64,000 nucleotides of DNA from Turneriella sp. GTDB lineage: Bacteria; Spirochaetota; Leptospiria; Turneriellales; Turneriellaceae. Numbering within the stretch: the first letter of the stretch is position 1; each line of letters opens with the position of its first letter. A program made the position numbers and the translations under genes. Below the pieces are notes generated by a model. The model was not told the origin of the DNA. It worked only from the letters and a program-made list of their open reading frames with translations, and made no database searches. Shown here one piece after another: positions 1 to 64,000 of the stretch. Where the stretch lies: the NCBI GenBank assembly GCA_965279515.1, contig CBDIID010000003.1:2656001-2720000 (forward strand). Direction: 5' to 3'.

Positions 1-982
1 GGATTATTTTATGGCCATGTGCTGGTCTGCCCTGCCGACAGCGATCGTCGCCGCGGCCAGCGGCTATTTCACAGGCCTCGGCCGCACGCAGGTCATCATG
101 CAGATCAACGGTGTCGGCCTGGTTGCCAATGCCGTTCTCGACTACATCATGATCCTCGGCAAATTCGGCTGCCCGGCCATGGGCATCGCCGGTGCGGGTT
201 ATGCCACGGCGATCGGCACCGCGCTGGCGGCGGTCTATGGTATATGGCTGGTGTTCAGTGACAAGAACCGCCGCGAGTACGGCATGACATCCGGCTGGAA
301 ATGGAACATGGATCTCATGAAGCGTTACATCCGCTTCGGCATACCGTCGGGACTGCAATGGGCTCTCGAAGGCCTCGCGTTCAGCGTCTTCCTTATTTTT
401 ATCGGCCGCATGGTTGACGGCAACGCGGCGTTGGCCGCGTCATCGATCGTGGTCACCATCATGATGCTGTCGGTGTTGCCCGCCATGGGTATGGCGCAGG
501 CAACCTCGGTACTCGTGGGACAGTTTCTCGGTGAGAAAAAACCCAACGAAGCCGAACGCGCCGTCTGGGCAGGGTGGCAGGTGACGATCCTCTATATTCT
601 GCTGGCGGGCTCAACATTTCTGCTCTTCCCGAATTTTTATATGAGCTGGTTTAAGAACAAAGACAATGCCGCACTCTGGGCACAGGTGAGTGTCATGGTG
701 CCTTACCTTTTGATGTTCGTCGCGGTATTCACAACGTCCGATAGCGTGAATCTGATCTTCTCATTTTCGCTCAAGGGTGCAGGCGATACAAAATTTGTCA
801 CTACCGCGGCGCTGATTCTGCCCTGGCCGCTCATGGTGATCCCCAGCTTTTTCCTCATCAACCTCAAGGGTGGCCTTTACTGGTCGTGGGGTGCTGCGAC
901 GGTATTCAGTTTTATTCAGGCCATCGTTTTCTGGCGCCGCTTCGTGGGCGGCAAATGGAAGAATATGAGCGTGATTGGTTAG
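1..982 (+). CDS. MATE family efflux transporter (5' partial)
   Basis: Multi-TM protein with MATE motifs (NAVLDYIMILGKFGCPAMGIAGAGYAT; LKGAGDTK). It is too short for a full MATE, so it probably begins upstream of the window. Confidence 0.9.
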   Translation, partial: DYFMAMCWSALPTAIVAAASGYFTGLGRTQVIMQINGVGLVANAVLDYIMILGKFGCPAMGIAGAGYATAIGTALAAVYGIWLVFSDKNRREYGMTSGWKWNMDLMKRYIRFGIPSGLQWALEGLAFSVFLIFIGRMVDGNAALAASSIVVTIMMLSVLPAMGMAQATSVLVGQFLGEKKPNEAERAVWAGWQVTILYILLAGSTFLLFPNFYMSWFKNKDNAALWAQVSVMVPYLLMFVAVFTTSDSVNLIFSFSLKGAGDTKFVTTAALILPWPLMVIPSFFLINLKGGLYWSWGAATVFSFIQAIVFWRRFVGGKWKNMSVIG

Positions 983-994
983 TTGAGAAAATTA

Positions 995-1023
995 TTGCCA
1001 ACGCGGCCATACCTAGGTAATTT
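995..1023 (+). promoter_or_regulatory. sigma70-type promoter, probably leaderless transcript
   Basis: TTGCCA (995-1000), 17 nt, TAATTT (1018-1023), 6 nt, ATG (1030). Confidence 0.5.
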
Positions 1024-1029
1024 GCCGTT

Positions 1030-1278
1030 ATGGACGGGTGGCAAATTGTCATTTTGGTAAGCGCCATAGGCTTTGCTTTTGTGGCCAGTTTGATTATCAC
1101 GGGAGTAATTATCGGGCGCCGCGATAACCGCTACATGACCGAAAGATTTTCGATGCTCCAAAGTGAAAGTCAGGCTTTGCTGAAAGAAATGTCACGCAAA
1201 ACGGACCTTGCGGTTGAGTTTCTCCGCGAACAATCCATCCTCAATCGGCAGATTTTAGAGCGCGTCGACAAACACTGA
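1030..1278 (+). CDS. small membrane-anchored hypothetical protein
   Basis: 82-aa ORF with an N-terminal TM helix and a coiled-coil-like tail; promoter-like signal directly upstream. Confidence 0.7.
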   Translation: MDGWQIVILVSAIGFAFVASLIITGVIIGRRDNRYMTERFSMLQSESQALLKEMSRKTDLAVEFLREQSILNRQILERVDKH

Positions 1279-1283
1279 TCTTC

Positions 1284-1859
1284 TCAAAACCCGTACTCGC
1301 CGTACTTAATACTCTTCACACGGCCGTTTTCAAAACGCACAAAGGTGAGAAACTTTCCCGCACCGAAGTTATAGACATATTCATCGACATAGACTGAGAC
1401 CTTTTTGCACTCCCAGAATGTGGAAAGCGTAACATAAGAGCCGGATACCGTCTCCGTATTATTCTGGCTCACACGGGTTTCGTCGTGCGTATGGGTTTGG
1501 GGTAAAGTCGTGACTCCCCCCTGTTTCGTATTGCGATCGACCGCAACAGGTGTGGGCGTCGAAACAACAGTATCGCGCGATGTTTCAACGTACGACCCGG
1601 TCGAACGCGTAAACTGCGTCATGCCCTGCTGAAAGTTCGAGAGGCGGGTATGCGTGACCCGTTCATCGAGGTAGGCGAGACGATCCTGCGGTTCGCCGCA
1701 ATATTTCAAGACCTCGATGCGCGATTGACCGACCATCATGAGTTTACCGTCGCAGCGCACGGCATCGTCGGCGCCGGCGTTACCTGCGTAGAAGACAAGT
1801 ATGGCAATCAGCGAGCCGGCTAAGAGGCGCGTAAACCCGGCACTGGTAGTATCCCGCAT
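1284..1859 (-). CDS. secreted DUF2845-like protein
   Basis: Signal peptide, then VRCDGKLMMVGQSRIEVLKYCGEP ... DEYVYNFGAGKFLTFVRFENGRVKSI, typical of DUF2845. Start placed at ATG 1859, 30 nt after a TTGACA. Confidence 0.7.
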   Translation of the reverse strand: MRDTTSAGFTRLLAGSLIAILVFYAGNAGADDAVRCDGKLMMVGQSRIEVLKYCGEPQDRLAYLDERVTHTRLSNFQQGMTQFTRSTGSYVETSRDTVVSTPTPVAVDRNTKQGGVTTLPQTHTHDETRVSQNNTETVSGSYVTLSTFWECKKVSVYVDEYVYNFGAGKFLTFVRFENGRVKSIKYGEYGF

Positions 1860-1970
1860 CGGGGTAAGGATGCGGGCGGCCTTCAGGATTGTCAACCGAT
1901 CTGAAAATTCACATAAATTTCGCGATTCTTTCATACTTTCCCTCCTCTCGCCGGTTATGTTTGCTTCATT

Positions 1971-2426
1971 ATGTATCTGCTCATAGCCGTTATTTGCGGT
2001 GGTGTGGTCAAAATCCTGGCGATGCTGGAATGGCCGACCCTTTACCGCGCCTTCCTGTTCCCGCCGGCGCAGGTTTTATCGTTCTTTTTCCTGGCCGAAT
2101 ATGAAGAGCGGCTCGGCACCTATAACTTTCCGGAATTCATTCTCGACTACAGCTGCTCTGGTATCCATTTTTTTATCCTCGCACTGCTTCTGCTAACACA
2201 CCGGCACGGCGAAAATACAGGGGGATTTCTGAAAGCGCTGGCTTTGGCCTACCTGTTAACTCTGGCCGCGAACACAGCGCGGGTCGCGCTCTTTCTCAAG
2301 GTCGCTGGTTTTTCCACCGGGCGGCCATGGCTACACGAAGCCATCGGCACGATCGTCTTCATTTCATTCCTGTTTTTTTATTATTTAGCCACAGATCTGA
2401 GGAGAAAATATGCAACGGAAAAATAA
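1971..2426 (+). CDS. xrtK: exosortase K
   Basis: Membrane protein with exosortase Cys-Arg-His residues (DYSCSG, ANTARV, WLHEAIG), directly upstream of an MSEP-CTERM protein. Confidence 0.85.
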   Translation: MYLLIAVICGGVVKILAMLEWPTLYRAFLFPPAQVLSFFFLAEYEERLGTYNFPEFILDYSCSGIHFFILALLLLTHRHGENTGGFLKALALAYLLTLAANTARVALFLKVAGFSTGRPWLHEAIGTIVFISFLFFYYLATDLRRKYATEK

Positions 2427-5112
2427 GTTTTTAAACGGTGGGCTGATCGCGACTGCGACGGTACCGCTCGGCATCGCACTGGTGCTTTGCCTGCGCAGCC
2501 TGTATATAATCTGGCCTGAACTCACAACAGAACAGTCTACAGCCATGGCCGCAGGACTCGGCATGGTAACGCTGCCAGGTGTTGCGGCGGCATGGCTGGC
2601 CCTCAGGGCATACCGGCGCGGCGAGAGGCTGAAATTTGTGAGCATAGCATTGCTGACGGGTTTGCTGCTGTTTTGTTTCTATGTATTTTTTTATGTCATC
2701 GAGCCCAGAATCTTCATGCGCGATTGGCTCTTCGATCACGACAATTATCTGTTAACCATCGTATCGGCGCTGGTGCCCCTGTTTTATTTTCTGCTGTTCT
2801 ATCTCGCCTCGCTGACCGCCATTGAATCACAGCGTGCACTGATTGTCTCGATCGTCTCCACCGTGGCCATACCGCTCGTCGCCTACGTGGGTTTCCATGT
2901 CATCCGGTTTCTGCCGAATTTCGGGGCATTCGGTAATCTCTGGCAAATTGGTTTCGCGGCGCTGACAGCCGCCTTTTCGTTTTTTATTCTGCGCCTCATG
3001 CTCTACATTCTGGCCCGCAACGCCGACGCCTTGCAGAGGCCCGGTGCCGTGTGGACATTACAACTGATCTTTGTCGGCATCTTTCCGTTTATCGGCCTGG
3101 CCTTAAATACTGCAGGCCCGATTGCCCGCGAGAGCCAGGGTGTGCTGGGTAACTTCAGCGGCCGCGAGTTTTGGTTATTGGCGGCTGTGAACGCCGTGGC
3201 CTATCTTTTGCCTAACTTCCGCTATTTTCCCTTACAGTTCGCGCTGGTCGCGCTGCGCGCAGCAGGATTCATCTTTGTGCTGTATTTCTGTACCGTGTTT
3301 TTGCTCTTTCTGCCCCTGGCGGTGGTTCTCATTGCCGCAATCGGCCTGGGTCTTTTACTGTTGATTCCTTACTTCGCTGCGGCGGTACAGATTTTGCGCC
3401 TGCGCAACGATTTCACGGCGCTCGCCGCAGCCGGGCACAAGCCGCTCGCATGGACTGCCCTCGCAGCCGGCGCCGCACTGTTGCCCGCTGTGGTATTGGG
3501 CAGCATCAGTTTTGACCGTATGCAGCTCACGGCAGCTATCCGTTTTTTGGAGCAGCCGCCGCTGGAGCTAAACCGTACGTCGGCAATGAGCGCGGCAACG
3601 GTGCTGAGGCTCGCCGACATGGCGCCGGTCTCGAACAACCGCGGGCGCAGCTGGCGTCACGACCGGCAGAACATCCCCATCTACGACGCGCTCTACCGCC
3701 AGATTGTCTTCGACGGCGCCGATCTCTCTGAAAATTTGCGCGGCAAAATCCGGCAGATATTTGGCGGCATGGCGCCGTATGTTCCACCGCTGCGTGTAGC
3801 CACAGGTGGTGCCAGCCTCGGTGATGTGGAAATATCGGCAAAAATCGCGAGCAAAGTTACGCAATCCACCCTCAGCGTCACCGTGGTGAACACTGCCAAT
3901 CGCGGCGACACCGAATTTAATGCCGGCATCGAACTGCCCATGGGCGCCTTCATCACGGGGCATTGGCTCACCATCGACGGCGTCGAGGTACCCGCACAGA
4001 TCACGAACAGAAATACCGCGATCTGGGTATTCAACCGTGTGACCGAGGCGCGACGCGACCCGAGCCTCATCTATTACGAAGGTAAGGATGCCCTGCGTTG
4101 GCGGATTTTTCCCGTGCCCCAGGGTGGCGTTCGCCAGGCCCGGTTACAGATAACGCATGCGCATGACACCGACATACGGATTGCCGGCAAAAAATTCTCA
4201 CTGAAGGCGCTGACCGCCGCGCCAACAGTCATATCCACATCGGGGAAGACGCATCTCATTGCCCCCGCGGCAAGAGATGAATGGATTATACGAAAGCCTT
4301 ATCTGCACTTCGTCGCTGATTGCTCGGGAGCTATTACGAAAGATTACCGTGGCGATGCCGAAACCGCCGCCCGTAAACTGGGTCTTCCCCTCGCTGAGGC
4401 ACAGATCAGCTTTGCGAATACATCGATACGCACGGCGGCCCTCGGCGGCACGGCAATCTGCCCAAAAACCGGTGAAGGCTTCTATGCCGACGCCGCTGTG
4501 AAGGCGGTCCTGTTTTCGCAGTTTAACCGACCCAGTGAAAATTATCCGCTGGTTGTGATACTCTCGGCCGACCCCACGGCGCTGCGGCCTTGCGACTTTG
4601 GATACATCACGGCGTTCTACAGCGACGCCGACGGCATTGCCTTTTTCGACGGCAAGGTATTGCAGAACCTGAACTTTGCTACGGGTGCCCTAAAGACTGG
4701 CAGTCCACGCATGAATCTGCCACAGCGGTTGTACGCAAAACGTTTTTTTGCCGCAGCACAAACCCTGGTCTTCCCCGGAGAAACAAATCCGGGTGAAACG
4801 CTGGCGCTCGCCGATGGTTTTGAAAAATTCTACGACTTCTATCTCGGCCGAACCGAGCACCGGGCAGTGGCTGTTCTCGCTGCCGTGGAGAGCAATGTGC
4901 TGAATCCCGCGGCGGGTTCAATTGTACTCGAGACCGAGGCGCAGCGGCGCAAGCTCGCGGAACTCCACAAGAAGATGCTCAATGCACGCAACCAGCTCGA
5001 TAGCGGCGAGCAGCCGCGCATGTCTGAGCCCTGGAGCTTTGTGGTCATCGCCCTCGTGTTCGGCTGCTACACGCTCTGGCGCCGCAGGCGTACGATGCTT
5101 GCCCGAGGTTAA
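2410..5112 (+). CDS. MSEP-CTERM sorting-domain protein (multi-TM N-half, VIT-like domain)
   Basis: 900 aa. C-terminus is PRMSEP + TM helix + RRRR. Contains a VIT-like segment (IELPMGAFITGHWLTIDG...RRDPSLIYY...RIFPVP). Confidence 0.88.
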   Translation: MQRKNKFLNGGLIATATVPLGIALVLCLRSLYIIWPELTTEQSTAMAAGLGMVTLPGVAAAWLALRAYRRGERLKFVSIALLTGLLLFCFYVFFYVIEPRIFMRDWLFDHDNYLLTIVSALVPLFYFLLFYLASLTAIESQRALIVSIVSTVAIPLVAYVGFHVIRFLPNFGAFGNLWQIGFAALTAAFSFFILRLMLYILARNADALQRPGAVWTLQLIFVGIFPFIGLALNTAGPIARESQGVLGNFSGREFWLLAAVNAVAYLLPNFRYFPLQFALVALRAAGFIFVLYFCTVFLLFLPLAVVLIAAIGLGLLLLIPYFAAAVQILRLRNDFTALAAAGHKPLAWTALAAGAALLPAVVLGSISFDRMQLTAAIRFLEQPPLELNRTSAMSAATVLRLADMAPVSNNRGRSWRHDRQNIPIYDALYRQIVFDGADLSENLRGKIRQIFGGMAPYVPPLRVATGGASLGDVEISAKIASKVTQSTLSVTVVNTANRGDTEFNAGIELPMGAFITGHWLTIDGVEVPAQITNRNTAIWVFNRVTEARRDPSLIYYEGKDALRWRIFPVPQGGVRQARLQITHAHDTDIRIAGKKFSLKALTAAPTVISTSGKTHLIAPAARDEWIIRKPYLHFVADCSGAITKDYRGDAETAARKLGLPLAEAQISFANTSIRTAALGGTAICPKTGEGFYADAAVKAVLFSQFNRPSENYPLVVILSADPTALRPCDFGYITAFYSDADGIAFFDGKVLQNLNFATGALKTGSPRMNLPQRLYAKRFFAAAQTLVFPGETNPGETLALADGFEKFYDFYLGRTEHRAVAVLAAVESNVLNPAAGSIVLETEAQRRKLAELHKKMLNARNQLDSGEQPRMSEPWSFVVIALVFGCYTLWRRRRTMLARG

Positions 5113-5114
5113 CC

Positions 5115-5864
5115 ATGGCACGCAAACGCCTGTTGTTTGGGGCCGGCATTGCTGCTGTGATCGTTTTGGGTATCGTGTTCCGGCAGAATATCCGGAGCAG
5201 ACTCATAGGACAGAAAACCGTCGCAGGTGTAGTCGCCGAGCTGCGCTCCAAGCGCGGCGGCGAATTTCTGAAATCGTACCCCGACCTGCCGGCAATACGG
5301 GAAATCCTATTGGTCGCCACCAAAACATCGCGGCGGCTGGAAGTCTGGACACGCAGCGGTGACGATGAGATCTTTCAGTACCGAAAAACCTACCGCTTCA
5401 CGGGCTCGAGCGGCGGGCGGGGCCCTAAGCGCAAGAGCGGAGACCGCCAGATACCCGAAGGCGTCTATGAGATTGCCGGCTTAAATCCCAACAGCCGGCA
5501 ACACCTCTCCATCAAAGTGGGGTATCCCAATACCACCGATCTCGAGTTTGCGAAAAAAGACGGGCGCAGCGAGCTCGGCGGCGATATCTTCATCCACGGC
5601 AACAACACCAGCATTGGCTGCATACCCATTGGCAACCGGAACATTGAGGAACTGTTCTTCATCGTTGCCGAGACCGGCTTTACCAGAACGCGTATCATCG
5701 TCATGCCTTTGGATTTTCGGCTACGCCGCCATCGCTCTCACCGGGGCAGGGATGCTCTGGAACGCCGGATTTACCGCCAGATCCGGGATGAAATACGCGC
5801 AAAAATGCCTACGCGCGACCTGAGTGCGACTTTTTTATCGCCGCCTGTGAGAAAAAAAGCCTGA
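5115..5864 (+). CDS. L,D-transpeptidase family protein (YkuD/YafK-like)
   Basis: GPKRKSGDRQIPEGVY, LSIKVGYPN, GGDIFIHG...SIGC catalytic His/Cys; N-terminal TM anchor. Confidence 0.88.
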   Translation: MARKRLLFGAGIAAVIVLGIVFRQNIRSRLIGQKTVAGVVAELRSKRGGEFLKSYPDLPAIREILLVATKTSRRLEVWTRSGDDEIFQYRKTYRFTGSSGGRGPKRKSGDRQIPEGVYEIAGLNPNSRQHLSIKVGYPNTTDLEFAKKDGRSELGGDIFIHGNNTSIGCIPIGNRNIEELFFIVAETGFTRTRIIVMPLDFRLRRHRSHRGRDALERRIYRQIRDEIRAKMPTRDLSATFLSPPVRKKA

Positions 5865-5892
5865 ATTTTGGTATTTCTTCTATAGAGGTACT

Positions 5893-6261
5893 ATGGCAAC
5901 ACTCGAAATGACATTCGCACTTTCCGCACCGGCACGGCGCGCCCTGGATTCTTTGGTCTCACCGCGCAGCCTGGAGTTTATCGCCGATCGCTTTTTTGAC
6001 AAGATCGAACACGAACGTTACCGCGACTTCGCGGTGATACCGCCTTTTTATACGACACCGCATGGGCACCGTCAGGCCCGCGCGGGACAGCAACGGCAGC
6101 GCGGTGAAAAACTGAAAAGCCAGAGAGCGAAGCTCACCATCAAGACATTCCGCGGCATGAAGCGGCTTCAGGCGCGTGGCCTGGGCCTCACCTGGCAATT
6201 GGAGGAGATCCTCTATTTCGGCTTCAAAGAAGGTTTTATCAGCGGCCTGGGTGAGGCCTGA
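5893..6261 (+). CDS. hypothetical protein
   Basis: 122-aa ORF with a GAGG Shine-Dalgarno; fits the gap between neighbours. Confidence 0.6.
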   Translation: MATLEMTFALSAPARRALDSLVSPRSLEFIADRFFDKIEHERYRDFAVIPPFYTTPHGHRQARAGQQRQRGEKLKSQRAKLTIKTFRGMKRLQARGLGLTWQLEEILYFGFKEGFISGLGEA

Positions 6262-6321
6262 TTTAATGACACCAGTGTCATAAAAATATCGACGGCCTGA
6301 CTCACTGTTCTAGTCGAGCCC

Positions 6322-7359
6322 ATGCAAGTCCAACTCGAAAAGGCGCGCGCGACCGCAAATTTCACCCGCTTCCGCGGAGAGAAATCCGGCGGGCATTATG
6401 AAAGTTACTTCATGCGCGCCAACGACAAGGCCACAGGCCATGGCTTTTGGATCCGTTATACCATCTACCAACCCGAACCGGGTAAGGGCACGAAGCAGGC
6501 GATGGGCGAGCTGTGGGCGATTTATTTTGAAAAAGGCAAGGCTCCGGTAGCTGCAAAGTCGGAGTTCCCCATTGAACGCGCGCAATATTCGAATACGAAT
6601 TTCGACCTGAGCTTTGACGGCGCTACGCTGACCGATTCTGCCCTGAAGGGCGCGGCCGAAAGCCGCGGCGACAATAAAATAGAGTGGGATCTCACGCTGA
6701 GTAAGATCGCCACGGCGAAAGATAACCATGCGCTCTTTCCGATGCCACTGACTTCATACGACACGCCGCTGCCGCGCGCGAAACTTCTCGTGGCACAACC
6801 GTTTGTAACCTATGCGGGGCACCTGACGGTCAATGGTAAGAAGATTACGATCTCAGACTGGCAGGGCAGCCAGAACCATAACTGGGGCAGCCGCCATACC
6901 GACGAATACGCCTGGGGCCAGGTGGCAGGCTTCGACGATGAACCCGATGCCTTTCTCGAAGTCGCCTCCGCAAAAATTAAGGTCGGCCCCGTTATGACCC
7001 CCTACCTGACTCCAATTACGTTACGCTACAAAGGTAAAGAATATTTGCTGAACACCTACTGGCAGGCATTCCGTAACAAGGTGACGCTGAACTACTTTGA
7101 CTGGGTTTTCTCCGGTGAAAATGCCGATCTGAAAATCGACGGGCATATTTGGGCCGACAAGAATGACTTTGTCGCGCTGAATTATTACAACCCGCCGGGC
7201 GATGTAAAGACCTGCCTCAACTCTAAGGTCGCAAGCTGTGAAATTACACTGGCTGAAAAAAGCCGCATCGGTCTCAAAGTCGACCTGAAGACCAAAAACC
7301 GCGCGGCGTTTGAGATCTTAACGTCGAAGACCGACCATGGGCTAACACCGCTTTTCTAA
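6322..7359 (+). CDS. tocopherol-cyclase-like beta-barrel protein
   Basis: HYESYF...FWIRYTI at the N-terminus and a GSQNHNWGSRHTDEYAWGQ motif. Confidence 0.55.
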   Translation: MQVQLEKARATANFTRFRGEKSGGHYESYFMRANDKATGHGFWIRYTIYQPEPGKGTKQAMGELWAIYFEKGKAPVAAKSEFPIERAQYSNTNFDLSFDGATLTDSALKGAAESRGDNKIEWDLTLSKIATAKDNHALFPMPLTSYDTPLPRAKLLVAQPFVTYAGHLTVNGKKITISDWQGSQNHNWGSRHTDEYAWGQVAGFDDEPDAFLEVASAKIKVGPVMTPYLTPITLRYKGKEYLLNTYWQAFRNKVTLNYFDWVFSGENADLKIDGHIWADKNDFVALNYYNPPGDVKTCLNSKVASCEITLAEKSRIGLKVDLKTKNRAAFEILTSKTDHGLTPLF

Positions 7360-7398
7360 ATCTTCTTGATTTAGCACGGCAACCCTGCGGGTTAACCC

Positions 7399-7770
7399 AT
7401 GCTGATTAAACTCATTGTCATCTTTGCGGTGTTCTGTGCGTTGCTTTTCCTGCTCAATAAAATCATGCCGGATTTCCACATTGAAATGGGCGCGATTCCG
7501 ATTGTGGCGCTGATTCTCGTGGGCGTCAACTACGGTGTGACGTGGATCTTCGGGGCGGTGAATTTCCTGACTCTCGGTATCGTCAAATGGTTACTGACCA
7601 TCGTCACGCTCGGGCTTTTTGGCCTGTTGGCCGGCTTCATCATGAATGTGATTATTTTCTGGGTCGCCGATAAGCTCACAGACCGGCTGACTATTAAATC
7701 CGTCAAAACCCTGCTCGTGAGTGCCTTCGCGTTACAAATTACCACCTACCTGCTTTACAAGATTCTTTGA
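7399..7770 (+). CDS. phage holin family (YvlD-like) 4-TM membrane protein
   Basis: 123 aa, four TM helices, LTIVTLGLFGLLAGFIMNVIIFWVAD motif. Confidence 0.65.
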   Translation: MLIKLIVIFAVFCALLFLLNKIMPDFHIEMGAIPIVALILVGVNYGVTWIFGAVNFLTLGIVKWLLTIVTLGLFGLLAGFIMNVIIFWVADKLTDRLTIKSVKTLLVSAFALQITTYLLYKIL

Positions 7771-8204
7771 AAAACCCGGTTGAGGTGCGGCGCGCCTCAC
7801 TCGCAGACGCAGCTGAAGTCGCGGCCCTGGACGCCGTGATTTTCGGCGCCGCTGGCTATTCGGTGGCATCGTGGCGCGACGAGATTGCGAATCCCTCGGG
7901 ACAGGTTTTTCTATGCGGCAACAGCGGTACGCATACCGCCTTTCTGTCGATTCTGCGCGCCGGTGATGAGCTCGAAATCCGCAAGATCGGGGTGTTGCCT
8001 GAAATGCGGCGCCACGGCATTGCGCAAGACCTGCTGACAAAGGTTCTCGCCGATGAGAAAAATCCCCGTTGCATCATCGACGTCTCTGAGCACAACGCCG
8101 CCGCCATCGCATTTTATCGAAAACTTGGTTTTCAGGAATTGATGCGGCGCAGAAAGTATTACAGCGATGGCGCCGATGCGATTGTCATGCAACGGATAAA
8201 ATAA
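7767..8204 (+). CDS. rimI: RimI-like GNAT acetyltransferase
   Basis: IGVLPEMRRHGIA acetyl-CoA motif; NAAAIAFYRKLGF...RRKYYSDGADAIVM. Confidence 0.8.
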   Translation: MKNPVEVRRASLADAAEVAALDAVIFGAAGYSVASWRDEIANPSGQVFLCGNSGTHTAFLSILRAGDELEIRKIGVLPEMRRHGIAQDLLTKVLADEKNPRCIIDVSEHNAAAIAFYRKLGFQELMRRRKYYSDGADAIVMQRIK

Positions 8205-8239
8205 TGTCCACGCGGTTGCGGAAATGATATATTACATTT

Positions 8240-8938
8240 ATGATCAAGAACCCGTTTGAAATCATCGCCGACGACGAAGAAGGTGAGGTAGAGAAGAAAG
8301 AGAAAGAACGTCCTTCTCCATTAGGCGAGCGTCTCGCCGAACGTTTTCTCGAAAACCGGCAGATTTTTCTCTGGGGTGCGGTCACCGACCGCTCGGCACA
8401 GATGGTTGTCGAACGCATGCTGTTCCTTGAGGCGACGGGTCCGGGTAAACCGATCTACTTCTTCATCAATTCTCCGGGTGGAGTGATCACTTCAGGCATG
8501 GCGATCTACGATGTCATGAAAATGATCTCCTCACCGGTATATACTGTCACCATGGGCATGGCGGCCTCCATGGGTGCGATATTGCTGACTGTGGGCGAGA
8601 AGAAGCACCGTTATGTTTTTGAGCACGCAAAGGTCATGATACACCAGCCGCTGATCAGTGGCCAGATCGTCGCTCCGGCGCTGGACATCAAAATTCACGC
8701 CGAAGAGATCAAAAAGACCCGCCAGGAACTCAACCGCATCATCGCCGAAACAACGGGCCAACCGCTGTCGCGCATTGAAAAAGACACCGACCGTGACTAT
8801 TATCTCGATGGCAAAGGCGCGGTGGAATACGGTCTCGCCGATAAAGTATTAACCGACTTCAGCGAGCTGGGGCTTTTCAAAACAAAGGAACCGAAAGAGA
8901 CCAAAGAAAAAGAGCCGAAAGCCAAAAAAGGTAAATAA
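8240..8938 (+). CDS. clpP: ATP-dependent Clp protease proteolytic subunit
   Basis: FINSPGG, MAASMG (Ser), MIHQP (His), DRDYY (Asp). Confidence 0.95.
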   Translation: MIKNPFEIIADDEEGEVEKKEKERPSPLGERLAERFLENRQIFLWGAVTDRSAQMVVERMLFLEATGPGKPIYFFINSPGGVITSGMAIYDVMKMISSPVYTVTMGMAASMGAILLTVGEKKHRYVFEHAKVMIHQPLISGQIVAPALDIKIHAEEIKKTRQELNRIIAETTGQPLSRIEKDTDRDYYLDGKGAVEYGLADKVLTDFSELGLFKTKEPKETKEKEPKAKKGK

Positions 8939-8984
8939 CCCGACCCCGGCGCTGACGCGCCGACCCTCCCCACTAACGGTGGGG
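8939..8984. repeat. REP-like palindromic element
   Basis: CCCGACCCC-GGCGC tgac GCGCC-GACCCTCCCCAC taacg GTGGGG between convergent genes; related sequences at 15152, 38873 and 47251. Confidence 0.6.
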
Positions 8985-10178
8985 TTATATCTGTTTCATT
9001 AACTGTTCGTATTCGAGGTCGAGATTAATACCCGCGTCTTCAGGGTATTTTGCTTTTGAGATGAACTTATCTGCTGCATAGAGCAGGTGCGCAAACTCCA
9101 CTTTCGTGGGGCGCTGGTTTTTAGCATCACGGAGAATCCAGATAACAGGCCGCATCGGCTTGCCCTTCACGGCATAGACAACCATGCCGATCGTGCCGTC
9201 TGACAACTCTACGATCGAACCCAGCGGGTAGATGGCATGAGAATCGAGAAAGGTCTTCAGGTATACCGGGTCATAGCGGTAGATTCCGAGCGTCAGCAAT
9301 TCTTTCATCGCATCATAGGGCAGGCGGTTTTTGCGGTAAGGCTTACGTGAGATGATGGCGCAGAACGAATCGATGATTGATGCCACGCGCGTGTATTCAG
9401 ACATCTCAGCACCCTTGATCTTACGCGGGTAGCCCGAGCCGTCAAAGTGTTCCTGGTGCTGCAGCGCCACCGAGGCAATGGTGTTCTTGATTTTGGCAAT
9501 CTGGGTAAGCATCTGGTAGCCATGCACCGGGTGCGCGTGGATAATCTGCAGTTCGGTTTCGTTTAGTTTCTCTGCCTTATCCAGAATCAGCTGCGGCACC
9601 TTGAGCATGCCGACGTCCATGAGCAGAATGGCAAAAACCTGTTCCACAATCTTCGGCCTTGAAAAGTCGAGGGCAATGCCCAGACGCACAGCATAGATCG
9701 AACAGGCGATCACATGCTTATAGGTATTTGGCTCCACGATATATTCGGCAACGAACAGCACAATGAGGGGGTTATCGGTGACGAGATTGGTGATCTCTTC
9801 GGCCTTGCTGCGCACGTCGTTGGAAACGGGGTTATTATTGCTATTGAGGCGCTCGTAAAAATTCTTGAGAATGCCCTCGGTCGCCGCGGTCAGCGAATTG
9901 AACGACGGCTTCATCTTGATGAGGTTCTTGAGTTCTTTCTTGATGTTCTCGATATCCAGCTTTTGCTGGCCATCCATGAACACGGCTTCATCTTTTTTCG
10001 AGGCATAGACCGGCTCGCCGTCAGACAAGACCTCGTCGATCTTCCATTTGGTCAAACGCTCGAGGTCACTCTGCGTAACTATGACGTTCGCCGCGGCGAG
10101 CATGTTCGTCGGGTCGATAAATACCGGTTTGGTAAAAGAAACCCCCGGACGCAATAGTTTGACCTGGTACCGGGTCAT
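8985..10178 (-). CDS. HD-GYP domain protein with degenerate HD dyad
   Basis: HQEHFDGSGYP and KPYRK motifs are present, but the canonical HDxGK reads MDVGM. Confidence 0.85.
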   Translation of the reverse strand: MTRYQVKLLRPGVSFTKPVFIDPTNMLAAANVIVTQSDLERLTKWKIDEVLSDGEPVYASKKDEAVFMDGQQKLDIENIKKELKNLIKMKPSFNSLTAATEGILKNFYERLNSNNNPVSNDVRSKAEEITNLVTDNPLIVLFVAEYIVEPNTYKHVIACSIYAVRLGIALDFSRPKIVEQVFAILLMDVGMLKVPQLILDKAEKLNETELQIIHAHPVHGYQMLTQIAKIKNTIASVALQHQEHFDGSGYPRKIKGAEMSEYTRVASIIDSFCAIISRKPYRKNRLPYDAMKELLTLGIYRYDPVYLKTFLDSHAIYPLGSIVELSDGTIGMVVYAVKGKPMRPVIWILRDAKNQRPTKVEFAHLLYAADKFISKAKYPEDAGINLDLEYEQLMKQI

Positions 10179-10229
10179 GGTTGATTTTCGGTTGTCCCTG
10201 TCGGAATTTCAAGCATATTATATAAAAGA

Positions 10230-10520
10230 TCAATCCGCTTGTTTTTTCTCATCGCTGAGAAGATACGCATAGATACGGGCCACAGCCAGATAAATCTCGC
10301 GCGGTATTTCTGTGTTCACTTTGACGGACTTCAGCGCCATCAGTAAACCCTCTTCCTGATCGGGCTTGATTTCGACGCCATGCTTGCGGGCAATTTCGAT
10401 CATGCGCCGGGCTGCGTCGCCCTCGGCATAGGCTTTGACCACAGGCGCACCGTCGCCCTTGTACTCCAGAGCGCAGGCTCTTAAGACGTTCTTAAGAGTG
10501 TCTGCGTTTTTACCGGCCAA
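10230..10520 (-). CDS. stand-alone FlhB C-terminal-like (EscU/YscU/HrcU family) protein
   Basis: ACALEY...APVVKA...ARRMIEIARKHGV...EIPREIYLAVARIYAYL. Confidence 0.8.
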   Translation of the reverse strand: MAGKNADTLKNVLRACALEYKGDGAPVVKAYAEGDAARRMIEIARKHGVEIKPDQEEGLLMALKSVKVNTEIPREIYLAVARIYAYLLSDEKKQAD

Positions 10521-10523
10521 GCG

Positions 10524-11081
10524 TTAGTTGACGAGACTTTTGACGGATTCGGGCCGCAACTTGGTGAAAATGTCGCGGCTTTCGTTGAAATCCTTAACGA
10601 TTTTGGAATTATCGACCTGGGCCTCGTTTTCGCCTTCGGGCATACCCGCCGGCTCAAACATACCTGCCGAGAGAATATTCTGAATCTGGATTTCTTTCTT
10701 GATGAGGTTATTGCGCAGGCTTGAGACGACTTGCGCGGCTTCACTCTTAAATTCGTCGATATTCTGCTGGTCACGCATTTCGAGCGCCACAGTGGGAAAC
10801 TGCTCGTTCATGAACCGTTTCAGCTCTTTTTGCCAGCTCGACCCTTCATTGACCTGATTGAGGAAACCCAGCTGAATCTGGCGCATCGAGATGCCCGTCT
10901 GCAGGTCGCGAATCTCTTGCTGCAGGCTTAAAACCTTGCTGCGCATAGAATCGACCGATACCTGCGGCTTGTTCTCGAGGCGGATCTCCCCCGTGCGTTC
11001 GGCGGTACCCGGTTCGCGGGTTTCGGCGTTGAGCTGTGCACTCTGCGCCCATTTGAGCATGTCGCTGCGCTTCACGTCCAT
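10524..11081 (-). CDS. hypothetical coiled-coil protein
   Basis: 185-aa ORF with normal codon usage, co-oriented with the next gene; TTGACA 29 nt upstream. Confidence 0.75.
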   Translation of the reverse strand: MDVKRSDMLKWAQSAQLNAETREPGTAERTGEIRLENKPQVSVDSMRSKVLSLQQEIRDLQTGISMRQIQLGFLNQVNEGSSWQKELKRFMNEQFPTVALEMRDQQNIDEFKSEAAQVVSSLRNNLIKKEIQIQNILSAGMFEPAGMPEGENEAQVDNSKIVKDFNESRDIFTKLRPESVKSLVN

Positions 11082-11193
11082 ACGGCTCTCATGGGGCAGT
11101 CCGTTCAGATTGTCAATCGTTTAGCGCCGAGGCACATGCCTGAGCCTATTCATGTTGACGGTGTGTCTCAAATACCCTTTTCGACTGCTACGG

Positions 11194-11265
11194 CGGGATG
11201 TAGCGCAGTGGTAGCGCACTTGCTTTGGGAGCAAGGGGTCGTTGGTTCAAATCCAATCATCCCGA
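11194..11265 (+). tRNA. tRNA-Pro(TGG)
   Basis: Cloverleaf; anticodon arm CTTGC-TT-TGG-GA-GCAAG; T-loop GGTTCAAATCC; CCA not encoded. Confidence 0.95.
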
Positions 11266-11288
11266 AATTAGTTCGGACTCTGGGGCAA

Positions 11289-11344
11289 GCGCACGTTGCC
11301 CCAGAGATAGTCGAAGCCTGTGTGCCAGCTTCGCTCCGTGCGCA
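11289..11344 (+). repeat. tRNA-Arg acceptor-stem mimic
   Basis: Starts GCGCACGT and ends CGTGCGCA, the same ends as tRNA-Arg 5 nt downstream; interior TCGAAGC...GCCAGCTTCGCT. Confidence 0.6.
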
Positions 11345-11349
11345 CAAGA

Positions 11350-11423
<74 letters not shown>

Positions 11424-11427
11424 AAAC

Positions 11428-11565
11428 GGTGGTCGTAGCATCGAAGACGCTCGCAACTGGCGAGCCAGCTTCGCTAGCGACCACCAAACACGGTGGTCGT
11501 AGCACCGAAGACGGTGGCGTCAGCGCCTCTGTCTCAGAGACCGAAGACGGTCACAGCTGGTAGAG
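11428..11565 (+). repeat. two partial tRNA-His-like copies
   Basis: GGTGGTCGTAGC (tRNA-His 5' end) at 11428 and 11492. The first is closed by CGACCACC (11478-11485). The second is followed by ACCGAAGACGGT twice and then a D-arm remnant CAGCTGGTAGAG. Confidence 0.65.
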
Positions 11566-11590
11566 ACCAGTTTGTTCTACGATAAAACAC

Positions 11591-11664
11591 GGTGGTCGTA
11601 GCTCAGCTGGTAGAGCGTCAGATTGTGATTCTGAATGTCGCGGGTTCAACCCCCGTCGATCACC
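11591..11664 (+). tRNA. tRNA-His(GTG)
   Basis: G-1 and C73 present; TCAGA-TT-GTG-AT-TCTGA anticodon arm; GGTTCAACCCC. Confidence 0.95.
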
Positions 11665-11667
11665 CAT

Positions 11668-11799
11668 AGGTTCCTTAAAAACGCATGATGAATAGTTCAT
11701 GCGAACGAGTGCCGCCGAAAGCAGGCGTCCTCGCCGCTTTAGCAGCACATTGCTGAAAGCAATGTGCGAGGCTTTTGGCGGCAACGTTTTTGGGAACCT
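11668..11799. ncRNA. candidate structured RNA or palindromic element
   Basis: Nested stems: 11668-83/11785-99, GCATGA/TCATGC, 11710-22/11771-83, and a perfect 10-bp hairpin at 11745-67. Confidence 0.4.
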
Positions 11800-11842
11800 C
11801 GCAGCATTCGCTCTTGCCAAAAGCAAAAGCGTTTACGCGACA

Positions 11843-11924
11843 GCGAGCGTGGTGAAACTGGTAGACACGCGGGATTTAGGTTCCCGTGCCGCAAGGTGTG
11901 GGGGTTCAAGTCCCTCCGCTCGCA
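11843..11924 (+). tRNA. tRNA-Leu(TAG)
   Basis: CGGGA-TT-TAG-GT-TCCCG anticodon arm, long variable arm, GGTTCAAGTCC. Confidence 0.95.
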
Positions 11925-11959
11925 CAGTGAGCCCGACTCACTTTAAAGAAACGACCCAC

Positions 11960-12031
11960 GCGGGAATAGCTCAGTGGTAGAGCATCTCCTTGCCAAGGAG
12001 AGGGTCGTGGGTTCAAGTCCCATTTCCCGCT
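11960..12031 (+). tRNA. tRNA-Gly(GCC)
   Basis: TCTCC-TT-GCC-AA-GGAGA anticodon arm; GGTTCAAGTCC. Confidence 0.95.
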
Positions 12032-12041
12032 CATGTTTTTC

Positions 12042-12064
12042 AAGGGGGTACTGCGTACCCCCTT
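12042..12064. other. perfect hairpin after the tRNA cluster (REP-like or terminator-like)
   Basis: AAGGGGGTAC tgc GTACCCCCTT. Confidence 0.5.
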
Positions 12065-12075
12065 AAACCCCCGCC

Positions 12076-13473
12076 ATGCATAGAATTTTAGGTATCTGCT
12101 TGCTGGTCTGCTTCTGCGCAAAATCGGAAAAGCGCAGCGATCTCATCACTATACCGCTCAAATACCGCGCAGAAATTTTAGATCCGCTCTTTGCCGTCGA
12201 CGAATCGACCGTGTTGGTTGTGAATTTTCTCCACCGCCGGCTCTATAGTTATTCACCCGATGGAAAACTCGAAGCCGACCTCGCCCTGGGTGAAATGCAA
12301 ACGGGACGGCGCGTGATCATTCAACTCAAAGGCGGCGGGCCGACTGCCGATGACGTCGTCTATGCGCTACACCGAGTGCAGAAAGATGCCAACCAGGCAT
12401 GGGTGATGGAGCAGATCAAAACGGTGCGCCGGCTCGACGCGTATTCAATCGAAATCACTTTGTCTGAATCACCGCGGCCCGCTGCGACTGACTGGCAGCT
12501 GGCGAAAATTAAACTCACGCTGCCGCAGTGCGCCATCTTCCACGCCAAAGAGCATGCGGCCGACAAAAGTTTCATCCCTTTTTCACGCTATCGCATCGCC
12601 GAACAAACCGGTGATCGTATCCTTTTTTCGACGACCGACCACTCGCCGCAGCTCGAATTTCTCGCCATGCCCGATGAGACGGCCCGCTATTTTGCCTTCC
12701 GCGAGGCGAGGCTCGACGCCTATGAGGCGCTGGGCATCCACCGCAAAATGCCCTACGATGCCGCTATCTATGAACCGCAGACCATGTACGACCTCGTCGT
12801 GCTCTACGGGGCTTTTAACGTGGCTGAACCCTCGGCACTGGCACAGCCAGGCCTGAGGCGGGCCTTAAACCTGGCCTTTAACCGCAATTTGCTGTGCGAA
12901 AAAACACTGCTGGGTGCCTGCGCCGGTGCGGATTACCCCGTGCCTGCGGTGCTATCTCCCGCGCCGCGGCCTGCCTTCCCCGAGACCGGTTCTTACCGCA
13001 TTCCCGCAACGCCTGAGACAGTGACGCTTTTTACGCTCAGTGACAAGGAACGCGTTCTTATTGCGGAATACATGCGCGACGTTTTTGCGAGGTTCAACAT
13101 CCGCCTCGAATTTCGTATCGTCGATCTGCCGAGTATGGTGCGCGAAAGCAACAAGGGCACACGCGGTATCTACCTCATGAAATGGTCGGGGGATTACCCC
13201 CATGCAGAAAACTTTCTCGTGCCGCTTTTCCATTCGCGCAACGCGGGCATCGGTGGCAACCGGGCGCACATCAAGGACAAAATGCTCGATACGATGCTCG
13301 ACCGCTCGAGTTATTCGGTGGAAGATGTCGAAAAAATTCAGCAGCGCTTGCGGTATCTCTCGCCCTGGCTCTTCATCGGCTTCCAGAATATGCAGTACTA
13401 CCGGTTGAAAAAGTCGCGGCTAAGAATCCCGCAGATTTTTGCAGGCTGGGGCGAGCGCACGGTCTCAAATTAA
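12076..13473 (+). CDS. ABC transporter substrate-binding lipoprotein (family 5, Opp/Dpp-like)
   Basis: Lipoprotein-like N-terminus; TADDVVYAL, LRRALNLAFNR, WSGDYPHAENFLVPLFHS motifs. Confidence 0.85.
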   Translation: MHRILGICLLVCFCAKSEKRSDLITIPLKYRAEILDPLFAVDESTVLVVNFLHRRLYSYSPDGKLEADLALGEMQTGRRVIIQLKGGGPTADDVVYALHRVQKDANQAWVMEQIKTVRRLDAYSIEITLSESPRPAATDWQLAKIKLTLPQCAIFHAKEHAADKSFIPFSRYRIAEQTGDRILFSTTDHSPQLEFLAMPDETARYFAFREARLDAYEALGIHRKMPYDAAIYEPQTMYDLVVLYGAFNVAEPSALAQPGLRRALNLAFNRNLLCEKTLLGACAGADYPVPAVLSPAPRPAFPETGSYRIPATPETVTLFTLSDKERVLIAEYMRDVFARFNIRLEFRIVDLPSMVRESNKGTRGIYLMKWSGDYPHAENFLVPLFHSRNAGIGGNRAHIKDKMLDTMLDRSSYSVEDVEKIQQRLRYLSPWLFIGFQNMQYYRLKKSRLRIPQIFAGWGERTVSN

Positions 13474-13489
13474 TAACAGTCTTGCCTGC

Positions 13490-13595
13490 TCCACGCCTAA
13501 GACGGATGGCGTCCCGGCCTGCGGCCGTCGGGCTGCTCCGGGCTCCGCTGGCGCTGCGGTCGCTAACGCGACCAAGCCCTGCGCATCCCTAACGC
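13490..13595. repeat. GC-rich multi-hairpin REP/MITE-like element
   Basis: Serial short hairpins (GGCC-TGC-GGCC; GGTCGC-TAAC-GCGACC) between convergent genes at the edge of the cassette array. Confidence 0.4.
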
Positions 13596-13620
13596 ATACA
13601 TTCAGATTATCCCTCTCGCC

Positions 13621-14058
13621 TTACCACCTGGCGCCCACCAACACGGCCAAGGCATTCCGCTCGATGTCCGCATCGGAAACCCGCCGGCGCTTCCCCGACA
13701 CCAGCCGCGAACGAAAGATGCCCGTCACATCGTCTTGAAAGTAGCGCAGCTCGGCAGAAAAGCGTTCTTCTGCTGGTGCCAGCCCGTAGCGCCGCCACTT
13801 GCGGCTCGCATCGATGCAGTAAAGGTGCCACTTGCCGTCTTCGTACGAAAACTTCGCCGCGTCGCGGCCGGTCAAATCGCCGTTCTCCGCCACGAACTCT
13901 TCCGCGATGACAAACGTGTTACCGCGCCTGAACCAGTAGATGCGGTCCTCTGCCTTGCCACGTCTTTTCTTTTGCGCATGTTGCACGTACGCGTCGAGTT
14001 GTGCGGAGACAATCGCCAAGAGATCCGCTGAAATAGTTGGTCGAAAAAAAGTTAGCAT
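13621..14058 (-). CDS. DUF3024-like protein (copy a)
   Basis: AKFSYEDGKWHLYCIDASRKWRRY...DDVTGIF matches the DUF3024 pattern (WxLY...RWxxY...DxTGIF). Confidence 0.7.
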   Translation of the reverse strand: MLTFFRPTISADLLAIVSAQLDAYVQHAQKKRRGKAEDRIYWFRRGNTFVIAEEFVAENGDLTGRDAAKFSYEDGKWHLYCIDASRKWRRYGLAPAEERFSAELRYFQDDVTGIFRSRLVSGKRRRVSDADIERNALAVLVGARW

Positions 14059-14078
14059 CAGCGATCTTCCGTTTTTCG

Positions 14079-14348
14079 CTACTTCGGCAAAGGAATCGCC
14101 CCGAACTGTTTTTCGTAGCCGGCCATTTGCTCCGTCAAAATCCTGGCAAGCATCACCGCCGTCTGCGGGCTGAGGCGCAGGTTCAATGCGCCCTTGAGTT
14201 CATTCTTCGAGCTGACCAGCATGGCGCTGAGTTCGACTTCGAAGGCATTGACGTTCACCTGGATCGTGTTCGCGTAGAATTCGGGAATTTGCTGCGCGGG
14301 TGGTTGGGGCTCATGGTCTGTTGTTCTGCGTTTGGGGGTTGTACTCAT
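14079..14348 (-). CDS. DUF3467-like protein (copy a)
   Basis: FYAN..V....FEVEL...LSPQTA..L..IL......YEKQFGAI pattern; about 90% aa identity to 15563-15829. Confidence 0.75.
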   Translation of the reverse strand: MSTTPKRRTTDHEPQPPAQQIPEFYANTIQVNVNAFEVELSAMLVSSKNELKGALNLRLSPQTAVMLARILTEQMAGYEKQFGAIPLPK

Positions 14349-14355
14349 TTTTACC

Positions 14356-15072
14356 TCAGGGTTTCACCAGCTTACCTGCCGGTGTATTGAATTTTGGATC
14401 GGGATTTTTGTCAGTGCTCAGGATATCAAATGCGGTTTGGCCTTTAGCATTTTTGAGGCCTTTATCCGCTCCCTGCTTCAGTAAAAGCCTGATAATCTGT
14501 ATATTGCGGGGAAAAGCTTCAAATGTAATCGGTTTCACCGCAGACATGAGCGCTGTCTCTCCGTCCTTATCCTGATAGTTTGCCGGTGCTCCCATTTTTA
14601 AAAGCTTTTCCGTGACTTGTGGATAACTGCTTCCAGCGGCGGTGACCAAAAGGTCGCCTGCGTCCGGTTCGTTGAAATATCCCTCAGGTAATTGCGGGAT
14701 CAGGTACTGCGCAACGGCTTCACAATCTTTGTAGGGTTTACGGTCTGCATAAATAACAACGATACCTCCCTTGCCCAATGCAATCCGAAGAGGAATTCGC
14801 CCGCGCCCATCCTTTTCATTCAACAAAAGTCCTTTTGAAACCAGAAACTTCAGCATCGGTAAATTGCATTCCTCTGCAGCGATATGGGCCGCCGTGCTGC
14901 CATTGGGTGTTTTAGCGTTCACGTCAATACCCGCTTCGAGATTTTTTTTAACGATATCCAACTGCCCTTGATGGACGGCTTTTATGTATTCATATTCAGG
15001 GGGCCGGTCTCCCGCGAACGCGGTGCTCATTACCGCGAAGAAAACAACTAAAAATGGCATGCATCGATTCAT
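14356..15072 (-). CDS. exported ankyrin-repeat protein (immunity-like)
   Basis: Signal peptide; ankyrin repeats (GSTAAHIAA, GRIPLRIAL, GETALMSAV, GQTAFD); AAGGAG SD. Confidence 0.85.
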   Translation of the reverse strand: MNRCMPFLVVFFAVMSTAFAGDRPPEYEYIKAVHQGQLDIVKKNLEAGIDVNAKTPNGSTAAHIAAEECNLPMLKFLVSKGLLLNEKDGRGRIPLRIALGKGGIVVIYADRKPYKDCEAVAQYLIPQLPEGYFNEPDAGDLLVTAAGSSYPQVTEKLLKMGAPANYQDKDGETALMSAVKPITFEAFPRNIQIIRLLLKQGADKGLKNAKGQTAFDILSTDKNPDPKFNTPAGKLVKP

Positions 15073-15151
15073 ATTGACTCCTTAAATGGTCAGACTTTTA
15101 TACTAATACGTGCGAAACGGGTTGTTCATATGCAATAATTTCCGCCTGTCT

Positions 15152-15183
15152 ACCCCTCCCCATTGACATGGAGAGAGGTGGGG
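15152..15183. repeat. REP-like hairpin
   Basis: ACCCCTCCCCAT tgac ATGGAGAGAGGTGGGG directly after the DUF3024-b stop. Confidence 0.5.
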
Positions 15184-15549
15184 TTAGCCACGAAAGATGC
15201 CGGTCTCGTCCGCAAGCCAATGCCTGAAAACAGCATCAAAGCCCTTCTCCGTCTTCGCCGGCACATACCTTCGCCAGGTACGGCTCGCATCCAGACAGTA
15301 GAGCAGCCAAAAGCCGTTGTCGAACTCGAACTTGCCCGAGTCGCGCCGGGTTAATTGGCCGTCTTGTGTGACAAACTCTTCGGAAAGTATCACCGTCTTG
15401 CCCTTCCGTGCCCAGAAGAACCTGCTTGGTATTTCTTCATCATCCGCGGTGTTTTTGCGCTTTTTCTCTACCTGCTTACAATACGCTTCCAGCCGTTTCA
15501 TCGCATCGGCGAAGGCTTCTTTCGGAATTGCGGGCGCGAACAGTTGCAT
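15184..15549 (-). CDS. DUF3024-like protein (copy b)
   Basis: FWLLYCLDASRTWRRY...ADETGIFRG; paralogue of 13621-14058. Confidence 0.75.
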   Translation of the reverse strand: MQLFAPAIPKEAFADAMKRLEAYCKQVEKKRKNTADDEEIPSRFFWARKGKTVILSEEFVTQDGQLTRRDSGKFEFDNGFWLLYCLDASRTWRRYVPAKTEKGFDAVFRHWLADETGIFRG

Positions 15550-15562
15550 GGGTTACCTCTGC

Positions 15563-15829
15563 TTACTTTGGCAGCGGAATCGCCCCGAACTGCTTCTCAT
15601 ACCCCGCCATCTGCTCTGTCAGAATCTTGCCCAGCATCAGCGCCGTCTGCGGGCTCAGCCGCAGGTTGAGTGCGCCCTTGAGCTCGTTTTTCGAGCTCAC
15701 CAGCATGGCGCCGAGTTCGACTTCGAAAGCGTTGACGTTCACCTGAACTGTGTTCGCGTAGAATTCGGGGATGGGTTGGGCGGGGGGGTGGGGTTCGTGG
15801 TCGGTTTTGCGGCGTTTGGGAGTACTCAT
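15563..15829 (-). CDS. DUF3467-like protein (copy b)
   Basis: Near-identical to 14079-14348. Confidence 0.75.
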   Translation of the reverse strand: MSTPKRRKTDHEPHPPAQPIPEFYANTVQVNVNAFEVELGAMLVSSKNELKGALNLRLSPQTALMLGKILTEQMAGYEKQFGAIPLPK

Positions 15830-15841
15830 CCTGCTTACTTT

Positions 15842-16411
15842 TTATTTTCCTTTTGTTTTGGCGGCTTTGCCCGTTGCCTTCGGCCCAGTTTCAGCGGCAG
15901 CCATGACGATCACAGGCTTTAGATCTGCATCCTGTGTAGGCCAATCGCCGATAGGCCAAGCAATGATCGGGAGAATAGGCACAATAACACCTAGGATTAC
16001 CATACCAACACTTAAGGATTTTTCAGGCACTTCAAAATTTAATTTTGTGGTCTTATTTTCTTCTATGTCAACTGCGAAGAGATAATTTGCGTAAACGTAT
16101 CTGTAGCCAATCCGAAACGGTCTCGAAATTTCCCGGCGCACCTGAAGAATTAACTGGCGTTTACCCGCTTTCATAGGGATCTTATATGCTTCATCATCGC
16201 CGAAGCCATCTTTAATCAGCGCTTCACCGTCGGCATGCAATAAGACCTGCCATTTCTCATCGTAACCGTCGATCTGTTTCCCATTAGGAAGTTTGATTTC
16301 CAGCATGCCGTGCGGCTGTGCTGTGATTGCCTTTTGTTTTTCCTCCGACATGCGGTAGGTAGCGCATTGTAGCATGGTTAGACCTGCTATTAAGATCAGA
16401 AACTTCTTCAT
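15842..16411 (-). CDS. hypothetical lipoprotein with C-terminal hydrophobic segment
   Basis: MKKFLILIAGLTMLQC lipobox-like N-terminus; GGAG SD. Confidence 0.75.
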   Translation of the reverse strand: MKKFLILIAGLTMLQCATYRMSEEKQKAITAQPHGMLEIKLPNGKQIDGYDEKWQVLLHADGEALIKDGFGDDEAYKIPMKAGKRQLILQVRREISRPFRIGYRYVYANYLFAVDIEENKTTKLNFEVPEKSLSVGMVILGVIVPILPIIAWPIGDWPTQDADLKPVIVMAAAETGPKATGKAAKTKGK

Positions 16412-16453
16412 CTAATTCTCCGTTGGTTTGTATATTTGTATCTTATGATACCG

Positions 16454-16645
16454 TTAGGTTTGGGCTGGCATCAGACGCAGGTTCAGTGCGCCCTTGAGCT
16501 CGTTTTTGGAGCTCACCAGCATGGCGCTGAGTTCGACTTCGAAGGCGTTGACGTTCACCTGGATCGTGTTCGCGTAGAATTCGGGGATTTGTTGCGCGGG
16601 TGGTTGCGGCTCGTGATCGGTTTTGCGGCGTTTGGGGGTGCTCAT
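16454..16645 (-). pseudogene. truncated DUF3467-like protein (copy c)
   Basis: Matches copies a and b through ...GALNLRL, then diverges and stops, losing the C-terminal helix of about 30 aa. Confidence 0.75.
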
Positions 16646-16675
16646 GCTTATTTTTTTCCTTTCTTATTTCGAAAA

Positions 16676-16879
16676 TTATTCAGGGAATACATAGTTTTTT
16701 ATTTTAGGTTCCAGTGCTTTTTTTACATTCTCTGGATTTTCCTCGTATGCTATAAATTTATGTCCTTTTTCTCTTAGGAATTTTATTACTTTCTTTCGCG
16801 CCGCATAGTGCTCCCGCATACGGGGTTTTTTCTGTTGCATTTCTTCACCGTTCGGCCATTTGAATTTCATGATTTTCAA
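16676..16879 (-). CDS. small basic hypothetical protein or gene fragment
   Basis: 67-aa AT-rich ORF overlapping the upstream ORF. Confidence 0.4.
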   Translation of the reverse strand: MKIMKFKWPNGEEMQQKKPRMREHYAARKKVIKFLREKGHKFIAYEENPENVKKALEPKIKNYVFPE

Positions 16880-17285
16880 TTAGAAAATTCAAGGAATGTT
16901 TGAATTTCTCCGTCTGGTCCAAGCCAAACGCCTTATAGTTAAGCTTAATTTGCAGATTCCAAAATACTCGATCGCTCATGCACACCGATGCCGTTAAAGG
17001 GAAAGTGATGGAGACACCCGTCACCGCCGCCGTCGAGCGAAACATGGATTTTCTCACGTTAGTTTCTGTTTCTGGCACACCACAGGATAGCGAAATCAGC
17101 TGCGACTGGGGTTGCTGCACATATAATTCAGTTTCAACGTCTTGCACAATGAATTGACGAAAATCTGACCCCCTACGTAACCATTTAATCATATGGGAAA
17201 TTGAATCAGCAGATTCAAAACCGGTAATCTCTACAACATGATTAGCGTGTTGGGAAATAATTTGGGTGACTTTTGAGTTATTCAA
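16845..17285 (-). CDS. hypothetical protein (possible orphan immunity protein)
   Basis: 146-aa AT-rich ORF; TTG start with GGAGGG SD; follows the immunity candidate. Confidence 0.6.
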   Translation of the reverse strand: MNNSKVTQIISQHANHVVEITGFESADSISHMIKWLRRGSDFRQFIVQDVETELYVQQPQSQLISLSCGVPETETNVRKSMFRSTAAVTGVSITFPLTASVCMSDRVFWNLQIKLNYKAFGLDQTEKFKHSLNFLIENHEIQMAER

Positions 17286-17308
17286 TGAAAACCCTCCGAT
17301 TTCCTTAA

Positions 17309-17653
17309 CTACATGATCCGTGGGACTCCGGGGACCCTATCTGCGTGATTTTCTCCCATAAGGATAAGGTCAAAGCTGAATTCCATTTCCTCGGCTGTCT
17401 TCTTTAAGAAATCAGTTTCTCCTGAAAAATACGGCGCCTCCGCATTTAGTACCTTTATCATGCTGCGAATCTCATTCAACGCAGCTTTAGGTATGAGCTT
17501 TTCGGATTGCAACATGACCGTCAATGTTTTAATTCCCAGCAGAATATTTTGGAGTAAATGCCTATCAACAGCTTTCCCTATCTGAAGTTTCGTTAAAGCT
17601 TCTCTCATCTTACTGCTGACAACAAACCATTCCTTTTCAAATTCTAAGCTCAT
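17309..17653 (-). CDS. putative cognate immunity protein
   Basis: 114-aa helical protein whose ATG overlaps the toxin stop (ATGA); AT-rich like the toxin tip. Confidence 0.7.
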   Translation of the reverse strand: MSLEFEKEWFVVSSKMREALTKLQIGKAVDRHLLQNILLGIKTLTVMLQSEKLIPKAALNEIRSMIKVLNAEAPYFSGETDFLKKTAEEMEFSFDLILMGENHADRVPGVPRIM

Positions 17654-20600
17654 TTTGGTCTAATGACTTCCTTGATAGCTGCTTTTGGTATAGTTTGGTA
17701 AATAGTAACTTCTCTTGAAAAAAGCGAGCGCCAAAATGGAATCGCTTCTTTACCTTTATTCAAAGTTGCTGGAGCATGTTTCCAAAGTTCTACTTGGAAG
17801 GAAGGAACTTTATTGAGATTAATAACGGCAATACCATTTCCACTTTGATATGCCTCAGCAACTTCCAATGACCTTGTCGTAGATATCCAAGGACTATTTG
17901 CCGCTGCACCACCAGATCCCGGACCTGTATTTGCTATGTGCTCCGCAGCTGTCCAAGTCCCTTTAGGTGCCTTAGCTGTTAAATCGACTCCGGCGGTCAA
18001 AGCAGCATCATCTGCTGAATTCAAAGCTCTGTAGGCCAAGTTCTCGGTAGTCCTTGCTGAATTTAGCCAAGAGCTTACTCCTTTGGCTAGGCCAGGCAAT
18101 GCACCCACAAGCTGTGCTGCTGACGGTGCACCCGGTGAAAAATCAATAGCACCAGCAACAGCTGCTTGTGCTTTTGGATAATCGTTTGGAATTAGCCCCT
18201 TTGCAACGGCCTCACCCGTGCTGGGCATATAGTCGAAGTCACCTTTAGCAGCGTGGTACAGATTATAAATGTTAGCACCCGCATTATTGAGTGCCACACT
18301 CGCAGCTACATTACTTGCCCAAGCCATGCCTAAAGTCGAACCACCTGTTGGCGCAGCCGCAGCACCATACGCTCCCATATTGATGAAATTTGCAGCAAAG
18401 GCGAGTGCATTTCCGCCTAGAGCCAGCGCTTGCGAACGGACGTATTCGTTGCGCATTTCAGCCTGGATTAATGGGACTTGGTCAGCTTCCGCCTGCGCAC
18501 GCCGCTGAGCTACATATTTGGCGTTTTTCGGGTCTGCATCAAAAGCCATATTAGCCCGCATCAACCCTAAGTAGCTTAAATCAACACCACCGACGCCAGC
18601 CATATTGGCATACCCGTTGCGCTGCTGGCCCTCAGCCGCCCTCTGCGCCCTTATCGGTGCATACTTCTTATCCGTCTGACTGGTATACTCACCCGCACCC
18701 GCCGGCATTGCGATCGTGCCGCCCTGCGACATCTTCGCCTTCAGCTCTGCTCTAGCCACCTCATAGGCGGCCGGGTCGCTGGGGTCGAGGGTCGGGTTGT
18801 TGGCCTTGACGTACAAGGCTTCGACTTGCGCCGGCGTCAGTTTGTGCTGCGCGGCCAGTGTGTTCATAAAGCCGCCGAAGTCTTTCGTCGGTACCAGCTT
18901 CAGGGCCTTGTTCGTGCCCGCCTCGATATTGTTCGCGACCTGTTGCTTAGAGATTTCCTTAACATCCGCATCCGACAGAATACCGCTCTTCAGCATCTGG
19001 TTGATTTGCCCGATGTTCTCCGCATCCATCTTGGCTTTGCCGAAATAGTTGCGCGCAATCGTTACCGGATCATCCACACCGGCAGATCCGCCGGAACCAC
19101 CGCCGCCACTGGCAGCTTTCGCTCCGCCGCCCGCGCCGCCCATGCTCGATTCGGCTTCTTCTTCCTTACGACGCATCACCGCTCTCGCAAGGGCGCCCAT
19201 CATCTCCTGCGGCATCTGGCCGCTGCCGTCTTTGGCTGCCTGCCGTGCCGCATCGACGGCCTTGTTCTCTTCCATGCGCATGTTCACCACGCGACCCAAA
19301 ATACCGCCCATCGCTGAAAAGCCGTTCGTGTTCTGGTAGGTAGAGATGAAGTTATTCGTCGCCTGGCTGTCGTTCATCATCGCGCCCACCAGAGTCGTCG
19401 TCACCGCATTCGCCAGCTTGCCGATCTCTGAAGACAACATCTGTTTTCTGATTTCACCGGAATAGGTCGACTTGCTTTCCGTTTGACCCGGATTGATACT
19501 ATTCGTCGCCCATGCGCTGGCAAGGGAGCCCGCTGCCGAAGCTACGCTGAAACCAGAAATACCGCCCGAATCAAAGCGCATGCCGTCGCCAATGGCGTCA
19601 AAACCGGCAGAGATCACCTTGCCCCAATCGCCACCCGCAGCACTGCCCAGAGCTTCACCGGCAAACGACATCGCGCCAGAGAAGAGCGCCTGCGCGCCGC
19701 CGCCCTTCGACCAGTTGCCCTTGAAATCCAGATTCAATGAACCATCCGCATTCTGGCCGATGCCCGCACGCACGACACCCATCGCACCCCGTATCGCTGT
19801 CCCGGCGATACCGCCGCCAACCGCTGCGCCACCGAACGCCATCCCAAAATCAATGGCGCCCATCGCCAATGAGCCGCCCACATCGCGTCCCGAAGAGATT
19901 GCGGCGCCGGTAGAGGCTGTGGCCTGCGCCGCCGCGATCGTCAGCATCACACCGACGTTGCCTGTTGCAGCTGCGGCAAGGCCCGCAGTCAGGCCAATCG
20001 CGGCGTTCCAACCGCCTTGATAAGCGGCCAGGCGCTTTTCTTCATAATGCAGCCCGCGGTAAGTCTTATCATTGTGCATGTCCCCGCCGGTCCAGCCACC
20101 CAACTCGCCAAAACCGTGGTCTTTCGGATCGCCCTCGTCGTCGAATTCAGGCGCTTTACCAACCCATTCGCCGTAGAGGCCCTTTTTCGATCTGTCACCG
20201 CCCACGATCTTGAACGCCTGCTCCAGCGCCATCGTCTGCACTTCAAAGAAAAGTTTTACATCCACATCGCGGCCATTCTGCAAGAAATTCACCATTTCTT
20301 CGCCCGACATGATTGTCATGCCGGCTTCTTTCATACCCCGGTTCATGATCGCGTCTACATCTGCATGGGCATATGCACTGAATGAATAATTGCCGCCAAA
20401 CGCCCAGCCCATGTCTTTCTGGTACCAACCACCCGACTCACGGTAGTTCGCCAGCGTCGCCGCCGTCGTCAGCGCCGTCGTCACATTATCGTCGTTCTTG
20501 CGCAAGCCATCCTTGAAATCCTCGATCATCTTCTTCATGCTCTCATAGAGTTTGACGTTATTGAGGATAGCCATCTTCTTGGAGAACGTCTCCATGTTGC

Positions 20601-23600
20601 TGGCAAAATCGCCTTCCAGCGTTGAGGAGTTAAAACCCTTGAAGTGTGTTGCATTGCCGAGTTCCAGCGTTACATTGAAAGCGCTGATCGATTTATTGAT
20701 TTCTCCGAAAATCCGCTGATCCGAAGGCTTATTGCGCTCGAAATCCGCCATTGCCGCCTGCACCAGGTCGGTGACATTCACCTCAGGCACATCGACGGGA
20801 ATGCTAATATCGGAGCTCAGCGCCCTTAAACGGTCGTTGAGCGCCGAACCGGTCGCACCCAGCATACGCTCCAGAGAACTCTCCATTGCGGCGCTCTTGA
20901 TCTCTTCCTGCCAGTTTTGTTTCGAGACAAGGAAGGTCTTGATCTTGTCGTCCCATTGTTTCTTACCCGCTTCGATCTTCCTGTTGGTGTCGATCTCCCA
21001 CTGCCGCCACGCCTTCAAAAATTTCTGCTCCGAAGCGCCGAAACTTTCTGTGCCGCGGCTTTCAATCGTTGTCGCCAGATTCTCCCACCGAGCCCGCGCC
21101 GCGTCGAGTTCGGCCTTGCGTAAATCCCACTGTTGCGTTACGAGCGAAGCGTTCTGCTGCTGCTGTGTCTGAAATACATTCGTTGAATTTTCAGAGTAGT
21201 CGCCTGCCATAATCTGGAAACCCTTGAACTCTTTGCCCTCTGCGTCGGCATAATCCCAGATCGTATCCATCGTCTTTTCACGCTCGTTCAGCATCAGCGT
21301 CTGTTCATGCGCGTTGCCGGCATTTAGATAACTCTGCTTAAGCTGCGCGCGTAAGACGTCGGAGTCGTTAGAAACCAGGTTCAAGACCCGGCCTAAATCG
21401 TACGTATCCCACGCCCCACCCAGGGCAATCGGAGCCGTAATGTATTTCGCGTATGTGTCCGTCATCTGGCCGACATGATTCATCTGTTTGATTTTGACGT
21501 ACTTTTCGCCATTCAACCAGTAAAAGCCGCCCTGCAAAGTGGATTCCAGGTTCTGCGTGGTAATCTGCGAAGGATCATAGAGATCGCCTGCGGCAGTCGC
21601 GAACTCTGGCGCTTCGGTCAAAGAAGTGACGTTAGTTGCCCGGCCGGCATCGTTGGCGCAATTGCCCGTCGGTGGGCACTGCTGGCCGGCAGTGTACGCG
21701 ACACCCGTGGATGCCATGTACGCCTGCTTATCATCCTTCACATAGCGCAGATCGATATCTGAAAGCGTGTATATTTTCTCCGTCACCGCAACCATTTGGA
21801 GGCTGACCGGATCCAGAACCTGCCGCACGATAGTATTCTGGCCGCCCCATTGTACCAACCGGTCTTTCAAGACCTGTTGGCTTGGGGCCTTTGTGAAGTA
21901 ATCGACCGCAGCCTGAGCGGCTAAGTACTCTTCTTCGGTTCGCTTAATTGTATTGAGTTTATTTACGATCTGATCGCGCTGGCTGTTGACGTTATCCCCA
22001 GAACTGTTCATATCGCGCGTCTTGTTGTCGTTATCGATTGTTGCGGGAATGATCATGCCAAGGCCGGCAGCCATAAACGCCGCACCCCAACCCCAATGCA
22101 TGCTACCCAAAGCCGCTAAAGCCGGTGCAGCCCAGGCACCGAAAAAACTCGCAGCTGCCGCCGCTGCAGAGCCGAAAAAGCCGCTGGCAGCACCAAACAT
22201 AATTGCGCCCGAAACCAACATTGGGCCACCCACAGCCCAAGCCCAGTTCAGACGGATTACTGATTCATGATAAAGTTCTTTCTTGCGGATAAAATCGTCA
22301 GCTCCGCTCTTAAATGCAGCATAATTGTTAGAGCTGAGATTTCCGTCTTTCACCCGCTGCCTGAATTCATCCAGAAGTGCTTTATCCGCAGGCGACAGAT
22401 TGTTATAATCCGCCTGCGCGCTGCGCCAATCGGAGTCTACAGCCGGTTCGTCGAGTCCCGACTGATCGCTGCGCGAATAGGTGTTGAACCAGATTTTACT
22501 ATCCTGTGAATACGTGTCGTCTATCCACGACATGCCTTTTAATACCGAAGCAAGCCCACCGGGACCGCGCGATGCCAGAATAGCTTGAAAAGTCGCGATC
22601 GATTTATCTCGGTTATAGACCAAAGGCTTGTTCAAGGGATCAGACGGCTGAATCAGATCATCCTTCGCCTTGTTATACGCCGCAAGCTTCAACGCAGCAA
22701 TAGCCTTGCGTTTTTCAATTTCAGCATTCAGAATTTCCTGCGCCTTCTTCACGCGTATCATCCGCTCCGATTCGAGTACGTATTCCTTACGCGCATCGAT
22801 GAAATTCTGGTACGTCGCGCGCATCGCCGTTTCCTGCGCCGTCAGTGGCAGGCCCTGGTCGATCTTCGTGATCAGGTCAGAGAGCTGCGTCAGGGTATCC
22901 TGCGTGCGTACCTCCTCTGCCTTTGCCACCAGTTGCGCCTGCGTCTGGTCATAGCGCTGCTTTGCAGAAAGATACATCTGATACGCGTCCGCCTCGTTAG
23001 CGCTCGATGCCTGCGTCGATGAAGCGAAAAGGTACGCGGTTGTGGCAAAGTCTTTTACCGCAGCCTTTTTCTCATAATCGCTGTTTTCTACCTGGAAATT
23101 TTTGAACCCCGCCGCCATCGCGTTCAGCGCATCGGTGTAGTAGGTGAAGTGCGTTGCATACGCTGCTTTACGCGCTTCCAAGTCCGCGACGGTAGCCTCA
23201 TAATTCTGCCGTGCCCCGTTGGTGACCAAAACCCCCGTCACTGGATCGTAATAACCATTGAGGTCATCCGAAACGCTTTTGAAGGTCTGCGCCAGGAAAT
23301 TACGTGCATTGGAACCCAGAATGACGTCGCGCTGCGCCGCCTCCGCGAGCTTCTGCCTTGAATCGCGTAGTGCGGCGGTGTTCTGCTCGATCTGTTTCTG
23401 CGCACCTAAGAGAACGTTATCTGAAAGTCCTGTTGTGGCATTGTCGTCCAGAAGGCGTGCGTTACGGGTCTGTTTCACATCCGTGAAAGCAGTTTTTAGG
23501 TCTTCAATATTTCCGCCGCTTTTAAAGGCAGTGATAGCGCCCGAAAGCCCTGCCACAATCTGCTGGCGGCCATTCGTTGCTGAGGCTGCATCCGTAACTT

Positions 23601-26600
23601 CGGCCATGGCAAAAATGCTCGCCAGCGACCGGTTCATCGATGAAAGAGCGGTCAGGTAGTTATTCGCCAGATGCTCTTTGTACGCGATTGCCAGATCGCT
23701 GTTGGCTACGGTGTTGACTTTATTAACCTGTTGCTGGTAGAGCGTTTGGCTAACCGAACCATCCGAATAGGTGACCTGATCCGCAGGTGACGTCGAGGCA
23801 TCGCTCTTGAGCAAAGCCGCATAGTTAGCAGGATTACCCCCGGCTGCCGCAAACATCGCTTCGAGCTCAGCGCCCGTATAACCCGAGCCTCCGTTCAGAA
23901 TATTTTGTTTGATTTCCTTACCCTGGAAATAATCGGGCCGGTTCAGTGTAGGTGACGGCTGCGTGTTAGAAACATACTTATTGTAAATTCCCGTCTGCTT
24001 GTCGTTCAGCGTCTGTAAGAACGAACGGAAATCCAAAAACAGCGAGCCGCCCTGCGCTAGCGCTGTAGTACTCGGGTCGCCGCGCAGCGCCGCAAAGTGT
24101 TTCAGGTTGTCGGCAACCGCCAGATTGCGGTTGAAGACACGCCCACGGCTGGTTGTTGTCGCCTGGTTATTTTTCAGTTTCTGGCTGATCGCCTCGGTAA
24201 TGGCGGTGAAATTCGCCTGCGCCATCGTTTCCGCAACTTTGATTTCATAACCGACATCGCTCGCAAACACCGGGTTCGTCAGCGAAGCGTCAGACATCAG
24301 GCGCATGACATGCGTGCGCTCTGCGGTCGCTTCCTGGAGCGTGTTGAAGAATGTCGTCAGGCGGGATTGTTCGGCGGTGAAGAAACCCTTTTCCTGCGTA
24401 TTGAGCTCCGCCGCCATCTTGGCGAAGTCGGCGGCCGTGACGGTCGCGGCACCCAACGTAACGCCGCTGCCGCTGCCCTGCATATACTGGGCGAAAGCTT
24501 TGTAGAACTCGTTGAAATTCTGCGTTGCGGCAGTCCGCAGCGCTGGCGTTGCCAGATGTTCTGCCGCCGCGCGTACGGTCGCTTCTGATTTTGTCAGGTC
24601 GCCATTGAAGAGCGCACTCGACTGTGTCAGGTAAGTCGTGAGTTCCGGTACATAGTCGCTGACAAACTTACTGCTCTGCGCAGAGAACCGGGTCCCCAGC
24701 GCCAGCACATAGTCGTCGAATAATGATTTCTCCGCGGTGCTCAGGCCGTTATAATATGTATTGCTCGCAGAACTCAATGTGCCGCCGGCCGTCTTCTCCC
24801 ACGCGGCCATGAGAAATGCTGCTTCGGCTTTATTGGCAAGTGCCCTTAAAGCAGGGGTCGACTGATCCATGAGCTCATAGCTGGCGCGCTCGACGATCGA
24901 AAGATTAGCGCGGTTAGCGAGTAATCCTTCCTTAGCTACAGTGTCCCCGGCAAACTGCGTTTCCACGGCCTTAGTCAGGCGCAGGTTATAGAGCGCCGCT
25001 GAAGGTGAATCGGCAGCAACTTTGACCGCAAGAGACAGGTCGCTAAAATACGTATTCAACGTTGTACTGACCGTTGCATTCACCATGTAACCGCTTGTCG
25101 AAACCATTTGCGCGATCTGCGCTCCGGTCATAACACCCGGATCCAGTGCCAGGTTTTCAGAAAGTTTTTGTTTCAGGTAAATCGATTTAAGCGCGTCGGC
25201 CCGTGTTCCCGTAATCTCGTTGATATACCCCTTACCTGCGAGCTTGTAGTTGGTAATCGAAGTCAGCGCGGTGGGCAACAAACTATCGGCATTGACTCTT
25301 GCATCACTGGCAAAGGTTGCCGCGCTCATCACACCTGCATAGAGTCCGGGTAGAAACTGATTTAAGTTGCCGTTGCCGGCATTATTGGCGCCGTAATATA
25401 TAAAGGCCCGGCTCCTGAAATCTGCAATTTCGACACTTCCGGAGAGCTGGTCTTTAAGTTCATCGGCGCCGATTTTATAAGCGTCGTCGTTCAAGAACGC
25501 GTCAAAGTAAGTCTTGAAGGCGGTTTGATCCATACCTGCATTCAAGTGCCCTTGCAGATAAGTATCAAACTTGGCCATCAACAGGCGCGTTCTGAACTCC
25601 TTCGCCTCTTTTTTGACGTCGACCTGGTTATTGGCAAGGCTGGGATTTAAATTCGTTCCCAAAGCACCGTGGCGTGCGTGCAGTACAATGTTCGTAAATT
25701 CACTGATAAGATTCGAACCAACGATCGAGGCATCGATTTTGCGGCTGTTAAGATACTGTGCGACAAAACCGGCTGCATCCCTATTGTCGCCGCCGTTCAG
25801 GTAGGCGACCAGCGCCTGGCCGCCGCCGGCTGCGCCACCCGCGTCGAGAAACGTATAAAAATCATTCAGGTAAAAATGCCGTTGCATTTCCTGCGGATGC
25901 CCGGAGAGATCAAGCATCGCTTTGTTCTGCTCGTCGGCAATCGGCGAACTCTTGAGCCTCAGGAACTCCTGATACGCGGCATTGAGATCGTTGTACCCCC
26001 TAAGCAACACAAAATTACGAAGCTCCGCGGGATAACCAGCGGCATTGAAATTGGCGGAATAATGATACTGATTCAGGGCGTCGGTCAGCTCGGTCTGTAG
26101 AGTTAAGTCAGTAAACTTTTGCTTTTCTGTTGCGGATGGGTTAGCCAGGAGTGCGGTAAAATTAGTAAGCTGGCTCTTGAACTGACCGAGCGGCATGCTC
26201 TGGTCCAAGGTCTGCATCAGGTACACTATTTCCGATGCATAGTCCTGTTGCATCACCGGCACATTGGCCGTGTTTTGCATCCACGTGGTGATCATACCCG
26301 CGGCAGAGGCCGTGGTTGTAGCGGCGGAAATGCCGCTTACATAGGCGTCGAAATTGGTACGGAATGTGTCGGCCCGCACTGCCTGCTCGGCGATGAACGT
26401 ATCGATAGAGGCGCCGGCCGTGCCTTTCGCAGCATAGAGATCGCGCGGAGAAAGCGCGTTCAGCTCGTTTCTAACCTGGGTAGCAAATGTGTCGCTGGCC
26501 AGTGCAACCAGCAAATTGCTCTTCAGAATAACCGGATCGCCGTTCGCCGGAAAAGCAGAGAGGATATCCCAGAGTTTTGAGGCATAAATTTCAGACACCC

Positions 26601-29600
26601 CCGGCTGAGATAACGAACCGATTACGGCATTCACCAGGTTCGCGTCCGCTGCTGCATTGCTGATACTGGTCTTCAGTGCATCTGTCTTTAAAACCGATAC
26701 ACCATTCAGGAACTCTGAAACCGAGAGCACTTTGTTTTGCTGGTAGGCGGTCTGTCGTGCCGCAAGAAATTGTTTTTGAATCTGCGCGCTGTAAAGCTGC
26801 TCGCGCACCTGTTTGAGCTGATCTGAAAGGGCAAATAGTTCCGTCAGCGAATCATGGACTGCCGCGTCGGGGCCCACGGCTGCACTACTGAAGAGTGTTA
26901 AGAGTTCCTTATTTTGGGTCTTAGAAAGTTCATTGACCAATGCTGTATAGGCTCCCAGGGGAGAAGTTCCTGTACTGGGATTGTACTTTGACATCGCATC
27001 ATTGACGTTTTGGTACAGCGTTAGAACCTTAGCGATGTTCTTGATGCGCTCTGTTTCCAGCGTCCGCGTTGCGGCCGTATTGCCGTTAATGGTCGCAACG
27101 TCGGAGTCACGATTGGCGATATAAGCCTGTGCGCTCAAATATTCGACGAGCGAGCTTTCAAGCCCGGCAATCGCCTGTTTCAGACTATCAGGTACGTCTT
27201 TTCTCTCGGCCTGTGCGCGGTCGATATATTGCGTCAGGGCACTCACCCAACTTTCGAGGGCCGCGCCGCTTTGATTGCCGCTCAGGAGTACAGAGATATC
27301 CGAATCAACCGTAGGTGCCGGTGTAACTCCGGCTAAGTACGTGTTGACGAAGTTCGCGTTCAGAACGGGTTTACCCGTGCTGTCGCGTAAAATATTGCCG
27401 TAGGCATCTTTTTCGTAAAAGCCGATGACCTGTTTTATGGTATCGGTGAGCCCCTGCTGAGCTGCCGATTGTTCGGCGCGAAAGCTGGCATCTTTAACAC
27501 CAGACCATTCAGAGTTCAGGCGCCGGTAACCTTCTTCTTCTATGCGGTATTGCCACAGCGCATCCTGCACGAAGGGCGCCATCACCAGCGACGAGCCGCG
27601 GGTCAAAATCTCCGAAGCATAGGCGCGCAGTGGATCAATCGTTGTGCGCAGCCCGGCCGCGTCGATATTCAGCTGATTGATATCATTCTGCAGCGTCGTC
27701 TTCGCGTTCGTCTTCTGCGTAATTTCATTATTAATTGCCGTAAGCTCCAGAGCCGTCGCCGTTGACGCCAGGGTATTCAGCTGCGCGATATCGCCGTCGA
27801 TAGTCTGTATTTCCAGATTCTTCGCGGCAATTTGGGTAAATTTAGAAGCAAGGTCGGTTTCATACTTCCGCGCTTCGCGGTCTTTAGCGAGATACTGCTC
27901 CTTTGCCCAGATCGAGCCGTAGTTCAGATTGAGCTTCGACAGCTCCTGCGTCATCGCGTCGCGTACCTGGGTGAGGTCGGCGACCAGATTCGCGGTCGAG
28001 CCTTCATTGACGTAGTGCCCGAGATACGATTGAATGATGAAGCGTGCATCGTCCGCCTGTTCGGGGGTCGGCAAACCATTCAGGTAGTTAGTCAGGGCTG
28101 TCTGCACCGCGGTGGCGCTGCCAGCACCGAGTATGGTGTTGATTTGATTTCTTAAAGTGGTTCTGCTATTATTAAAGCCAGTGACCCAGCTATCTGTTGC
28201 CGATTGGGGCGCCTGTGTGGTTACATCGTGAAAGATTTCATTTTTTTTCTGGTAAAACTGCACCTCCTCAAGGTATTTCTGCCATTTCTGTTCGATTGTT
28301 TGCCCGCCGGGGGGCGGTATCGATGACAGGTTGTCGATGCGGGCTTTGACGTTGGCGTCTGTCAGATAAGCGCGTACGATCCAGAGCTTTTCCAGCGTAA
28401 TATTAAATGTTGTGTCGGTTTTACCTTCAAAGAGACCAAAATCATAGCTTGATCCCGAAACCCAGGAATTTCCGGTATTGCTGCGCGTATTTCCACCCAG
28501 AAGCTGCGCAATCTGGTCGTCGACAGCTTTAAGCAATGTCTCGCTGTTTGCCGTCGCCTGCGCATTCCCGCTGATGACACCACTGATGAGACCTTGAAGG
28601 TGATTCACAGCCGCTTCGTTCAGGCGGTCATACTGGGCATTGGTACGTGTGACCGCATCGCCCACTTCTTTCTGTAACGCACTGGCATTGAGCAGGGCAG
28701 TCTGACCGCCGAGAGTCGATTGTGAGTCGAGAAGATAATCCAGTGCTTCGGAATTAATCTTCTTCTCCATCTTCAGGCTGATGATAAAACCATCGATATT
28801 TTGGCGCAATAACTCCGTCGCAATGAGCAATTCCTTTTCTTTTTGAGCGATTGTTGCCGCATTACCGCCGCCTACCGCGGTTGTTAGCGCGGTTTGTGCT
28901 GCCAAATACGCATTTTTCTGCGCTTCGATACCGTCGAAAAGTTCTATCGTTTTCGTCCAGTTAACGACGCTGCCTGTCCGCTGGATAAGACTTGCTTCCT
29001 GAGCCTTGAAATCCTGCGCGATCTGAGCGATGCTCTTGGTCGCAAACCCAGCTGTTAACATAGTATCAAGCGCGGCGTTTTGGGTACGCGCCGCTTTCAG
29101 GTTATCGATGGCCTGAAGTGCCTTATTCGTAAAGCTGACATCTTTCTGCGCTTCTGTGCGCTCGCGCAGGATGCGGTAATAGTCGAGTTCTGAGGCCGAA
29201 ACTACATCTTTCATTTCTGTAGTCACACCGTTCACAAAGACCATGCGGTTTGTCACAGAGGCGAGCTGCTGCCCCATATTAGAAATTTCCGTGGCAATAA
29301 TCTGCTGTGAATTCGGAAGAGCGATGACGTCGAAATTTTTCTTGGTCTGGCGGTAGATATCCTGCTGCTGATCAAAAGCGGCTTTGGCGCTTGCCACCAC
29401 AAGCGCCTGTGCTTCGATAAGGCTCTTATCCGCCTGTAACTGAGCGCCGAGCTCCGTAAGATTCATCTGTAACGGATTTGCCGGAACCATCGCGTTCTTA
29501 ACGTCTGCGATTTTCTGAGAAAGCTCAGAGAAGCGGTAGTTTCCCTGTAGATCAGTCAGCGACTGAAACAGCGCGCCTGCGGCGGATTTCAGCTGCGCCC

Positions 29601-32172
29601 AGCGCTGCTGTTTTTCCAGAAGGGCATCGCCCGTTAGGCCCACGGTCCATTCATTCTTGAGCTGTATCAGCTTGTCAGAGAATTGCTGCAGGTAATGCAC
29701 ATTCTGGGCATTTCCTGCTGGTGTTGCGGGATTTGTGCCACGCCACTGATCGAAGGCCCCTATCAGGGCGTTTAAATCCGTGCCGACTGTTATAGCACCG
29801 GCGCCCACAACGGTATTCAGCGCCGTCTTCTCTGTCAAAATCTGTCCTTCGCGCGTGTAAATGGTGTTCAGGTCAATGCCACGTGCGGCGAGTATATTTG
29901 TAAACTCCGTATCGCGCGTCGTTGCATTGCTCTTAACGAGAGGGTTCAGCGCGATATCGCCTTTCAGGATTTTATATTTGATTTCTGCGAGATCAGTATA
30001 AACTTTTTGAATATCGGCCGCTTCTTTCGTGATTTGCCCGAGCTCAAGACCCGCACCGGAAGCATTGGCTACGCGCGCATAGTTATAAACGGCTTCCGAT
30101 GTCGCCAGTTGCTGGGCGAGAAAATTACGGCGATTACGCAGAAGCTCCCATTCATATTCTGCCTGTGTCATCAAATAGGGATCGTTATCGTTGCTCGTCA
30201 GGTAATTACCGCCATAAGGCGTATTGAAATAAGCCGTAACGCGGTTAAAGAGCGACTGATCGACATTCAATCCGCTGGTCAGCAGAGACTGCACTTGTGT
30301 TTGCAGTGCGGTTTTCTTCGCGGCTTCGTCGGGGAAATTGGTATTATCCGCATTGATGGTATTCCAGATTTGCTGGATATCCGTCTTAACATTGGCGTGT
30401 TCGTCGCTGTAACTATTGAGCTTTGCCGTTACATCCGCGAAATTATAACCACCGGAAAACCAGGCGCCCAGATCAGCGCCGAGATACTGGCTCGAAACAG
30501 CGTAAAGATCGGCGCGCTGGATTTCACCGCGCAGATCGCGGTCATAGAGCACGTAGGCTTCGGCGAAGGTATCAAGTTTTGTCTGTAGCGCCGATTTAAA
30601 TCCAGAAGGGCCTAAAGCGGCAATCTCTGCCGGAACAGTACCGGCAAATACGCGCTTGTCCACCAGATAACCACTGTCAGGGTTTTGGGATAGCATCGTG
30701 CTTTGCATTTCTGTACGCACCCGGGCCAGCAGGTTATTGAAAGTACCAAGGGCAGTGTTAAAGTAATTAATCTGCTGCTGGTAAAATGTCTTGATTGTTG
30801 TATCTGTCGTATCGGGCATGACTGAGCTGTAGAAAGCTACAGCGTCCTGCGCCTGTGAAAGCGCAGAGCCACCCGTTGTCACCATATCAATCAGCTTGTC
30901 ATTATAGCCATTCCAGCGATCGTTTTCAGAGACAAGCAGGCGTTGAAATTCCGAATCCGCTCTTTGGCGCTCGTCGGCAAACTGTACGTATTTCTGGTCC
31001 CAAAGAGCACGCCCCTGTTGAATCTGCGTCTTGACCTGAGTCATCCATTTTTCTTTTTCTAAGCGGATACGCTCATACTGCGCTTTCCAGATTTCGCCGC
31101 CATCCTTGAGTAATTTCTTTTCTTTGTTGGCCCACTCGATGCGCTTCTCCATCAGGTCTTCTTCAGCGACCTCCCAGGACTTAAGCCCTTGGCTGACAAT
31201 GGCCTCTACCTGGCGCTGCCAATCCTGACCGAGATTATTGATGTCGGCACTTTGCTGCCCCAGAGCGGCATTGACCGCCTGCTGTAACGCCTGCGTCGTC
31301 ATTCCATCGACGCTCTGCCAAGTCTGCTTCAAAAGCTGGTCGGTAAGGTATGCGGCAGACTCTTTCTCTGACTCCGATTTAGCACTGCCCAAGTCTGAGC
31401 GCTTCTCTGCGATATACTGATTGCGTGCGCGGCGGAGATAATAGTTCTGCTTAAGTTCATACTCCGACTTAATCGATGCTTCCACCTTGGCGAGTTCTGC
31501 ATCGAAGGCAGTGCGCTCGGTTCCTGATAGTGCGAGATTTGTTGAGGCAATACGGTTGATCTCTGCGGTTAAAAGAGACTGAAACTGCGTTTCTACCGCT
31601 GCATTGTCGCCCTGAACCGTTGCATCCCAAAGTGCAAGGTTAAGATCGGTGCCCAGAACCGCCGTACGCGCTTTGGTAATAATCTGCCGGTACTTTTCTT
31701 CGTCGACTTCGGCAACGAAAGCGTTGCCAACAATAGCCTTCCACTTACCCCGCTCCGAAATAACCCTGTCAGCCGCCGTGGAAAGCCAGTCGAGTTTTGC
31801 CTGATCGAAAACTGCCTGCGCTGCATTCTTCTGCGCCAGCTTCTGCGCGTCGTCCAGACCGACAGTTTCATCGATGACTTTCTTTTCTGCGTCCAGAGAG
31901 GCCCGCGCTTCGGATTCCCATTGTGCCTCTGAGACACCTAAACCCTGATCGACAAAATTCTGCCACGTAGCTTCCGTCGACAGCGTTTTGCCGCGGTCGA
32001 AGTAATTTTCCATTTGTGTTTTGCCGCGCTCGTCGAAGGTCTTATATTGCGGCGCGGCGGCGAGAGCCGTCGTAAAAGGCATGATGCCGAAAAGATAAAC
32101 AAATACAAAGGTTAGCAGGAAAGACGTAAAACGGAAAAAACTCTCTCCATTCTGGCTACTACGGGAAAACAT
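17650..32172 (-). CDS. giant secreted helical protein with C-terminal ADP-ribosyltransferase-like domain (polymorphic toxin candidate)
   Basis: 4840-aa ORF with AGGAGG SD, signal-peptide-like N-terminus, long coiled-coil body and Gly/Ala hydrophobic segments. C-terminal R-S-E pattern: AYRAL...SPWISTT...SREVTIYQTIPKAAI. Confidence 0.8.
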   Translation of the reverse strand: MFSRSSQNGESFFRFTSFLLTFVFVYLFGIMPFTTALAAAPQYKTFDERGKTQMENYFDRGKTLSTEATWQNFVDQGLGVSEAQWESEARASLDAEKKVIDETVGLDDAQKLAQKNAAQAVFDQAKLDWLSTAADRVISERGKWKAIVGNAFVAEVDEEKYRQIITKARTAVLGTDLNLALWDATVQGDNAAVETQFQSLLTAEINRIASTNLALSGTERTAFDAELAKVEASIKSEYELKQNYYLRRARNQYIAEKRSDLGSAKSESEKESAAYLTDQLLKQTWQSVDGMTTQALQQAVNAALGQQSADINNLGQDWQRQVEAIVSQGLKSWEVAEEDLMEKRIEWANKEKKLLKDGGEIWKAQYERIRLEKEKWMTQVKTQIQQGRALWDQKYVQFADERQRADSEFQRLLVSENDRWNGYNDKLIDMVTTGGSALSQAQDAVAFYSSVMPDTTDTTIKTFYQQQINYFNTALGTFNNLLARVRTEMQSTMLSQNPDSGYLVDKRVFAGTVPAEIAALGPSGFKSALQTKLDTFAEAYVLYDRDLRGEIQRADLYAVSSQYLGADLGAWFSGGYNFADVTAKLNSYSDEHANVKTDIQQIWNTINADNTNFPDEAAKKTALQTQVQSLLTSGLNVDQSLFNRVTAYFNTPYGGNYLTSNDNDPYLMTQAEYEWELLRNRRNFLAQQLATSEAVYNYARVANASGAGLELGQITKEAADIQKVYTDLAEIKYKILKGDIALNPLVKSNATTRDTEFTNILAARGIDLNTIYTREGQILTEKTALNTVVGAGAITVGTDLNALIGAFDQWRGTNPATPAGNAQNVHYLQQFSDKLIQLKNEWTVGLTGDALLEKQQRWAQLKSAAGALFQSLTDLQGNYRFSELSQKIADVKNAMVPANPLQMNLTELGAQLQADKSLIEAQALVVASAKAAFDQQQDIYRQTKKNFDVIALPNSQQIIATEISNMGQQLASVTNRMVFVNGVTTEMKDVVSASELDYYRILRERTEAQKDVSFTNKALQAIDNLKAARTQNAALDTMLTAGFATKSIAQIAQDFKAQEASLIQRTGSVVNWTKTIELFDGIEAQKNAYLAAQTALTTAVGGGNAATIAQKEKELLIATELLRQNIDGFIISLKMEKKINSEALDYLLDSQSTLGGQTALLNASALQKEVGDAVTRTNAQYDRLNEAAVNHLQGLISGVISGNAQATANSETLLKAVDDQIAQLLGGNTRSNTGNSWVSGSSYDFGLFEGKTDTTFNITLEKLWIVRAYLTDANVKARIDNLSSIPPPGGQTIEQKWQKYLEEVQFYQKKNEIFHDVTTQAPQSATDSWVTGFNNSRTTLRNQINTILGAGSATAVQTALTNYLNGLPTPEQADDARFIIQSYLGHYVNEGSTANLVADLTQVRDAMTQELSKLNLNYGSIWAKEQYLAKDREARKYETDLASKFTQIAAKNLEIQTIDGDIAQLNTLASTATALELTAINNEITQKTNAKTTLQNDINQLNIDAAGLRTTIDPLRAYASEILTRGSSLVMAPFVQDALWQYRIEEEGYRRLNSEWSGVKDASFRAEQSAAQQGLTDTIKQVIGFYEKDAYGNILRDSTGKPVLNANFVNTYLAGVTPAPTVDSDISVLLSGNQSGAALESWVSALTQYIDRAQAERKDVPDSLKQAIAGLESSLVEYLSAQAYIANRDSDVATINGNTAATRTLETERIKNIAKVLTLYQNVNDAMSKYNPSTGTSPLGAYTALVNELSKTQNKELLTLFSSAAVGPDAAVHDSLTELFALSDQLKQVREQLYSAQIQKQFLAARQTAYQQNKVLSVSEFLNGVSVLKTDALKTSISNAAADANLVNAVIGSLSQPGVSEIYASKLWDILSAFPANGDPVILKSNLLVALASDTFATQVRNELNALSPRDLYAAKGTAGASIDTFIAEQAVRADTFRTNFDAYVSGISAATTTASAAGMITTWMQNTANVPVMQQDYASEIVYLMQTLDQSMPLGQFKSQLTNFTALLANPSATEKQKFTDLTLQTELTDALNQYHYSANFNAAGYPAELRNFVLLRGYNDLNAAYQEFLRLKSSPIADEQNKAMLDLSGHPQEMQRHFYLNDFYTFLDAGGAAGGGQALVAYLNGGDNRDAAGFVAQYLNSRKIDASIVGSNLISEFTNIVLHARHGALGTNLNPSLANNQVDVKKEAKEFRTRLLMAKFDTYLQGHLNAGMDQTAFKTYFDAFLNDDAYKIGADELKDQLSGSVEIADFRSRAFIYYGANNAGNGNLNQFLPGLYAGVMSAATFASDARVNADSLLPTALTSITNYKLAGKGYINEITGTRADALKSIYLKQKLSENLALDPGVMTGAQIAQMVSTSGYMVNATVSTTLNTYFSDLSLAVKVAADSPSAALYNLRLTKAVETQFAGDTVAKEGLLANRANLSIVERASYELMDQSTPALRALANKAEAAFLMAAWEKTAGGTLSSASNTYYNGLSTAEKSLFDDYVLALGTRFSAQSSKFVSDYVPELTTYLTQSSALFNGDLTKSEATVRAAAEHLATPALRTAATQNFNEFYKAFAQYMQGSGSGVTLGAATVTAADFAKMAAELNTQEKGFFTAEQSRLTTFFNTLQEATAERTHVMRLMSDASLTNPVFASDVGYEIKVAETMAQANFTAITEAISQKLKNNQATTTSRGRVFNRNLAVADNLKHFAALRGDPSTTALAQGGSLFLDFRSFLQTLNDKQTGIYNKYVSNTQPSPTLNRPDYFQGKEIKQNILNGGSGYTGAELEAMFAAAGGNPANYAALLKSDASTSPADQVTYSDGSVSQTLYQQQVNKVNTVANSDLAIAYKEHLANNYLTALSSMNRSLASIFAMAEVTDAASATNGRQQIVAGLSGAITAFKSGGNIEDLKTAFTDVKQTRNARLLDDNATTGLSDNVLLGAQKQIEQNTAALRDSRQKLAEAAQRDVILGSNARNFLAQTFKSVSDDLNGYYDPVTGVLVTNGARQNYEATVADLEARKAAYATHFTYYTDALNAMAAGFKNFQVENSDYEKKAAVKDFATTAYLFASSTQASSANEADAYQMYLSAKQRYDQTQAQLVAKAEEVRTQDTLTQLSDLITKIDQGLPLTAQETAMRATYQNFIDARKEYVLESERMIRVKKAQEILNAEIEKRKAIAALKLAAYNKAKDDLIQPSDPLNKPLVYNRDKSIATFQAILASRGPGGLASVLKGMSWIDDTYSQDSKIWFNTYSRSDQSGLDEPAVDSDWRSAQADYNNLSPADKALLDEFRQRVKDGNLSSNNYAAFKSGADDFIRKKELYHESVIRLNWAWAVGGPMLVSGAIMFGAASGFFGSAAAAAASFFGAWAAPALAALGSMHWGWGAAFMAAGLGMIIPATIDNDNKTRDMNSSGDNVNSQRDQIVNKLNTIKRTEEEYLAAQAAVDYFTKAPSQQVLKDRLVQWGGQNTIVRQVLDPVSLQMVAVTEKIYTLSDIDLRYVKDDKQAYMASTGVAYTAGQQCPPTGNCANDAGRATNVTSLTEAPEFATAAGDLYDPSQITTQNLESTLQGGFYWLNGEKYVKIKQMNHVGQMTDTYAKYITAPIALGGAWDTYDLGRVLNLVSNDSDVLRAQLKQSYLNAGNAHEQTLMLNEREKTMDTIWDYADAEGKEFKGFQIMAGDYSENSTNVFQTQQQQNASLVTQQWDLRKAELDAARARWENLATTIESRGTESFGASEQKFLKAWRQWEIDTNRKIEAGKKQWDDKIKTFLVSKQNWQEEIKSAAMESSLERMLGATGSALNDRLRALSSDISIPVDVPEVNVTDLVQAAMADFERNKPSDQRIFGEINKSISAFNVTLELGNATHFKGFNSSTLEGDFASNMETFSKKMAILNNVKLYESMKKMIEDFKDGLRKNDDNVTTALTTAATLANYRESGGWYQKDMGWAFGGNYSFSAYAHADVDAIMNRGMKEAGMTIMSGEEMVNFLQNGRDVDVKLFFEVQTMALEQAFKIVGGDRSKKGLYGEWVGKAPEFDDEGDPKDHGFGELGGWTGGDMHNDKTYRGLHYEEKRLAAYQGGWNAAIGLTAGLAAAATGNVGVMLTIAAAQATASTGAAISSGRDVGGSLAMGAIDFGMAFGGAAVGGGIAGTAIRGAMGVVRAGIGQNADGSLNLDFKGNWSKGGGAQALFSGAMSFAGEALGSAAGGDWGKVISAGFDAIGDGMRFDSGGISGFSVASAAGSLASAWATNSINPGQTESKSTYSGEIRKQMLSSEIGKLANAVTTTLVGAMMNDSQATNNFISTYQNTNGFSAMGGILGRVVNMRMEENKAVDAARQAAKDGSGQMPQEMMGALARAVMRRKEEEAESSMGGAGGGAKAASGGGGSGGSAGVDDPVTIARNYFGKAKMDAENIGQINQMLKSGILSDADVKEISKQQVANNIEAGTNKALKLVPTKDFGGFMNTLAAQHKLTPAQVEALYVKANNPTLDPSDPAAYEVARAELKAKMSQGGTIAMPAGAGEYTSQTDKKYAPIRAQRAAEGQQRNGYANMAGVGGVDLSYLGLMRANMAFDADPKNAKYVAQRRAQAEADQVPLIQAEMRNEYVRSQALALGGNALAFAANFINMGAYGAAAAPTGGSTLGMAWASNVAASVALNNAGANIYNLYHAAKGDFDYMPSTGEAVAKGLIPNDYPKAQAAVAGAIDFSPGAPSAAQLVGALPGLAKGVSSWLNSARTTENLAYRALNSADDAALTAGVDLTAKAPKGTWTAAEHIANTGPGSGGAAANSPWISTTRSLEVAEAYQSGNGIAVINLNKVPSFQVELWKHAPATLNKGKEAIPFWRSLFSREVTIYQTIPKAAIKEVIRPK

Positions 32173-32386
32173 AAAAGCCTCCTGCTCTTAATATAGACCG
32201 GGCATGACAGCAGAGCCTAAACTCGCCGTCAGCAAAAAAACGGTTTTCAGAGACATTAGCCCAGAGCCGACTCTTGTCTATTTTAGTATTGACTATTTAA
32301 TTTTGAATATGAATGCAATTTTTTGCAAAAAAGATGCGACATAACCCAAAGAAAGGAGAAAGCCTCTCTGGTAAAAACATACAGCA

Positions 32387-33652
32387 TTATTGCTTTTTCT
32401 GAATCACAGGCGGCTCTTTTGCCTTCTGTTCCTGCTCCTTTTTCTGGCGTTCTGCCTTTTCTTTCTCACCTTTTTTCTGCGATTCGGTTAAATCGGTTTC
32501 GATTTTGGTGAGAATGCCCAGCAGGCGCGGATAGAGATCTGCGGTAATATATCCCGCGTTGTACTGGCTGACGACCAAAGTGTCGAGCGGTCGCACCAGC
32601 TGATTCTCAAACTGGAATGCCGGCTGCGGAGCGGCTTTGACTCCCGGCGGAAAAAAAGCGAACTCTGAAATCAGTGTGTCCTGCTTGTCGGTCTTTTTGA
32701 CCTTCACGGCGCCCGTGAGTCCCGGCAAGGCCTTGGCATCAATACCAGCCGCGCGTATCGCTTCGGCAATCGGCTGCCCGGCATCGACCGCAAACGGCGC
32801 GTTGACGCGCAGCGCATTGAACAGCTGCGCAAACTCGGCGGCATGCGAAGGTTTGATGGAAAGCATTCCGTCCACATGCCAGACATTGATCTTAGTTTTA
32901 CCTTCGTCTTTGATGAGCATGCGCAGCTTCATCAGGCCGCCGGTTTTTTCGCGCAACAGGGGAAATTTCTTCAGAATCTCGGGTTCAATTTTTGTTTCGA
33001 TCAGGTCGGCGCCCTCTGACCCGTGGGGGTACAGCGATTGCTCACGCTGCGCAAAAATATTATTCAATATGCGGCGCACGGTGAAATCCGGCGTGATGAG
33101 CAACTTGTCTTTTTCGATATCGAGCAGGTAACGGCGGCTATCCCCCTGGCTCGAAGTACCGATACAGAATTGTTTCTTACCCGAACGGAATGTGGCGGTG
33201 AGTTTATTCGGGCAATCCTTGATGCCGTATTCAGCGTCGCGCCCGGGTTCATGCTTCAGTACATAATAGAAATCAGGCTCCGACCAATCCTGCACGATTG
33301 TTTTTACCAGCGCACCCGCATAAAAACCTTTGAGGTTTTTTAGTTCAGCCACACGTTTAGCCAACGCGCTATCTGTTGCGCTCAGATTTTTCACCTCAAC
33401 GCGGTAAAGAGATTCTTTGGGCTTCAGGATATTGTCTTCGCGCCGAATGGCATATTCGATGCGCGCTTTGGTTTTGTCGCCCAAAGACATTTCGCCCGAA
33501 TATTCGATGCTCTCTAATTGGGCCTGCGGAATCGAATAATACTTCTGCATCTCCCCCGCCTTTTTGGTCTCAGGCCAGAAAAGCGCGGCGATGAGCAGAA
33601 TAGCCGCCGCCGTAAAGAGCAGTGGAATACGGTTTCTCAGGATAACATTCAT
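32387..33652 (-). CDS. membrane-anchored hypothetical protein (DUF4340-like)
   Basis: N-terminal TM helix; AEYGI...FCIG...RRYL pattern; overlaps the PBP stop. Confidence 0.6.
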   Translation of the reverse strand: MNVILRNRIPLLFTAAAILLIAALFWPETKKAGEMQKYYSIPQAQLESIEYSGEMSLGDKTKARIEYAIRREDNILKPKESLYRVEVKNLSATDSALAKRVAELKNLKGFYAGALVKTIVQDWSEPDFYYVLKHEPGRDAEYGIKDCPNKLTATFRSGKKQFCIGTSSQGDSRRYLLDIEKDKLLITPDFTVRRILNNIFAQREQSLYPHGSEGADLIETKIEPEILKKFPLLREKTGGLMKLRMLIKDEGKTKINVWHVDGMLSIKPSHAAEFAQLFNALRVNAPFAVDAGQPIAEAIRAAGIDAKALPGLTGAVKVKKTDKQDTLISEFAFFPPGVKAAPQPAFQFENQLVRPLDTLVVSQYNAGYITADLYPRLLGILTKIETDLTESQKKGEKEKAERQKKEQEQKAKEPPVIQKKQ

Positions 33653-35958
33653 GGTTTCGTTTCTCCAGTGGGAGGTTTATCGGTACCCGGGACGGGCGGC
33701 GCGGTTTCCGGAGGTTTCGCACCGGGATCGACGGGTGGCGTGGGGGGCTGGGGTGTTTCCTGCGGAGAGCCCGATGGATCAAACTCGGTCGGTTCGGTAC
33801 CTTTAATAAAAGGCTGATCCTGTACCTCGTCTTCGCAGGCACCAGGAAAGCGCGAGATAAGACCCGTTGCAGGGCAAAAAGACTTACGCACGATTTGATC
33901 CTGATCGAAAACTTCGGCGAAGGGCCGCGGCTTGTCGGCCAAACGCGTCGAGCGGATATAATCGGCAAAACGCGGTGCGCAGAGACCGCTACCCGAACGC
34001 CCGGCGCCGAGTGTGGTGTTCGCGTCGTTACCGACCCACATCACCGTCGCTTCGTCCGAGACGAGCCCCACAAACCAGGCATCGACATATTTTGAAGTCG
34101 TACCGGTTTTACCGGCGACATCAAACATGAGCTTGCCTTCAGAATTGCGCAGCACTTTCATCGCCGGTTGCGCGGTACCGCCGCCGTCGACAACCGCCTG
34201 CATCATCGTCAGCGTCACATACGCCGCAGCGGGATCCATCACCTGGTGCGGCGGCGGCGGCTCGGGGGCTTCCCAAATCTGCCGGCCCTGGCTGTCTTCG
34301 ATGCGCAAGAGATCGCGCGGCTCGACGCGCTTGCCCTGATTGATCATCGCCGCATACATCTGCGTCAGCTGAATCGGCGTGAATGAGGATGACCCCAGTG
34401 CCACGCCCAATTCCCGCGGGATTTTCTTTTCCACATCTTTGTAAGGCATCTGCAACGTTTCATGGAACAGGCTGCGCAGATCGTCGAAATCGAGTTTCTG
34501 CAACACGCGTATTGCCGTCGGGTTGCGGCTGAGTTTCAGCGCATCGCGCAGCGTCATCTTGCCCATGAATTTGCCGTCGTAATTCTGGTAATCCTGCAGA
34601 GGTGAATCGTCGACCATCGAAGCCGGCGTCATGATCTGCTTCGCGAGCGCCATATAATAGATAATCGGTTTGATCGTCGAACCGATCTGTCGGTCGGCCT
34701 TGAGCGCCCGGTTAAACTGGTTCTGTGCTGAGAATTCGGCGCCACCCACCATCGCCAACATGTAACCGGTTTTGGGCTCGAGACTGATGAAGGCGGCATT
34801 GGTTGTCGCCAGAGCCTTTTCGAGTTCCTGAATCTTTGCGGCATTCCCCTTCTTCTTCGCAGCCGTGATCAGCTTTTCATAGTGAGCCTTCTGCAGCTCT
34901 ACAGCGGCCTTCACAGCCTTCTGCGCCGCAATCTGGCGGTTCAGGTCGAGTGTGGTGTAGATACGCAGCCCAGAGCGAGTCAGCGCCTCTTGCGAGAACG
35001 TCGTCATGAGCTTTTGCCGCAGGTAATCCAGAAAAAACGGCGCATAATTTCTACCGGTGAGGCGATCGGGAAAATCACCGATGCCCGATTGTTTGCTGTC
35101 TTTGCCGGCGATACGCCAGCTACGGAAGAATTTTGTCTTCTCTGTTTTGGCCTTTTCTTCGGTAATCTTATTCACCGCCACAAGGCTCGCGAGCACGTTA
35201 TGCTGGCGTTCGAGAAAGCGGGGTAAGTCAGTCACCGGCGAGAAAGCTTTGGGGTTGGGGATAATCCCCACCAACGCAGAGGCTTCACCCATCGTCAGGT
35301 TGTTCGCCGATTTGTTAAAGTAGAATTGCGCCGCGGTTTCGAGGCCGTAGATGCCGTGCCCCATGTAGATGAGGTTGAGGTACATCTCGAGGATTTCTTT
35401 TTTGCTGTACTTCGCCTCGATCGCGCGCGCGCAGAAGAATTCGAACAGCTTACGGTCGAGTGTCTTCTCCTGGTTGGTAAAAAGAACCTTGGCGAGCTGC
35501 TGCGTCAGCGTCGAGCCGCCCTGCGCGAGACGAAAACGGATGAGGTTGCGGAAAAACGCGCGGAAGATGCCGCCATAGTCGATGCCATGGTGTTCGTAAA
35601 ACTTTCGGTCCTCGCTGGCAATGAGCGCGTCGATGAGCTGCGGGGGAAAATCCTCGATGTTGAGCAAACTGCGCCGTTCGGTGTAAAACTCACCGATGAG
35701 TTTGTTGTTGCGGTCAAAGACCTTGGACGGAATCGCCACCGCACCCGGCTCAATCGAGGCAACGGTATCGCGCTCGATGGCTCCCGTTCGCAGGCGGTCG
35801 AGCTGCTGCTTGTAGAGCGTCAGCTTCTGCATCACGGCGGTCTCTTCGTCGCTCCAGCGGTTGTAGGCGAGAAAAACGCGTACACCGAAATAGCCAGCGA
35901 TAATCAGCAGATAGATCAGAATCTTTCCGCGGAAAAAGATATTATAGAATTTTCTCAT
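33649..35958 (-). CDS. class A penicillin-binding protein (PBP1A)
   Basis: Transglycosylase motifs EDRKFYEHHGID, GGSTLTQQL, LEMYLN; transpeptidase motifs STIK, SRN, KTG. Confidence 0.95.
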   Translation of the reverse strand: MRKFYNIFFRGKILIYLLIIAGYFGVRVFLAYNRWSDEETAVMQKLTLYKQQLDRLRTGAIERDTVASIEPGAVAIPSKVFDRNNKLIGEFYTERRSLLNIEDFPPQLIDALIASEDRKFYEHHGIDYGGIFRAFFRNLIRFRLAQGGSTLTQQLAKVLFTNQEKTLDRKLFEFFCARAIEAKYSKKEILEMYLNLIYMGHGIYGLETAAQFYFNKSANNLTMGEASALVGIIPNPKAFSPVTDLPRFLERQHNVLASLVAVNKITEEKAKTEKTKFFRSWRIAGKDSKQSGIGDFPDRLTGRNYAPFFLDYLRQKLMTTFSQEALTRSGLRIYTTLDLNRQIAAQKAVKAAVELQKAHYEKLITAAKKKGNAAKIQELEKALATTNAAFISLEPKTGYMLAMVGGAEFSAQNQFNRALKADRQIGSTIKPIIYYMALAKQIMTPASMVDDSPLQDYQNYDGKFMGKMTLRDALKLSRNPTAIRVLQKLDFDDLRSLFHETLQMPYKDVEKKIPRELGVALGSSSFTPIQLTQMYAAMINQGKRVEPRDLLRIEDSQGRQIWEAPEPPPPHQVMDPAAAYVTLTMMQAVVDGGGTAQPAMKVLRNSEGKLMFDVAGKTGTTSKYVDAWFVGLVSDEATVMWVGNDANTTLGAGRSGSGLCAPRFADYIRSTRLADKPRPFAEVFDQDQIVRKSFCPATGLISRFPGACEDEVQDQPFIKGTEPTEFDPSGSPQETPQPPTPPVDPGAKPPETAPPVPGTDKPPTGETKP

Positions 35959-36049
35959 AAGGGGTTAGACGCCGCCCCCAGGGAAAAGGATCGTATGGGC
36001 ACACGTCACCCTTGAGGGTGAAAATGCACAGAAAAGAAGATTTAGTAAA

Positions 36050-36361
36050 TCAGCCCTTGATGGCTGTAACTTGGAGCTTGTGGTAAGACTGGCGGTGGCC
36101 CCACTTGCGGTGGTTGTGCTTCTTTGTGCGGTAGAAAACACCGACGATTTTCGGGCCTTTGACTTCTTCGAGAACCTTAGCTGTTACCGAGGCGCCTGAA
36201 ACAAAGGGCTGGCCGACTTTGACCTGGCCATTGTTATTGACAGAGAGTACTTCGCTGATGTTCAGATCTTTACCGGGTTCGGTGCCTGTCAGCTCTGCGA
36301 AGAAAATAGTGTCTTGGGCAACACGGTACTGTTTACTGCCCACTTTGATAACGGCCTGCAT
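36050..36361 (-). CDS. rplU: 50S ribosomal protein L21
   Basis: MQAVIKVGSKQYRV...VGQPFVSGASVTAKVLE...GHRQ; start at ATG 36361 (103 aa). Confidence 0.95.
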   Translation of the reverse strand: MQAVIKVGSKQYRVAQDTIFFAELTGTEPGKDLNISEVLSVNNNGQVKVGQPFVSGASVTAKVLEEVKGPKIVGVFYRTKKHNHRKWGHRQSYHKLQVTAIKG

Positions 36362-36446
36362 CGGCGACAGGGCCGGTGATCGAGACAAGGGGTCAATCCT
36401 TTGTGGGATTTATCAACCTCCTCAATAACGGCGCCGATATTAGACT

Positions 36447-38006
36447 ATGGTTCGACTCCGCACTGAAGACAGAGACCCGAAGCGGGTCACACCACAGGTG
36501 ACCCTCTTCCTTTTTCTGGGGGTTTTCACGGCTTTTTCGGCCATCGCCTGCGCGGGCCGGCAGATCCGGAACGACCTGGAACTCGAAGAGGCCGCCCGGC
36601 GCGCCGCCGCCGGTGAAGAGCGCGGCTGGCAATCCCTCGAAAATACCATCCGCAGCAAAGACGACGAGCCGGATGTCGAAATGCAGAAACGCGCCCTCGC
36701 CGAGGTGGGCAAGATCCAGTCGCCGCGCGGCATGCCGGTACTTATAGAAAACCTCACCAACCGCTTTCTGCGTGGCGAGGCGGCTGCCGGCCTCATACAC
36801 CAGCGCAACGACACCAATAAGGCCGAGATCGATGGCCTGATCGTCGACGCCGCAGCGAAGAATGCGCGCGAATTCAGCGGTCTGACGCGTGAGGAGATCA
36901 AAGCGCTGGGCGAAACGGATAATCCCCATGCGGTTCGGCTATTGAAGCAGCAGATTGGCCGCGACCCAAATAAGGACGAAATGACTGTCGAATCCCTAGG
37001 CAAAATTCTGAAACGCAAAAGTACATCCTACTATCACCCGTTCGACTTCACGTTGCCCTTGGGGCAGGCCCCTGCTGCCGCCGTGCCCGAGGCGGCACCA
37101 GCGGCCGGTAAACTCAATGTCGAATCCATCATGTCATCCGATGGCAAGGAAGCTGCAGCGGAAGAGACTGCACCGGCCGAAGGTGACAGTGATCCCGAGC
37201 AAGTTCTCATTAACTACCTTGCCGGCGATGGTTCGACGGACGTCAAAGACCGCGCGGTGCAGAGCATTGCCGAGGCTCATCCGCCAGGCGTGCCTTACCT
37301 TTTGGCTCTCGCCGGCCGACGCGGTATTTCGGCCAAGTCGCGCATCGCCGTCATCGACTACCTGACGCGCCTCGCCGTGAACACGCAAGATAAATCGATG
37401 ATCCATAAATTTATCAATCTGCGTGCCCGGGCCGGCAATGCGCAGGTAGTCGCCTCCATCAATCTCTCGCTGCGTGTTTTAGGAAGTGCCTTTGGCCGGG
37501 CTGTGGGTGGCACTGGTGGCCGCGTCTACCGCGCCGTACCTTCGGACGGGTATGAACCTCTGCCGAAAGAAACCGATGTTGTTTCACTGATCCAAAAACC
37601 TTATCCGGGTTATTCCGGGGCGGATGTCAAAACGAACCTGAAAAAGGCGCTTACCTACTACCACCTCGATAAGAAACTCGCCGAGCGTATGCAGGGGCGT
37701 GTCAGCGATCTCTTGAATCAACCACAGAATAAGGAATCTCCCGAACGCAACCTGATTTTCACGGCGCTCGGCCGACTCTATCCCGATCGCGATTTTTATG
37801 TACTGAAGAAACAGGGGCAGGATGCCTTCGGTAAACCGGGCTATTTTACGACGACATTGCGGCTCGTGACACAATCTGCGCGCGGGCGTTCGTGGCAGAT
37901 CGCGGCGTTGCAGCGCCTGTGGGGGCTCACGTATAATGAGGCGGATCTCATCCGCCAGATCTATCTGCGCGACGGCAAACTGTTACAGCAGCGCATGCGG
38001 TTGTGA
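36447..38006 (+). CDS. hypothetical helical-repeat (HEAT-like) lipoprotein
   Basis: 519 aa; hydrophobic leader ending SAIAC; helical repeat character. Confidence 0.7.
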   Translation: MVRLRTEDRDPKRVTPQVTLFLFLGVFTAFSAIACAGRQIRNDLELEEAARRAAAGEERGWQSLENTIRSKDDEPDVEMQKRALAEVGKIQSPRGMPVLIENLTNRFLRGEAAAGLIHQRNDTNKAEIDGLIVDAAAKNAREFSGLTREEIKALGETDNPHAVRLLKQQIGRDPNKDEMTVESLGKILKRKSTSYYHPFDFTLPLGQAPAAAVPEAAPAAGKLNVESIMSSDGKEAAAEETAPAEGDSDPEQVLINYLAGDGSTDVKDRAVQSIAEAHPPGVPYLLALAGRRGISAKSRIAVIDYLTRLAVNTQDKSMIHKFINLRARAGNAQVVASINLSLRVLGSAFGRAVGGTGGRVYRAVPSDGYEPLPKETDVVSLIQKPYPGYSGADVKTNLKKALTYYHLDKKLAERMQGRVSDLLNQPQNKESPERNLIFTALGRLYPDRDFYVLKKQGQDAFGKPGYFTTTLRLVTQSARGRSWQIAALQRLWGLTYNEADLIRQIYLRDGKLLQQRMRL

Positions 38007-38872
38007 GACTCCGCCACGAACTTCTCCTCATCTTTGCCATGGTCATCTGGGCCGGCTCATGGACATCGGGCAAACTCATTGCGAATGCTGCTGACCCCAA
38101 ACTGACACAATTCTGGCGGTTTGTCTTTTCTGCGGCCAGCATTGCCCCGCTGATTCCCTTCATCGGTGAAAGCTTCAGGGTATCGCTGCGCGACTTGTTG
38201 TGGGCCGCGCTTGGGGCATTGGTCATCACCGTCTACACGTTTATGTTCTTTATTGGCCTGAAAACAGGTTATGCCGGTGCGGCTGGTGTACTTGTTACGT
38301 CGATGAATCCGATCTTTACCTATGCCCTGACGCGGTTTCTTCTGCGTCACCCGCTGACACGGCGCGATGCCATAGGGCTTTTTCTCGGTGCTATCGGCGG
38401 CGCCATACTGCTCGAGTTCTGGAATACCTCGGCAGAAAAGTTACTACTCGGGGGTAACCTGCTGTTTTTGGGCGCCGCCATGGTCTATGCCTTTGTCACC
38501 ATGACGACGAACGCAGCCACGAAAAAGACCTCGATCATTGTCTATTCATTCTACGTAAATCTTTTCGGCGCCTTGTTCCTGATACCCTTTATCGGCCGCG
38601 ATATTTTGCAAACTCCGCCTGTGGGAAATAAGAGCTATTGGTTTAATATTATCTACCTGGGAATTATCTCGAATGCATTTGCCACGACGGTCTATTTTTT
38701 TGCCGTGAAAGAGTTAGGTTCGGCACGTGCCAGCTCGTATGTATTTATCGTACCGGCGACGGCGCTGGCGATGGCGGCGTGGTATCTGGGTGAAGCTGTT
38801 CGACCCGCTACGGTAGTCGGTGGATTGATTGCTTTGGTCGCGGTAACAATTCTGAGGGGGAGGAAGAATTAG
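38003..38872 (+). CDS. DMT/EamA family transporter
   Basis: Ten TM helices; IWAGSW, MNPIFT and YLGE motifs. Confidence 0.9.
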   Translation: MRLRHELLLIFAMVIWAGSWTSGKLIANAADPKLTQFWRFVFSAASIAPLIPFIGESFRVSLRDLLWAALGALVITVYTFMFFIGLKTGYAGAAGVLVTSMNPIFTYALTRFLLRHPLTRRDAIGLFLGAIGGAILLEFWNTSAEKLLLGGNLLFLGAAMVYAFVTMTTNAATKKTSIIVYSFYVNLFGALFLIPFIGRDILQTPPVGNKSYWFNIIYLGIISNAFATTVYFFAVKELGSARASSYVFIVPATALAMAAWYLGEAVRPATVVGGLIALVAVTILRGRKN

Positions 38873-38884
38873 CGCCGGGGTGGG

Positions 38885-39394
38885 CTACTCTTTATCCTGG
38901 TCCATCAGCTGCTTAATCGTCTCAGCCATGACTTCGGGTTGGTTCTTGAACTTTACGCCGTTAACAACAATCTCTTCTTTGCCGATCTGAACGCCTGTCT
39001 TGCGCGGAATATTGCTGGTCATGCCGCCCGCGCCACCCTGGCCCTGGTCGTAAGCATCGAGCGACGACTCACCCTCAGAAGCCAAATATTCACCGGCACC
39101 CTCAGCGCCGGCATCATCGGGCGTATCGCCACCCACGCCGGCGTCGGTCATCATCTCGCCGGTAACCTCGGGATTATTCTCGATGACTTCGATCGCTTCG
39201 GGAACCTTTTTGGCGAGCAGCGCATAGATGATACTGCCCAGCACGAACATCAAAAGGCCGCTGACAATCGGCCGCACGATAATCGCTGTCACACCGCTCG
39301 CCGACATAATAGTGAAGATGAGTGCGATCAGCACTCCCAATACAGCGAGCAGAATACTGAGCTTAAGGTGCGCCGCCGTGAAGAACGCGGGCAT
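38885..39394 (-). CDS. hypothetical 2-TM protein co-transcribed with flhG
   Basis: Two TM helices, acidic linker, C-terminal PEVMAETIKQLM; starts 2 nt after the flhG stop. Confidence 0.75.
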   Translation of the reverse strand: MPAFFTAAHLKLSILLAVLGVLIALIFTIMSASGVTAIIVRPIVSGLLMFVLGSIIYALLAKKVPEAIEVIENNPEVTGEMMTDAGVGGDTPDDAGAEGAGEYLASEGESSLDAYDQGQGGAGGMTSNIPRKTGVQIGKEEIVVNGVKFKNQPEVMAETIKQLMDQDKE

Positions 39395-39396
39395 AA

Positions 39397-40251
39397 TTAG
39401 GAAGAAGGTGTGAAGATTTTCCGGAAGAATGCGCCGACGCCGGATTCACTGCGGCGTGGCAGTTCTTGTTCGAGAATGCGCGATGCCACGATGTCGAGGC
39501 ACGACGCGGCTTTCGAGCCTGGAAAAAGCAGGTAGAACGGCTTCTGCCGCCGGATCGACTTCGGCACACATTCGTCGTCGTAGATAAATCCCAGGTTTTC
39601 GACGCGCACGTTTAAGAACTGGCTCGAGATATTAATAACGCGTTCGGCGACTTTTTTGCCTTCGAGCGATGAACCGGCGCGGTTGACGAGCAACTTGAGG
39701 TTTTTGTCGGGCGCCACGAGTACAATGGATTTAATGATGCCATACGCGTCCGTGATGGCGGTGGGTTCCGGGGTCGTCACCACGATGACTTTGTCCGCCG
39801 GCAGGGTAAATCCGACGACGTTGGATGACACACCGGCACCGGTATCGATCAGCATAATGTCATAGCCCGACAGTTTTTCAAATGCCGCAACGAGATTCGA
39901 GCGCTCTTTGTCAGAAAGATTCGCGAGCATGCTGTAACCCGATGCGCCGGCGATAATATCGAGGCCTTCGGGGGTACGGATGATAATGTCTTCGAGCTCT
40001 TTATGGCCCTTGATGACATGGTAGAGGTTGAATTTGGGTACCACACCCAAAAGCACGTTGACGTTGGCGAGGCCGAGGTCGGCGTCAAACAGCAACACCT
40101 TCTTGCCGGCAGCGGCCAGCGAGAGGCCGAGGTTGACGGAGATGGTCGATTTGCCCACACCGCCTTTGCCACTCGTGAGAGTGATAATCTGCGTGGCGGT
40201 ACCGGGCTCGGTTTTACCTACCATCTGACGTAAGGTGCTGGCCTGGTCCAT
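39397..40251 (-). CDS. flhG: MinD/ParA-family flagellar number regulator FlhG/FleN
   Basis: [10 protein letters not shown]-terminus, SGKGGVGKS Walker A, DADLGLAN; follows flhF. Confidence 0.92.
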
Positions 40252-40263
40252 TTAGTCTCTTTA

Positions 40264-41562
40264 TTAGTTTCGTGCAGAAGTATCGTTTTCATCAAGCCAT
40301 TTTTTTAATAACGCGTCGGCGATGATCATCCGGTCGGCGTCGAGCCAGTCCTTGGCGACATCCTGGCCATTGGTGAGCAGCGAAAACGGCTTATGCCAGG
40401 TATCGGCCATTTCAACGATCGGCGCGAAACTGAAGCTTTCATCGATCTTGCTGATAATGACCTTGGCATACTCAAACAGCTCAAAACGGTCAAAAAGCAG
40501 GCGGGCATCTTCGAGCCGTGTCGTTGCAGGCACGACCAGGTGCGTTTCGATTTCATGCTGCGCCGTAATTCCGTCAAAGAACAGCTTCTGGCGGTTCAGA
40601 AATTCGCGGTTCGCCGGGCTTGATCCGCTGGTATCGATCAGGATAAACTCGGCGCTCGAGTCGTCGATCGTGCCTTTGAGCTCTTCGGGTGTGCGGCAGA
40701 CACGGCAGGGGATGTCCATGATGCGCGCATAGACCTTGAGCTGCTCGGTTGCTGCAATGCGGTAGTTGTCGATCGTGATGAGCTCGACGCGGCGCTTTTG
40801 TGTGACGCTGAGCCGCGCAGCGAGTTTCACCAGCGTCGTGGTTTTGCCCGCGCCGGTCGGCCCGACGAGGGTGATGATGCGCTGTGAGGCCGTTGTGGTG
40901 GTGCGCACGTGCTCACCTAAAACCTCGCGGGCCTTCGCGTGAATCTTGCGGCGCAGTTTGTAGTCTGTCGAGGGGATGCCCGCACGTGTGCGCATCGCGA
41001 TACTCTCTGAAAAATCATGGCTGAAACCGATCGCGACGCAGTGCTCGTAGAGTGACATTAGCTCGCGCTCTTTGACGAGGTCCAGGTCGGGGCCGCCCTT
41101 GCTCTTGAGCGTCGCCTTAAGTTCAGCGACCTCGGCCTCAAGCTTGCGGATCTGTTCGGTTGAGGGCGGTTGAATGCTGATGGGCAGCATTTCTTTTCTC
41201 AGCGAAGGCTGAATCTCACGCGTCAGCTGCTGGCCCCGCATTCCGAGAGGATGGATCTCGTCGGCACCGACCATTGCGTCAGGCGCGGGTTTCTTATTCA
41301 GCGATGTGCGGTTGAGCATCTCTTCGAGCAACTTCAGTTTGTTGTCGATGGTCTCATCTTTCTTCTTCGGCTGGGTTTTATTCTTTTCGAGAATCGCACC
41401 GTGGATCTCCCAGCGTGTGGCGCGGGTGATCTTACCCCAGACCGATTTGACCGGTACTTCGCGCTGTTGCGAAATCAACACTTCGGGTCCGCTGCCATAC
41501 TTGCTGCGGACCTTAGCCAATACCTCGGCATGTGTATCGCCTTGCTCCGTAAAATACTGCAT
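40264..41562 (-). CDS. flhF: flagellar SRP-type GTPase FlhF
   Basis: GPTGAGKTTT, DNYRIAATEQL, DTSG, SKIDE, NGQDV. Confidence 0.92.
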   Translation of the reverse strand: MQYFTEQGDTHAEVLAKVRSKYGSGPEVLISQQREVPVKSVWGKITRATRWEIHGAILEKNKTQPKKKDETIDNKLKLLEEMLNRTSLNKKPAPDAMVGADEIHPLGMRGQQLTREIQPSLRKEMLPISIQPPSTEQIRKLEAEVAELKATLKSKGGPDLDLVKERELMSLYEHCVAIGFSHDFSESIAMRTRAGIPSTDYKLRRKIHAKAREVLGEHVRTTTTASQRIITLVGPTGAGKTTTLVKLAARLSVTQKRRVELITIDNYRIAATEQLKVYARIMDIPCRVCRTPEELKGTIDDSSAEFILIDTSGSSPANREFLNRQKLFFDGITAQHEIETHLVVPATTRLEDARLLFDRFELFEYAKVIISKIDESFSFAPIVEMADTWHKPFSLLTNGQDVAKDWLDADRMIIADALLKKWLDENDTSARN

Positions 41563-43646
41563 CAGGCATTTACCTCACTTGGTTCCAGAATTACTTTGGT
41601 CATCTCAATAAATTTTGCGTCGCGGGGGATTTCTTCGTAAGCGACGACGGCAAAAGAACGCGTGGAAATCTCGCGCGAGATAATTTCAGCGATGCTCGAA
41701 CGGATCTCAGAACCACAGACAAACAGCGGAAACTTGCCTTCGGTCTGCATTGTATTGTAGGCGGCGACAAGCACCGAACGCAGGCGTTCGCGGTAATGCG
41801 GATCGATCGCCAGGACACGGCCGTCGCGTTCATCGATCGTGATACTGCCGCGCACATCGTATTCGATCTGCGGATCGATGACTGCGGCGAAGATGGCCTT
41901 GTTCTTATCCTGGTACGGCGCGACGATCTGGCGGGCGAGGCGCTGGCGCACAATGTCGGTCAAGAGTTCGGGGTTCTGCACACGCTGGCCATAATCGGCC
42001 ATGGTCTCGAGAATCGCCGGCAGGTTGCGGATAGAGACGTTCTCACGCAGCAGGTTGTGCAAGATGGTGAGGATAACCCCCGGATTCGGGAACAGTTTCG
42101 CCACTTCGTCGACCACGCTCGGGTATTTCTGCTTGGTCTTGTCGAGGAGCAGCTTCACCTCTTCGCGGCCCATGATCTGCGGCGCATACGCACGGAAGGT
42201 TTCCTGCAGGTGCGTGATCATCATGGTTGAGGCGTCGATGACGATATAACCCTTTTCCTCGGCCTCGCGCTTTTTCTCAGGATCGATGAGAATGACCTTT
42301 TGCCCAAAGGCAGGGTCGTTCACGACGAGGTCGGGGGATGCCGGTTTCAACTCTTCGCGGATATTCGGGTTCGAAAGTGCTCCTAAATATTCAGGATAAA
42401 CTTTCGTGCGCGCGACCTCGATGCCGCCAATCAGAATCACGTATTCATTGCCGTCGAGGTCAAGGTTGTCGTTGATGCGCACCGGCGGCACGATCATGCC
42501 GAGATCAGATGCCATCTTCTGCCTGAGGTTCGTAATGCGGTCGAGCAGCGTGCCACCCTGTTTGCGGTCCAGAAGCGGCACGAGATTAAAACCGATTTCA
42601 ATCTTCAGCGGATCGACGGCCAGTTCATCGAGGAAGCGCTCGGTGGAACCAATCTTCTGCTGTTCTGAAATGGCTTCCTGCTTTTGGCTCTCCGCCTTTT
42701 TTTGCTCGCGCATGTTGTAGGCGAGAAAACCCAGGAAGCCGCTGATGACCCATAAGGAGAGCTTGGGAAAACCAGGCACCAGCGAAGCGATAAAGAGCGC
42801 ACCCGCTGTGATGTAGAGCGCCCGCGAGTTCTGGAACATCTGCACCGAAAGCTCGCTCGTCAGATTGTTTTTCGCGCCCGCGCGCGTCACAACCATACCG
42901 GTGGCTGTTGTAATCAAAAGCGACGGAATCTGCGCCACAAGACCATCACCGATGGTCAGCAGCGTGTAGGTTTTCAGAGCGCTCTGGAAATTTTCACCGC
43001 GCATCACCATACCAATGATGAGACCGCCAATAATATTCACACCCGTGATGATGAGGCCCACGCGCACGTCACCTTGCACGAACTTCGTCGCACCATCCAT
43101 CTGGCCATAGAAGTCGACTTCACGGCGCAAATTCTCATTGCGCTTGCGGCCCTCTTCTTCGGTCACGCGGCCCGAGGTGATGTCGGCCTCGATGGCCATC
43201 TGCCGGCCCGGCAAGGCATCCAACGCGAAACGCGCCGAAACTTCAGAGATCCTTGTCGCGCCCTTGGTAATGACCATCATCTGCACGAGTACGAGAATGA
43301 TGAACACGACGAAGCCGATGACATAATTATTCCCCGCGACAAACTCGCCGAATGCACGCACCAGCTGCCCGTCAAAAGCGGGCCCCTTCGCGAGAATCTG
43401 GCGCGTGGTGGAAACGTTGAGCGCCAGGCGAAAAACCGTCGAAACGAGTAACAAAGTTGGAAAAACAGAGAAGTCCGCGATCTCACGGTTGAACATCGCC
43501 GTGAGCAGGGCGATGATCGATATCATGATACTGATCGCGAGCAAAAAGTCGAGCAGCATGGTCGGCAACGGCACGATCAGCATCGCAACCACTGCCACGA
43601 CGGCGACGCCCAGCATGATATCGCCTTGCTGATACCACTTTTTCAC
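41562..43646 (-). CDS. flhA: flagellar export protein FlhA
   Basis: FPTLLL...FRLALNVSTTR, ARFALDALPGRQMAIEAD, FYGQMDGATKFVQGD. Confidence 0.96.
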   Translation of the reverse strand: MKKWYQQGDIMLGVAVVAVVAMLIVPLPTMLLDFLLAISIMISIIALLTAMFNREIADFSVFPTLLLVSTVFRLALNVSTTRQILAKGPAFDGQLVRAFGEFVAGNNYVIGFVVFIILVLVQMMVITKGATRISEVSARFALDALPGRQMAIEADITSGRVTEEEGRKRNENLRREVDFYGQMDGATKFVQGDVRVGLIITGVNIIGGLIIGMVMRGENFQSALKTYTLLTIGDGLVAQIPSLLITTATGMVVTRAGAKNNLTSELSVQMFQNSRALYITAGALFIASLVPGFPKLSLWVISGFLGFLAYNMREQKKAESQKQEAISEQQKIGSTERFLDELAVDPLKIEIGFNLVPLLDRKQGGTLLDRITNLRQKMASDLGMIVPPVRINDNLDLDGNEYVILIGGIEVARTKVYPEYLGALSNPNIREELKPASPDLVVNDPAFGQKVILIDPEKKREAEEKGYIVIDASTMMITHLQETFRAYAPQIMGREEVKLLLDKTKQKYPSVVDEVAKLFPNPGVILTILHNLLRENVSIRNLPAILETMADYGQRVQNPELLTDIVRQRLARQIVAPYQDKNKAIFAAVIDPQIEYDVRGSITIDERDGRVLAIDPHYRERLRSVLVAAYNTMQTEGKFPLFVCGSEIRSSIAEIISREISTRSFAVVAYEEIPRDAKFIEMTKVILEPSEVNA

Positions 43647-44887
43647 GCGACCCTACGCCCCTGATTAAATTTTTCCCTGAGTGCCGGAATCGCAGCAACA
43701 ATTCTCACGAGAAGCTCGAACAGGTTCGACGGCAGAACCTGGTTGAGGTTCACGTTATCGTAGATGAAACGTGCCAGGGGTTTATCTTCGAACATCGGCA
43801 CTTCATTTTTTTTCGCCACTTCGCGGATGATACGAGCGATCTCATCTTCGCCTTTCGCCACAAGGCGCGGTGGAGTGCCCTCAAGATCAAAATCGAATTT
43901 GATGGCAACCGCATAGTGTGTCGGGTTCGTAATCACGAGATCTGCAGTCGCGACCGCTGAGCGCATCTGCGAGCGCAGCGCTTCCTGCATTCTCTGGCGC
44001 TGGCGCGCCTTGATCTGCGGATCCCCTTCCTGTTCGCGGAATTCCTGTTTCACTTCTTGTTTGGTCATTTTCAAACTTTCCATGAACTGCGATCTCTGGA
44101 AGAGATAGTCGGGCACAGACATGACCAGAAGAATGATGATGAGTATCAGAGCGAGTTTGAACGACATATAACCGAGCGAGCGCAGCGCGTCGCCCACACC
44201 CATGCGGCCTGTCTTCATCACATTTAAGAAATCGTCGCTGATGATGAGATAACTCACGAACGTGATCGCGGCGACCTTGACGATCGTCTTTGCCAAATTG
44301 ACATAGATCTGTTTCGAAAATAAAGTTCTTTCGATCATGCGGCTGAAGCTGAAAGAAATATTCGAGAGTTTCGGGCGCAAAGGTTCGAGCGTGAACATGA
44401 ACCCGGTCTGAGAAACATTACCGATGACGCCGAGCAGCATGACTGCGGCAAAGAACGGCGCAAGCATCAGAAAAAATTCGCGCGCGACGCCGATCATCAT
44501 CGGAATCATCGTGGCTTCCTGCACCGTGCCGAGGCTCGAAAAATTGCCGATGTAGATTTTCATCATACGCGCGAGCGATGTTAAGATCCAGCCGGCGCTG
44601 GCGAAGAGAACGATGAGGCCGCCCAGCGTGCCCAGCGCCGCAGGAATTTCTGCGCTCTTGGGAACCCGGCCTTTTTCGCGCTCGCGGCGGCGGCGCAGCT
44701 CGGTCGGATCTTCGGTGCGGCCTTCGTCTTCGGCCGCCCACAGGACGAGCGAGAAGATATCCACCCCGGCGGCAGCCGGAGCCCACGCATAGTGCGCCAA
44801 TTCGGGCGTAGGGAACAGGAAATCGAATCGGCTACGGAAGTAAGACCGAACTTGGAGCCAAAGTGCAATTAAGGATGAAATCCACAC
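43643..44887 (-). CDS. flhB: flagellar export protein FlhB
   Basis: EGRTEDPT...KGRVPKS, EGDPQIKAR, NPTH autocleavage motif; N-terminal extension makes the start uncertain. Confidence 0.95.
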   Translation of the reverse strand: MWISSLIALWLQVRSYFRSRFDFLFPTPELAHYAWAPAAAGVDIFSLVLWAAEDEGRTEDPTELRRRREREKGRVPKSAEIPAALGTLGGLIVLFASAGWILTSLARMMKIYIGNFSSLGTVQEATMIPMMIGVAREFFLMLAPFFAAVMLLGVIGNVSQTGFMFTLEPLRPKLSNISFSFSRMIERTLFSKQIYVNLAKTIVKVAAITFVSYLIISDDFLNVMKTGRMGVGDALRSLGYMSFKLALILIIILLVMSVPDYLFQRSQFMESLKMTKQEVKQEFREQEGDPQIKARQRQRMQEALRSQMRSAVATADLVITNPTHYAVAIKFDFDLEGTPPRLVAKGEDEIARIIREVAKKNEVPMFEDKPLARFIYDNVNLNQVLPSNLFELLVRIVAAIPALREKFNQGRRVA

Positions 44888-45012
44888 TAATAATGCGACA
44901 TAATGCGGATCGTGTGGCTTGTCAAGGATTATGTCTCATGTAGGGATGTGCCTTGTCCAGCGGATATATGACTAAATTCTTGCCGCGGCATCAGGCCGCA
45001 TGGTGGTCAGCC

Positions 45013-45786
45013 ATGCGCCTGAACACTCTGACCATCCTACTCACCACCATCGCCGTACTGCATTGCTCGAGCCTGCCGGTGGGGCAACCCGGCGAAGCCG
45101 CTGAACAGCTCGCACAGAAGATGCTCAAAGCGGCCAACCAGGATAAATGGCAGGCGACGGTTGCGGTTTCATTCACCTTTCGCGGCGACGATAAAGTCTT
45201 CTGGGATAAAAAACGCAAGCTGGTTGAAGTCGCCGACAAAAAGGGCACGGTGCAATTCAGCGAAGTCAGCGGGAAATCCATCTGTTTCGAGGGCGAGCGC
45301 CGCGTGATGGACGAGTGCGAAAAACTGACTGCCTCAGCAGTGAAGAAGTTTTACAACCACACCTACTGGATTAACCCCGCTTTTCATATCACCTCTCCGG
45401 GGGCAGAGCGCGCCCTGGTCGAGGATAATAGCCTGACGGGCGCCGAGGCAAAAAAGCTGCTCGTGACCTTTAAATCAGGCGGATCAACCCCGGGGGACAG
45501 CTATCTCTTCACCCTCGACGACGAGGGTAAAATCGCCGACATGCGCATGTGGGTTTCCCTCAAGATGATACCCAATGGCGGCAAAGCGGTATTTTCGGAT
45601 TATAAGACGACCGAAACCGGCGTCAACGTTGCCATGCACCATAAACTTATGTCTCTTGTTTCGGTCGATCTAAGCGACGTCAATATGTATGCAGGCTACC
45701 CCGAAGCCGGCAAAGCCGACCGCTTCCAGCCCCTGCTCGAACAGCCCGGCGCCATGGGGAGCGACACGCTCAACCGGAAAAAATAA
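45013..45786 (+). CDS. hypothetical lipoprotein
   Basis: MRLNTLTILLTTIAVLHC lipobox-like leader; SGGSTPGDSY motif. Confidence 0.7.
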   Translation: MRLNTLTILLTTIAVLHCSSLPVGQPGEAAEQLAQKMLKAANQDKWQATVAVSFTFRGDDKVFWDKKRKLVEVADKKGTVQFSEVSGKSICFEGERRVMDECEKLTASAVKKFYNHTYWINPAFHITSPGAERALVEDNSLTGAEAKKLLVTFKSGGSTPGDSYLFTLDDEGKIADMRMWVSLKMIPNGGKAVFSDYKTTETGVNVAMHHKLMSLVSVDLSDVNMYAGYPEAGKADRFQPLLEQPGAMGSDTLNRKK

Positions 45787-45888
45787 ACAGGGCAGGGGAA
45801 ATCCCCCTCAAAAACCTGGCATTTGTGCATAGATAGTGCACACCCCGTATACTTCTTGACACGGTGTTACAAAAGGTAACATTGGGTT

Positions 45889-46299
45889 ATGAAGGTACTG
45901 AGAAGACAGAAGAATCTGAGTTTCGGTACCAGCCCCGACAACGAACAAGGTCTCAAGCTCGACCTCCGCTTCGACGAAGACACTAAAACCGCTTACGGCG
46001 AAATCGTACTGCCCATTCACTTCCAGGGCAACCAGCCTGAATGTGTGCACCCGGGCGTCATCGCCGTCATGCTCGACGAAGTCATGATGAAGATCAACCA
46101 GGCGCTGAACCTCAACGTCAATACTGGTGAAGTGACGATCCGTTATCTGCAACTGGCGAAAGTCAACGAACCACTTTACCTGCGCGGTTACTTTGTGAAG
46201 AAAAATAAGCGTGTGATCGAAAACCGTGCTGAGCTCGAAGACGACATCGGTAAGATCGTCGCCCGGGGCAAAGGCAAATACATCGAACAAGATTTATAG
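45889..46299 (+). CDS. PaaI-family hotdog thioesterase
   Basis: NEQGLKL...HFQG...[14 protein letters not shown] hotdog signature. Confidence 0.85.
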
Positions 46300-46323
46300 T
46301 TTTCCCTGCGACTCAAAAACAAG

Positions 46324-46346
46324 AACCCGCGCAAGCGGGTTTTTTT
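46324..46346 (+). terminator. rho-independent terminator
   Basis: AACCCGC-GCAA-GCGGGTT followed by a T run. Confidence 0.75.
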
Positions 46347-46360
46347 ATGGGCCCGATCTC

Positions 46361-46443
46361 GCCGAAGTGGTGAAATGGTAGACACACCGCACTCAAAATG
46401 CGGCGGGGGCAACTCCATGTCGGTTCAAGTCCGACCTTCGGTA
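46361..46443 (+). tRNA. tRNA-Leu(CAA)
   Basis: CCGCA-CT-CAA-AA-TGCGG anticodon arm, long variable arm, GGTTCAAGTCC. Confidence 0.95.
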
Positions 46444-46579
46444 AATTGCCACGGATGGCTTTAGTCGGTGCTCGCATGGATGCGATCTTTGCGCCGACAT
46501 TTTTCTTGACCGCCTAAAATAGCGGCCTCCCCCTGTAACACGTTTCTATTTTCGTCGACTCATAATGACAGGGGGATTT

Positions 46580-47251
46580 ATGACCGAGCACAAAAAATAT
46601 CCCGTTTGGCAGTTTACTATCGATGCGACGGCGATCACGGTTTTTTTCGCTTTTATCGGCCTCTATTGTCATTCCCTGTTTTCTAATTATTCGGCGCGCC
46701 TTGAAGTTTCCGTGGCGCTCTGGCTGCAGCTGATTCTCTATGCGCTCTTCGCCTATCTGACTGCCGATTTTGTTTCCGGGCTCGCGCATTTTCTGGGCGA
46801 TAATTTCGGCAACCCCGAGACGCCGTTTTTCGGCAAACTTTTCATCTACGCCTTCCGCGAGCACCACGTTGACCCCAAGGCGATCACGCGGCACTCGTAT
46901 ATCGAAACCAATGGCGCGAACTGCCTGGTGTCATTGCCGCCGCTCATCTATCTGCATTACGCCAGCGCACCGGTCGCCGACTTCACCTTTCGTTTTTATT
47001 TTCTGATTTTTTTCCTGAGCATATTCATGACCAACCAGATTCACAAATGGTCGCACCAGGATTTCCCGCCGGCCTTCGTTGTGTGGCTGCAGCGCATGCA
47101 CCTGATTCTGCCGCCGCGCCACCATGGCGTGCACCATACGCCACCCTTCGACAAATATTACTGCATCACCAGCGGCTGGCTGAATGCCCCGCTCCACAGC
47201 CTGCATTTTTTTCAGGCGTTGAAGCGGGTGCTGACGTGGAATTTTAGATAA
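46580..47251 (+). CDS. carF: CarF/TMEM189-family lipid desaturase
   Basis: ADFVSGLAH, FREHHVDPKAITRH, ETNGANC, NQIHKWSH, HHGVHH...YCITSGWLN. Confidence 0.85.
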   Translation: MTEHKKYPVWQFTIDATAITVFFAFIGLYCHSLFSNYSARLEVSVALWLQLILYALFAYLTADFVSGLAHFLGDNFGNPETPFFGKLFIYAFREHHVDPKAITRHSYIETNGANCLVSLPPLIYLHYASAPVADFTFRFYFLIFFLSIFMTNQIHKWSHQDFPPAFVVWLQRMHLILPPRHHGVHHTPPFDKYYCITSGWLNAPLHSLHFFQALKRVLTWNFR

Positions 47252-47296
47252 CCCTCCCCTATAAGGGGAGGGTCGCCGCTTTGCGGCGGGGAGGGG
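47251..47296. repeat. REP-like double hairpin
   Basis: ACCCTCCCCT ata AGGGGAGGGT-CGCCGC ttt GCGGCG-GGGAGGGG between convergent genes. Confidence 0.65.
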
Positions 47297-49009
47297 TTAC
47301 GCTGCGTCCAGAACCGCCATATTGATGACGATGTCGCTGAAGTCGCGGCGCGGGAACAAACGGTTCGCGTCTTTCTGCGCGAGGCGTTTGATCTCTCCTA
47401 AACTGTGGTGGTTCGTTTCCAGGATGCGCTTGCGGAATTCCTGGGCCTCCGCCTTTTTGCCAAGCGCTGCGGCAGCGCGCGATGCCCAGAGCAGACTTTG
47501 CCCCTTGCGGTAAGGCGATTCTTCCAGTGCGAGCGCGGCATGAAAATGTTCGAGCCCCGCAGCGTTATCCCGGCTTTCAAGCGCGAGCGCGCCGAGAATA
47601 AAATGCAACGACGGATCTTCGGGCGCCATGTGTGACGCCGCCTGCATTTCTTTCACCACGTCGGCGAGCGGCGCGCCCTCAAAATCCATCAGGTAGCCGC
47701 GCTGGAAGTGTGCATAAGCTGCAGCGCCTTCGCCCTGCGCGTAGGTAGCGGTCACATCACTGAGTTTTTCTTTCTTGAGATCGACGACCTTGAGCGCATC
47801 ACCCGACCAATCGATGTTGTGGTTGAGGTATGGCCCCCAACCCGTGGGCGCTTCGCCGACTGAAAGTGAAATAAAGCCCGACTGCAGCTTGAAGACCACC
47901 GACTGCACAGACATCACGTGACCGATGAGCGAACCCATCATGCGGCTTTTGCCCGGCATCTCGGCTTCATAGTCACAGCCCAAAAGATTCTGCATATCGG
48001 TGAGTGTCGCACCGCCGCGCTCGCCGACGTTACGGAAGAACTGATCCATCAGGCGCAGGCGGTCAATGGTGTAGGGAGTCCAGGCATCGCCCGTGGCAAT
48101 TTCACCATCCTGCAGATCGCGGTGCAGATAATGGTTGGTCTGTCCAAGGCGGTCATGTTCGGCCCATGTGACGCGGCACTTCTTTGCCGTCGTCTCGATG
48201 ACGGCGGCGTTTTTTTCCTTCGCCGAAGTCACCATAATGCCCCAGGTCGAAGCCACCTTGCTGCCCGCGACAATTTCTATCGCATCGGCAATCGTGCGCG
48301 AGTTACGAATAATGTCGTGGCCCAGATCAATGACACCCGTGGAGTTGAAATCCACATCTTTATGGAAACGTGTGTGGAAGGTGACAGCCAGCCCTTCGGC
48401 GTTGAAGGCCGTAATACCGGGTACATCCGCACCGCGCGCGCCGATGTAGGCATAGGGAATGCCCTTGTCGGGGGTACAGTAGACGATGGTCGGTGATTTA
48501 TCCCAGATACTGACGCCGGGGAAGTCAAAATTACGCGCATGCATCAGTTCGCCGTCAGCGGACATTGAATTAAAGACCACAGCCGACGAACATGCAGGTA
48601 TGGCTTGCAGGAGTGCCTTATCGTTCATGTGCAAGGCACCGAGGCGGCCCAAAACACCGATGCTGTTCTGGAAAACATCCATGACCAGCATGTGTTTACC
48701 CACTTCGGGGGAAAGATTGGCGGCGCGCAGCATGGCGAGCGACCGGCCCTGGTACTCTTCGTTGCGGTTTTTTGCGAGAGCATTTACAGCCATCTGCATG
48801 AGGCCCGAGGCGACATTGCGCAGCGGCCCTTTACGCGACCGACGCGGCAGCCCGCTCAGAATCAACGAATGCGCCATGCGGGGATAAAAATCGAGCATCT
48901 CATGGTACCCGCCCTGGCTGGCGAGAATTTCGCCGTATTGGTGCCCCATCTGCGACTGGGTGCCTTTAAGGCGGATTTCAAGCAGGGGATTTGTGATAAG
49001 CCGTGACAT
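47297..49009 (-). CDS. C45-family Ntn-hydrolase/acyltransferase with C-terminal TPR
   Basis: ACSS nucleophile Cys, HARNFDF, QTNHY; TPR-like tail. Start placed at ATG 49009. Confidence 0.8.
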   Translation of the reverse strand: MSRLITNPLLEIRLKGTQSQMGHQYGEILASQGGYHEMLDFYPRMAHSLILSGLPRRSRKGPLRNVASGLMQMAVNALAKNRNEEYQGRSLAMLRAANLSPEVGKHMLVMDVFQNSIGVLGRLGALHMNDKALLQAIPACSSAVVFNSMSADGELMHARNFDFPGVSIWDKSPTIVYCTPDKGIPYAYIGARGADVPGITAFNAEGLAVTFHTRFHKDVDFNSTGVIDLGHDIIRNSRTIADAIEIVAGSKVASTWGIMVTSAKEKNAAVIETTAKKCRVTWAEHDRLGQTNHYLHRDLQDGEIATGDAWTPYTIDRLRLMDQFFRNVGERGGATLTDMQNLLGCDYEAEMPGKSRMMGSLIGHVMSVQSVVFKLQSGFISLSVGEAPTGWGPYLNHNIDWSGDALKVVDLKKEKLSDVTATYAQGEGAAAYAHFQRGYLMDFEGAPLADVVKEMQAASHMAPEDPSLHFILGALALESRDNAAGLEHFHAALALEESPYRKGQSLLWASRAAAALGKKAEAQEFRKRILETNHHSLGEIKRLAQKDANRLFPRRDFSDIVINMAVLDAA

Positions 49010-49059
49010 AACAGGTAATGGCCGGCGCAGCATGCGCGGTGTCAATTTTTTTGCAGCGC

Positions 49060-49827
49060 TTAAAAGTACTCGCGCAGGAGTTCTGAGGCTTCTGTGCGTA
49101 CAATGACACTCTGGCTGCGGGTGAGCGTCTTGAGGCGCACCTGGGCGTCCCGGGTCTTCGTGCGCGCCAGTTCACGCATCACCAGAATGAGTTCAGAGGC
49201 GGACTTACAATGGTAGCTCCGCTTAATGAGATAGGGCCACGCCGATTCATCATCGTACCAGACAAGCGTGCGGTAAATCTCGGCCACAACCTGGGGATTT
49301 TTCTCGTTCAGCTTGAACAAGACCGAATAAAAATATGTCTTTTCTTTCCGCTCTTTTTTATAGTTGCGCAGCGTGCGATAAGCGGCCTCACGCACCATCC
49401 ACTCCCGGTCTGCCGTCAGGCGCGCAACAGCCGGAATCAGTTCATCGTCTGAACCAACTTTCTCGACCACCAAAAGCGCGCGCCAGCGGATAATCGGATC
49501 GGTATTTTCTGTCAACTCGACAGCTTTCGCCAGATGGTCATCGCGCTCGAGCCGCCATATCGACTCCAACGCCGCTACAATTACTGCGCTGTCATCGTCG
49601 ACAAGGGCGCTGCCGAGAATGCGGTCGTCTTCCCTGACACGATTCGCGCGGGTGATCGCTTCGAGGTATTCGACCTGCCGCTGCCAGTCGAGCATATTGA
49701 ATTCTTCAACGGTAAGTTTCTGCGGCGCCGGATTTCCACTGTTAGTGGGGGCAGACCGGCAAGCTGCAAAGAGCATCAACACGGAAAAAAGAAAGACCGC
49801 CGCACAGCGACCCGGCATTGATTTCAT
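49060..49827 (-). CDS. HEAT-repeat lipoprotein
   Basis: LFAAC lipobox; DPIIRWRA, EWMVREAA and SVIVRTEA HEAT repeats. Confidence 0.75.
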   Translation of the reverse strand: MKSMPGRCAAVFLFSVLMLFAACRSAPTNSGNPAPQKLTVEEFNMLDWQRQVEYLEAITRANRVREDDRILGSALVDDDSAVIVAALESIWRLERDDHLAKAVELTENTDPIIRWRALLVVEKVGSDDELIPAVARLTADREWMVREAAYRTLRNYKKERKEKTYFYSVLFKLNEKNPQVVAEIYRTLVWYDDESAWPYLIKRSYHCKSASELILVMRELARTKTRDAQVRLKTLTRSQSVIVRTEASELLREYF

Positions 49828-50603
49828 GGCAAAACAAAGACGCGCTGCATTTGCAGGCGGCGCTCATCCCCATACTGAACGGAGTTGGTCTGCAGCTGCA
49901 TGCGCGTAATGCCATAGGCTATCCCCGAACCGATCAGGGCGCCGACCAGGACATCGGTGAAATAATGTTTATCGGCGGCAATCCGCAGATACCCGGGCAG
50001 CGCTGCGAGCACGAGTGCCGTTGCATAGATCGCGCCACTCTGCTGGGGATACGATTCGGCTAAAAGCATCGCGCTGGAGAGCGCCATCGCAAACGAATAA
50101 GACGTATGGCCGCTGAAAAAAGAAAGCTTGCTGTCCGGCGAGGAATAGTCGTTGCTGTAATAGGCAAACGGCCGGCCACGCGCGACAGAAAATTTGGTGA
50201 CCTGCGTGATGACACCCGTGATAACCACTGCCTCTCCGATCGTGAGCGCGGCGCGGCCATACTCATGGTTCGTAGCAAGGGGGGATGCAAATGCCGCGGC
50301 CGGCATAACACCGAATAGCATGACGTCACTGAAGGTTTTGGCGAGTTGTGTGTTCGACCATTTGAGGCCGCTGCGCACATCGGCGTCGATAGCAGGGGGC
50401 GTCGTCCAGCGGGGTTCTTTCGCAACAAGCTCGGCCTTGTAATATTCACTGACACCGATGCCCAGTGCGCCGGCAACGACGCCACCGATTTCGCCCACAG
50501 GCACGACGGCATCGAGCCGCGCTGTGGAGAACGCTAAGGCAAAAAAGCACGCCGCGGCTCCCAGTTTCTTTATGGCAAATTTGTCTGTCCGCGCTGAATG
50601 CAC
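49824..50603 (-). CDS. PAP2-family phosphatase
   Basis: KFSVARGRP, SFFSGH, RIAADKHYFTDV motifs. Confidence 0.9.
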   Translation of the reverse strand: MHSARTDKFAIKKLGAAACFFALAFSTARLDAVVPVGEIGGVVAGALGIGVSEYYKAELVAKEPRWTTPPAIDADVRSGLKWSNTQLAKTFSDVMLFGVMPAAAFASPLATNHEYGRAALTIGEAVVITGVITQVTKFSVARGRPFAYYSNDYSSPDSKLSFFSGHTSYSFAMALSSAMLLAESYPQQSGAIYATALVLAALPGYLRIAADKHYFTDVLVGALIGSGIAYGITRMQLQTNSVQYGDERRLQMQRVFVLP

Positions 50604-50633
50604 TTGAAGTTTTTCCTCTAAAGATCAAACCCT

Positions 50634-51272
50634 ATGTCAATTCAAACTCCGCGCTTTATCGATAATCTCGAGCGCCGCTACTATAAACTCGGCATTGAGA
50701 ATCTGGGCCTTATTCTAGTGGTCATGCAGGCATTCGGTTTTCTGGCCTTCCAGATCGCCCCGCAAACCGCCTATAAATTCGCGCTGATTCCCCAGCTTTT
50801 GCTGAAAGGTGAAATATGGCGCGCCGTAACTTTCATTGCATTGCCGCTCAGCACCGGATTCTGGATCATTATCGTACTCTTTTTTCTCTATTCGATCATG
50901 CAGATTATCGAACAGACCTGGGGACCGTTCAAAACCACGCTTTATTTTTTCATGGGCCTCTTATTATCCGTCGCCTACTCGATTATCACCGGCTACCCGA
51001 TAACGACTTTTATGCCGCTGGAGATGTCGCTATTCTTTGCCGTGGCGGCACTTTATCCCACGACCGAAGTATTGCTGTTTTTCTTTATTCCTGTACCGAT
51101 GTGGATTCTTGCGGCGTTTCAGGCGGCGGTTACGCTCTACATCATGATCATGAGCGACTGGTATACACGGGGTTATTATGCGGTTGTTTACCTGAATTAT
51201 TTCTTATTTTTCGGCGTGCACCATTATCAGCAGGTGCAGTACTGGCTGCGCCGCCGCAACTGGCGGGGCTAA
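50634..51272 (+). CDS. rhomboid-like membrane protein (no catalytic dyad seen)
   Basis: LLKGEIWRAVTF motif, E..WG..K..LY, multi-TM. Confidence 0.7.
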   Translation: MSIQTPRFIDNLERRYYKLGIENLGLILVVMQAFGFLAFQIAPQTAYKFALIPQLLLKGEIWRAVTFIALPLSTGFWIIIVLFFLYSIMQIIEQTWGPFKTTLYFFMGLLLSVAYSIITGYPITTFMPLEMSLFFAVAALYPTTEVLLFFFIPVPMWILAAFQAAVTLYIMIMSDWYTRGYYAVVYLNYFLFFGVHHYQQVQYWLRRRNWRG

Positions 51273-51282
51273 GGGAGAATCT

Positions 51283-51873
51283 ATGAGAAAAATTATCACT
51301 GCACTATCGGCCGCCCTGGCCCTGACTTCCGTTTTATCAGCCCGTACCTACTGGTATGACATCGACTATTCCAAGTCGCAGATTACGTTCCTGGCAAAAT
51401 CGCGCGTTGTCAATGCCAACGGCATCTTCCGTAAATGGAGCTTCAAGGGTAAAATCGGCGAGAAACTGCATGTCGTCGGCGACATCGCCATCGACTGCAC
51501 ATCCATTGATACCGATAACGAGCGCCGCGATAAACACCTCATGAGCGCCGATTTTTTCGACTGTGCAAAAAATTCCCAGCACATCTTCCGTATCCGCACT
51601 GTGAAACCCGACCAGGCCAATGCGCTCAAGGCAACGAAGTTTGAGGTCGTTGGCGACCTGACCATCCACGGAACCACTCAGCCTGTCACGCTGACGCTCA
51701 GCCGCGAGGGCGGCGAAGAAAAATTCGCGCTTTCCGGCAGCGTAATCATCGACCGTGAAAAATTCGGCATCGTCTACAACAGCACACTGAACCCGATCGA
51801 AAAAGACATCCGTCTCGACATCAAGCTGCAGCTGAACCGCCGCGCCGATAAGCCGCCGTATGGGCCTTCTTAA
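51283..51873 (+). CDS. YceI-family lipid-binding protein
   Basis: SIDTDNERRDKHLMSADFFD, GDLTIHG, IDREKFGI. Confidence 0.92.
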   Translation: MRKIITALSAALALTSVLSARTYWYDIDYSKSQITFLAKSRVVNANGIFRKWSFKGKIGEKLHVVGDIAIDCTSIDTDNERRDKHLMSADFFDCAKNSQHIFRIRTVKPDQANALKATKFEVVGDLTIHGTTQPVTLTLSREGGEEKFALSGSVIIDREKFGIVYNSTLNPIEKDIRLDIKLQLNRRADKPPYGPS

Positions 51874-52555
51874 GCACCGCGGCGTTCGCATCGGCGCGAC
51901 GATCCTGATCGTACTCGGGGTCGTCACATTCTGGGTAATGCGGCCCATCCGCGATACCGATTTCGCCACCCCGGGTTTTACTCCACTCAAAGACGATGCG
52001 CTCGCAGAACGATTTTCCCCGATCATTATCGGTCATAAACTCTATGGCGCTCCGACCAGATTATTCTACCGCATGGCAAAGAGTAACGAGGGCGAGATTC
52101 ATATCGCCTACCACCCGTTTTATGCCGACGAGGAAAATCCCCATTCGGGTTTTGGCGCAACAATGAGCCGCCTGGTATACACAGGTGGATTGCACCTGAA
52201 GGATATGATGTTTGGCCCGGCAGACATTGAGCTCATCGAAGTCATTCTGGATAAAAACGGTAAGCCGAAAGTACTGGCATGGGAAGACGCGGAGAACTAT
52301 CAGCCGAAAAATTTTTCGGTCAAACATTTGCCCAAAATCGACCGGGACCCGAAGCAGCCGTTCTGCTTTGAAACACCGACCTGGAACCACATGTTTTCGC
52401 TGGTAAAACCCGATGTCTGCAAGGGAGCAGCGGCATTAAAACCCGAATACTTCTCTGCCGCCGACTGGGACAAATACAAGATGGTCAAAAAGACCGAAGC
52501 CATTCTGCGCCGCAACCGGATGCACCGCGTCTATGAGCGCGTGGCTGCGCCTTAG
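51860..52555 (+). CDS. hypothetical membrane-anchored protein
   Basis: 231 aa, N-terminal TM helix, overlaps yceI. Confidence 0.7.
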   Translation: MGLLKHRGVRIGATILIVLGVVTFWVMRPIRDTDFATPGFTPLKDDALAERFSPIIIGHKLYGAPTRLFYRMAKSNEGEIHIAYHPFYADEENPHSGFGATMSRLVYTGGLHLKDMMFGPADIELIEVILDKNGKPKVLAWEDAENYQPKNFSVKHLPKIDRDPKQPFCFETPTWNHMFSLVKPDVCKGAAALKPEYFSAADWDKYKMVKKTEAILRRNRMHRVYERVAAP

Positions 52556-53217
52556 TGTATGCGAATGGCCTGAATCGATTCCTGCGCCACTTCTTTGACG
52601 TCTTCGTCATAGCGTGACTGCAAAACCCGAAGCAGGGGGATAAACGACCGGCGCGCTTTCATGACGCCGAGCGCATGACAGACTTCACGGAGCGCCTTTT
52701 CATTCTCCGCATCGTCATTAAAATCTTTCAGGTATTTGTCGACCTTGGTGAGCAGTGCAGGTACAATGAGCACCGCTTCGGTTTCTTTGGTATAAACGCT
52801 GAGACTGTGAGAGCAGGCATAGATGACGGCCGGGTGATTTTCTTCTGTCAGTGCTTTCGCCAAAACAGGTACTAAGAACGGAGCGATCTGCGAATCTTTA
52901 AAAACGATACCCGCATTACACGCGGCTTCGCGTACGTCAGGTGACTTATGCGTCAGGCCCGCTGCAATGCCTTCAAAATACCGCGGCGCGACCATTTCGG
53001 CTTCGGCCTTGGATTGCCGGTAAATGACAGAGATTTTTTCGAGCGCGCGCACTTTCGCATAGCGCAGCGTCTCTGGGTCGCGGACGATCTTCACAAGCAG
53101 ATCGCTGTGGCGCATGTCGTAATCACGGATACGGTCGAGAATTTCAGGGCGCGCCGAATCGGCTGCCAGCGTGCTCACCGCAAGGAGCGGCAGGAAGAGT
53201 TTTGCAGCTAAACGCAT
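52552..53217 (-). CDS. exported HEAT-repeat protein
   Basis: Signal peptide; SPDVREAAC and EDVKEVA repeats. Confidence 0.7.
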   Translation of the reverse strand: MRLAAKLFLPLLAVSTLAADSARPEILDRIRDYDMRHSDLLVKIVRDPETLRYAKVRALEKISVIYRQSKAEAEMVAPRYFEGIAAGLTHKSPDVREAACNAGIVFKDSQIAPFLVPVLAKALTEENHPAVIYACSHSLSVYTKETEAVLIVPALLTKVDKYLKDFNDDAENEKALREVCHALGVMKARRSFIPLLRVLQSRYDEDVKEVAQESIQAIRIH

Positions 53218-53220
53218 GGG

Positions 53221-53811
53221 CTATTTTTTATCTTCGTAACTGTGCTTGTGCTCGTGGCGGTGCACTGCATGGTTAATCAGGCGCGCCAGGTCGTCGAAAT
53301 TGTCGCCCTTGCGCAGTTTGATATCCACATATTCACCAGTGGCGAGATAGTGGTTCAGGTGTTTCTTGAGCTTGAAGATCGGGCCCGCTACCTTATGCGA
53401 GAAAAACAGACTGTAAATCATGATGATAAGAATATTCAGCACCGTCACCGCAATGACAGGCCACATGTAGAGGTTAAAAGCGTTATAGAATTTATATCCG
53501 CCACCGGTCACCTTCAGCGGAAAATATTCCTCGCCTTCGCCTTCGGGAACGATCTGCCAGTTACCCTGCAGGTCTTTTTTGAGGGCCTTATGGTTGTCGA
53601 CGTCCATCTGCGCCAGCACCGAAGCACCATCGGGCAGAAGGCTGTAGGCTTTATTCTTCACTGCGAAGAGCCCCCCTAAAATCAGCCCCGCTGAAATAGC
53701 GACGACAATCGAATAGCGCAGGATAAACTTGCTCTGGAAGCGCTTATCGATGAAATACTTGCGCTGCCAGAAGTGGGGCTTTTTGCCTTCGTTGGGGTGA
53801 CCGTTTGCCAT
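53221..53811 (-). CDS. 2-TM hypothetical protein with HAMP-like C-terminus
   Basis: RKYFIDKRFQSKF N-terminus; SHKVAGPIFKL...LRKGDNFDDLARLIN. Confidence 0.75.
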   Translation of the reverse strand: MANGHPNEGKKPHFWQRKYFIDKRFQSKFILRYSIVVAISAGLILGGLFAVKNKAYSLLPDGASVLAQMDVDNHKALKKDLQGNWQIVPEGEGEEYFPLKVTGGGYKFYNAFNLYMWPVIAVTVLNILIIMIYSLFFSHKVAGPIFKLKKHLNHYLATGEYVDIKLRKGDNFDDLARLINHAVHRHEHKHSYEDKK

Positions 53812-53844
53812 GGGTGTGCAGCTTCCGGGCCTGAGATGCGTCGG

Positions 53845-54633
53845 TCAACCGGATTTTGACGGCGACAGAAAACTGGTGTGCTGCTTAAAAAAAGCGAGAT
53901 CTGCCCTGCGGTTGGCGGTGAGCTCATGCTGTATCACACGCGTCAGGTATTCCGCCGTGAAGGTGGCGGAGAAGCCGAACCGCGTGACCGCATCGGCCTG
54001 GTATGCAGCAGCGGCAGCACTGTAGGAGTCATATGCGGCCAAAAGCAGCGGATCGACCTCTGCCTTAACTGCATCCCGGTAAACCCAGAGCGCATAGACG
54101 AAACCGCGCCTGAACAGGGAAAAGTATTCGCTCTGCAAATCAAACGAAGGCCGCGCGATATGCTGAAGCGCCGTATCTCCAATCGTCAAAAGCGCCTCGT
54201 CCTCACCCAGGTTAGAGATTTTCTCCGCGACGCCGCCGGTTTCAATCAGGGGGATATCCACCTTGAGCTCACGCATGATGATCTGCAGCTGAGCCACGGA
54301 GCTGCGCGATGCGACATCGGTATAGATGCGCGTGAGTTTTCTGAGCGTGGCCACAAAGCCAGGCCCCACGCCTGTGGTAAAAAGCCGGATCGAGCGCACT
54401 TCGCGGTCGGCGGCAATGCAGAGTTTTTCGTTGTGCGCATAACCTGCGGGCAGACGAAAATATTCGACAGAAGAAATCAGCGCGGCATCGACCTCGTCTG
54501 CACGCAGTTTATCGGCCAGTACCGAGGGCACACCCCGGACGAGCTCGACGCCGCTTTGATTTTCGAGCGCAGCCCATAGCGGCCAGGCATTCAAAAAGTC
54601 CACAACGCCGATGCGGAGCACTCGCGGTGACAT
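53845..54633 (-). CDS. mqnA: MqnA chorismate dehydratase (futalosine menaquinone pathway)
   Basis: RIGVVDFLNAWPL, PSVL, ALISSVEY, SRSSV, LTIGDTAL, FVYALW. Confidence 0.85.
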   Translation of the reverse strand: MSPRVLRIGVVDFLNAWPLWAALENQSGVELVRGVPSVLADKLRADEVDAALISSVEYFRLPAGYAHNEKLCIAADREVRSIRLFTTGVGPGFVATLRKLTRIYTDVASRSSVAQLQIIMRELKVDIPLIETGGVAEKISNLGEDEALLTIGDTALQHIARPSFDLQSEYFSLFRRGFVYALWVYRDAVKAEVDPLLLAAYDSYSAAAAAYQADAVTRFGFSATFTAEYLTRVIQHELTANRRADLAFFKQHTSFLSPSKSG

Positions 54634-54687
54634 ACTGCAAAACCGGAGAGCAAATCGACCGGTAAAGAGATTAGGTGGTAGAGTCAC

Positions 54688-55938
54688 TCACAGCGCAAGG
54701 CCGAAGGCGGCGCTGACGAGTATGTCATGGCTCTGCATGGCATAACTCACGTCGACGCCCAATGCCGGTATCGCGACATTATTCAGGTACATGCGCACTC
54801 CCGTTCCCGGCCCATAAAAGGCCTGCAAGTCGGGCACGCGTTCATTATCATAAAAGCCGAATTCGAAAAATTGCTGCGTGGTAAAGGTGGCCCAGCTCAG
54901 GTGCAAAACCGGGATTTCATAGTGGATCGTACTGCTCAAGTGGGAATCCGCGCTGATGAGGGCCAGGGGTAACGTGCGTGAATTTTGCTGAGCCCCGAGG
55001 CGATCTTCAGCGATGATCGGCGTCTGGGAAAAAGCGCCGCGCAGCGTTAACCCGGTCGAGTGGTCGCTGAAGGCAGCGCGCGTATAGCGCAGGCGGGCGG
55101 TTAACCTGAGATTTTCCATCTGGCTATTCACGAAGTTCGGCCCGAGGTTGATCAGGCCGCTCCAGCCTTCCTGGTAGTAATTTTTCACGGTAAAATCTTC
55201 AATCTGCAGATAGATGCCTGGCACAAACACATCCGCCGAAGAAATTCCTACGTCGTTATACGAGTTGGGGTCGTCCTGTTTACGGTGCGTCTCGACCTTG
55301 GCGCTGAGGCCCAGGATAAATCCCGGCTGAAACTCATGCCCGACATGCACATTCACTGTGTGGAATGAATCTTTATAACGTTGGTTAATGGTGGCAACGG
55401 TGGCGCCGTTTTCGAAAGATCTTTCGCCGCCGCGGTAGTTGACGCTCGAACGAAAATTACTGCCCATGAGCGAACGATCAACATAACCCGACAAAATCTC
55501 CCAGCCGCGGTTTGATCCCAATGCCCCCGCGTATAACGTCTTGCCGTAACCCAGAACATTGCTATCGAGCAAAAATAGTCCAAAGGTGTTAATGCCGCGC
55601 GCCGTCGACGCCACGGGCATGGGAATCAAGGTCCATTTTTCAGTGACGCGCACGCGCATGGTTGCACCCTCTGGCTGCGAAACGAATTCGATCGCCACCT
55701 CGCGGAAAATCCCCAGTTTAAGTAAGGCATTTCTCGCAGCAGCGGCATCGAAGTCGGCGACAGACCGGCCCAGCGCCGGCTCGAGATCCTTGAGAATCAC
55801 GTGCGGTTTTGTTTTATCGTTGCCGATAATTTCGATTTTTGTGATTTTCTGCTCACCGGTTGCGGCGGCCGTGCTGGCGACGGCCTGGGTAAACAGCAAC
55901 CATGGGCAAAAAAAGACAACGAGAACAGAACGGCGCAA
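54688..55938 (-). CDS. Omp85/BamA-TamA-like outer-membrane protein with one POTRA domain
   Basis: Signal peptide; IEIIGNDKTKPHVI...LGIF...VTEKW POTRA; beta-barrel C-terminus. Confidence 0.75.
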   Translation of the reverse strand: MRRSVLVVFFCPWLLFTQAVASTAAATGEQKITKIEIIGNDKTKPHVILKDLEPALGRSVADFDAAAARNALLKLGIFREVAIEFVSQPEGATMRVRVTEKWTLIPMPVASTARGINTFGLFLLDSNVLGYGKTLYAGALGSNRGWEILSGYVDRSLMGSNFRSSVNYRGGERSFENGATVATINQRYKDSFHTVNVHVGHEFQPGFILGLSAKVETHRKQDDPNSYNDVGISSADVFVPGIYLQIEDFTVKNYYQEGWSGLINLGPNFVNSQMENLRLTARLRYTRAAFSDHSTGLTLRGAFSQTPIIAEDRLGAQQNSRTLPLALISADSHLSSTIHYEIPVLHLSWATFTTQQFFEFGFYDNERVPDLQAFYGPGTGVRMYLNNVAIPALGVDVSYAMQSHDILVSAAFGLAL

Positions 55939-55944
55939 AATTGG

Positions 55945-56880
55945 TCAATGGCCGTAATGGCCGCGCATCGCTGCAGGTAACATCTCTGCCACGGCACGAC
56001 CAAAATAATCCATTGTATCCTGTTTGCGCGTCTCTTTGGGGAACCTTTCAATTTCAAGATTGCGGATGCCCTGGGGAGCGTCTGCACTTCGACCGACGAA
56101 CACCGGTTCACCGATGCGCATCGTACCTTCGGTAAAACCAAACATGAAACTGTCGGCGTGCAGAATCTTCTCAGGCCCTTCGACGGCCACGGGTAAAACC
56201 ACAGTGCCGTCGAGATAGCTGTAGAGCGGGCCGTGGAAGGGCAGCATCGTGTTGTGACGGCTGCGTGTGCCTTCGGGATAGATAACGAGCGGTTCGCCCC
56301 TTTTTTGCCGTTCTTTAACCTCTTTGTAAGACCGCAGGTTGAGGCGGGTCAGTTCACGCCGTATCGATTCATTCTCCGCCATGTCGCGCGGAGAAGCCAC
56401 AAGCATGGTGCGGAATGCCCGCCCTGCGACACGGGTGAAATCCGACGTGAAGACCAGGCGGCCTGTGACGAAAAACATCTTCCGCGCGTATTCATAAAAC
56501 GCCGGGTCGCGCTCGAGCAGCAGCGACGTGACCGTCGCATCGAAGAGGCTGAGGTGGTTTTCCACGATCGTGACGCCGGTGGTCGCTAGGTAAGGTATGA
56601 CCTTCGCAAAATTCTCTGCACCCTCAAGCTTGAAGCGGCTGAGCAAGGGCTGAAAGATCGCATTCATGAGGTTATAGATATGCGGTTCGGGCTCGAGAAA
56701 AGGTGAGCCATCGAGCAGTTTCGGGTGGTTCTCAAAGTCGAGAATCGGCGGCAGGGGTGTCGCATGCGACAGGCGGATGTACTCTTCCAGCAGCGCGGAT
56801 GATTCCGCTTCGGCCATGCCCGCCTCGGCAAACGACTGAACCCCCGCCATGAACTGATCTTCCCACGGGAATTTCGCCAT
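55945..56880 (-). CDS. glycerol-3-phosphate/lysophospholipid acyltransferase
   Basis: NHLSLFD (HX4D) and YPEGTRS motifs. Confidence 0.9.
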   Translation of the reverse strand: MAKFPWEDQFMAGVQSFAEAGMAEAESSALLEEYIRLSHATPLPPILDFENHPKLLDGSPFLEPEPHIYNLMNAIFQPLLSRFKLEGAENFAKVIPYLATTGVTIVENHLSLFDATVTSLLLERDPAFYEYARKMFFVTGRLVFTSDFTRVAGRAFRTMLVASPRDMAENESIRRELTRLNLRSYKEVKERQKRGEPLVIYPEGTRSRHNTMLPFHGPLYSYLDGTVVLPVAVEGPEKILHADSFMFGFTEGTMRIGEPVFVGRSADAPQGIRNLEIERFPKETRKQDTMDYFGRAVAEMLPAAMRGHYGH

Positions 56881-57897
56881 AGGACGAAATATAAGGTTTA
56901 AACAACGGGTAAATTTATTGGCTGTTTAGTAAATAACTGTCTACCGCAGCGCGGAACTCCTTTCTGAAAAAAGGTTTAGCCGCTTTATTTTTCAGAAAAA
57001 GCCGACGTTAGATATTCTGCAAACAATTTCCGTTCATGTTCGTAATTGGCCAGGTAGCTGATGGAATATGTTTTCTGCACGATACCTGAAAATCAGCAGT
57101 GATTCTAAGCGAATTACCATCGGCGGCTATGAATCTCTGTTCAAGCAGAAATCCCGAAGCAGCAACAAACTCGGCGAAGATAAAAAACGCATGATTGACG
57201 AAGTCGCCAAAGGCAATAATATCCTGGGGCGAGGCGCCCTGGTGACCCTGCTCGCAGTAAAGAACTGACTGCAAAGGCCAAGATGCAGTCCCTATGTCCA
57301 CGCACGATCGGACAGGCTTTGCCAGCCGTTTCTTTTTGCGGTAATCGAGCCCGTCAAGAGGGTTCGGTCGACGGGTACAGCGACTGACTTGAGCTGTATT
57401 AACTTGTCTGGATGGGAGAGATTTAATCGGCCCATACTCCCCCAGAGAAATGTAGCTGCATAGATCCTGTTTCTGTCGATCACCTCGCATGCTTTACATA
57501 AGCCTGATTTTGAAAAAAAAAACAGAGTTTTTTTAGGAAACTAGGTAACATTCAGCAGAAGAAGGCATATCTCAAACCGTCATTCATGTGATTTGGTTGT
57601 TCAAAGATAAGGGATGTTCATTCACTATAGAGGGGAACAGAGGTGGCGCTCTGCATGCATAGCCAGGCGGAATTATCCCAGCTTTTCTCATGAATCGATC
57701 ATTGCCATAAATCGTTTCAAAAACCCTGCCGGGATTAAATGCATGTTCTCACAATAGCTTCTTTTCACCTGGATGCAGATATCTATTTGGGTCACTGGTG
57801 GGATAAATTTCCGCCGAAGATCTTAAAATACCTCTTCCCTCAGTAAATCCTGGGAATCAGTATTTATGAGTTCCTCTCAGCGAGGCTCCGGCAATTC

Positions 57898-58314
57898 TCA
57901 ATTTTCCGGCGATTTTGCGGCGAGCTTGCGCGACACCAGAATTACCATAGTTTCTACGGTAATAATTTTGAAGAGGCCTCGCGGTGTAATTTTATCCGGC
58001 TCGGGATTATCCCGTAGCTTCGGGATAAAATCGCGCAGCTTTTCCAAGTCTTCTCTTAAGAGAAAACCTTCGCTCGTAAGGGCTTCGGGTTTAAACTCAG
58101 TTTTCAGAACTTTATTCAAGTCAGAGTCACGAATCTGGATTTTAAATTTCTTTTCCAAACTGAATATAATGTCCAGGAAGTCTAGGGAATCCGCGCCTAA
58201 GTCTTCGATAAGACACGAATCAATAGTAATTTCGTCTTTGCTCAAAACCAGCCGTTCTGCAAGGACTTGGATGACTTTGTTTACGACTTGTTCTTCGTAA
58301 TTATGGCTATGCAT
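57898..58314 (-). CDS. extended acyl carrier protein
   Basis: DLGADSLDFLDIIFSLEKKF phosphopantetheine site; about 50-aa insert before the last helix. Confidence 0.88.
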   Translation of the reverse strand: MHSHNYEEQVVNKVIQVLAERLVLSKDEITIDSCLIEDLGADSLDFLDIIFSLEKKFKIQIRDSDLNKVLKTEFKPEALTSEGFLLREDLEKLRDFIPKLRDNPEPDKITPRGLFKIITVETMVILVSRKLAAKSPEN

Positions 58315-58370
58315 AGTTTATGAGCCTTGAAAAATGAAGTGTGCGTCAATTGCTTTTCGGTGAAATTTTA

Positions 58371-60050
58371 TCAACCGTGTAAGTTTCTTGAACCGAGAAC
58401 TGAATTCGGCAATGCCGAACCGTCGGGTTCGAGAGGATATAAAGAAGGTAACTGCCGTAACGCCCAGCGGTCATACAATGCCCGTGGGACAATGGCCGAA
58501 ATTCTACTGAGCCATGAGCTATACCACGGAAAGCGGATTATACTTTTGCCTGCCTCAACTCCGCGGATCATCTTTGTGACTGCACCCTGGGTTGTCTGCA
58601 GGAAGGGCATCCTGTCGCAGCAATGTCCTTCGGTAAGACCAGAAGTTACACAACCCGGCTCGATCAGGCTAATGCGAATACCAAATCGACGGGCATCGGC
58701 GCGTAGTCCATCGCAAAGCGCCCGTAAAGCCGCTTTGGACGCCGCATAAGGCCCGTGTCCGGGAAATGCTCTGTCGGCCGCCTGCGCACCGGTTATGGCA
58801 ATTGTTCCTTTGCCGCGCGGCCGCATTAAAGCCAGCATCTCTTCCAGCCAATAAACTACACCCAGGTAATTTACCCGCATAACCGACTCAATTGACTCTG
58901 AAGAAAAATGTCCGACAGTCCACTGGGTCTGTTTCTCCTGTGCGGAATCTCCGGTCAGGCATTCACCGGAATACGCAGAGCCATATCCGCCGGCATTTAG
59001 AAAGGCATTATCAATATGCCCCCATGTTGAGCGAAGCTCGGCTGCCGATCGCGCAACACCCTCTCGGTCGGATGTGTCCCCGACCAGGACTCGTGTCTCT
59101 GTAGCGCCAAGGGATCGGCAAAGCCGCGCGATTGCCTCGAGACGTTCGCCACGACGGGCGAACAACGCTAAACGGGCACCGCGTTCGGCGTATTGCCGCG
59201 CAAGTTCTGCACCAATACCATTGGAGGCACCAGTGATGAGGACGTTCAAAGGTTCCTTGGCACTGTTTCCGTAATTCTTTTGCAGAACAGCTGTCGGTCC
59301 GAAATAGAGAATGGCATCCTTTACGTTTTCGGCGAAACGGGTTATGCGGGGCATTACCGGGTTTGTCGCATAACTGAGCGAAAGCACGATACGCCGTTCG
59401 TTCCCGCCTAAGGGGCTAAGGCCGTGCCACACTTTCGAGCCGCAGAAGAAGATCATCGAGCCGGGTTTGGTGGAGAGTCTAAGGTGTTTAGCCCGCACCG
59501 GATCTTTCCGGTGCAGATCGCAGAGCAGTAACTGGCTTGATTTATTTTCCAATGTGATAAGAACAGTGTAAGAAGCGTCTGCTTCGCAGCCGCAACCGTC
59601 ATAATGATAGCGCATTTTGTCGCCGGGGCGCGTGTAAATGTAGAATGAACACGCGTGGTCGTCTTGTCGCGATTTGAGATGAAGGGGCTTTCCCGCTAAG
59701 CGACTGCAGAAATCAATCATAGCGGGAGATCGGTAAAGTTCAACAGCCGAAGGGCCGCAGCGCTGTAGTGCGCGGTAGCCAATATTGCCGGCAGCGCGAA
59801 ACCATGGAACCAGGCTGCGGTGCTGTTTTGTCTCCAGATCCCCCACTTCGGTCAGTATTCGGGATATCAACTCTTCCGGGAATACACCTTCGGCATGGAT
59901 GAACTCATTTTGCTCCTGATAGTCGTTAGCTATTCGCGTAAAGGGGAGTTTGCCGAGTGCCTGAGTGACGATTTCTTGCGGTGAGTCTGCTACGGTCATA
60001 GATTTCAGCGAATAATCCTGTAATATCTTGTCATGCTCAAAAGAGGTCAT
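58371..60050 (-). CDS. 2OG-Fe(II) oxygenase / SDR oxidoreductase fusion
   Basis: N-half HYD...WHGLSP...RIVLSLSY; C-half TGASNGIG, NAG, YAASK. Confidence 0.8.
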   Translation of the reverse strand: MTSFEHDKILQDYSLKSMTVADSPQEIVTQALGKLPFTRIANDYQEQNEFIHAEGVFPEELISRILTEVGDLETKQHRSLVPWFRAAGNIGYRALQRCGPSAVELYRSPAMIDFCSRLAGKPLHLKSRQDDHACSFYIYTRPGDKMRYHYDGCGCEADASYTVLITLENKSSQLLLCDLHRKDPVRAKHLRLSTKPGSMIFFCGSKVWHGLSPLGGNERRIVLSLSYATNPVMPRITRFAENVKDAILYFGPTAVLQKNYGNSAKEPLNVLITGASNGIGAELARQYAERGARLALFARRGERLEAIARLCRSLGATETRVLVGDTSDREGVARSAAELRSTWGHIDNAFLNAGGYGSAYSGECLTGDSAQEKQTQWTVGHFSSESIESVMRVNYLGVVYWLEEMLALMRPRGKGTIAITGAQAADRAFPGHGPYAASKAALRALCDGLRADARRFGIRISLIEPGCVTSGLTEGHCCDRMPFLQTTQGAVTKMIRGVEAGKSIIRFPWYSSWLSRISAIVPRALYDRWALRQLPSLYPLEPDGSALPNSVLGSRNLHG

Positions 60051-60984
60051 ATCGAAAGGGTTTACACGCCGCGAAATAGCGGCTTTGGTACCTAATCGAA
60101 ACCTGGGAGTTGTTTTTTTGACCCTCGCCCCTGTAATTATTTTTCCATTGTTTTACCTTCTCACCATGGGATGCGGATGGTATGCCCTGCATTCTGGCCT
60201 TAATGAAACAATAGTCATATTCCTGATATCCTGTTTCTGTTTCGCATCTGCATTCCTTTTTGAACATCTGATGCCGCGTTATCATGAATGGAATAAAAGT
60301 AAGCAAGATGTCAAAGTTGACATCTTGCATAATCTGGTTAACTTGCCATTCAGTACAGAATTGACGAGGTTACTTTTCCTGCCCATCGCATTCTCTCTAT
60401 CCCAAAGGATAGCACCGCACGGTCTTTGGCCGACTAACTTGCCGTTTCTGGTGCAAATCATATTCGCTTTCGTTGTCGTAGAGTTCTTTCAGTATTGGCT
60501 TCACAGGGGGCTGCATCGGTCGAATTGGTTGTGGCGACTGCATGCGGTGCACCACTCCGCTGAGCGGTTGTATTTTTTAAATGCCGGGCGTGAACATCCG
60601 CTGAGCGCGCTATTAATGTATCTACCCAATATTCTGCCCCTTGTTGTTCTTGGTGCAAATGCCGAAATCATTGTCATGCAAAGTATGAGTGCCGTAATTT
60701 GCGCCACCTTTCAGCATGCTAATGTCGATATTCGTCTCGGCCATTTGCGCTATATCTTTAGCGTCGGCGATGTCCATCGTTGGCATCATTCCCGTGACAC
60801 TGCCGAAATGAATCACAATTACGGTCTCAATTGGGCTGTGTGGGATTTGATTTTTGGCACCTACTATTTTCCTGGTTCTCCTCCGCCTGTTAAAACCGGT
60901 ATTTCCGATATGCCCGCTTTTCCTCAGACCTACAGAAAGCAGCTTACGGCCATGTTTCATTGGAAGCATTATGTGAAACATTAG
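60028..60984 (+). CDS. sterol desaturase / fatty acid hydroxylase family protein
   Basis: His boxes HRGLH, HAVHH, QHAN, HRWHH and NYG...WDLIFGT; start uncertain. Confidence 0.88.
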   Translation: MSCSKEVISKGFTRREIAALVPNRNLGVVFLTLAPVIIFPLFYLLTMGCGWYALHSGLNETIVIFLISCFCFASAFLFEHLMPRYHEWNKSKQDVKVDILHNLVNLPFSTELTRLLFLPIAFSLSQRIAPHGLWPTNLPFLVQIIFAFVVVEFFQYWLHRGLHRSNWLWRLHAVHHSAERLYFLNAGREHPLSALLMYLPNILPLVVLGANAEIIVMQSMSAVICATFQHANVDIRLGHLRYIFSVGDVHRWHHSRDTAEMNHNYGLNWAVWDLIFGTYYFPGSPPPVKTGISDMPAFPQTYRKQLTAMFHWKHYVKH

Positions 60985-61682
60985 CGGTTGTTGGTTTCCC
61001 AGCGCACAACATGGTTCAGATTTTTTCTTGTTTGACTTGCCGGGTTTTCAGCCGGATAACCGACGCACAGCAATGCGGCGAGATCCCAGGATTCGGGAAT
61101 TTCTAAAATTGCTTTGAGCTGTGTGCGCGCCACCAAAGGTCCTGTCATGCACGAAGCTCCCAGTCCAAGCGAATCGGCGCAGAGTAATAAATTCTGAATC
61201 GCGAGGGAAGCGCTAATCAACCCCGAATACATTTCCATTTTCTCAATCTCAAGAGGAGCGAGCGTGGTTCGGTTATTGTCGATCATATGAGATAAGGTCA
61301 CCAGATTGCTGAAGGCGACGGCGATGACGCAGGGTGCATCGACAAAACGTACAAAATAATTGCCGTAGTTTTCAAAGGAATCTCTGAAATCGGGTGGTAT
61401 TACCTCGCGGATAGATTCGACTGTAGATTCTACAGCATCGTGCAATTCGTTTCTCTTTTCGGTACTTTCAATGACAAAGAAACGCCATGGCTGTTTATTC
61501 GAAGCCGAAGGTGCTTGTATCGCCGCCGACAGCAGCCTCTCAATGAGTTCACGTGGTACTTTGTCCGGCTGAAATTTGCGCACGGTGCGACGCCGGTAAA
61601 TAATGTCCTCTGCAGGCGTTGGGGGTGATAAATGTAAATCTTTGTTGTCAGATGGAGACTCAGCCGACACTGTAACCGCCAT
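60981..61682 (-). CDS. nitroreductase family protein
   Basis: RRTVRKF, APSASNKQPWRF, QNLLL...LGLGASC, VGYP. Confidence 0.9.
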   Translation of the reverse strand: MAVTVSAESPSDNKDLHLSPPTPAEDIIYRRRTVRKFQPDKVPRELIERLLSAAIQAPSASNKQPWRFFVIESTEKRNELHDAVESTVESIREVIPPDFRDSFENYGNYFVRFVDAPCVIAVAFSNLVTLSHMIDNNRTTLAPLEIEKMEMYSGLISASLAIQNLLLCADSLGLGASCMTGPLVARTQLKAILEIPESWDLAALLCVGYPAENPASQTRKNLNHVVRWETNNR

Positions 61683-62409
61683 CTACAGCTATTTGGGCGC
61701 CCGAAATGTAGGCAGCCCTTTCCGATAGCAAGAACGAAACCAGCTCTCCGATATCGCGAGGCTCGCCGATTCTTCGCATCGGGATGCGCTGCCTGATTTC
61801 TTCACCAGCGAGGTGTTTAGTGCCTGCAAGCATATCTGTGTCAATCGGTCCCGGCATGACGCAATTGGCTCTGATACCTTTCTTGCCGTATTCAAAGGCG
61901 ATTGCCTTGGTGAATGCAAGAATAGCTGCTTTCGAGGCCGCATATACGGCCTGGCCGCTATAGACTTTATCTGACACGATAGAACCGATATTAACAATCG
62001 CACCGCACCTGTGTTCGAGCATATGCGGCAAAATAGTATGGCAACAAAAAATGGTGCCTTTCAAGTTTACGTCGATCGTCATGTCGATATCCTCGGTGCT
62101 TTGATTGAGCAACAGACCGGGCAGGTTTATACCAGCATTGTTTACCCACCCGGAAATTCTGATGCCTTTTTCAAACAGTGGAAAAAGAGCGCCGCGAATA
62201 TCCGCAGGTTGAGAGATATCAAAATGTAAAAGAAATCCTCTACCCCCCAGCTTCTCGATTTCAGACAATAAACATTCGGCCTTGGCTTTATTGTCCCGGA
62301 AATGGATGCCCACATTAGCCCCATTGCCGGCAAGAGCGCTTGCGATCCCGCGTCCTATGCCGCGGCTGGCGCCGGTGACAATGATCGTTTTTTCCGAAAG
62401 TTCTTGCAT
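61660..62409 (-). CDS. fabG: 3-oxoacyl-ACP reductase (FabG-like)
   Basis: TGASRGIG, NNAG, YAASK, PGPIDTDM, VDGG; start at ATG 62409. Confidence 0.9.
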   Translation of the reverse strand: MQELSEKTIIVTGASRGIGRGIASALAGNGANVGIHFRDNKAKAECLLSEIEKLGGRGFLLHFDISQPADIRGALFPLFEKGIRISGWVNNAGINLPGLLLNQSTEDIDMTIDVNLKGTIFCCHTILPHMLEHRCGAIVNIGSIVSDKVYSGQAVYAASKAAILAFTKAIAFEYGKKGIRANCVMPGPIDTDMLAGTKHLAGEEIRQRIPMRRIGEPRDIGELVSFLLSERAAYISGAQIAVDGGYSVG

Positions 62410-62420
62410 GCGAAATCGTA

Positions 62421-63680
62421 TTAAATTTTGAATATCAGAACGGAATTCTGTCCGCCGAAGCCAAAGGAATTTTTCATGATATGCCCTCCGCCGAACTTTC
62501 TTTTGCCTGTTGCTATGTAATCCAGATCGCAATCCGGGTCTGGTGTTTTAAGATTGATAGTCGGGTGCAGAAAACCTTCCTTAGCGCAAAGCAGACAAGC
62601 TGCACTCTCGGCCGCACCTGCAGCGGATATCAGATGGCCGATCATTGATTTCGTGGAATTCACGGATAACCGGCCGGCATGGTCTCCAAAAACTTTTTTG
62701 ATAGCTTTCGTTTCAATGGCATCGTTCTTCGGTGTGGAGGTCCCATGGGCATTTACGTGCCTGATATCCGTAGGTTGAAGATTAGCGTCTTTTAGCGCGG
62801 TTTTCATTGCGATTTCAGCTCCAGCAGCTTCCGGGTGTGGCTCCGTAATCCCGTGAGCGTCGAAGGAATTGCCCCAACCGACGATTTCTGCATAGATGGT
62901 CGCGCCGCGCTCTACTGCGTTTTCTCGCTCTTCGAGCACAAGGCAGGCGGCTCCCTCTCCTAAAAGAAAGCCGTCGCGGTTTCTATCGAATGGCCGCGAA
63001 GCTTTTGCCGGTTCTTCATTGTTACGGCTGACAGCCTGTAGTAAACAAAAACCGCCCATACCTAAGGGGTTTATCATCGAGTCGCTACCACCGACAAGCA
63101 TGTAGTCTCGCTTTCCCTGCTGGATCATTTTATACCCGACGCCGATAGCATCTGTAGCAGCTGCGCAAGCGGATATTAAAGTCGTGGGTGGTTTCGTCAG
63201 ACCGATCTGATGCGAAATAATATGCAAACAAATATCCGATGGCGTTTGCAAGAAAGTCAGACGGCGGAACATTTCGGGGCTTTTTATTTTTTCCGGATCT
63301 TTCTTCTCGCGTCTCATGAGCTCGATCATATCAGGAAGTGAAAACAGTTCGAGCCCCATACCAAAGCTAATGGAACTTTTCGCCTCGGAAGGGGGATAGA
63401 ATTCGTTGAGCGGCGCACCTTTTGCTTCCGCATCTGCCTTAGCGCTATGCGCAGCCACAACCGCAAAAATTACCTTGCGGTCTCTGAGATATTTCGGCAA
63501 ATTTACGGCTGGCATATCTTTTACTTCGGCGGCGATTCTTGTCGGTAAATTACCTGGCTCAAAAACGCTTATTGCACCTGCACCGGAAACACCTTCCAGC
63601 AGACGCTGCACGAATTGATGATTCGTATTGCTTAGCGGCGTTATGGCGCCGATCCCGGTAACGACAACCTTTCTGCCCAT
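62421..63680 (-). CDS. fabF: beta-ketoacyl-ACP synthase II (FabF-like KS)
   Basis: SACAA (Cys), NAHGTST (His), KSMIGH (His), SFGFGG. Confidence 0.92.
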   Translation of the reverse strand: MGRKVVVTGIGAITPLSNTNHQFVQRLLEGVSGAGAISVFEPGNLPTRIAAEVKDMPAVNLPKYLRDRKVIFAVVAAHSAKADAEAKGAPLNEFYPPSEAKSSISFGMGLELFSLPDMIELMRREKKDPEKIKSPEMFRRLTFLQTPSDICLHIISHQIGLTKPPTTLISACAAATDAIGVGYKMIQQGKRDYMLVGGSDSMINPLGMGGFCLLQAVSRNNEEPAKASRPFDRNRDGFLLGEGAACLVLEERENAVERGATIYAEIVGWGNSFDAHGITEPHPEAAGAEIAMKTALKDANLQPTDIRHVNAHGTSTPKNDAIETKAIKKVFGDHAGRLSVNSTKSMIGHLISAAGAAESAACLLCAKEGFLHPTINLKTPDPDCDLDYIATGKRKFGGGHIMKNSFGFGGQNSVLIFKI

Positions 63681-64000
63681 TTATGCTTCTATATCTCCCA
63701 TAAGCTGCCAAGTACTGTCTAATTGGAAGCCATCTATGGTCTGTGCGCTGTGCCGATACGGAGATGATGACTTCTTTGCGATCGCTTTCTCTAATCCCAG
63801 TACCAGGGATGCAGGGCCGAAATAATCTACCTGTCGCGGAGTCAGGGGCCGCTCCGGAGCCAGTGTGGTATTGCCCGCTAGGAATTTTTCCTCATGCACA
63901 GGCATTTCGCTGAGAATGTCAAAAGTTTTATAGATCGAGGTAAAATTCTCCAGAACGGCATAGATGCGTGCATTGCGCGCCTTGGCGGCATCAAAACCTT
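63681..64000 (-). CDS. KS-like protein, possible chain-length-factor partner (5' partial)
   Basis: Frame is open to the window edge and reads GFDAAKARNARIYAVLEN (KS motif), followed by a short C-terminus with no NAHGT or KSxxGH. Confidence 0.65.
   Translation of the reverse strand, partial: GFDAAKARNARIYAVLENFTSIYKTFDILSEMPVHEEKFLAGNTTLAPERPLTPRQVDYFGPASLVLGLEKAIAKKSSSPYRHSAQTIDGFQLDSTWQLMGDIEA

What the first reader, a model, noticed from the sequence alone, without database searches (positions are those of the whole stretch)
17309..32172. Giant 4840-aa spirochete polymorphic toxin candidate with an ART tip and coupled immunity gene
Seen in sequence: a 14.5-kb ORF with a signal-peptide-like N-terminus and a mostly helical body. 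I see no Rhs/YD, filamentous-haemagglutinin, VgrG/PAAR or RTX repeats. The last ~135 aa (17650-18051) carry YR...SPWISTT...REV.I...IP..AI and are visibly more AT-rich than the body. A 114-aa gene overlaps the stop (ATGA). Established: R-S-E is the catalytic signature of cholera/pertussis-type ADP-ribosyltransferases, and a variable tip plus an overlapping small gene is the polymorphic toxin-immunity layout. Inference: an interbacterial toxin on a helical carrier unlike CdiA or Rhs, possibly related to the very large Leptospira-specific proteins, with an unknown delivery route.
Basis: partly seen in the sequence, partly recalled or inferred. Interest (0 to 1): 0.88.

Follow-up and report, generated by a model that had tools for sequence, protein, structure and literature searches.

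The report
Giant spirochete toxin with ADP-ribosyltransferase tip
A 4840-residue spirochete protein carries a swappable ADP-ribosylating toxin at its end, followed by a matching antidote gene, and it belongs to a little-studied family of giant toxin carriers found across the spirochetes.

Summary
ORF 17650-32172 (-) encodes 4840 aa, and a 114-aa ORF overlaps its stop by ATGA.

**Tip.** The last 135 aa fold with high confidence (pLDDT 90.5) as an ADP-ribosyltransferase (ART). The best structural match is TreX at Z 11.4, followed by scabin and pertussis S1. A family profile matches PDB 9ZDM (RhsF-CT, also called TreThr), an RNA/tRNA-modifying Rhs toxin, at E 3.4e-15.

**Other carriers.** The same domain ends Rhs and CdiA-like proteins elsewhere.

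**Immunity.** In 17 of 19 related loci a homologue of the 114-aa gene follows directly; the two exceptions are partial matches. Predicted binding scored 0.63, best control 0.01.

**Carrier.** The body has no Rhs, FHA, TPS, PAAR or RTX match. Relatives share the body but differ in C-termini and downstream genes. Some carry PT-HINT, Ntox30 or M23 domains, and orphan fragments occur. Its N-terminal domain was found in 66 of 301 Spirochaetota genomes sampled.

**Verdict.** This is a real polymorphic toxin-immunity system. The tip is a new member of a known family; the carrier class is essentially undescribed. The delivery route is unknown.

The parts
17650..32172 (-). Giant polymorphic toxin gene, 4840 aa plus stop
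   Evidence: Relatives: P0004 (a paralogue in the same genome) and P0005; G001 and G008.
32044..32130 (-). Residues 15-43: N-terminal hydrophobic segment, either a signal peptide or a signal-anchor
   Evidence: Uncharged stretch with Kyte-Doolittle peak 1.98. Class-level relatives carry 50-250 mostly basic residues ahead of the equivalent segment. That favours an uncleaved anchor in those relatives.
30703..32043 (-). Residues ~44-490: conserved N-terminal helical domain, the signature of the carrier family
   Evidence: 24% identity to the sister-family giants, E 7.7e-24. A profile of this domain hits 79 of 190 class genomes and 66 of 301 phylum genomes. AF2 gives pLDDT 70-87 for residues ~50-250.
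22252..30702 (-). Residues 491-3307: long helical body with no known domain
   Evidence: No Pfam, NCBIfam or PHROG match. 60-96% identical to the paralogue. Residues 1-1200 are predicted all-helical at low confidence.
22036..22251 (-). Residues 3308-3379: 72-residue uncharged Gly/Ala/Trp-rich stretch, likely 2-3 membrane helices
   Evidence: Equivalent stretches occur in P0004, P0005 and the G036 giant.
20032..22035 (-). Residues 3380-4047: distal conserved module ending in ..YRGLH.EE.RL
   Evidence: Alignment of five giants. The orphan fragment in the G008 locus covers the equivalent of residues ~3400-4040 at 61-76% identity.
19168..20031 (-). Residues 4048-4335: Gly/Ala-rich hydrophobic region (19% Gly) ending in an RR.E motif; occurs in two subtypes among relatives
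18643..19167 (-). Residues 4336-4510: pre-toxin segment shared with some relatives that have other tips
   Evidence: P0157 (80% identity) and P0158 (68%) align with P0001 only up to residue ~4510 and then differ. G001 shares residues ~4380-4500.
18058..18642 (-). Residues 4511-4705: start of the low-GC3 cassette, a linker plus a 63-residue uncharged Ala-rich stretch (4580-4642)
   Evidence: GC3 falls from 0.57-0.80 to 0.43-0.35 at codons 4561-4680. Uncharged stretch.
17653..18057 (-). Residues 4706-4840: ART toxin domain. Key residues: R4715 (18028-18030), H4745 (17938-17940), S4764-T-T (17875-17883), Y4775 (17848-17850), E4821 (17710-17712)
   Evidence: AF2 pLDDT 90.5. ART structural matches. 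Profile match to 9zdm_B at E 3.4e-15. In the 48-sequence alignment R25 is invariant; Y24, H55, T75 and E131 are >=90% conserved. Codons checked.
17309..17653 (-). 114-aa cognate immunity gene (P0002); no signal peptide; conserved C-terminal tail DRVPGVPRI
   Evidence: A family HMM finds a homologue directly after the tip in 17 of 19 loci. Alignment A3. Predicted complex 0.63 against best control 0.01.
16400..18200 (.). Low-GC island (38-45% against 53% for the window) spanning tip, immunity gene and ~900 nt downstream

Best explanation
This is an interbacterial polymorphic toxin with its immunity gene.

**Shown by computation.**
- The last 135 residues are an ART domain of the RhsF-CT/TreThr family.
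- That domain is a mobile module. Elsewhere it ends Rhs, CdiA-like and other carriers.
- It is followed by a member of the 114-aa family at every complete occurrence I examined.
- The giant body is a carrier shared by relatives that bear unrelated C-terminal domains and unrelated downstream genes.

**Inferred.**
- The tip uses NAD+ to ADP-ribosylate an essential cytoplasmic target in a neighbouring bacterium. The target is most likely RNA or tRNA, as for RhsF-CT/TreThr.
- The catalytic residues would be R4715, E4821 and Y4775 or S4764.
- The cytoplasmic 114-aa protein protects the producer by binding beside the active-site cleft with its conserved C-terminal tail.

**Speculative.**
- The carrier is exported by Sec through its N-terminal hydrophobic segment and extends as a long helical stalk.
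- Its two or three uncharged Gly/Ala-rich stretches (3308-3379, 4048-4335, 4580-4642) insert into the producer's outer membrane or the target's membranes and pass the tip across.
- Relatives that have a PT-HINT domain cut the tip free. This copy has none, so release, if any, needs another route.

The confidence given applies to the shown and inferred parts. I put the speculative delivery route at about 0.3.
For: **ART fold.** The AF2 model has pLDDT 90.5 and pTM 0.81. VIA-align against 48,161 chains gave TreX 8s2m_B at Z 11.4 (rmsd 2.6 A, 108 aligned), scabin at Z 10.0, pertussis S1 at Z 9.9, then EcPltA, LT and CARDS toxin. The ten rows with Z >= 8 are ARTs by their titles, except 9ld3_A, whose title names only ADPR. 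All Foldseek rows shown are ARTs by title, with best E 3.1e-3.

**Family.** Profile A1 matches 9zdm_B at E 3.4e-15. 9ZDM is the RhsF-CT/RhsFi complex, and RhsF-CT ADP-ribosylates RNA in vitro (PMC13324451, passages). TreThr modifies charged tRNAThr(GGU), and its R1403A and E1497A variants lose toxicity (PMC13617354, passages).

**Conserved residues.** R25 is invariant; Y24, H55, T75 and E131 are >=90% conserved in 48 sequences. Y4775 sits 11 residues after S4764. RhsF Y1456 sits 11 residues after S1445 (residue numbers), and the aligned tyrosine is visible in the alignments.

**Mobility of the tip.** phmmer over 1.84 bn representatives found 162 proteins at E<=1e-3 and 99 at E<=1e-10. Of the 150 listed, 124 cover the tip to residue >=135, and 113 of those end within 15 aa of the protein's end. 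Of the 22 long carriers scanned, 14 have RHS repeats, 3 have Fil_haemagg_2 (one also has TPS), 2 have only DUF6443, 1 has LPD22, 1 has only DUF7587 and 1 has nothing.

**Immunity.** 17 of 19 genome loci carry a P0002-family ORF right after the tip, mostly with the same 4-nt overlap. The two without are partial tip matches. The predicted complex scored 0.66, 0.00 and 0.63 in three runs (median 0.63), best control 0.01. Partner pLDDT was 75-93. The tool's mark was reached by 116 of 157 solved complexes and 2 of 215 mismatched pairs. The interface uses immunity residues 87-101 and 106-114 against tip residues 47-53, 60-64, 68, 71, 102-109 and 135-136.

**Polymorphism of the carrier.**
- The three full-length relatives are 60-96% identical up to residue ~4040 and below 30% after ~4115.
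- Among 26 giants only 2 pairs share a tip, and exactly those 2 pairs share the downstream ORF.
- PT-HINT is present in G008 and G036 and in 4 of 20 further class-level C-termini. Single cases of Ntox30, M23, UPF0102 and Peptidase_C39_2 also occur.
- Orphan C-terminal fragments lie in the G008 and G036 loci.
- P0157 and P0158 match P0001 up to residue ~4510 and then diverge. This position is close to the GC3 break.
Against: - By single sequence the tip matches 9zdm_B only at E 0.0077. The shared target is therefore an extrapolation within a divergent family.
- RhsFi is not detectably similar to the P0002 family: profile A3 found nothing relevant in PDB sequences.
- One of the three complex runs scored 0.00.
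- No toxicity, activity or localisation data exist.
- No conserved partner gene was found beside the giants.
- This copy has no PT-HINT, and none was found in the whole genome.
- 12 of the 20 class-level C-termini and 7 of the 9 outside-class C-termini have no Pfam match. That all family members are toxins is therefore not shown.
- The model of the body is of low confidence.
Confidence: 0.75

Rival explanations
1. The tip is an NAD(P)+ glycohydrolase that kills by depleting NAD. It would not be a transferase with a macromolecular target.
For: ART-fold Rhs tips that act as NADases exist: Tne2 appears in the structural list at Z 4.6, and the Tne5 papers appeared in the search listing only. Nothing computed here separates hydrolysis from transfer.
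Against: The nearest sequence relative with data, RhsF-CT/TreThr, transfers ADP-ribose to RNA. The top structural matches (TreX, scabin, pertussis S1) are named as transferases in their PDB titles or in the RhsF papers, while Tne2 ranks far lower.
Confidence: 0.1
2. The tip is a protein-modifying ART of the cholera/pertussis kind, possibly aimed at a eukaryote rather than at bacteria.
For: Pertussis S1, LT, cholera toxin and EcPltA are among the best structural matches, at Z 8-10. The R, H, S-T-T and E positions match that clade's pattern.
Against: The domain travels with a tightly coupled small cytoplasmic gene in 17 of 19 loci, and it sits on Rhs and CdiA-type carriers. That is the layout of antibacterial systems. 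There is no B-subunit or receptor-binding partner here. The only sequence-level PDB match is the RNA-directed RhsF-CT.
Confidence: 0.07
3. The giant protein is chiefly a structural or envelope protein of spirochetes. The terminal ART plus small gene would be a captured toxin-antitoxin-like add-on that acts inside the producer.
For: The N-terminal domain occurs in 66 of 301 genomes sampled across the phylum, often as several copies per genome. Most C-termini have no recognised toxin domain. No secretion partner was found.
Against: C-termini and downstream genes change together while the body stays constant. PT-HINT, Ntox30, M23 and orphan cassettes are hallmarks of delivered polymorphic toxins. 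A structural role would not explain a C-terminal end that is swapped by recombination.
Confidence: 0.06
4. The carrier derives from a phage tape-measure-like or injection-machine protein.
For: It has a long helical body with internal hydrophobic Gly-rich stretches. Some relatives end in M23 peptidase. Two weak Atlas look-alikes are viral clusters, at 0.79 and 0.78, both below the 0.9 lead level.
Against: P0001 has no PHROG match at E<=0.01. There is no VipB/TssC sheath gene in the genome, while the E. coli control rings. The neighbouring ORFs scanned with Pfam (8985-16777 and 32387-44887) gave only housekeeping or unknown families. The length is far beyond any tape measure (from general knowledge).
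Confidence: 0.02

Closest known systems
RhsF-CT / TreThr with RhsFi of Chromobacterium violaceum (PDB 9ZDM; PMC13324451, PMC13617354)
   Same: The C-terminal ART domain has the same order and spacing of Y-R, S-T-T, the aromatic residue at +11, and Q/R-E-V. The profile match is E 3.4e-15. A small immunity gene follows directly. In both cases the immunity protein is modelled or seen to block the active-site entrance with its C-terminal part.
   Different: The single-sequence match is weak, at E 0.0077. The tip here has an extra Gly-rich loop (GPGSGGAAAN). The immunity family is unrelated by sequence. The carrier is a T6SS-linked Rhs protein with a FIX domain there and a 4700-aa helical protein here. 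The target here is untested.
TreX-TriX (Xenorhabdus bovienii Rhs tip, PDB 8S2M)
   Same: It is the best structural match: Z 11.4, rmsd 2.6 A, 108 residues aligned. It is also an Rhs C-terminal ART with an immunity protein.
   Different: Identity in the structural alignment is 12%, and there is no sequence-level hit.
CdiA of contact-dependent inhibition, and Rhs/YD toxins
   Same: Both are very large exported carriers with a conserved body, a demarcated variable C-terminal toxin, an immunity gene directly downstream and orphan C-terminal fragments. The very same tip family is found on both.
   Different: There are no TPS, FHA or YD repeats, PAAR or VgrG here. No ShlB-type partner was found in the genome, though that control was silent. 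There is no T6SS sheath gene. The body is helical with internal hydrophobic stretches.
Leptospira interrogans LA_3725 (PMC4751964, passage read)
   Same: It is described as a large protein with one N-terminal transmembrane segment and a PT-HINT domain near the C-terminus. The sister-family giants related to this one have the same layout.
   Different: The paper records it only as a domain note. I did not align LA_3725 itself. This copy has no PT-HINT and carries an ART tip.
TANFOR-domain polymorphic toxins of Bacteroidetes (PMC7073777, search listing only)
   Same: It is a precedent for a phylum-specific N-terminal domain that defines its own class of large polymorphic toxins.
   Different: The domain and phylum are unrelated, and it was not compared here.

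Membership tests
ADP-ribosyltransferase superfamily, R-S-E clade | Split beta-sheet ART fold | tested here: met
   AF2 pLDDT 90.5. Ten chains at Z >= 8; by their titles nine are ARTs (9ld3_A names only ADPR), led by TreX at 11.4, scabin at 10.0 and pertussis S1 at 9.9.
ADP-ribosyltransferase superfamily, R-S-E clade | Arg on strand 1, Ser-Thr-Ser/Thr on strand 2 and a catalytic Glu on strand 5, in that order | tested here: met
   R4715, S4764-T-T and E4821 are present. R is invariant; T75 and E131 are >=90% conserved in 48 homologues. The aligned ranges against pertussis S1 (model 21-150 to chain 5-148) are consistent with its R9 and E129; those two numbers are recalled. No residue-level superposition was printed.
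ADP-ribosyltransferase superfamily, R-S-E clade | NAD+-dependent transfer activity | not testable with these tools
   This needs an enzyme assay.
RhsF-CT / TreThr family (PDB 9ZDM) | Significant sequence similarity over the whole domain | tested here: met
   Profile of 48 tip homologues against 9zdm_B: E 3.4e-15, chain residues 6-119 of 126. Single sequence: only E 0.0077.
RhsF-CT / TreThr family (PDB 9ZDM) | Aromatic residue (RhsF Y1456) 11 positions after the S-T motif, proposed as the third catalytic residue | tested here: met
   Y4775 lies at S4764+11. In the wider family the consensus residue at that position is F, and in the close subfamily it is Y. The R-Y-E claim comes from PMC13324451 and PMC13617354.
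RhsF-CT / TreThr family (PDB 9ZDM) | ADP-ribosylation of RNA, specifically charged tRNAThr(GGU) | not testable with these tools
   This is extrapolated. At this divergence the specificity may differ.
Pfam DUF7587 (PF24494) | Score over the gathering cut-off of 27 bits | tested here: inconclusive
   The tip alone (199 aa) scores 29.1 bits, E 1.3e-6. The whole protein scores 23.9 bits. Only profile positions 59-139 of 146 are matched.
Polymorphic toxin system (sense of Zhang et al. 2012, PMC3482391) | Conserved N-terminal and central region with unrelated C-terminal domains among close relatives | tested here: met
Polymorphic toxin system (sense of Zhang et al. 2012, PMC3482391) | Cognate immunity gene directly downstream that covaries with the tip | tested here: met
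   17 of 19 loci for this tip. Among 26 giants, 2 of 2 tip-sharing pairs share the downstream ORF and no other pair does.
Polymorphic toxin system (sense of Zhang et al. 2012, PMC3482391) | Pre-toxin processing domain and standalone or orphan cassettes | tested here: met
   PT-HINT occurs in relatives: G008, G036 and 4 of 20 others. Orphan fragments lie in the G008 and G036 loci. Neither is present in this copy or window.
Polymorphic toxin system (sense of Zhang et al. 2012, PMC3482391) | Toxicity to competitors and protection by the immunity protein | not testable with these tools
   This needs expression and competition assays.
CdiA / two-partner secretion | TPS domain, FHA repeats and a CdiB/ShlB partner | tested here: not met
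   P0001 has no PF05860 or PF13332 match at E<=1. No ShlB was found in the genome, but nothing rang in the controls either, so that part is weak.
Rhs / YD-repeat toxins | RHS/YD repeats forming a shell, with PAAR or VgrG linkage | tested here: not met
   P0001 has no PF05593 match. No VipB/TssC was found in the genome, while the E. coli control rings.
Phage tape-measure proteins | Match to tape-measure families, and a tail gene neighbourhood | tested here: inconclusive
   No PHROG match at E<=0.01. No phage family appeared among the neighbouring ORFs scanned with Pfam. No profile-profile comparison was run.

The most novel reading that the evidence does not exclude
Spirochaetota may have their own, so far undescribed, toxin-delivery class. 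It would be a giant (2000-5100 aa) protein anchored at its N-terminus. A helical stalk several thousand residues long and two or three glycine-rich membrane-insertion modules would carry exchangeable toxins into neighbouring cells. Tips that resemble cell-wall hydrolases would act in the periplasm. Tips such as this RNA-directed ART would act in the cytoplasm. No T5, T6 or T7 secretion machinery would be involved. This would make it a fourth architecture of contact-dependent antagonism, and a function for the unexplained giant genes of Leptospira-type genomes.
Probability: 0.3. Interest if true: 0.85.

Novelty: new variant of a known kind. Interest (0 to 1): 0.7.

Why it matters
This genome has no T6SS sheath gene, and I found no TpsB gene in it. 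My four searches of the paper library turned up no paper on how spirochetes fight neighbouring bacteria.

This locus links a toxin-immunity module of a family with biochemical data to a giant carrier whose family is spread across the phylum. Those searches and the passages read yielded only one remark on a carrier of this layout, about LA_3725.

If the carrier delivers its tips, three things follow:

- It assigns a role to some of the largest unexplained genes of spirochetes.
- It offers a new delivery architecture to dissect.
- It supplies a catalogue of new toxin and immunity domains, since 19 of the 29 C-termini scanned had no Pfam match.

The tip and immunity pair is also a clean, easily tested addition to the RNA-directed ART toxins.

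Tried and rejected

- wrong reading frame; corrected.
- too many residues; corrected.
- alignment A1 had no stretch conserved enough; the smaller A2 was used.
- the protein was too long for the Atlas; a DNA reference was used.
- the report lacked one field and was sent again.

**Searches that found nothing useful.**
- NCBIfam gave nothing for the giant, its relatives or the immunity protein.
- Pfam and PDB-sequence profile searches gave nothing credible for the immunity family.
- ESM Atlas gave no usable hit for residues 1-2000. For residues 3380-4340 it gave only scores of 0.78-0.81, below the lead level.
- PHROGs gave no match for the giant.
- The word-index search for P0002 found only one relative. 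The family became visible only through the loci.
- No conserved gene lies upstream of the giants.
- The own genome holds no second copy of the tip or the immunity gene.
- The tip occurs in only 2 of 190 class genomes. The other case, G044, is on what looks like an Rhs-type carrier by the YxPYGE-like motifs I saw; that carrier was not Pfam-tested, and no P0002-like gene follows. Many of these genomes have withheld stretches.
- Earlier findings of this scan: nothing.

**Models not used further.**
- The AF2 model of residues 1-1200 was too poor for a fold search.
- Complex prediction: one of the three runs scored 0.00.

**Not done.**
- No fold was obtained for residues 1201-4705.
- There was no profile-profile (HHpred-type) comparison of the body.
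- LA_3725 itself was not aligned.
- The supplements of the papers were not opened. Additional files of PMC3482391 might list spirochete giants.
Full report
**Observation.** The window holds an ATG-started ORF at 17650-32172 on the minus strand that encodes 4840 residues. A 114-residue ORF lies at 17309-17653, and its ATG overlaps the giant's TGA as ATGA. The window is part of a 4.9-Mb, 53% GC genome in three contigs. That genome has two FlaA (PF04620) matches over the cut-off, while none of the 14 control genomes has any, so it is a spirochete. I cannot name the taxon further.

On the whole protein, Pfam finds only a weak DUF7587 match at residues 4758-4835. It finds no Rhs, FHA, TPS, PAAR, VgrG or RTX family at E<=1. 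NCBIfam and PHROGs find nothing.

**The tip.** I searched the last 150 residues with phmmer against 1.84 billion representative proteins. This gave 162 hits at E<=1e-3 and 99 at E<=1e-10. Of the 150 listed, 124 cover the domain to its end, and 113 of those stop within 15 residues of the protein's own end.

I scanned 22 long hits with Pfam:
- 14 carry RHS repeats, some with SpvB/TcdB domains.
- 3 carry haemagglutinin repeats, one of them with a TPS domain.
- 2 carry only DUF6443.
- 1 carries LPD22, 1 carries only DUF7587 and 1 carries nothing.

The domain is therefore a travelling C-terminal toxin module of classical polymorphic toxins.

With a 48-sequence alignment, AlphaFold2 gave a confident model, pLDDT 90.5 and pTM 0.81. 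VIA-align over 48,161 chains ranked the Xenorhabdus Rhs tip TreX first (Z 11.4, rmsd 2.6 A, 108 aligned). Next came scabin (Z 10.0), pertussis S1 (Z 9.9), EcPltA, LT, CARDS toxin and pierisin. Foldseek listed only ARTs, at weak E-values with a best of 3.1e-3.

R25 of the tip (R4715) is invariant. Y24, H55, T75 and E131 (Y4714, H4745, T4765, E4821) are at least 90% conserved.

**Nearest characterised relative.** A profile of the 48 sequences matches one solved chain, 9zdm_B, at E 3.4e-15. The single sequence reaches only E 0.0077.

The passages I read of PMC13324451 state three things. 9ZDM is the RhsF-CT/RhsFi complex of Chromobacterium violaceum. RhsF-CT ADP-ribosylates RNA in vitro. Its triad is proposed to be R-Y-E.

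The passages I read of PMC13617354 name the same domain TreThr. They report modification of charged tRNAThr(GGU) and loss of toxicity in the R1403A and E1497A variants. They also describe a model in which the immunity protein's C-terminal helix blocks the catalytic cleft.

The tyrosine lies 11 residues after the S-T motif in RhsF, and Y4775 lies 11 after S4764 here. The tip is thus a divergent member of this family. RNA or tRNA is the most likely target, but that is an extrapolation.

**The immunity gene.** The word-index search found one relative of the 114-aa protein. A scan of species-representative genomes with a 12-sequence tip alignment returned 19 loci. They come from Rugamonas, Burkholderia, Sphingomonas, Stenotrophomonas, Ralstonia, Serratia, Massilia, Cupriavidus, Erwinia, Enterobacter, Lonsdalea, an Acidobacteriota MAG and others.

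Ten of these had an obvious 110-114-aa homologue that starts 3 nt before, or at, the toxin's stop. An HMM built from those found the family directly after the tip in 17 of the 19 loci. The other two loci hold only partial tip matches.

The family has an invariant C-terminal motif (G-E..D....P-R) and no Pfam or PDB-sequence relative, so it is not detectably related to RhsFi.

A controlled complex prediction scored 0.66, 0.00 and 0.63 (median 0.63). The best control scored 0.01, and partner pLDDT was 75-93. The tool's mark was reached by 116 of 157 solved complexes and by 2 of 215 mismatched pairs. The immunity tail 106-114 and helix 87-101 lie against tip residues 47-53, 60-64, 68, 71, 102-109 and 135-136, beside the conserved H55 and S-T-T. 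The model supports binding but does not show it.

**The carrier is polymorphic.** Full-length relatives are few at close range. There is a 4790-aa paralogue about 210 kb away in the same genome and a 4860-aa protein from another assembly. Two genomes of the same genus hold 5'-truncated copies.

Identity is 60-96% up to residue ~4040 and below 30% after ~4115. A five-way alignment shows four layers:
- The body ends at ..YRGLH.EE.RL (~4045).
- A Gly/Ala-rich region follows, in two subtypes, and ends in RR.E (~4335).
- Then come unrelated C-terminal regions of about 500 residues.
- One of these regions, in G008, contains a PT-HINT domain at E 3.4e-22.

Two partial MAG proteins are 80% and 68% identical to this protein up to residue ~4510 and then differ. 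GC3 falls from 0.57-0.80 to 0.43 and then to 0.22-0.38 from codon ~4560 onwards. The low-GC tract runs through the immunity gene to about nt 16400. The imported cassette is therefore about 250-330 residues plus the immunity gene, not only 135 residues.

Each relative has its own downstream gene. The G008 locus also holds an orphan fragment equal to residues ~3400-4040 that runs off the contig. The G036 locus holds an orphan PT-HINT fragment.

**A phylum-wide family.** The first ~490 residues are 24% identical (E 7.7e-24) to those of a 4210-aa protein in a sister family of the same class. That protein has the same layout: an N-terminal membrane segment, a mid-protein hydrophobic stretch, a Gly-rich stretch, PT-HINT and a terminal domain.

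A profile of this domain matched 79 of 190 genomes of the class. The matches lie in open frames of about 3500-5100 aa, with up to seven matches per genome. At E<=1e-5 it matched 66 of 301 genomes sampled across the phylum. Outside the class, E-values go down to 2.6e-58 in frames of 2000-3900 aa.

Pfam on the last 650 residues of 20 class-level giants gave PT-HINT in 4. It gave Peptidase_M23, Ntox30, UPF0102 and Peptidase_C39_2 once each (M23 in one of the PT-HINT proteins) and nothing in 12. Of 9 complete giants outside the class, 2 end in M23 and 7 have no match.

Among 26 tips compared all against all, only two pairs are related, and exactly those two pairs have related downstream ORFs.

The ART tip itself is rare here. 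It occurs in 2 of 190 class genomes, and the other case is on a different carrier. Many of these genomes have withheld stretches.

**Delivery.** Residues 15-43 are hydrophobic. The sister-family versions carry 50-250 mostly basic residues in front of the equivalent segment, which suggests a signal-anchor. Further uncharged stretches lie at 3308-3379, 4048-4095 and 4580-4642. Residues 1-1200 are predicted all-helical, but at low confidence.

The genome has no VipB/TssC, no ShlB match (control silent) and no PT-HINT. No gene is conserved next to the giants.

I therefore propose Sec export, a long helical stalk and membrane insertion by the Gly/Ala-rich modules. This is speculation; the route remains unknown.

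**Literature.** Four searches of the held library and word searches inside PMC3482391 found no description of this carrier. The one exception is a remark in PMC4751964: L. interrogans LA_3725 is a large protein with an N-terminal membrane segment and a PT-HINT domain. Supplements were not opened.

**Verdict.** The tip-immunity pair is a new member of a known family. The giant carrier is a new variant among polymorphic toxin systems and is the interesting part.

Noticed in passing
Own genome, G000:C3:2449659-2464031 (-), outside the window: A 4790-aa paralogue (P0004) is 86% identical over the first 1500 residues. Its last ~700 residues are unrelated (a C..H..D-like pattern seen by eye). An overlapping 375-aa ORF with a lipoprotein-like N-terminus follows it.
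   Followed up: partly
window 15184-15549 (-) and 15563-15829 (-): Small DUF3024 and DUF3467 ORFs lie a few genes downstream of the giant. DUF3024 relatives recur downstream of the paralogue (two copies, one 89% identical) and of the G008 giant. A DUF3467 relative (89% identical) lies downstream of the G001 giant. Their role is unknown; they could be accessory or immunity-type genes.
   Followed up: partly
window 14356-15072 (-): A 238-aa ankyrin-repeat protein lies at the end of the same-strand gene run. Ankyrin proteins appear as an immunity type (Imm-ank) in the tables of PMC3482391. No link to a toxin was tested.
   Followed up: no
window 15842-17285: ORFs of 146 aa (TTG start), 113 aa (+ strand) and 189 aa lie in or beside the low-GC island. 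They have no Pfam match (all three), and the 189-aa ORF has no PHROG match. The 146-aa and 189-aa ORFs show no similarity to the giants. Whether they code for anything is unexplained.
   Followed up: partly
G038, G110, G116 and other sister-family genomes (table): Many ORFs of about 2000-3200 aa, several per genome, match only the first ~140-240 positions of the N-terminal profile at E 1e-8 to 1e-13. They may be a second family of large proteins sharing the same N-terminal piece.
   Followed up: no
L075 (G044:C44:40251-43700): A 2511-aa open frame ends in a more RhsF-CT-like ART tip (..VYRVL..FISTT..AEVLI..). Its motifs look like an Rhs core (seen by eye; not Pfam-tested). An unrelated 117-aa ORF follows it.
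   Followed up: partly
P0157: A 1242-aa partial protein labelled by its source as coming from a Bacteroidota MAG is 80% identical to residues 3606-4510 of this spirochete giant. The contig is probably mis-binned.
   Followed up: no
P0157, P0158, L055 and L064 C-termini: Several giants end in long Gly/Ala-rich uncharged stretches instead of an enzyme-like domain. They may be membrane-acting (pore or ionophore) tips; this was not tested.
   Followed up: no
window 39397-44887 (-): A flagellar export block (FlhB, FlhA, an SRP54-type FlhF-like GTPase and a MinD/ParA-type ATPase) lies upstream. A class A penicillin-binding protein at 33649-35958 lies two genes from the giant. These look like ordinary housekeeping genes.
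   Followed up: no
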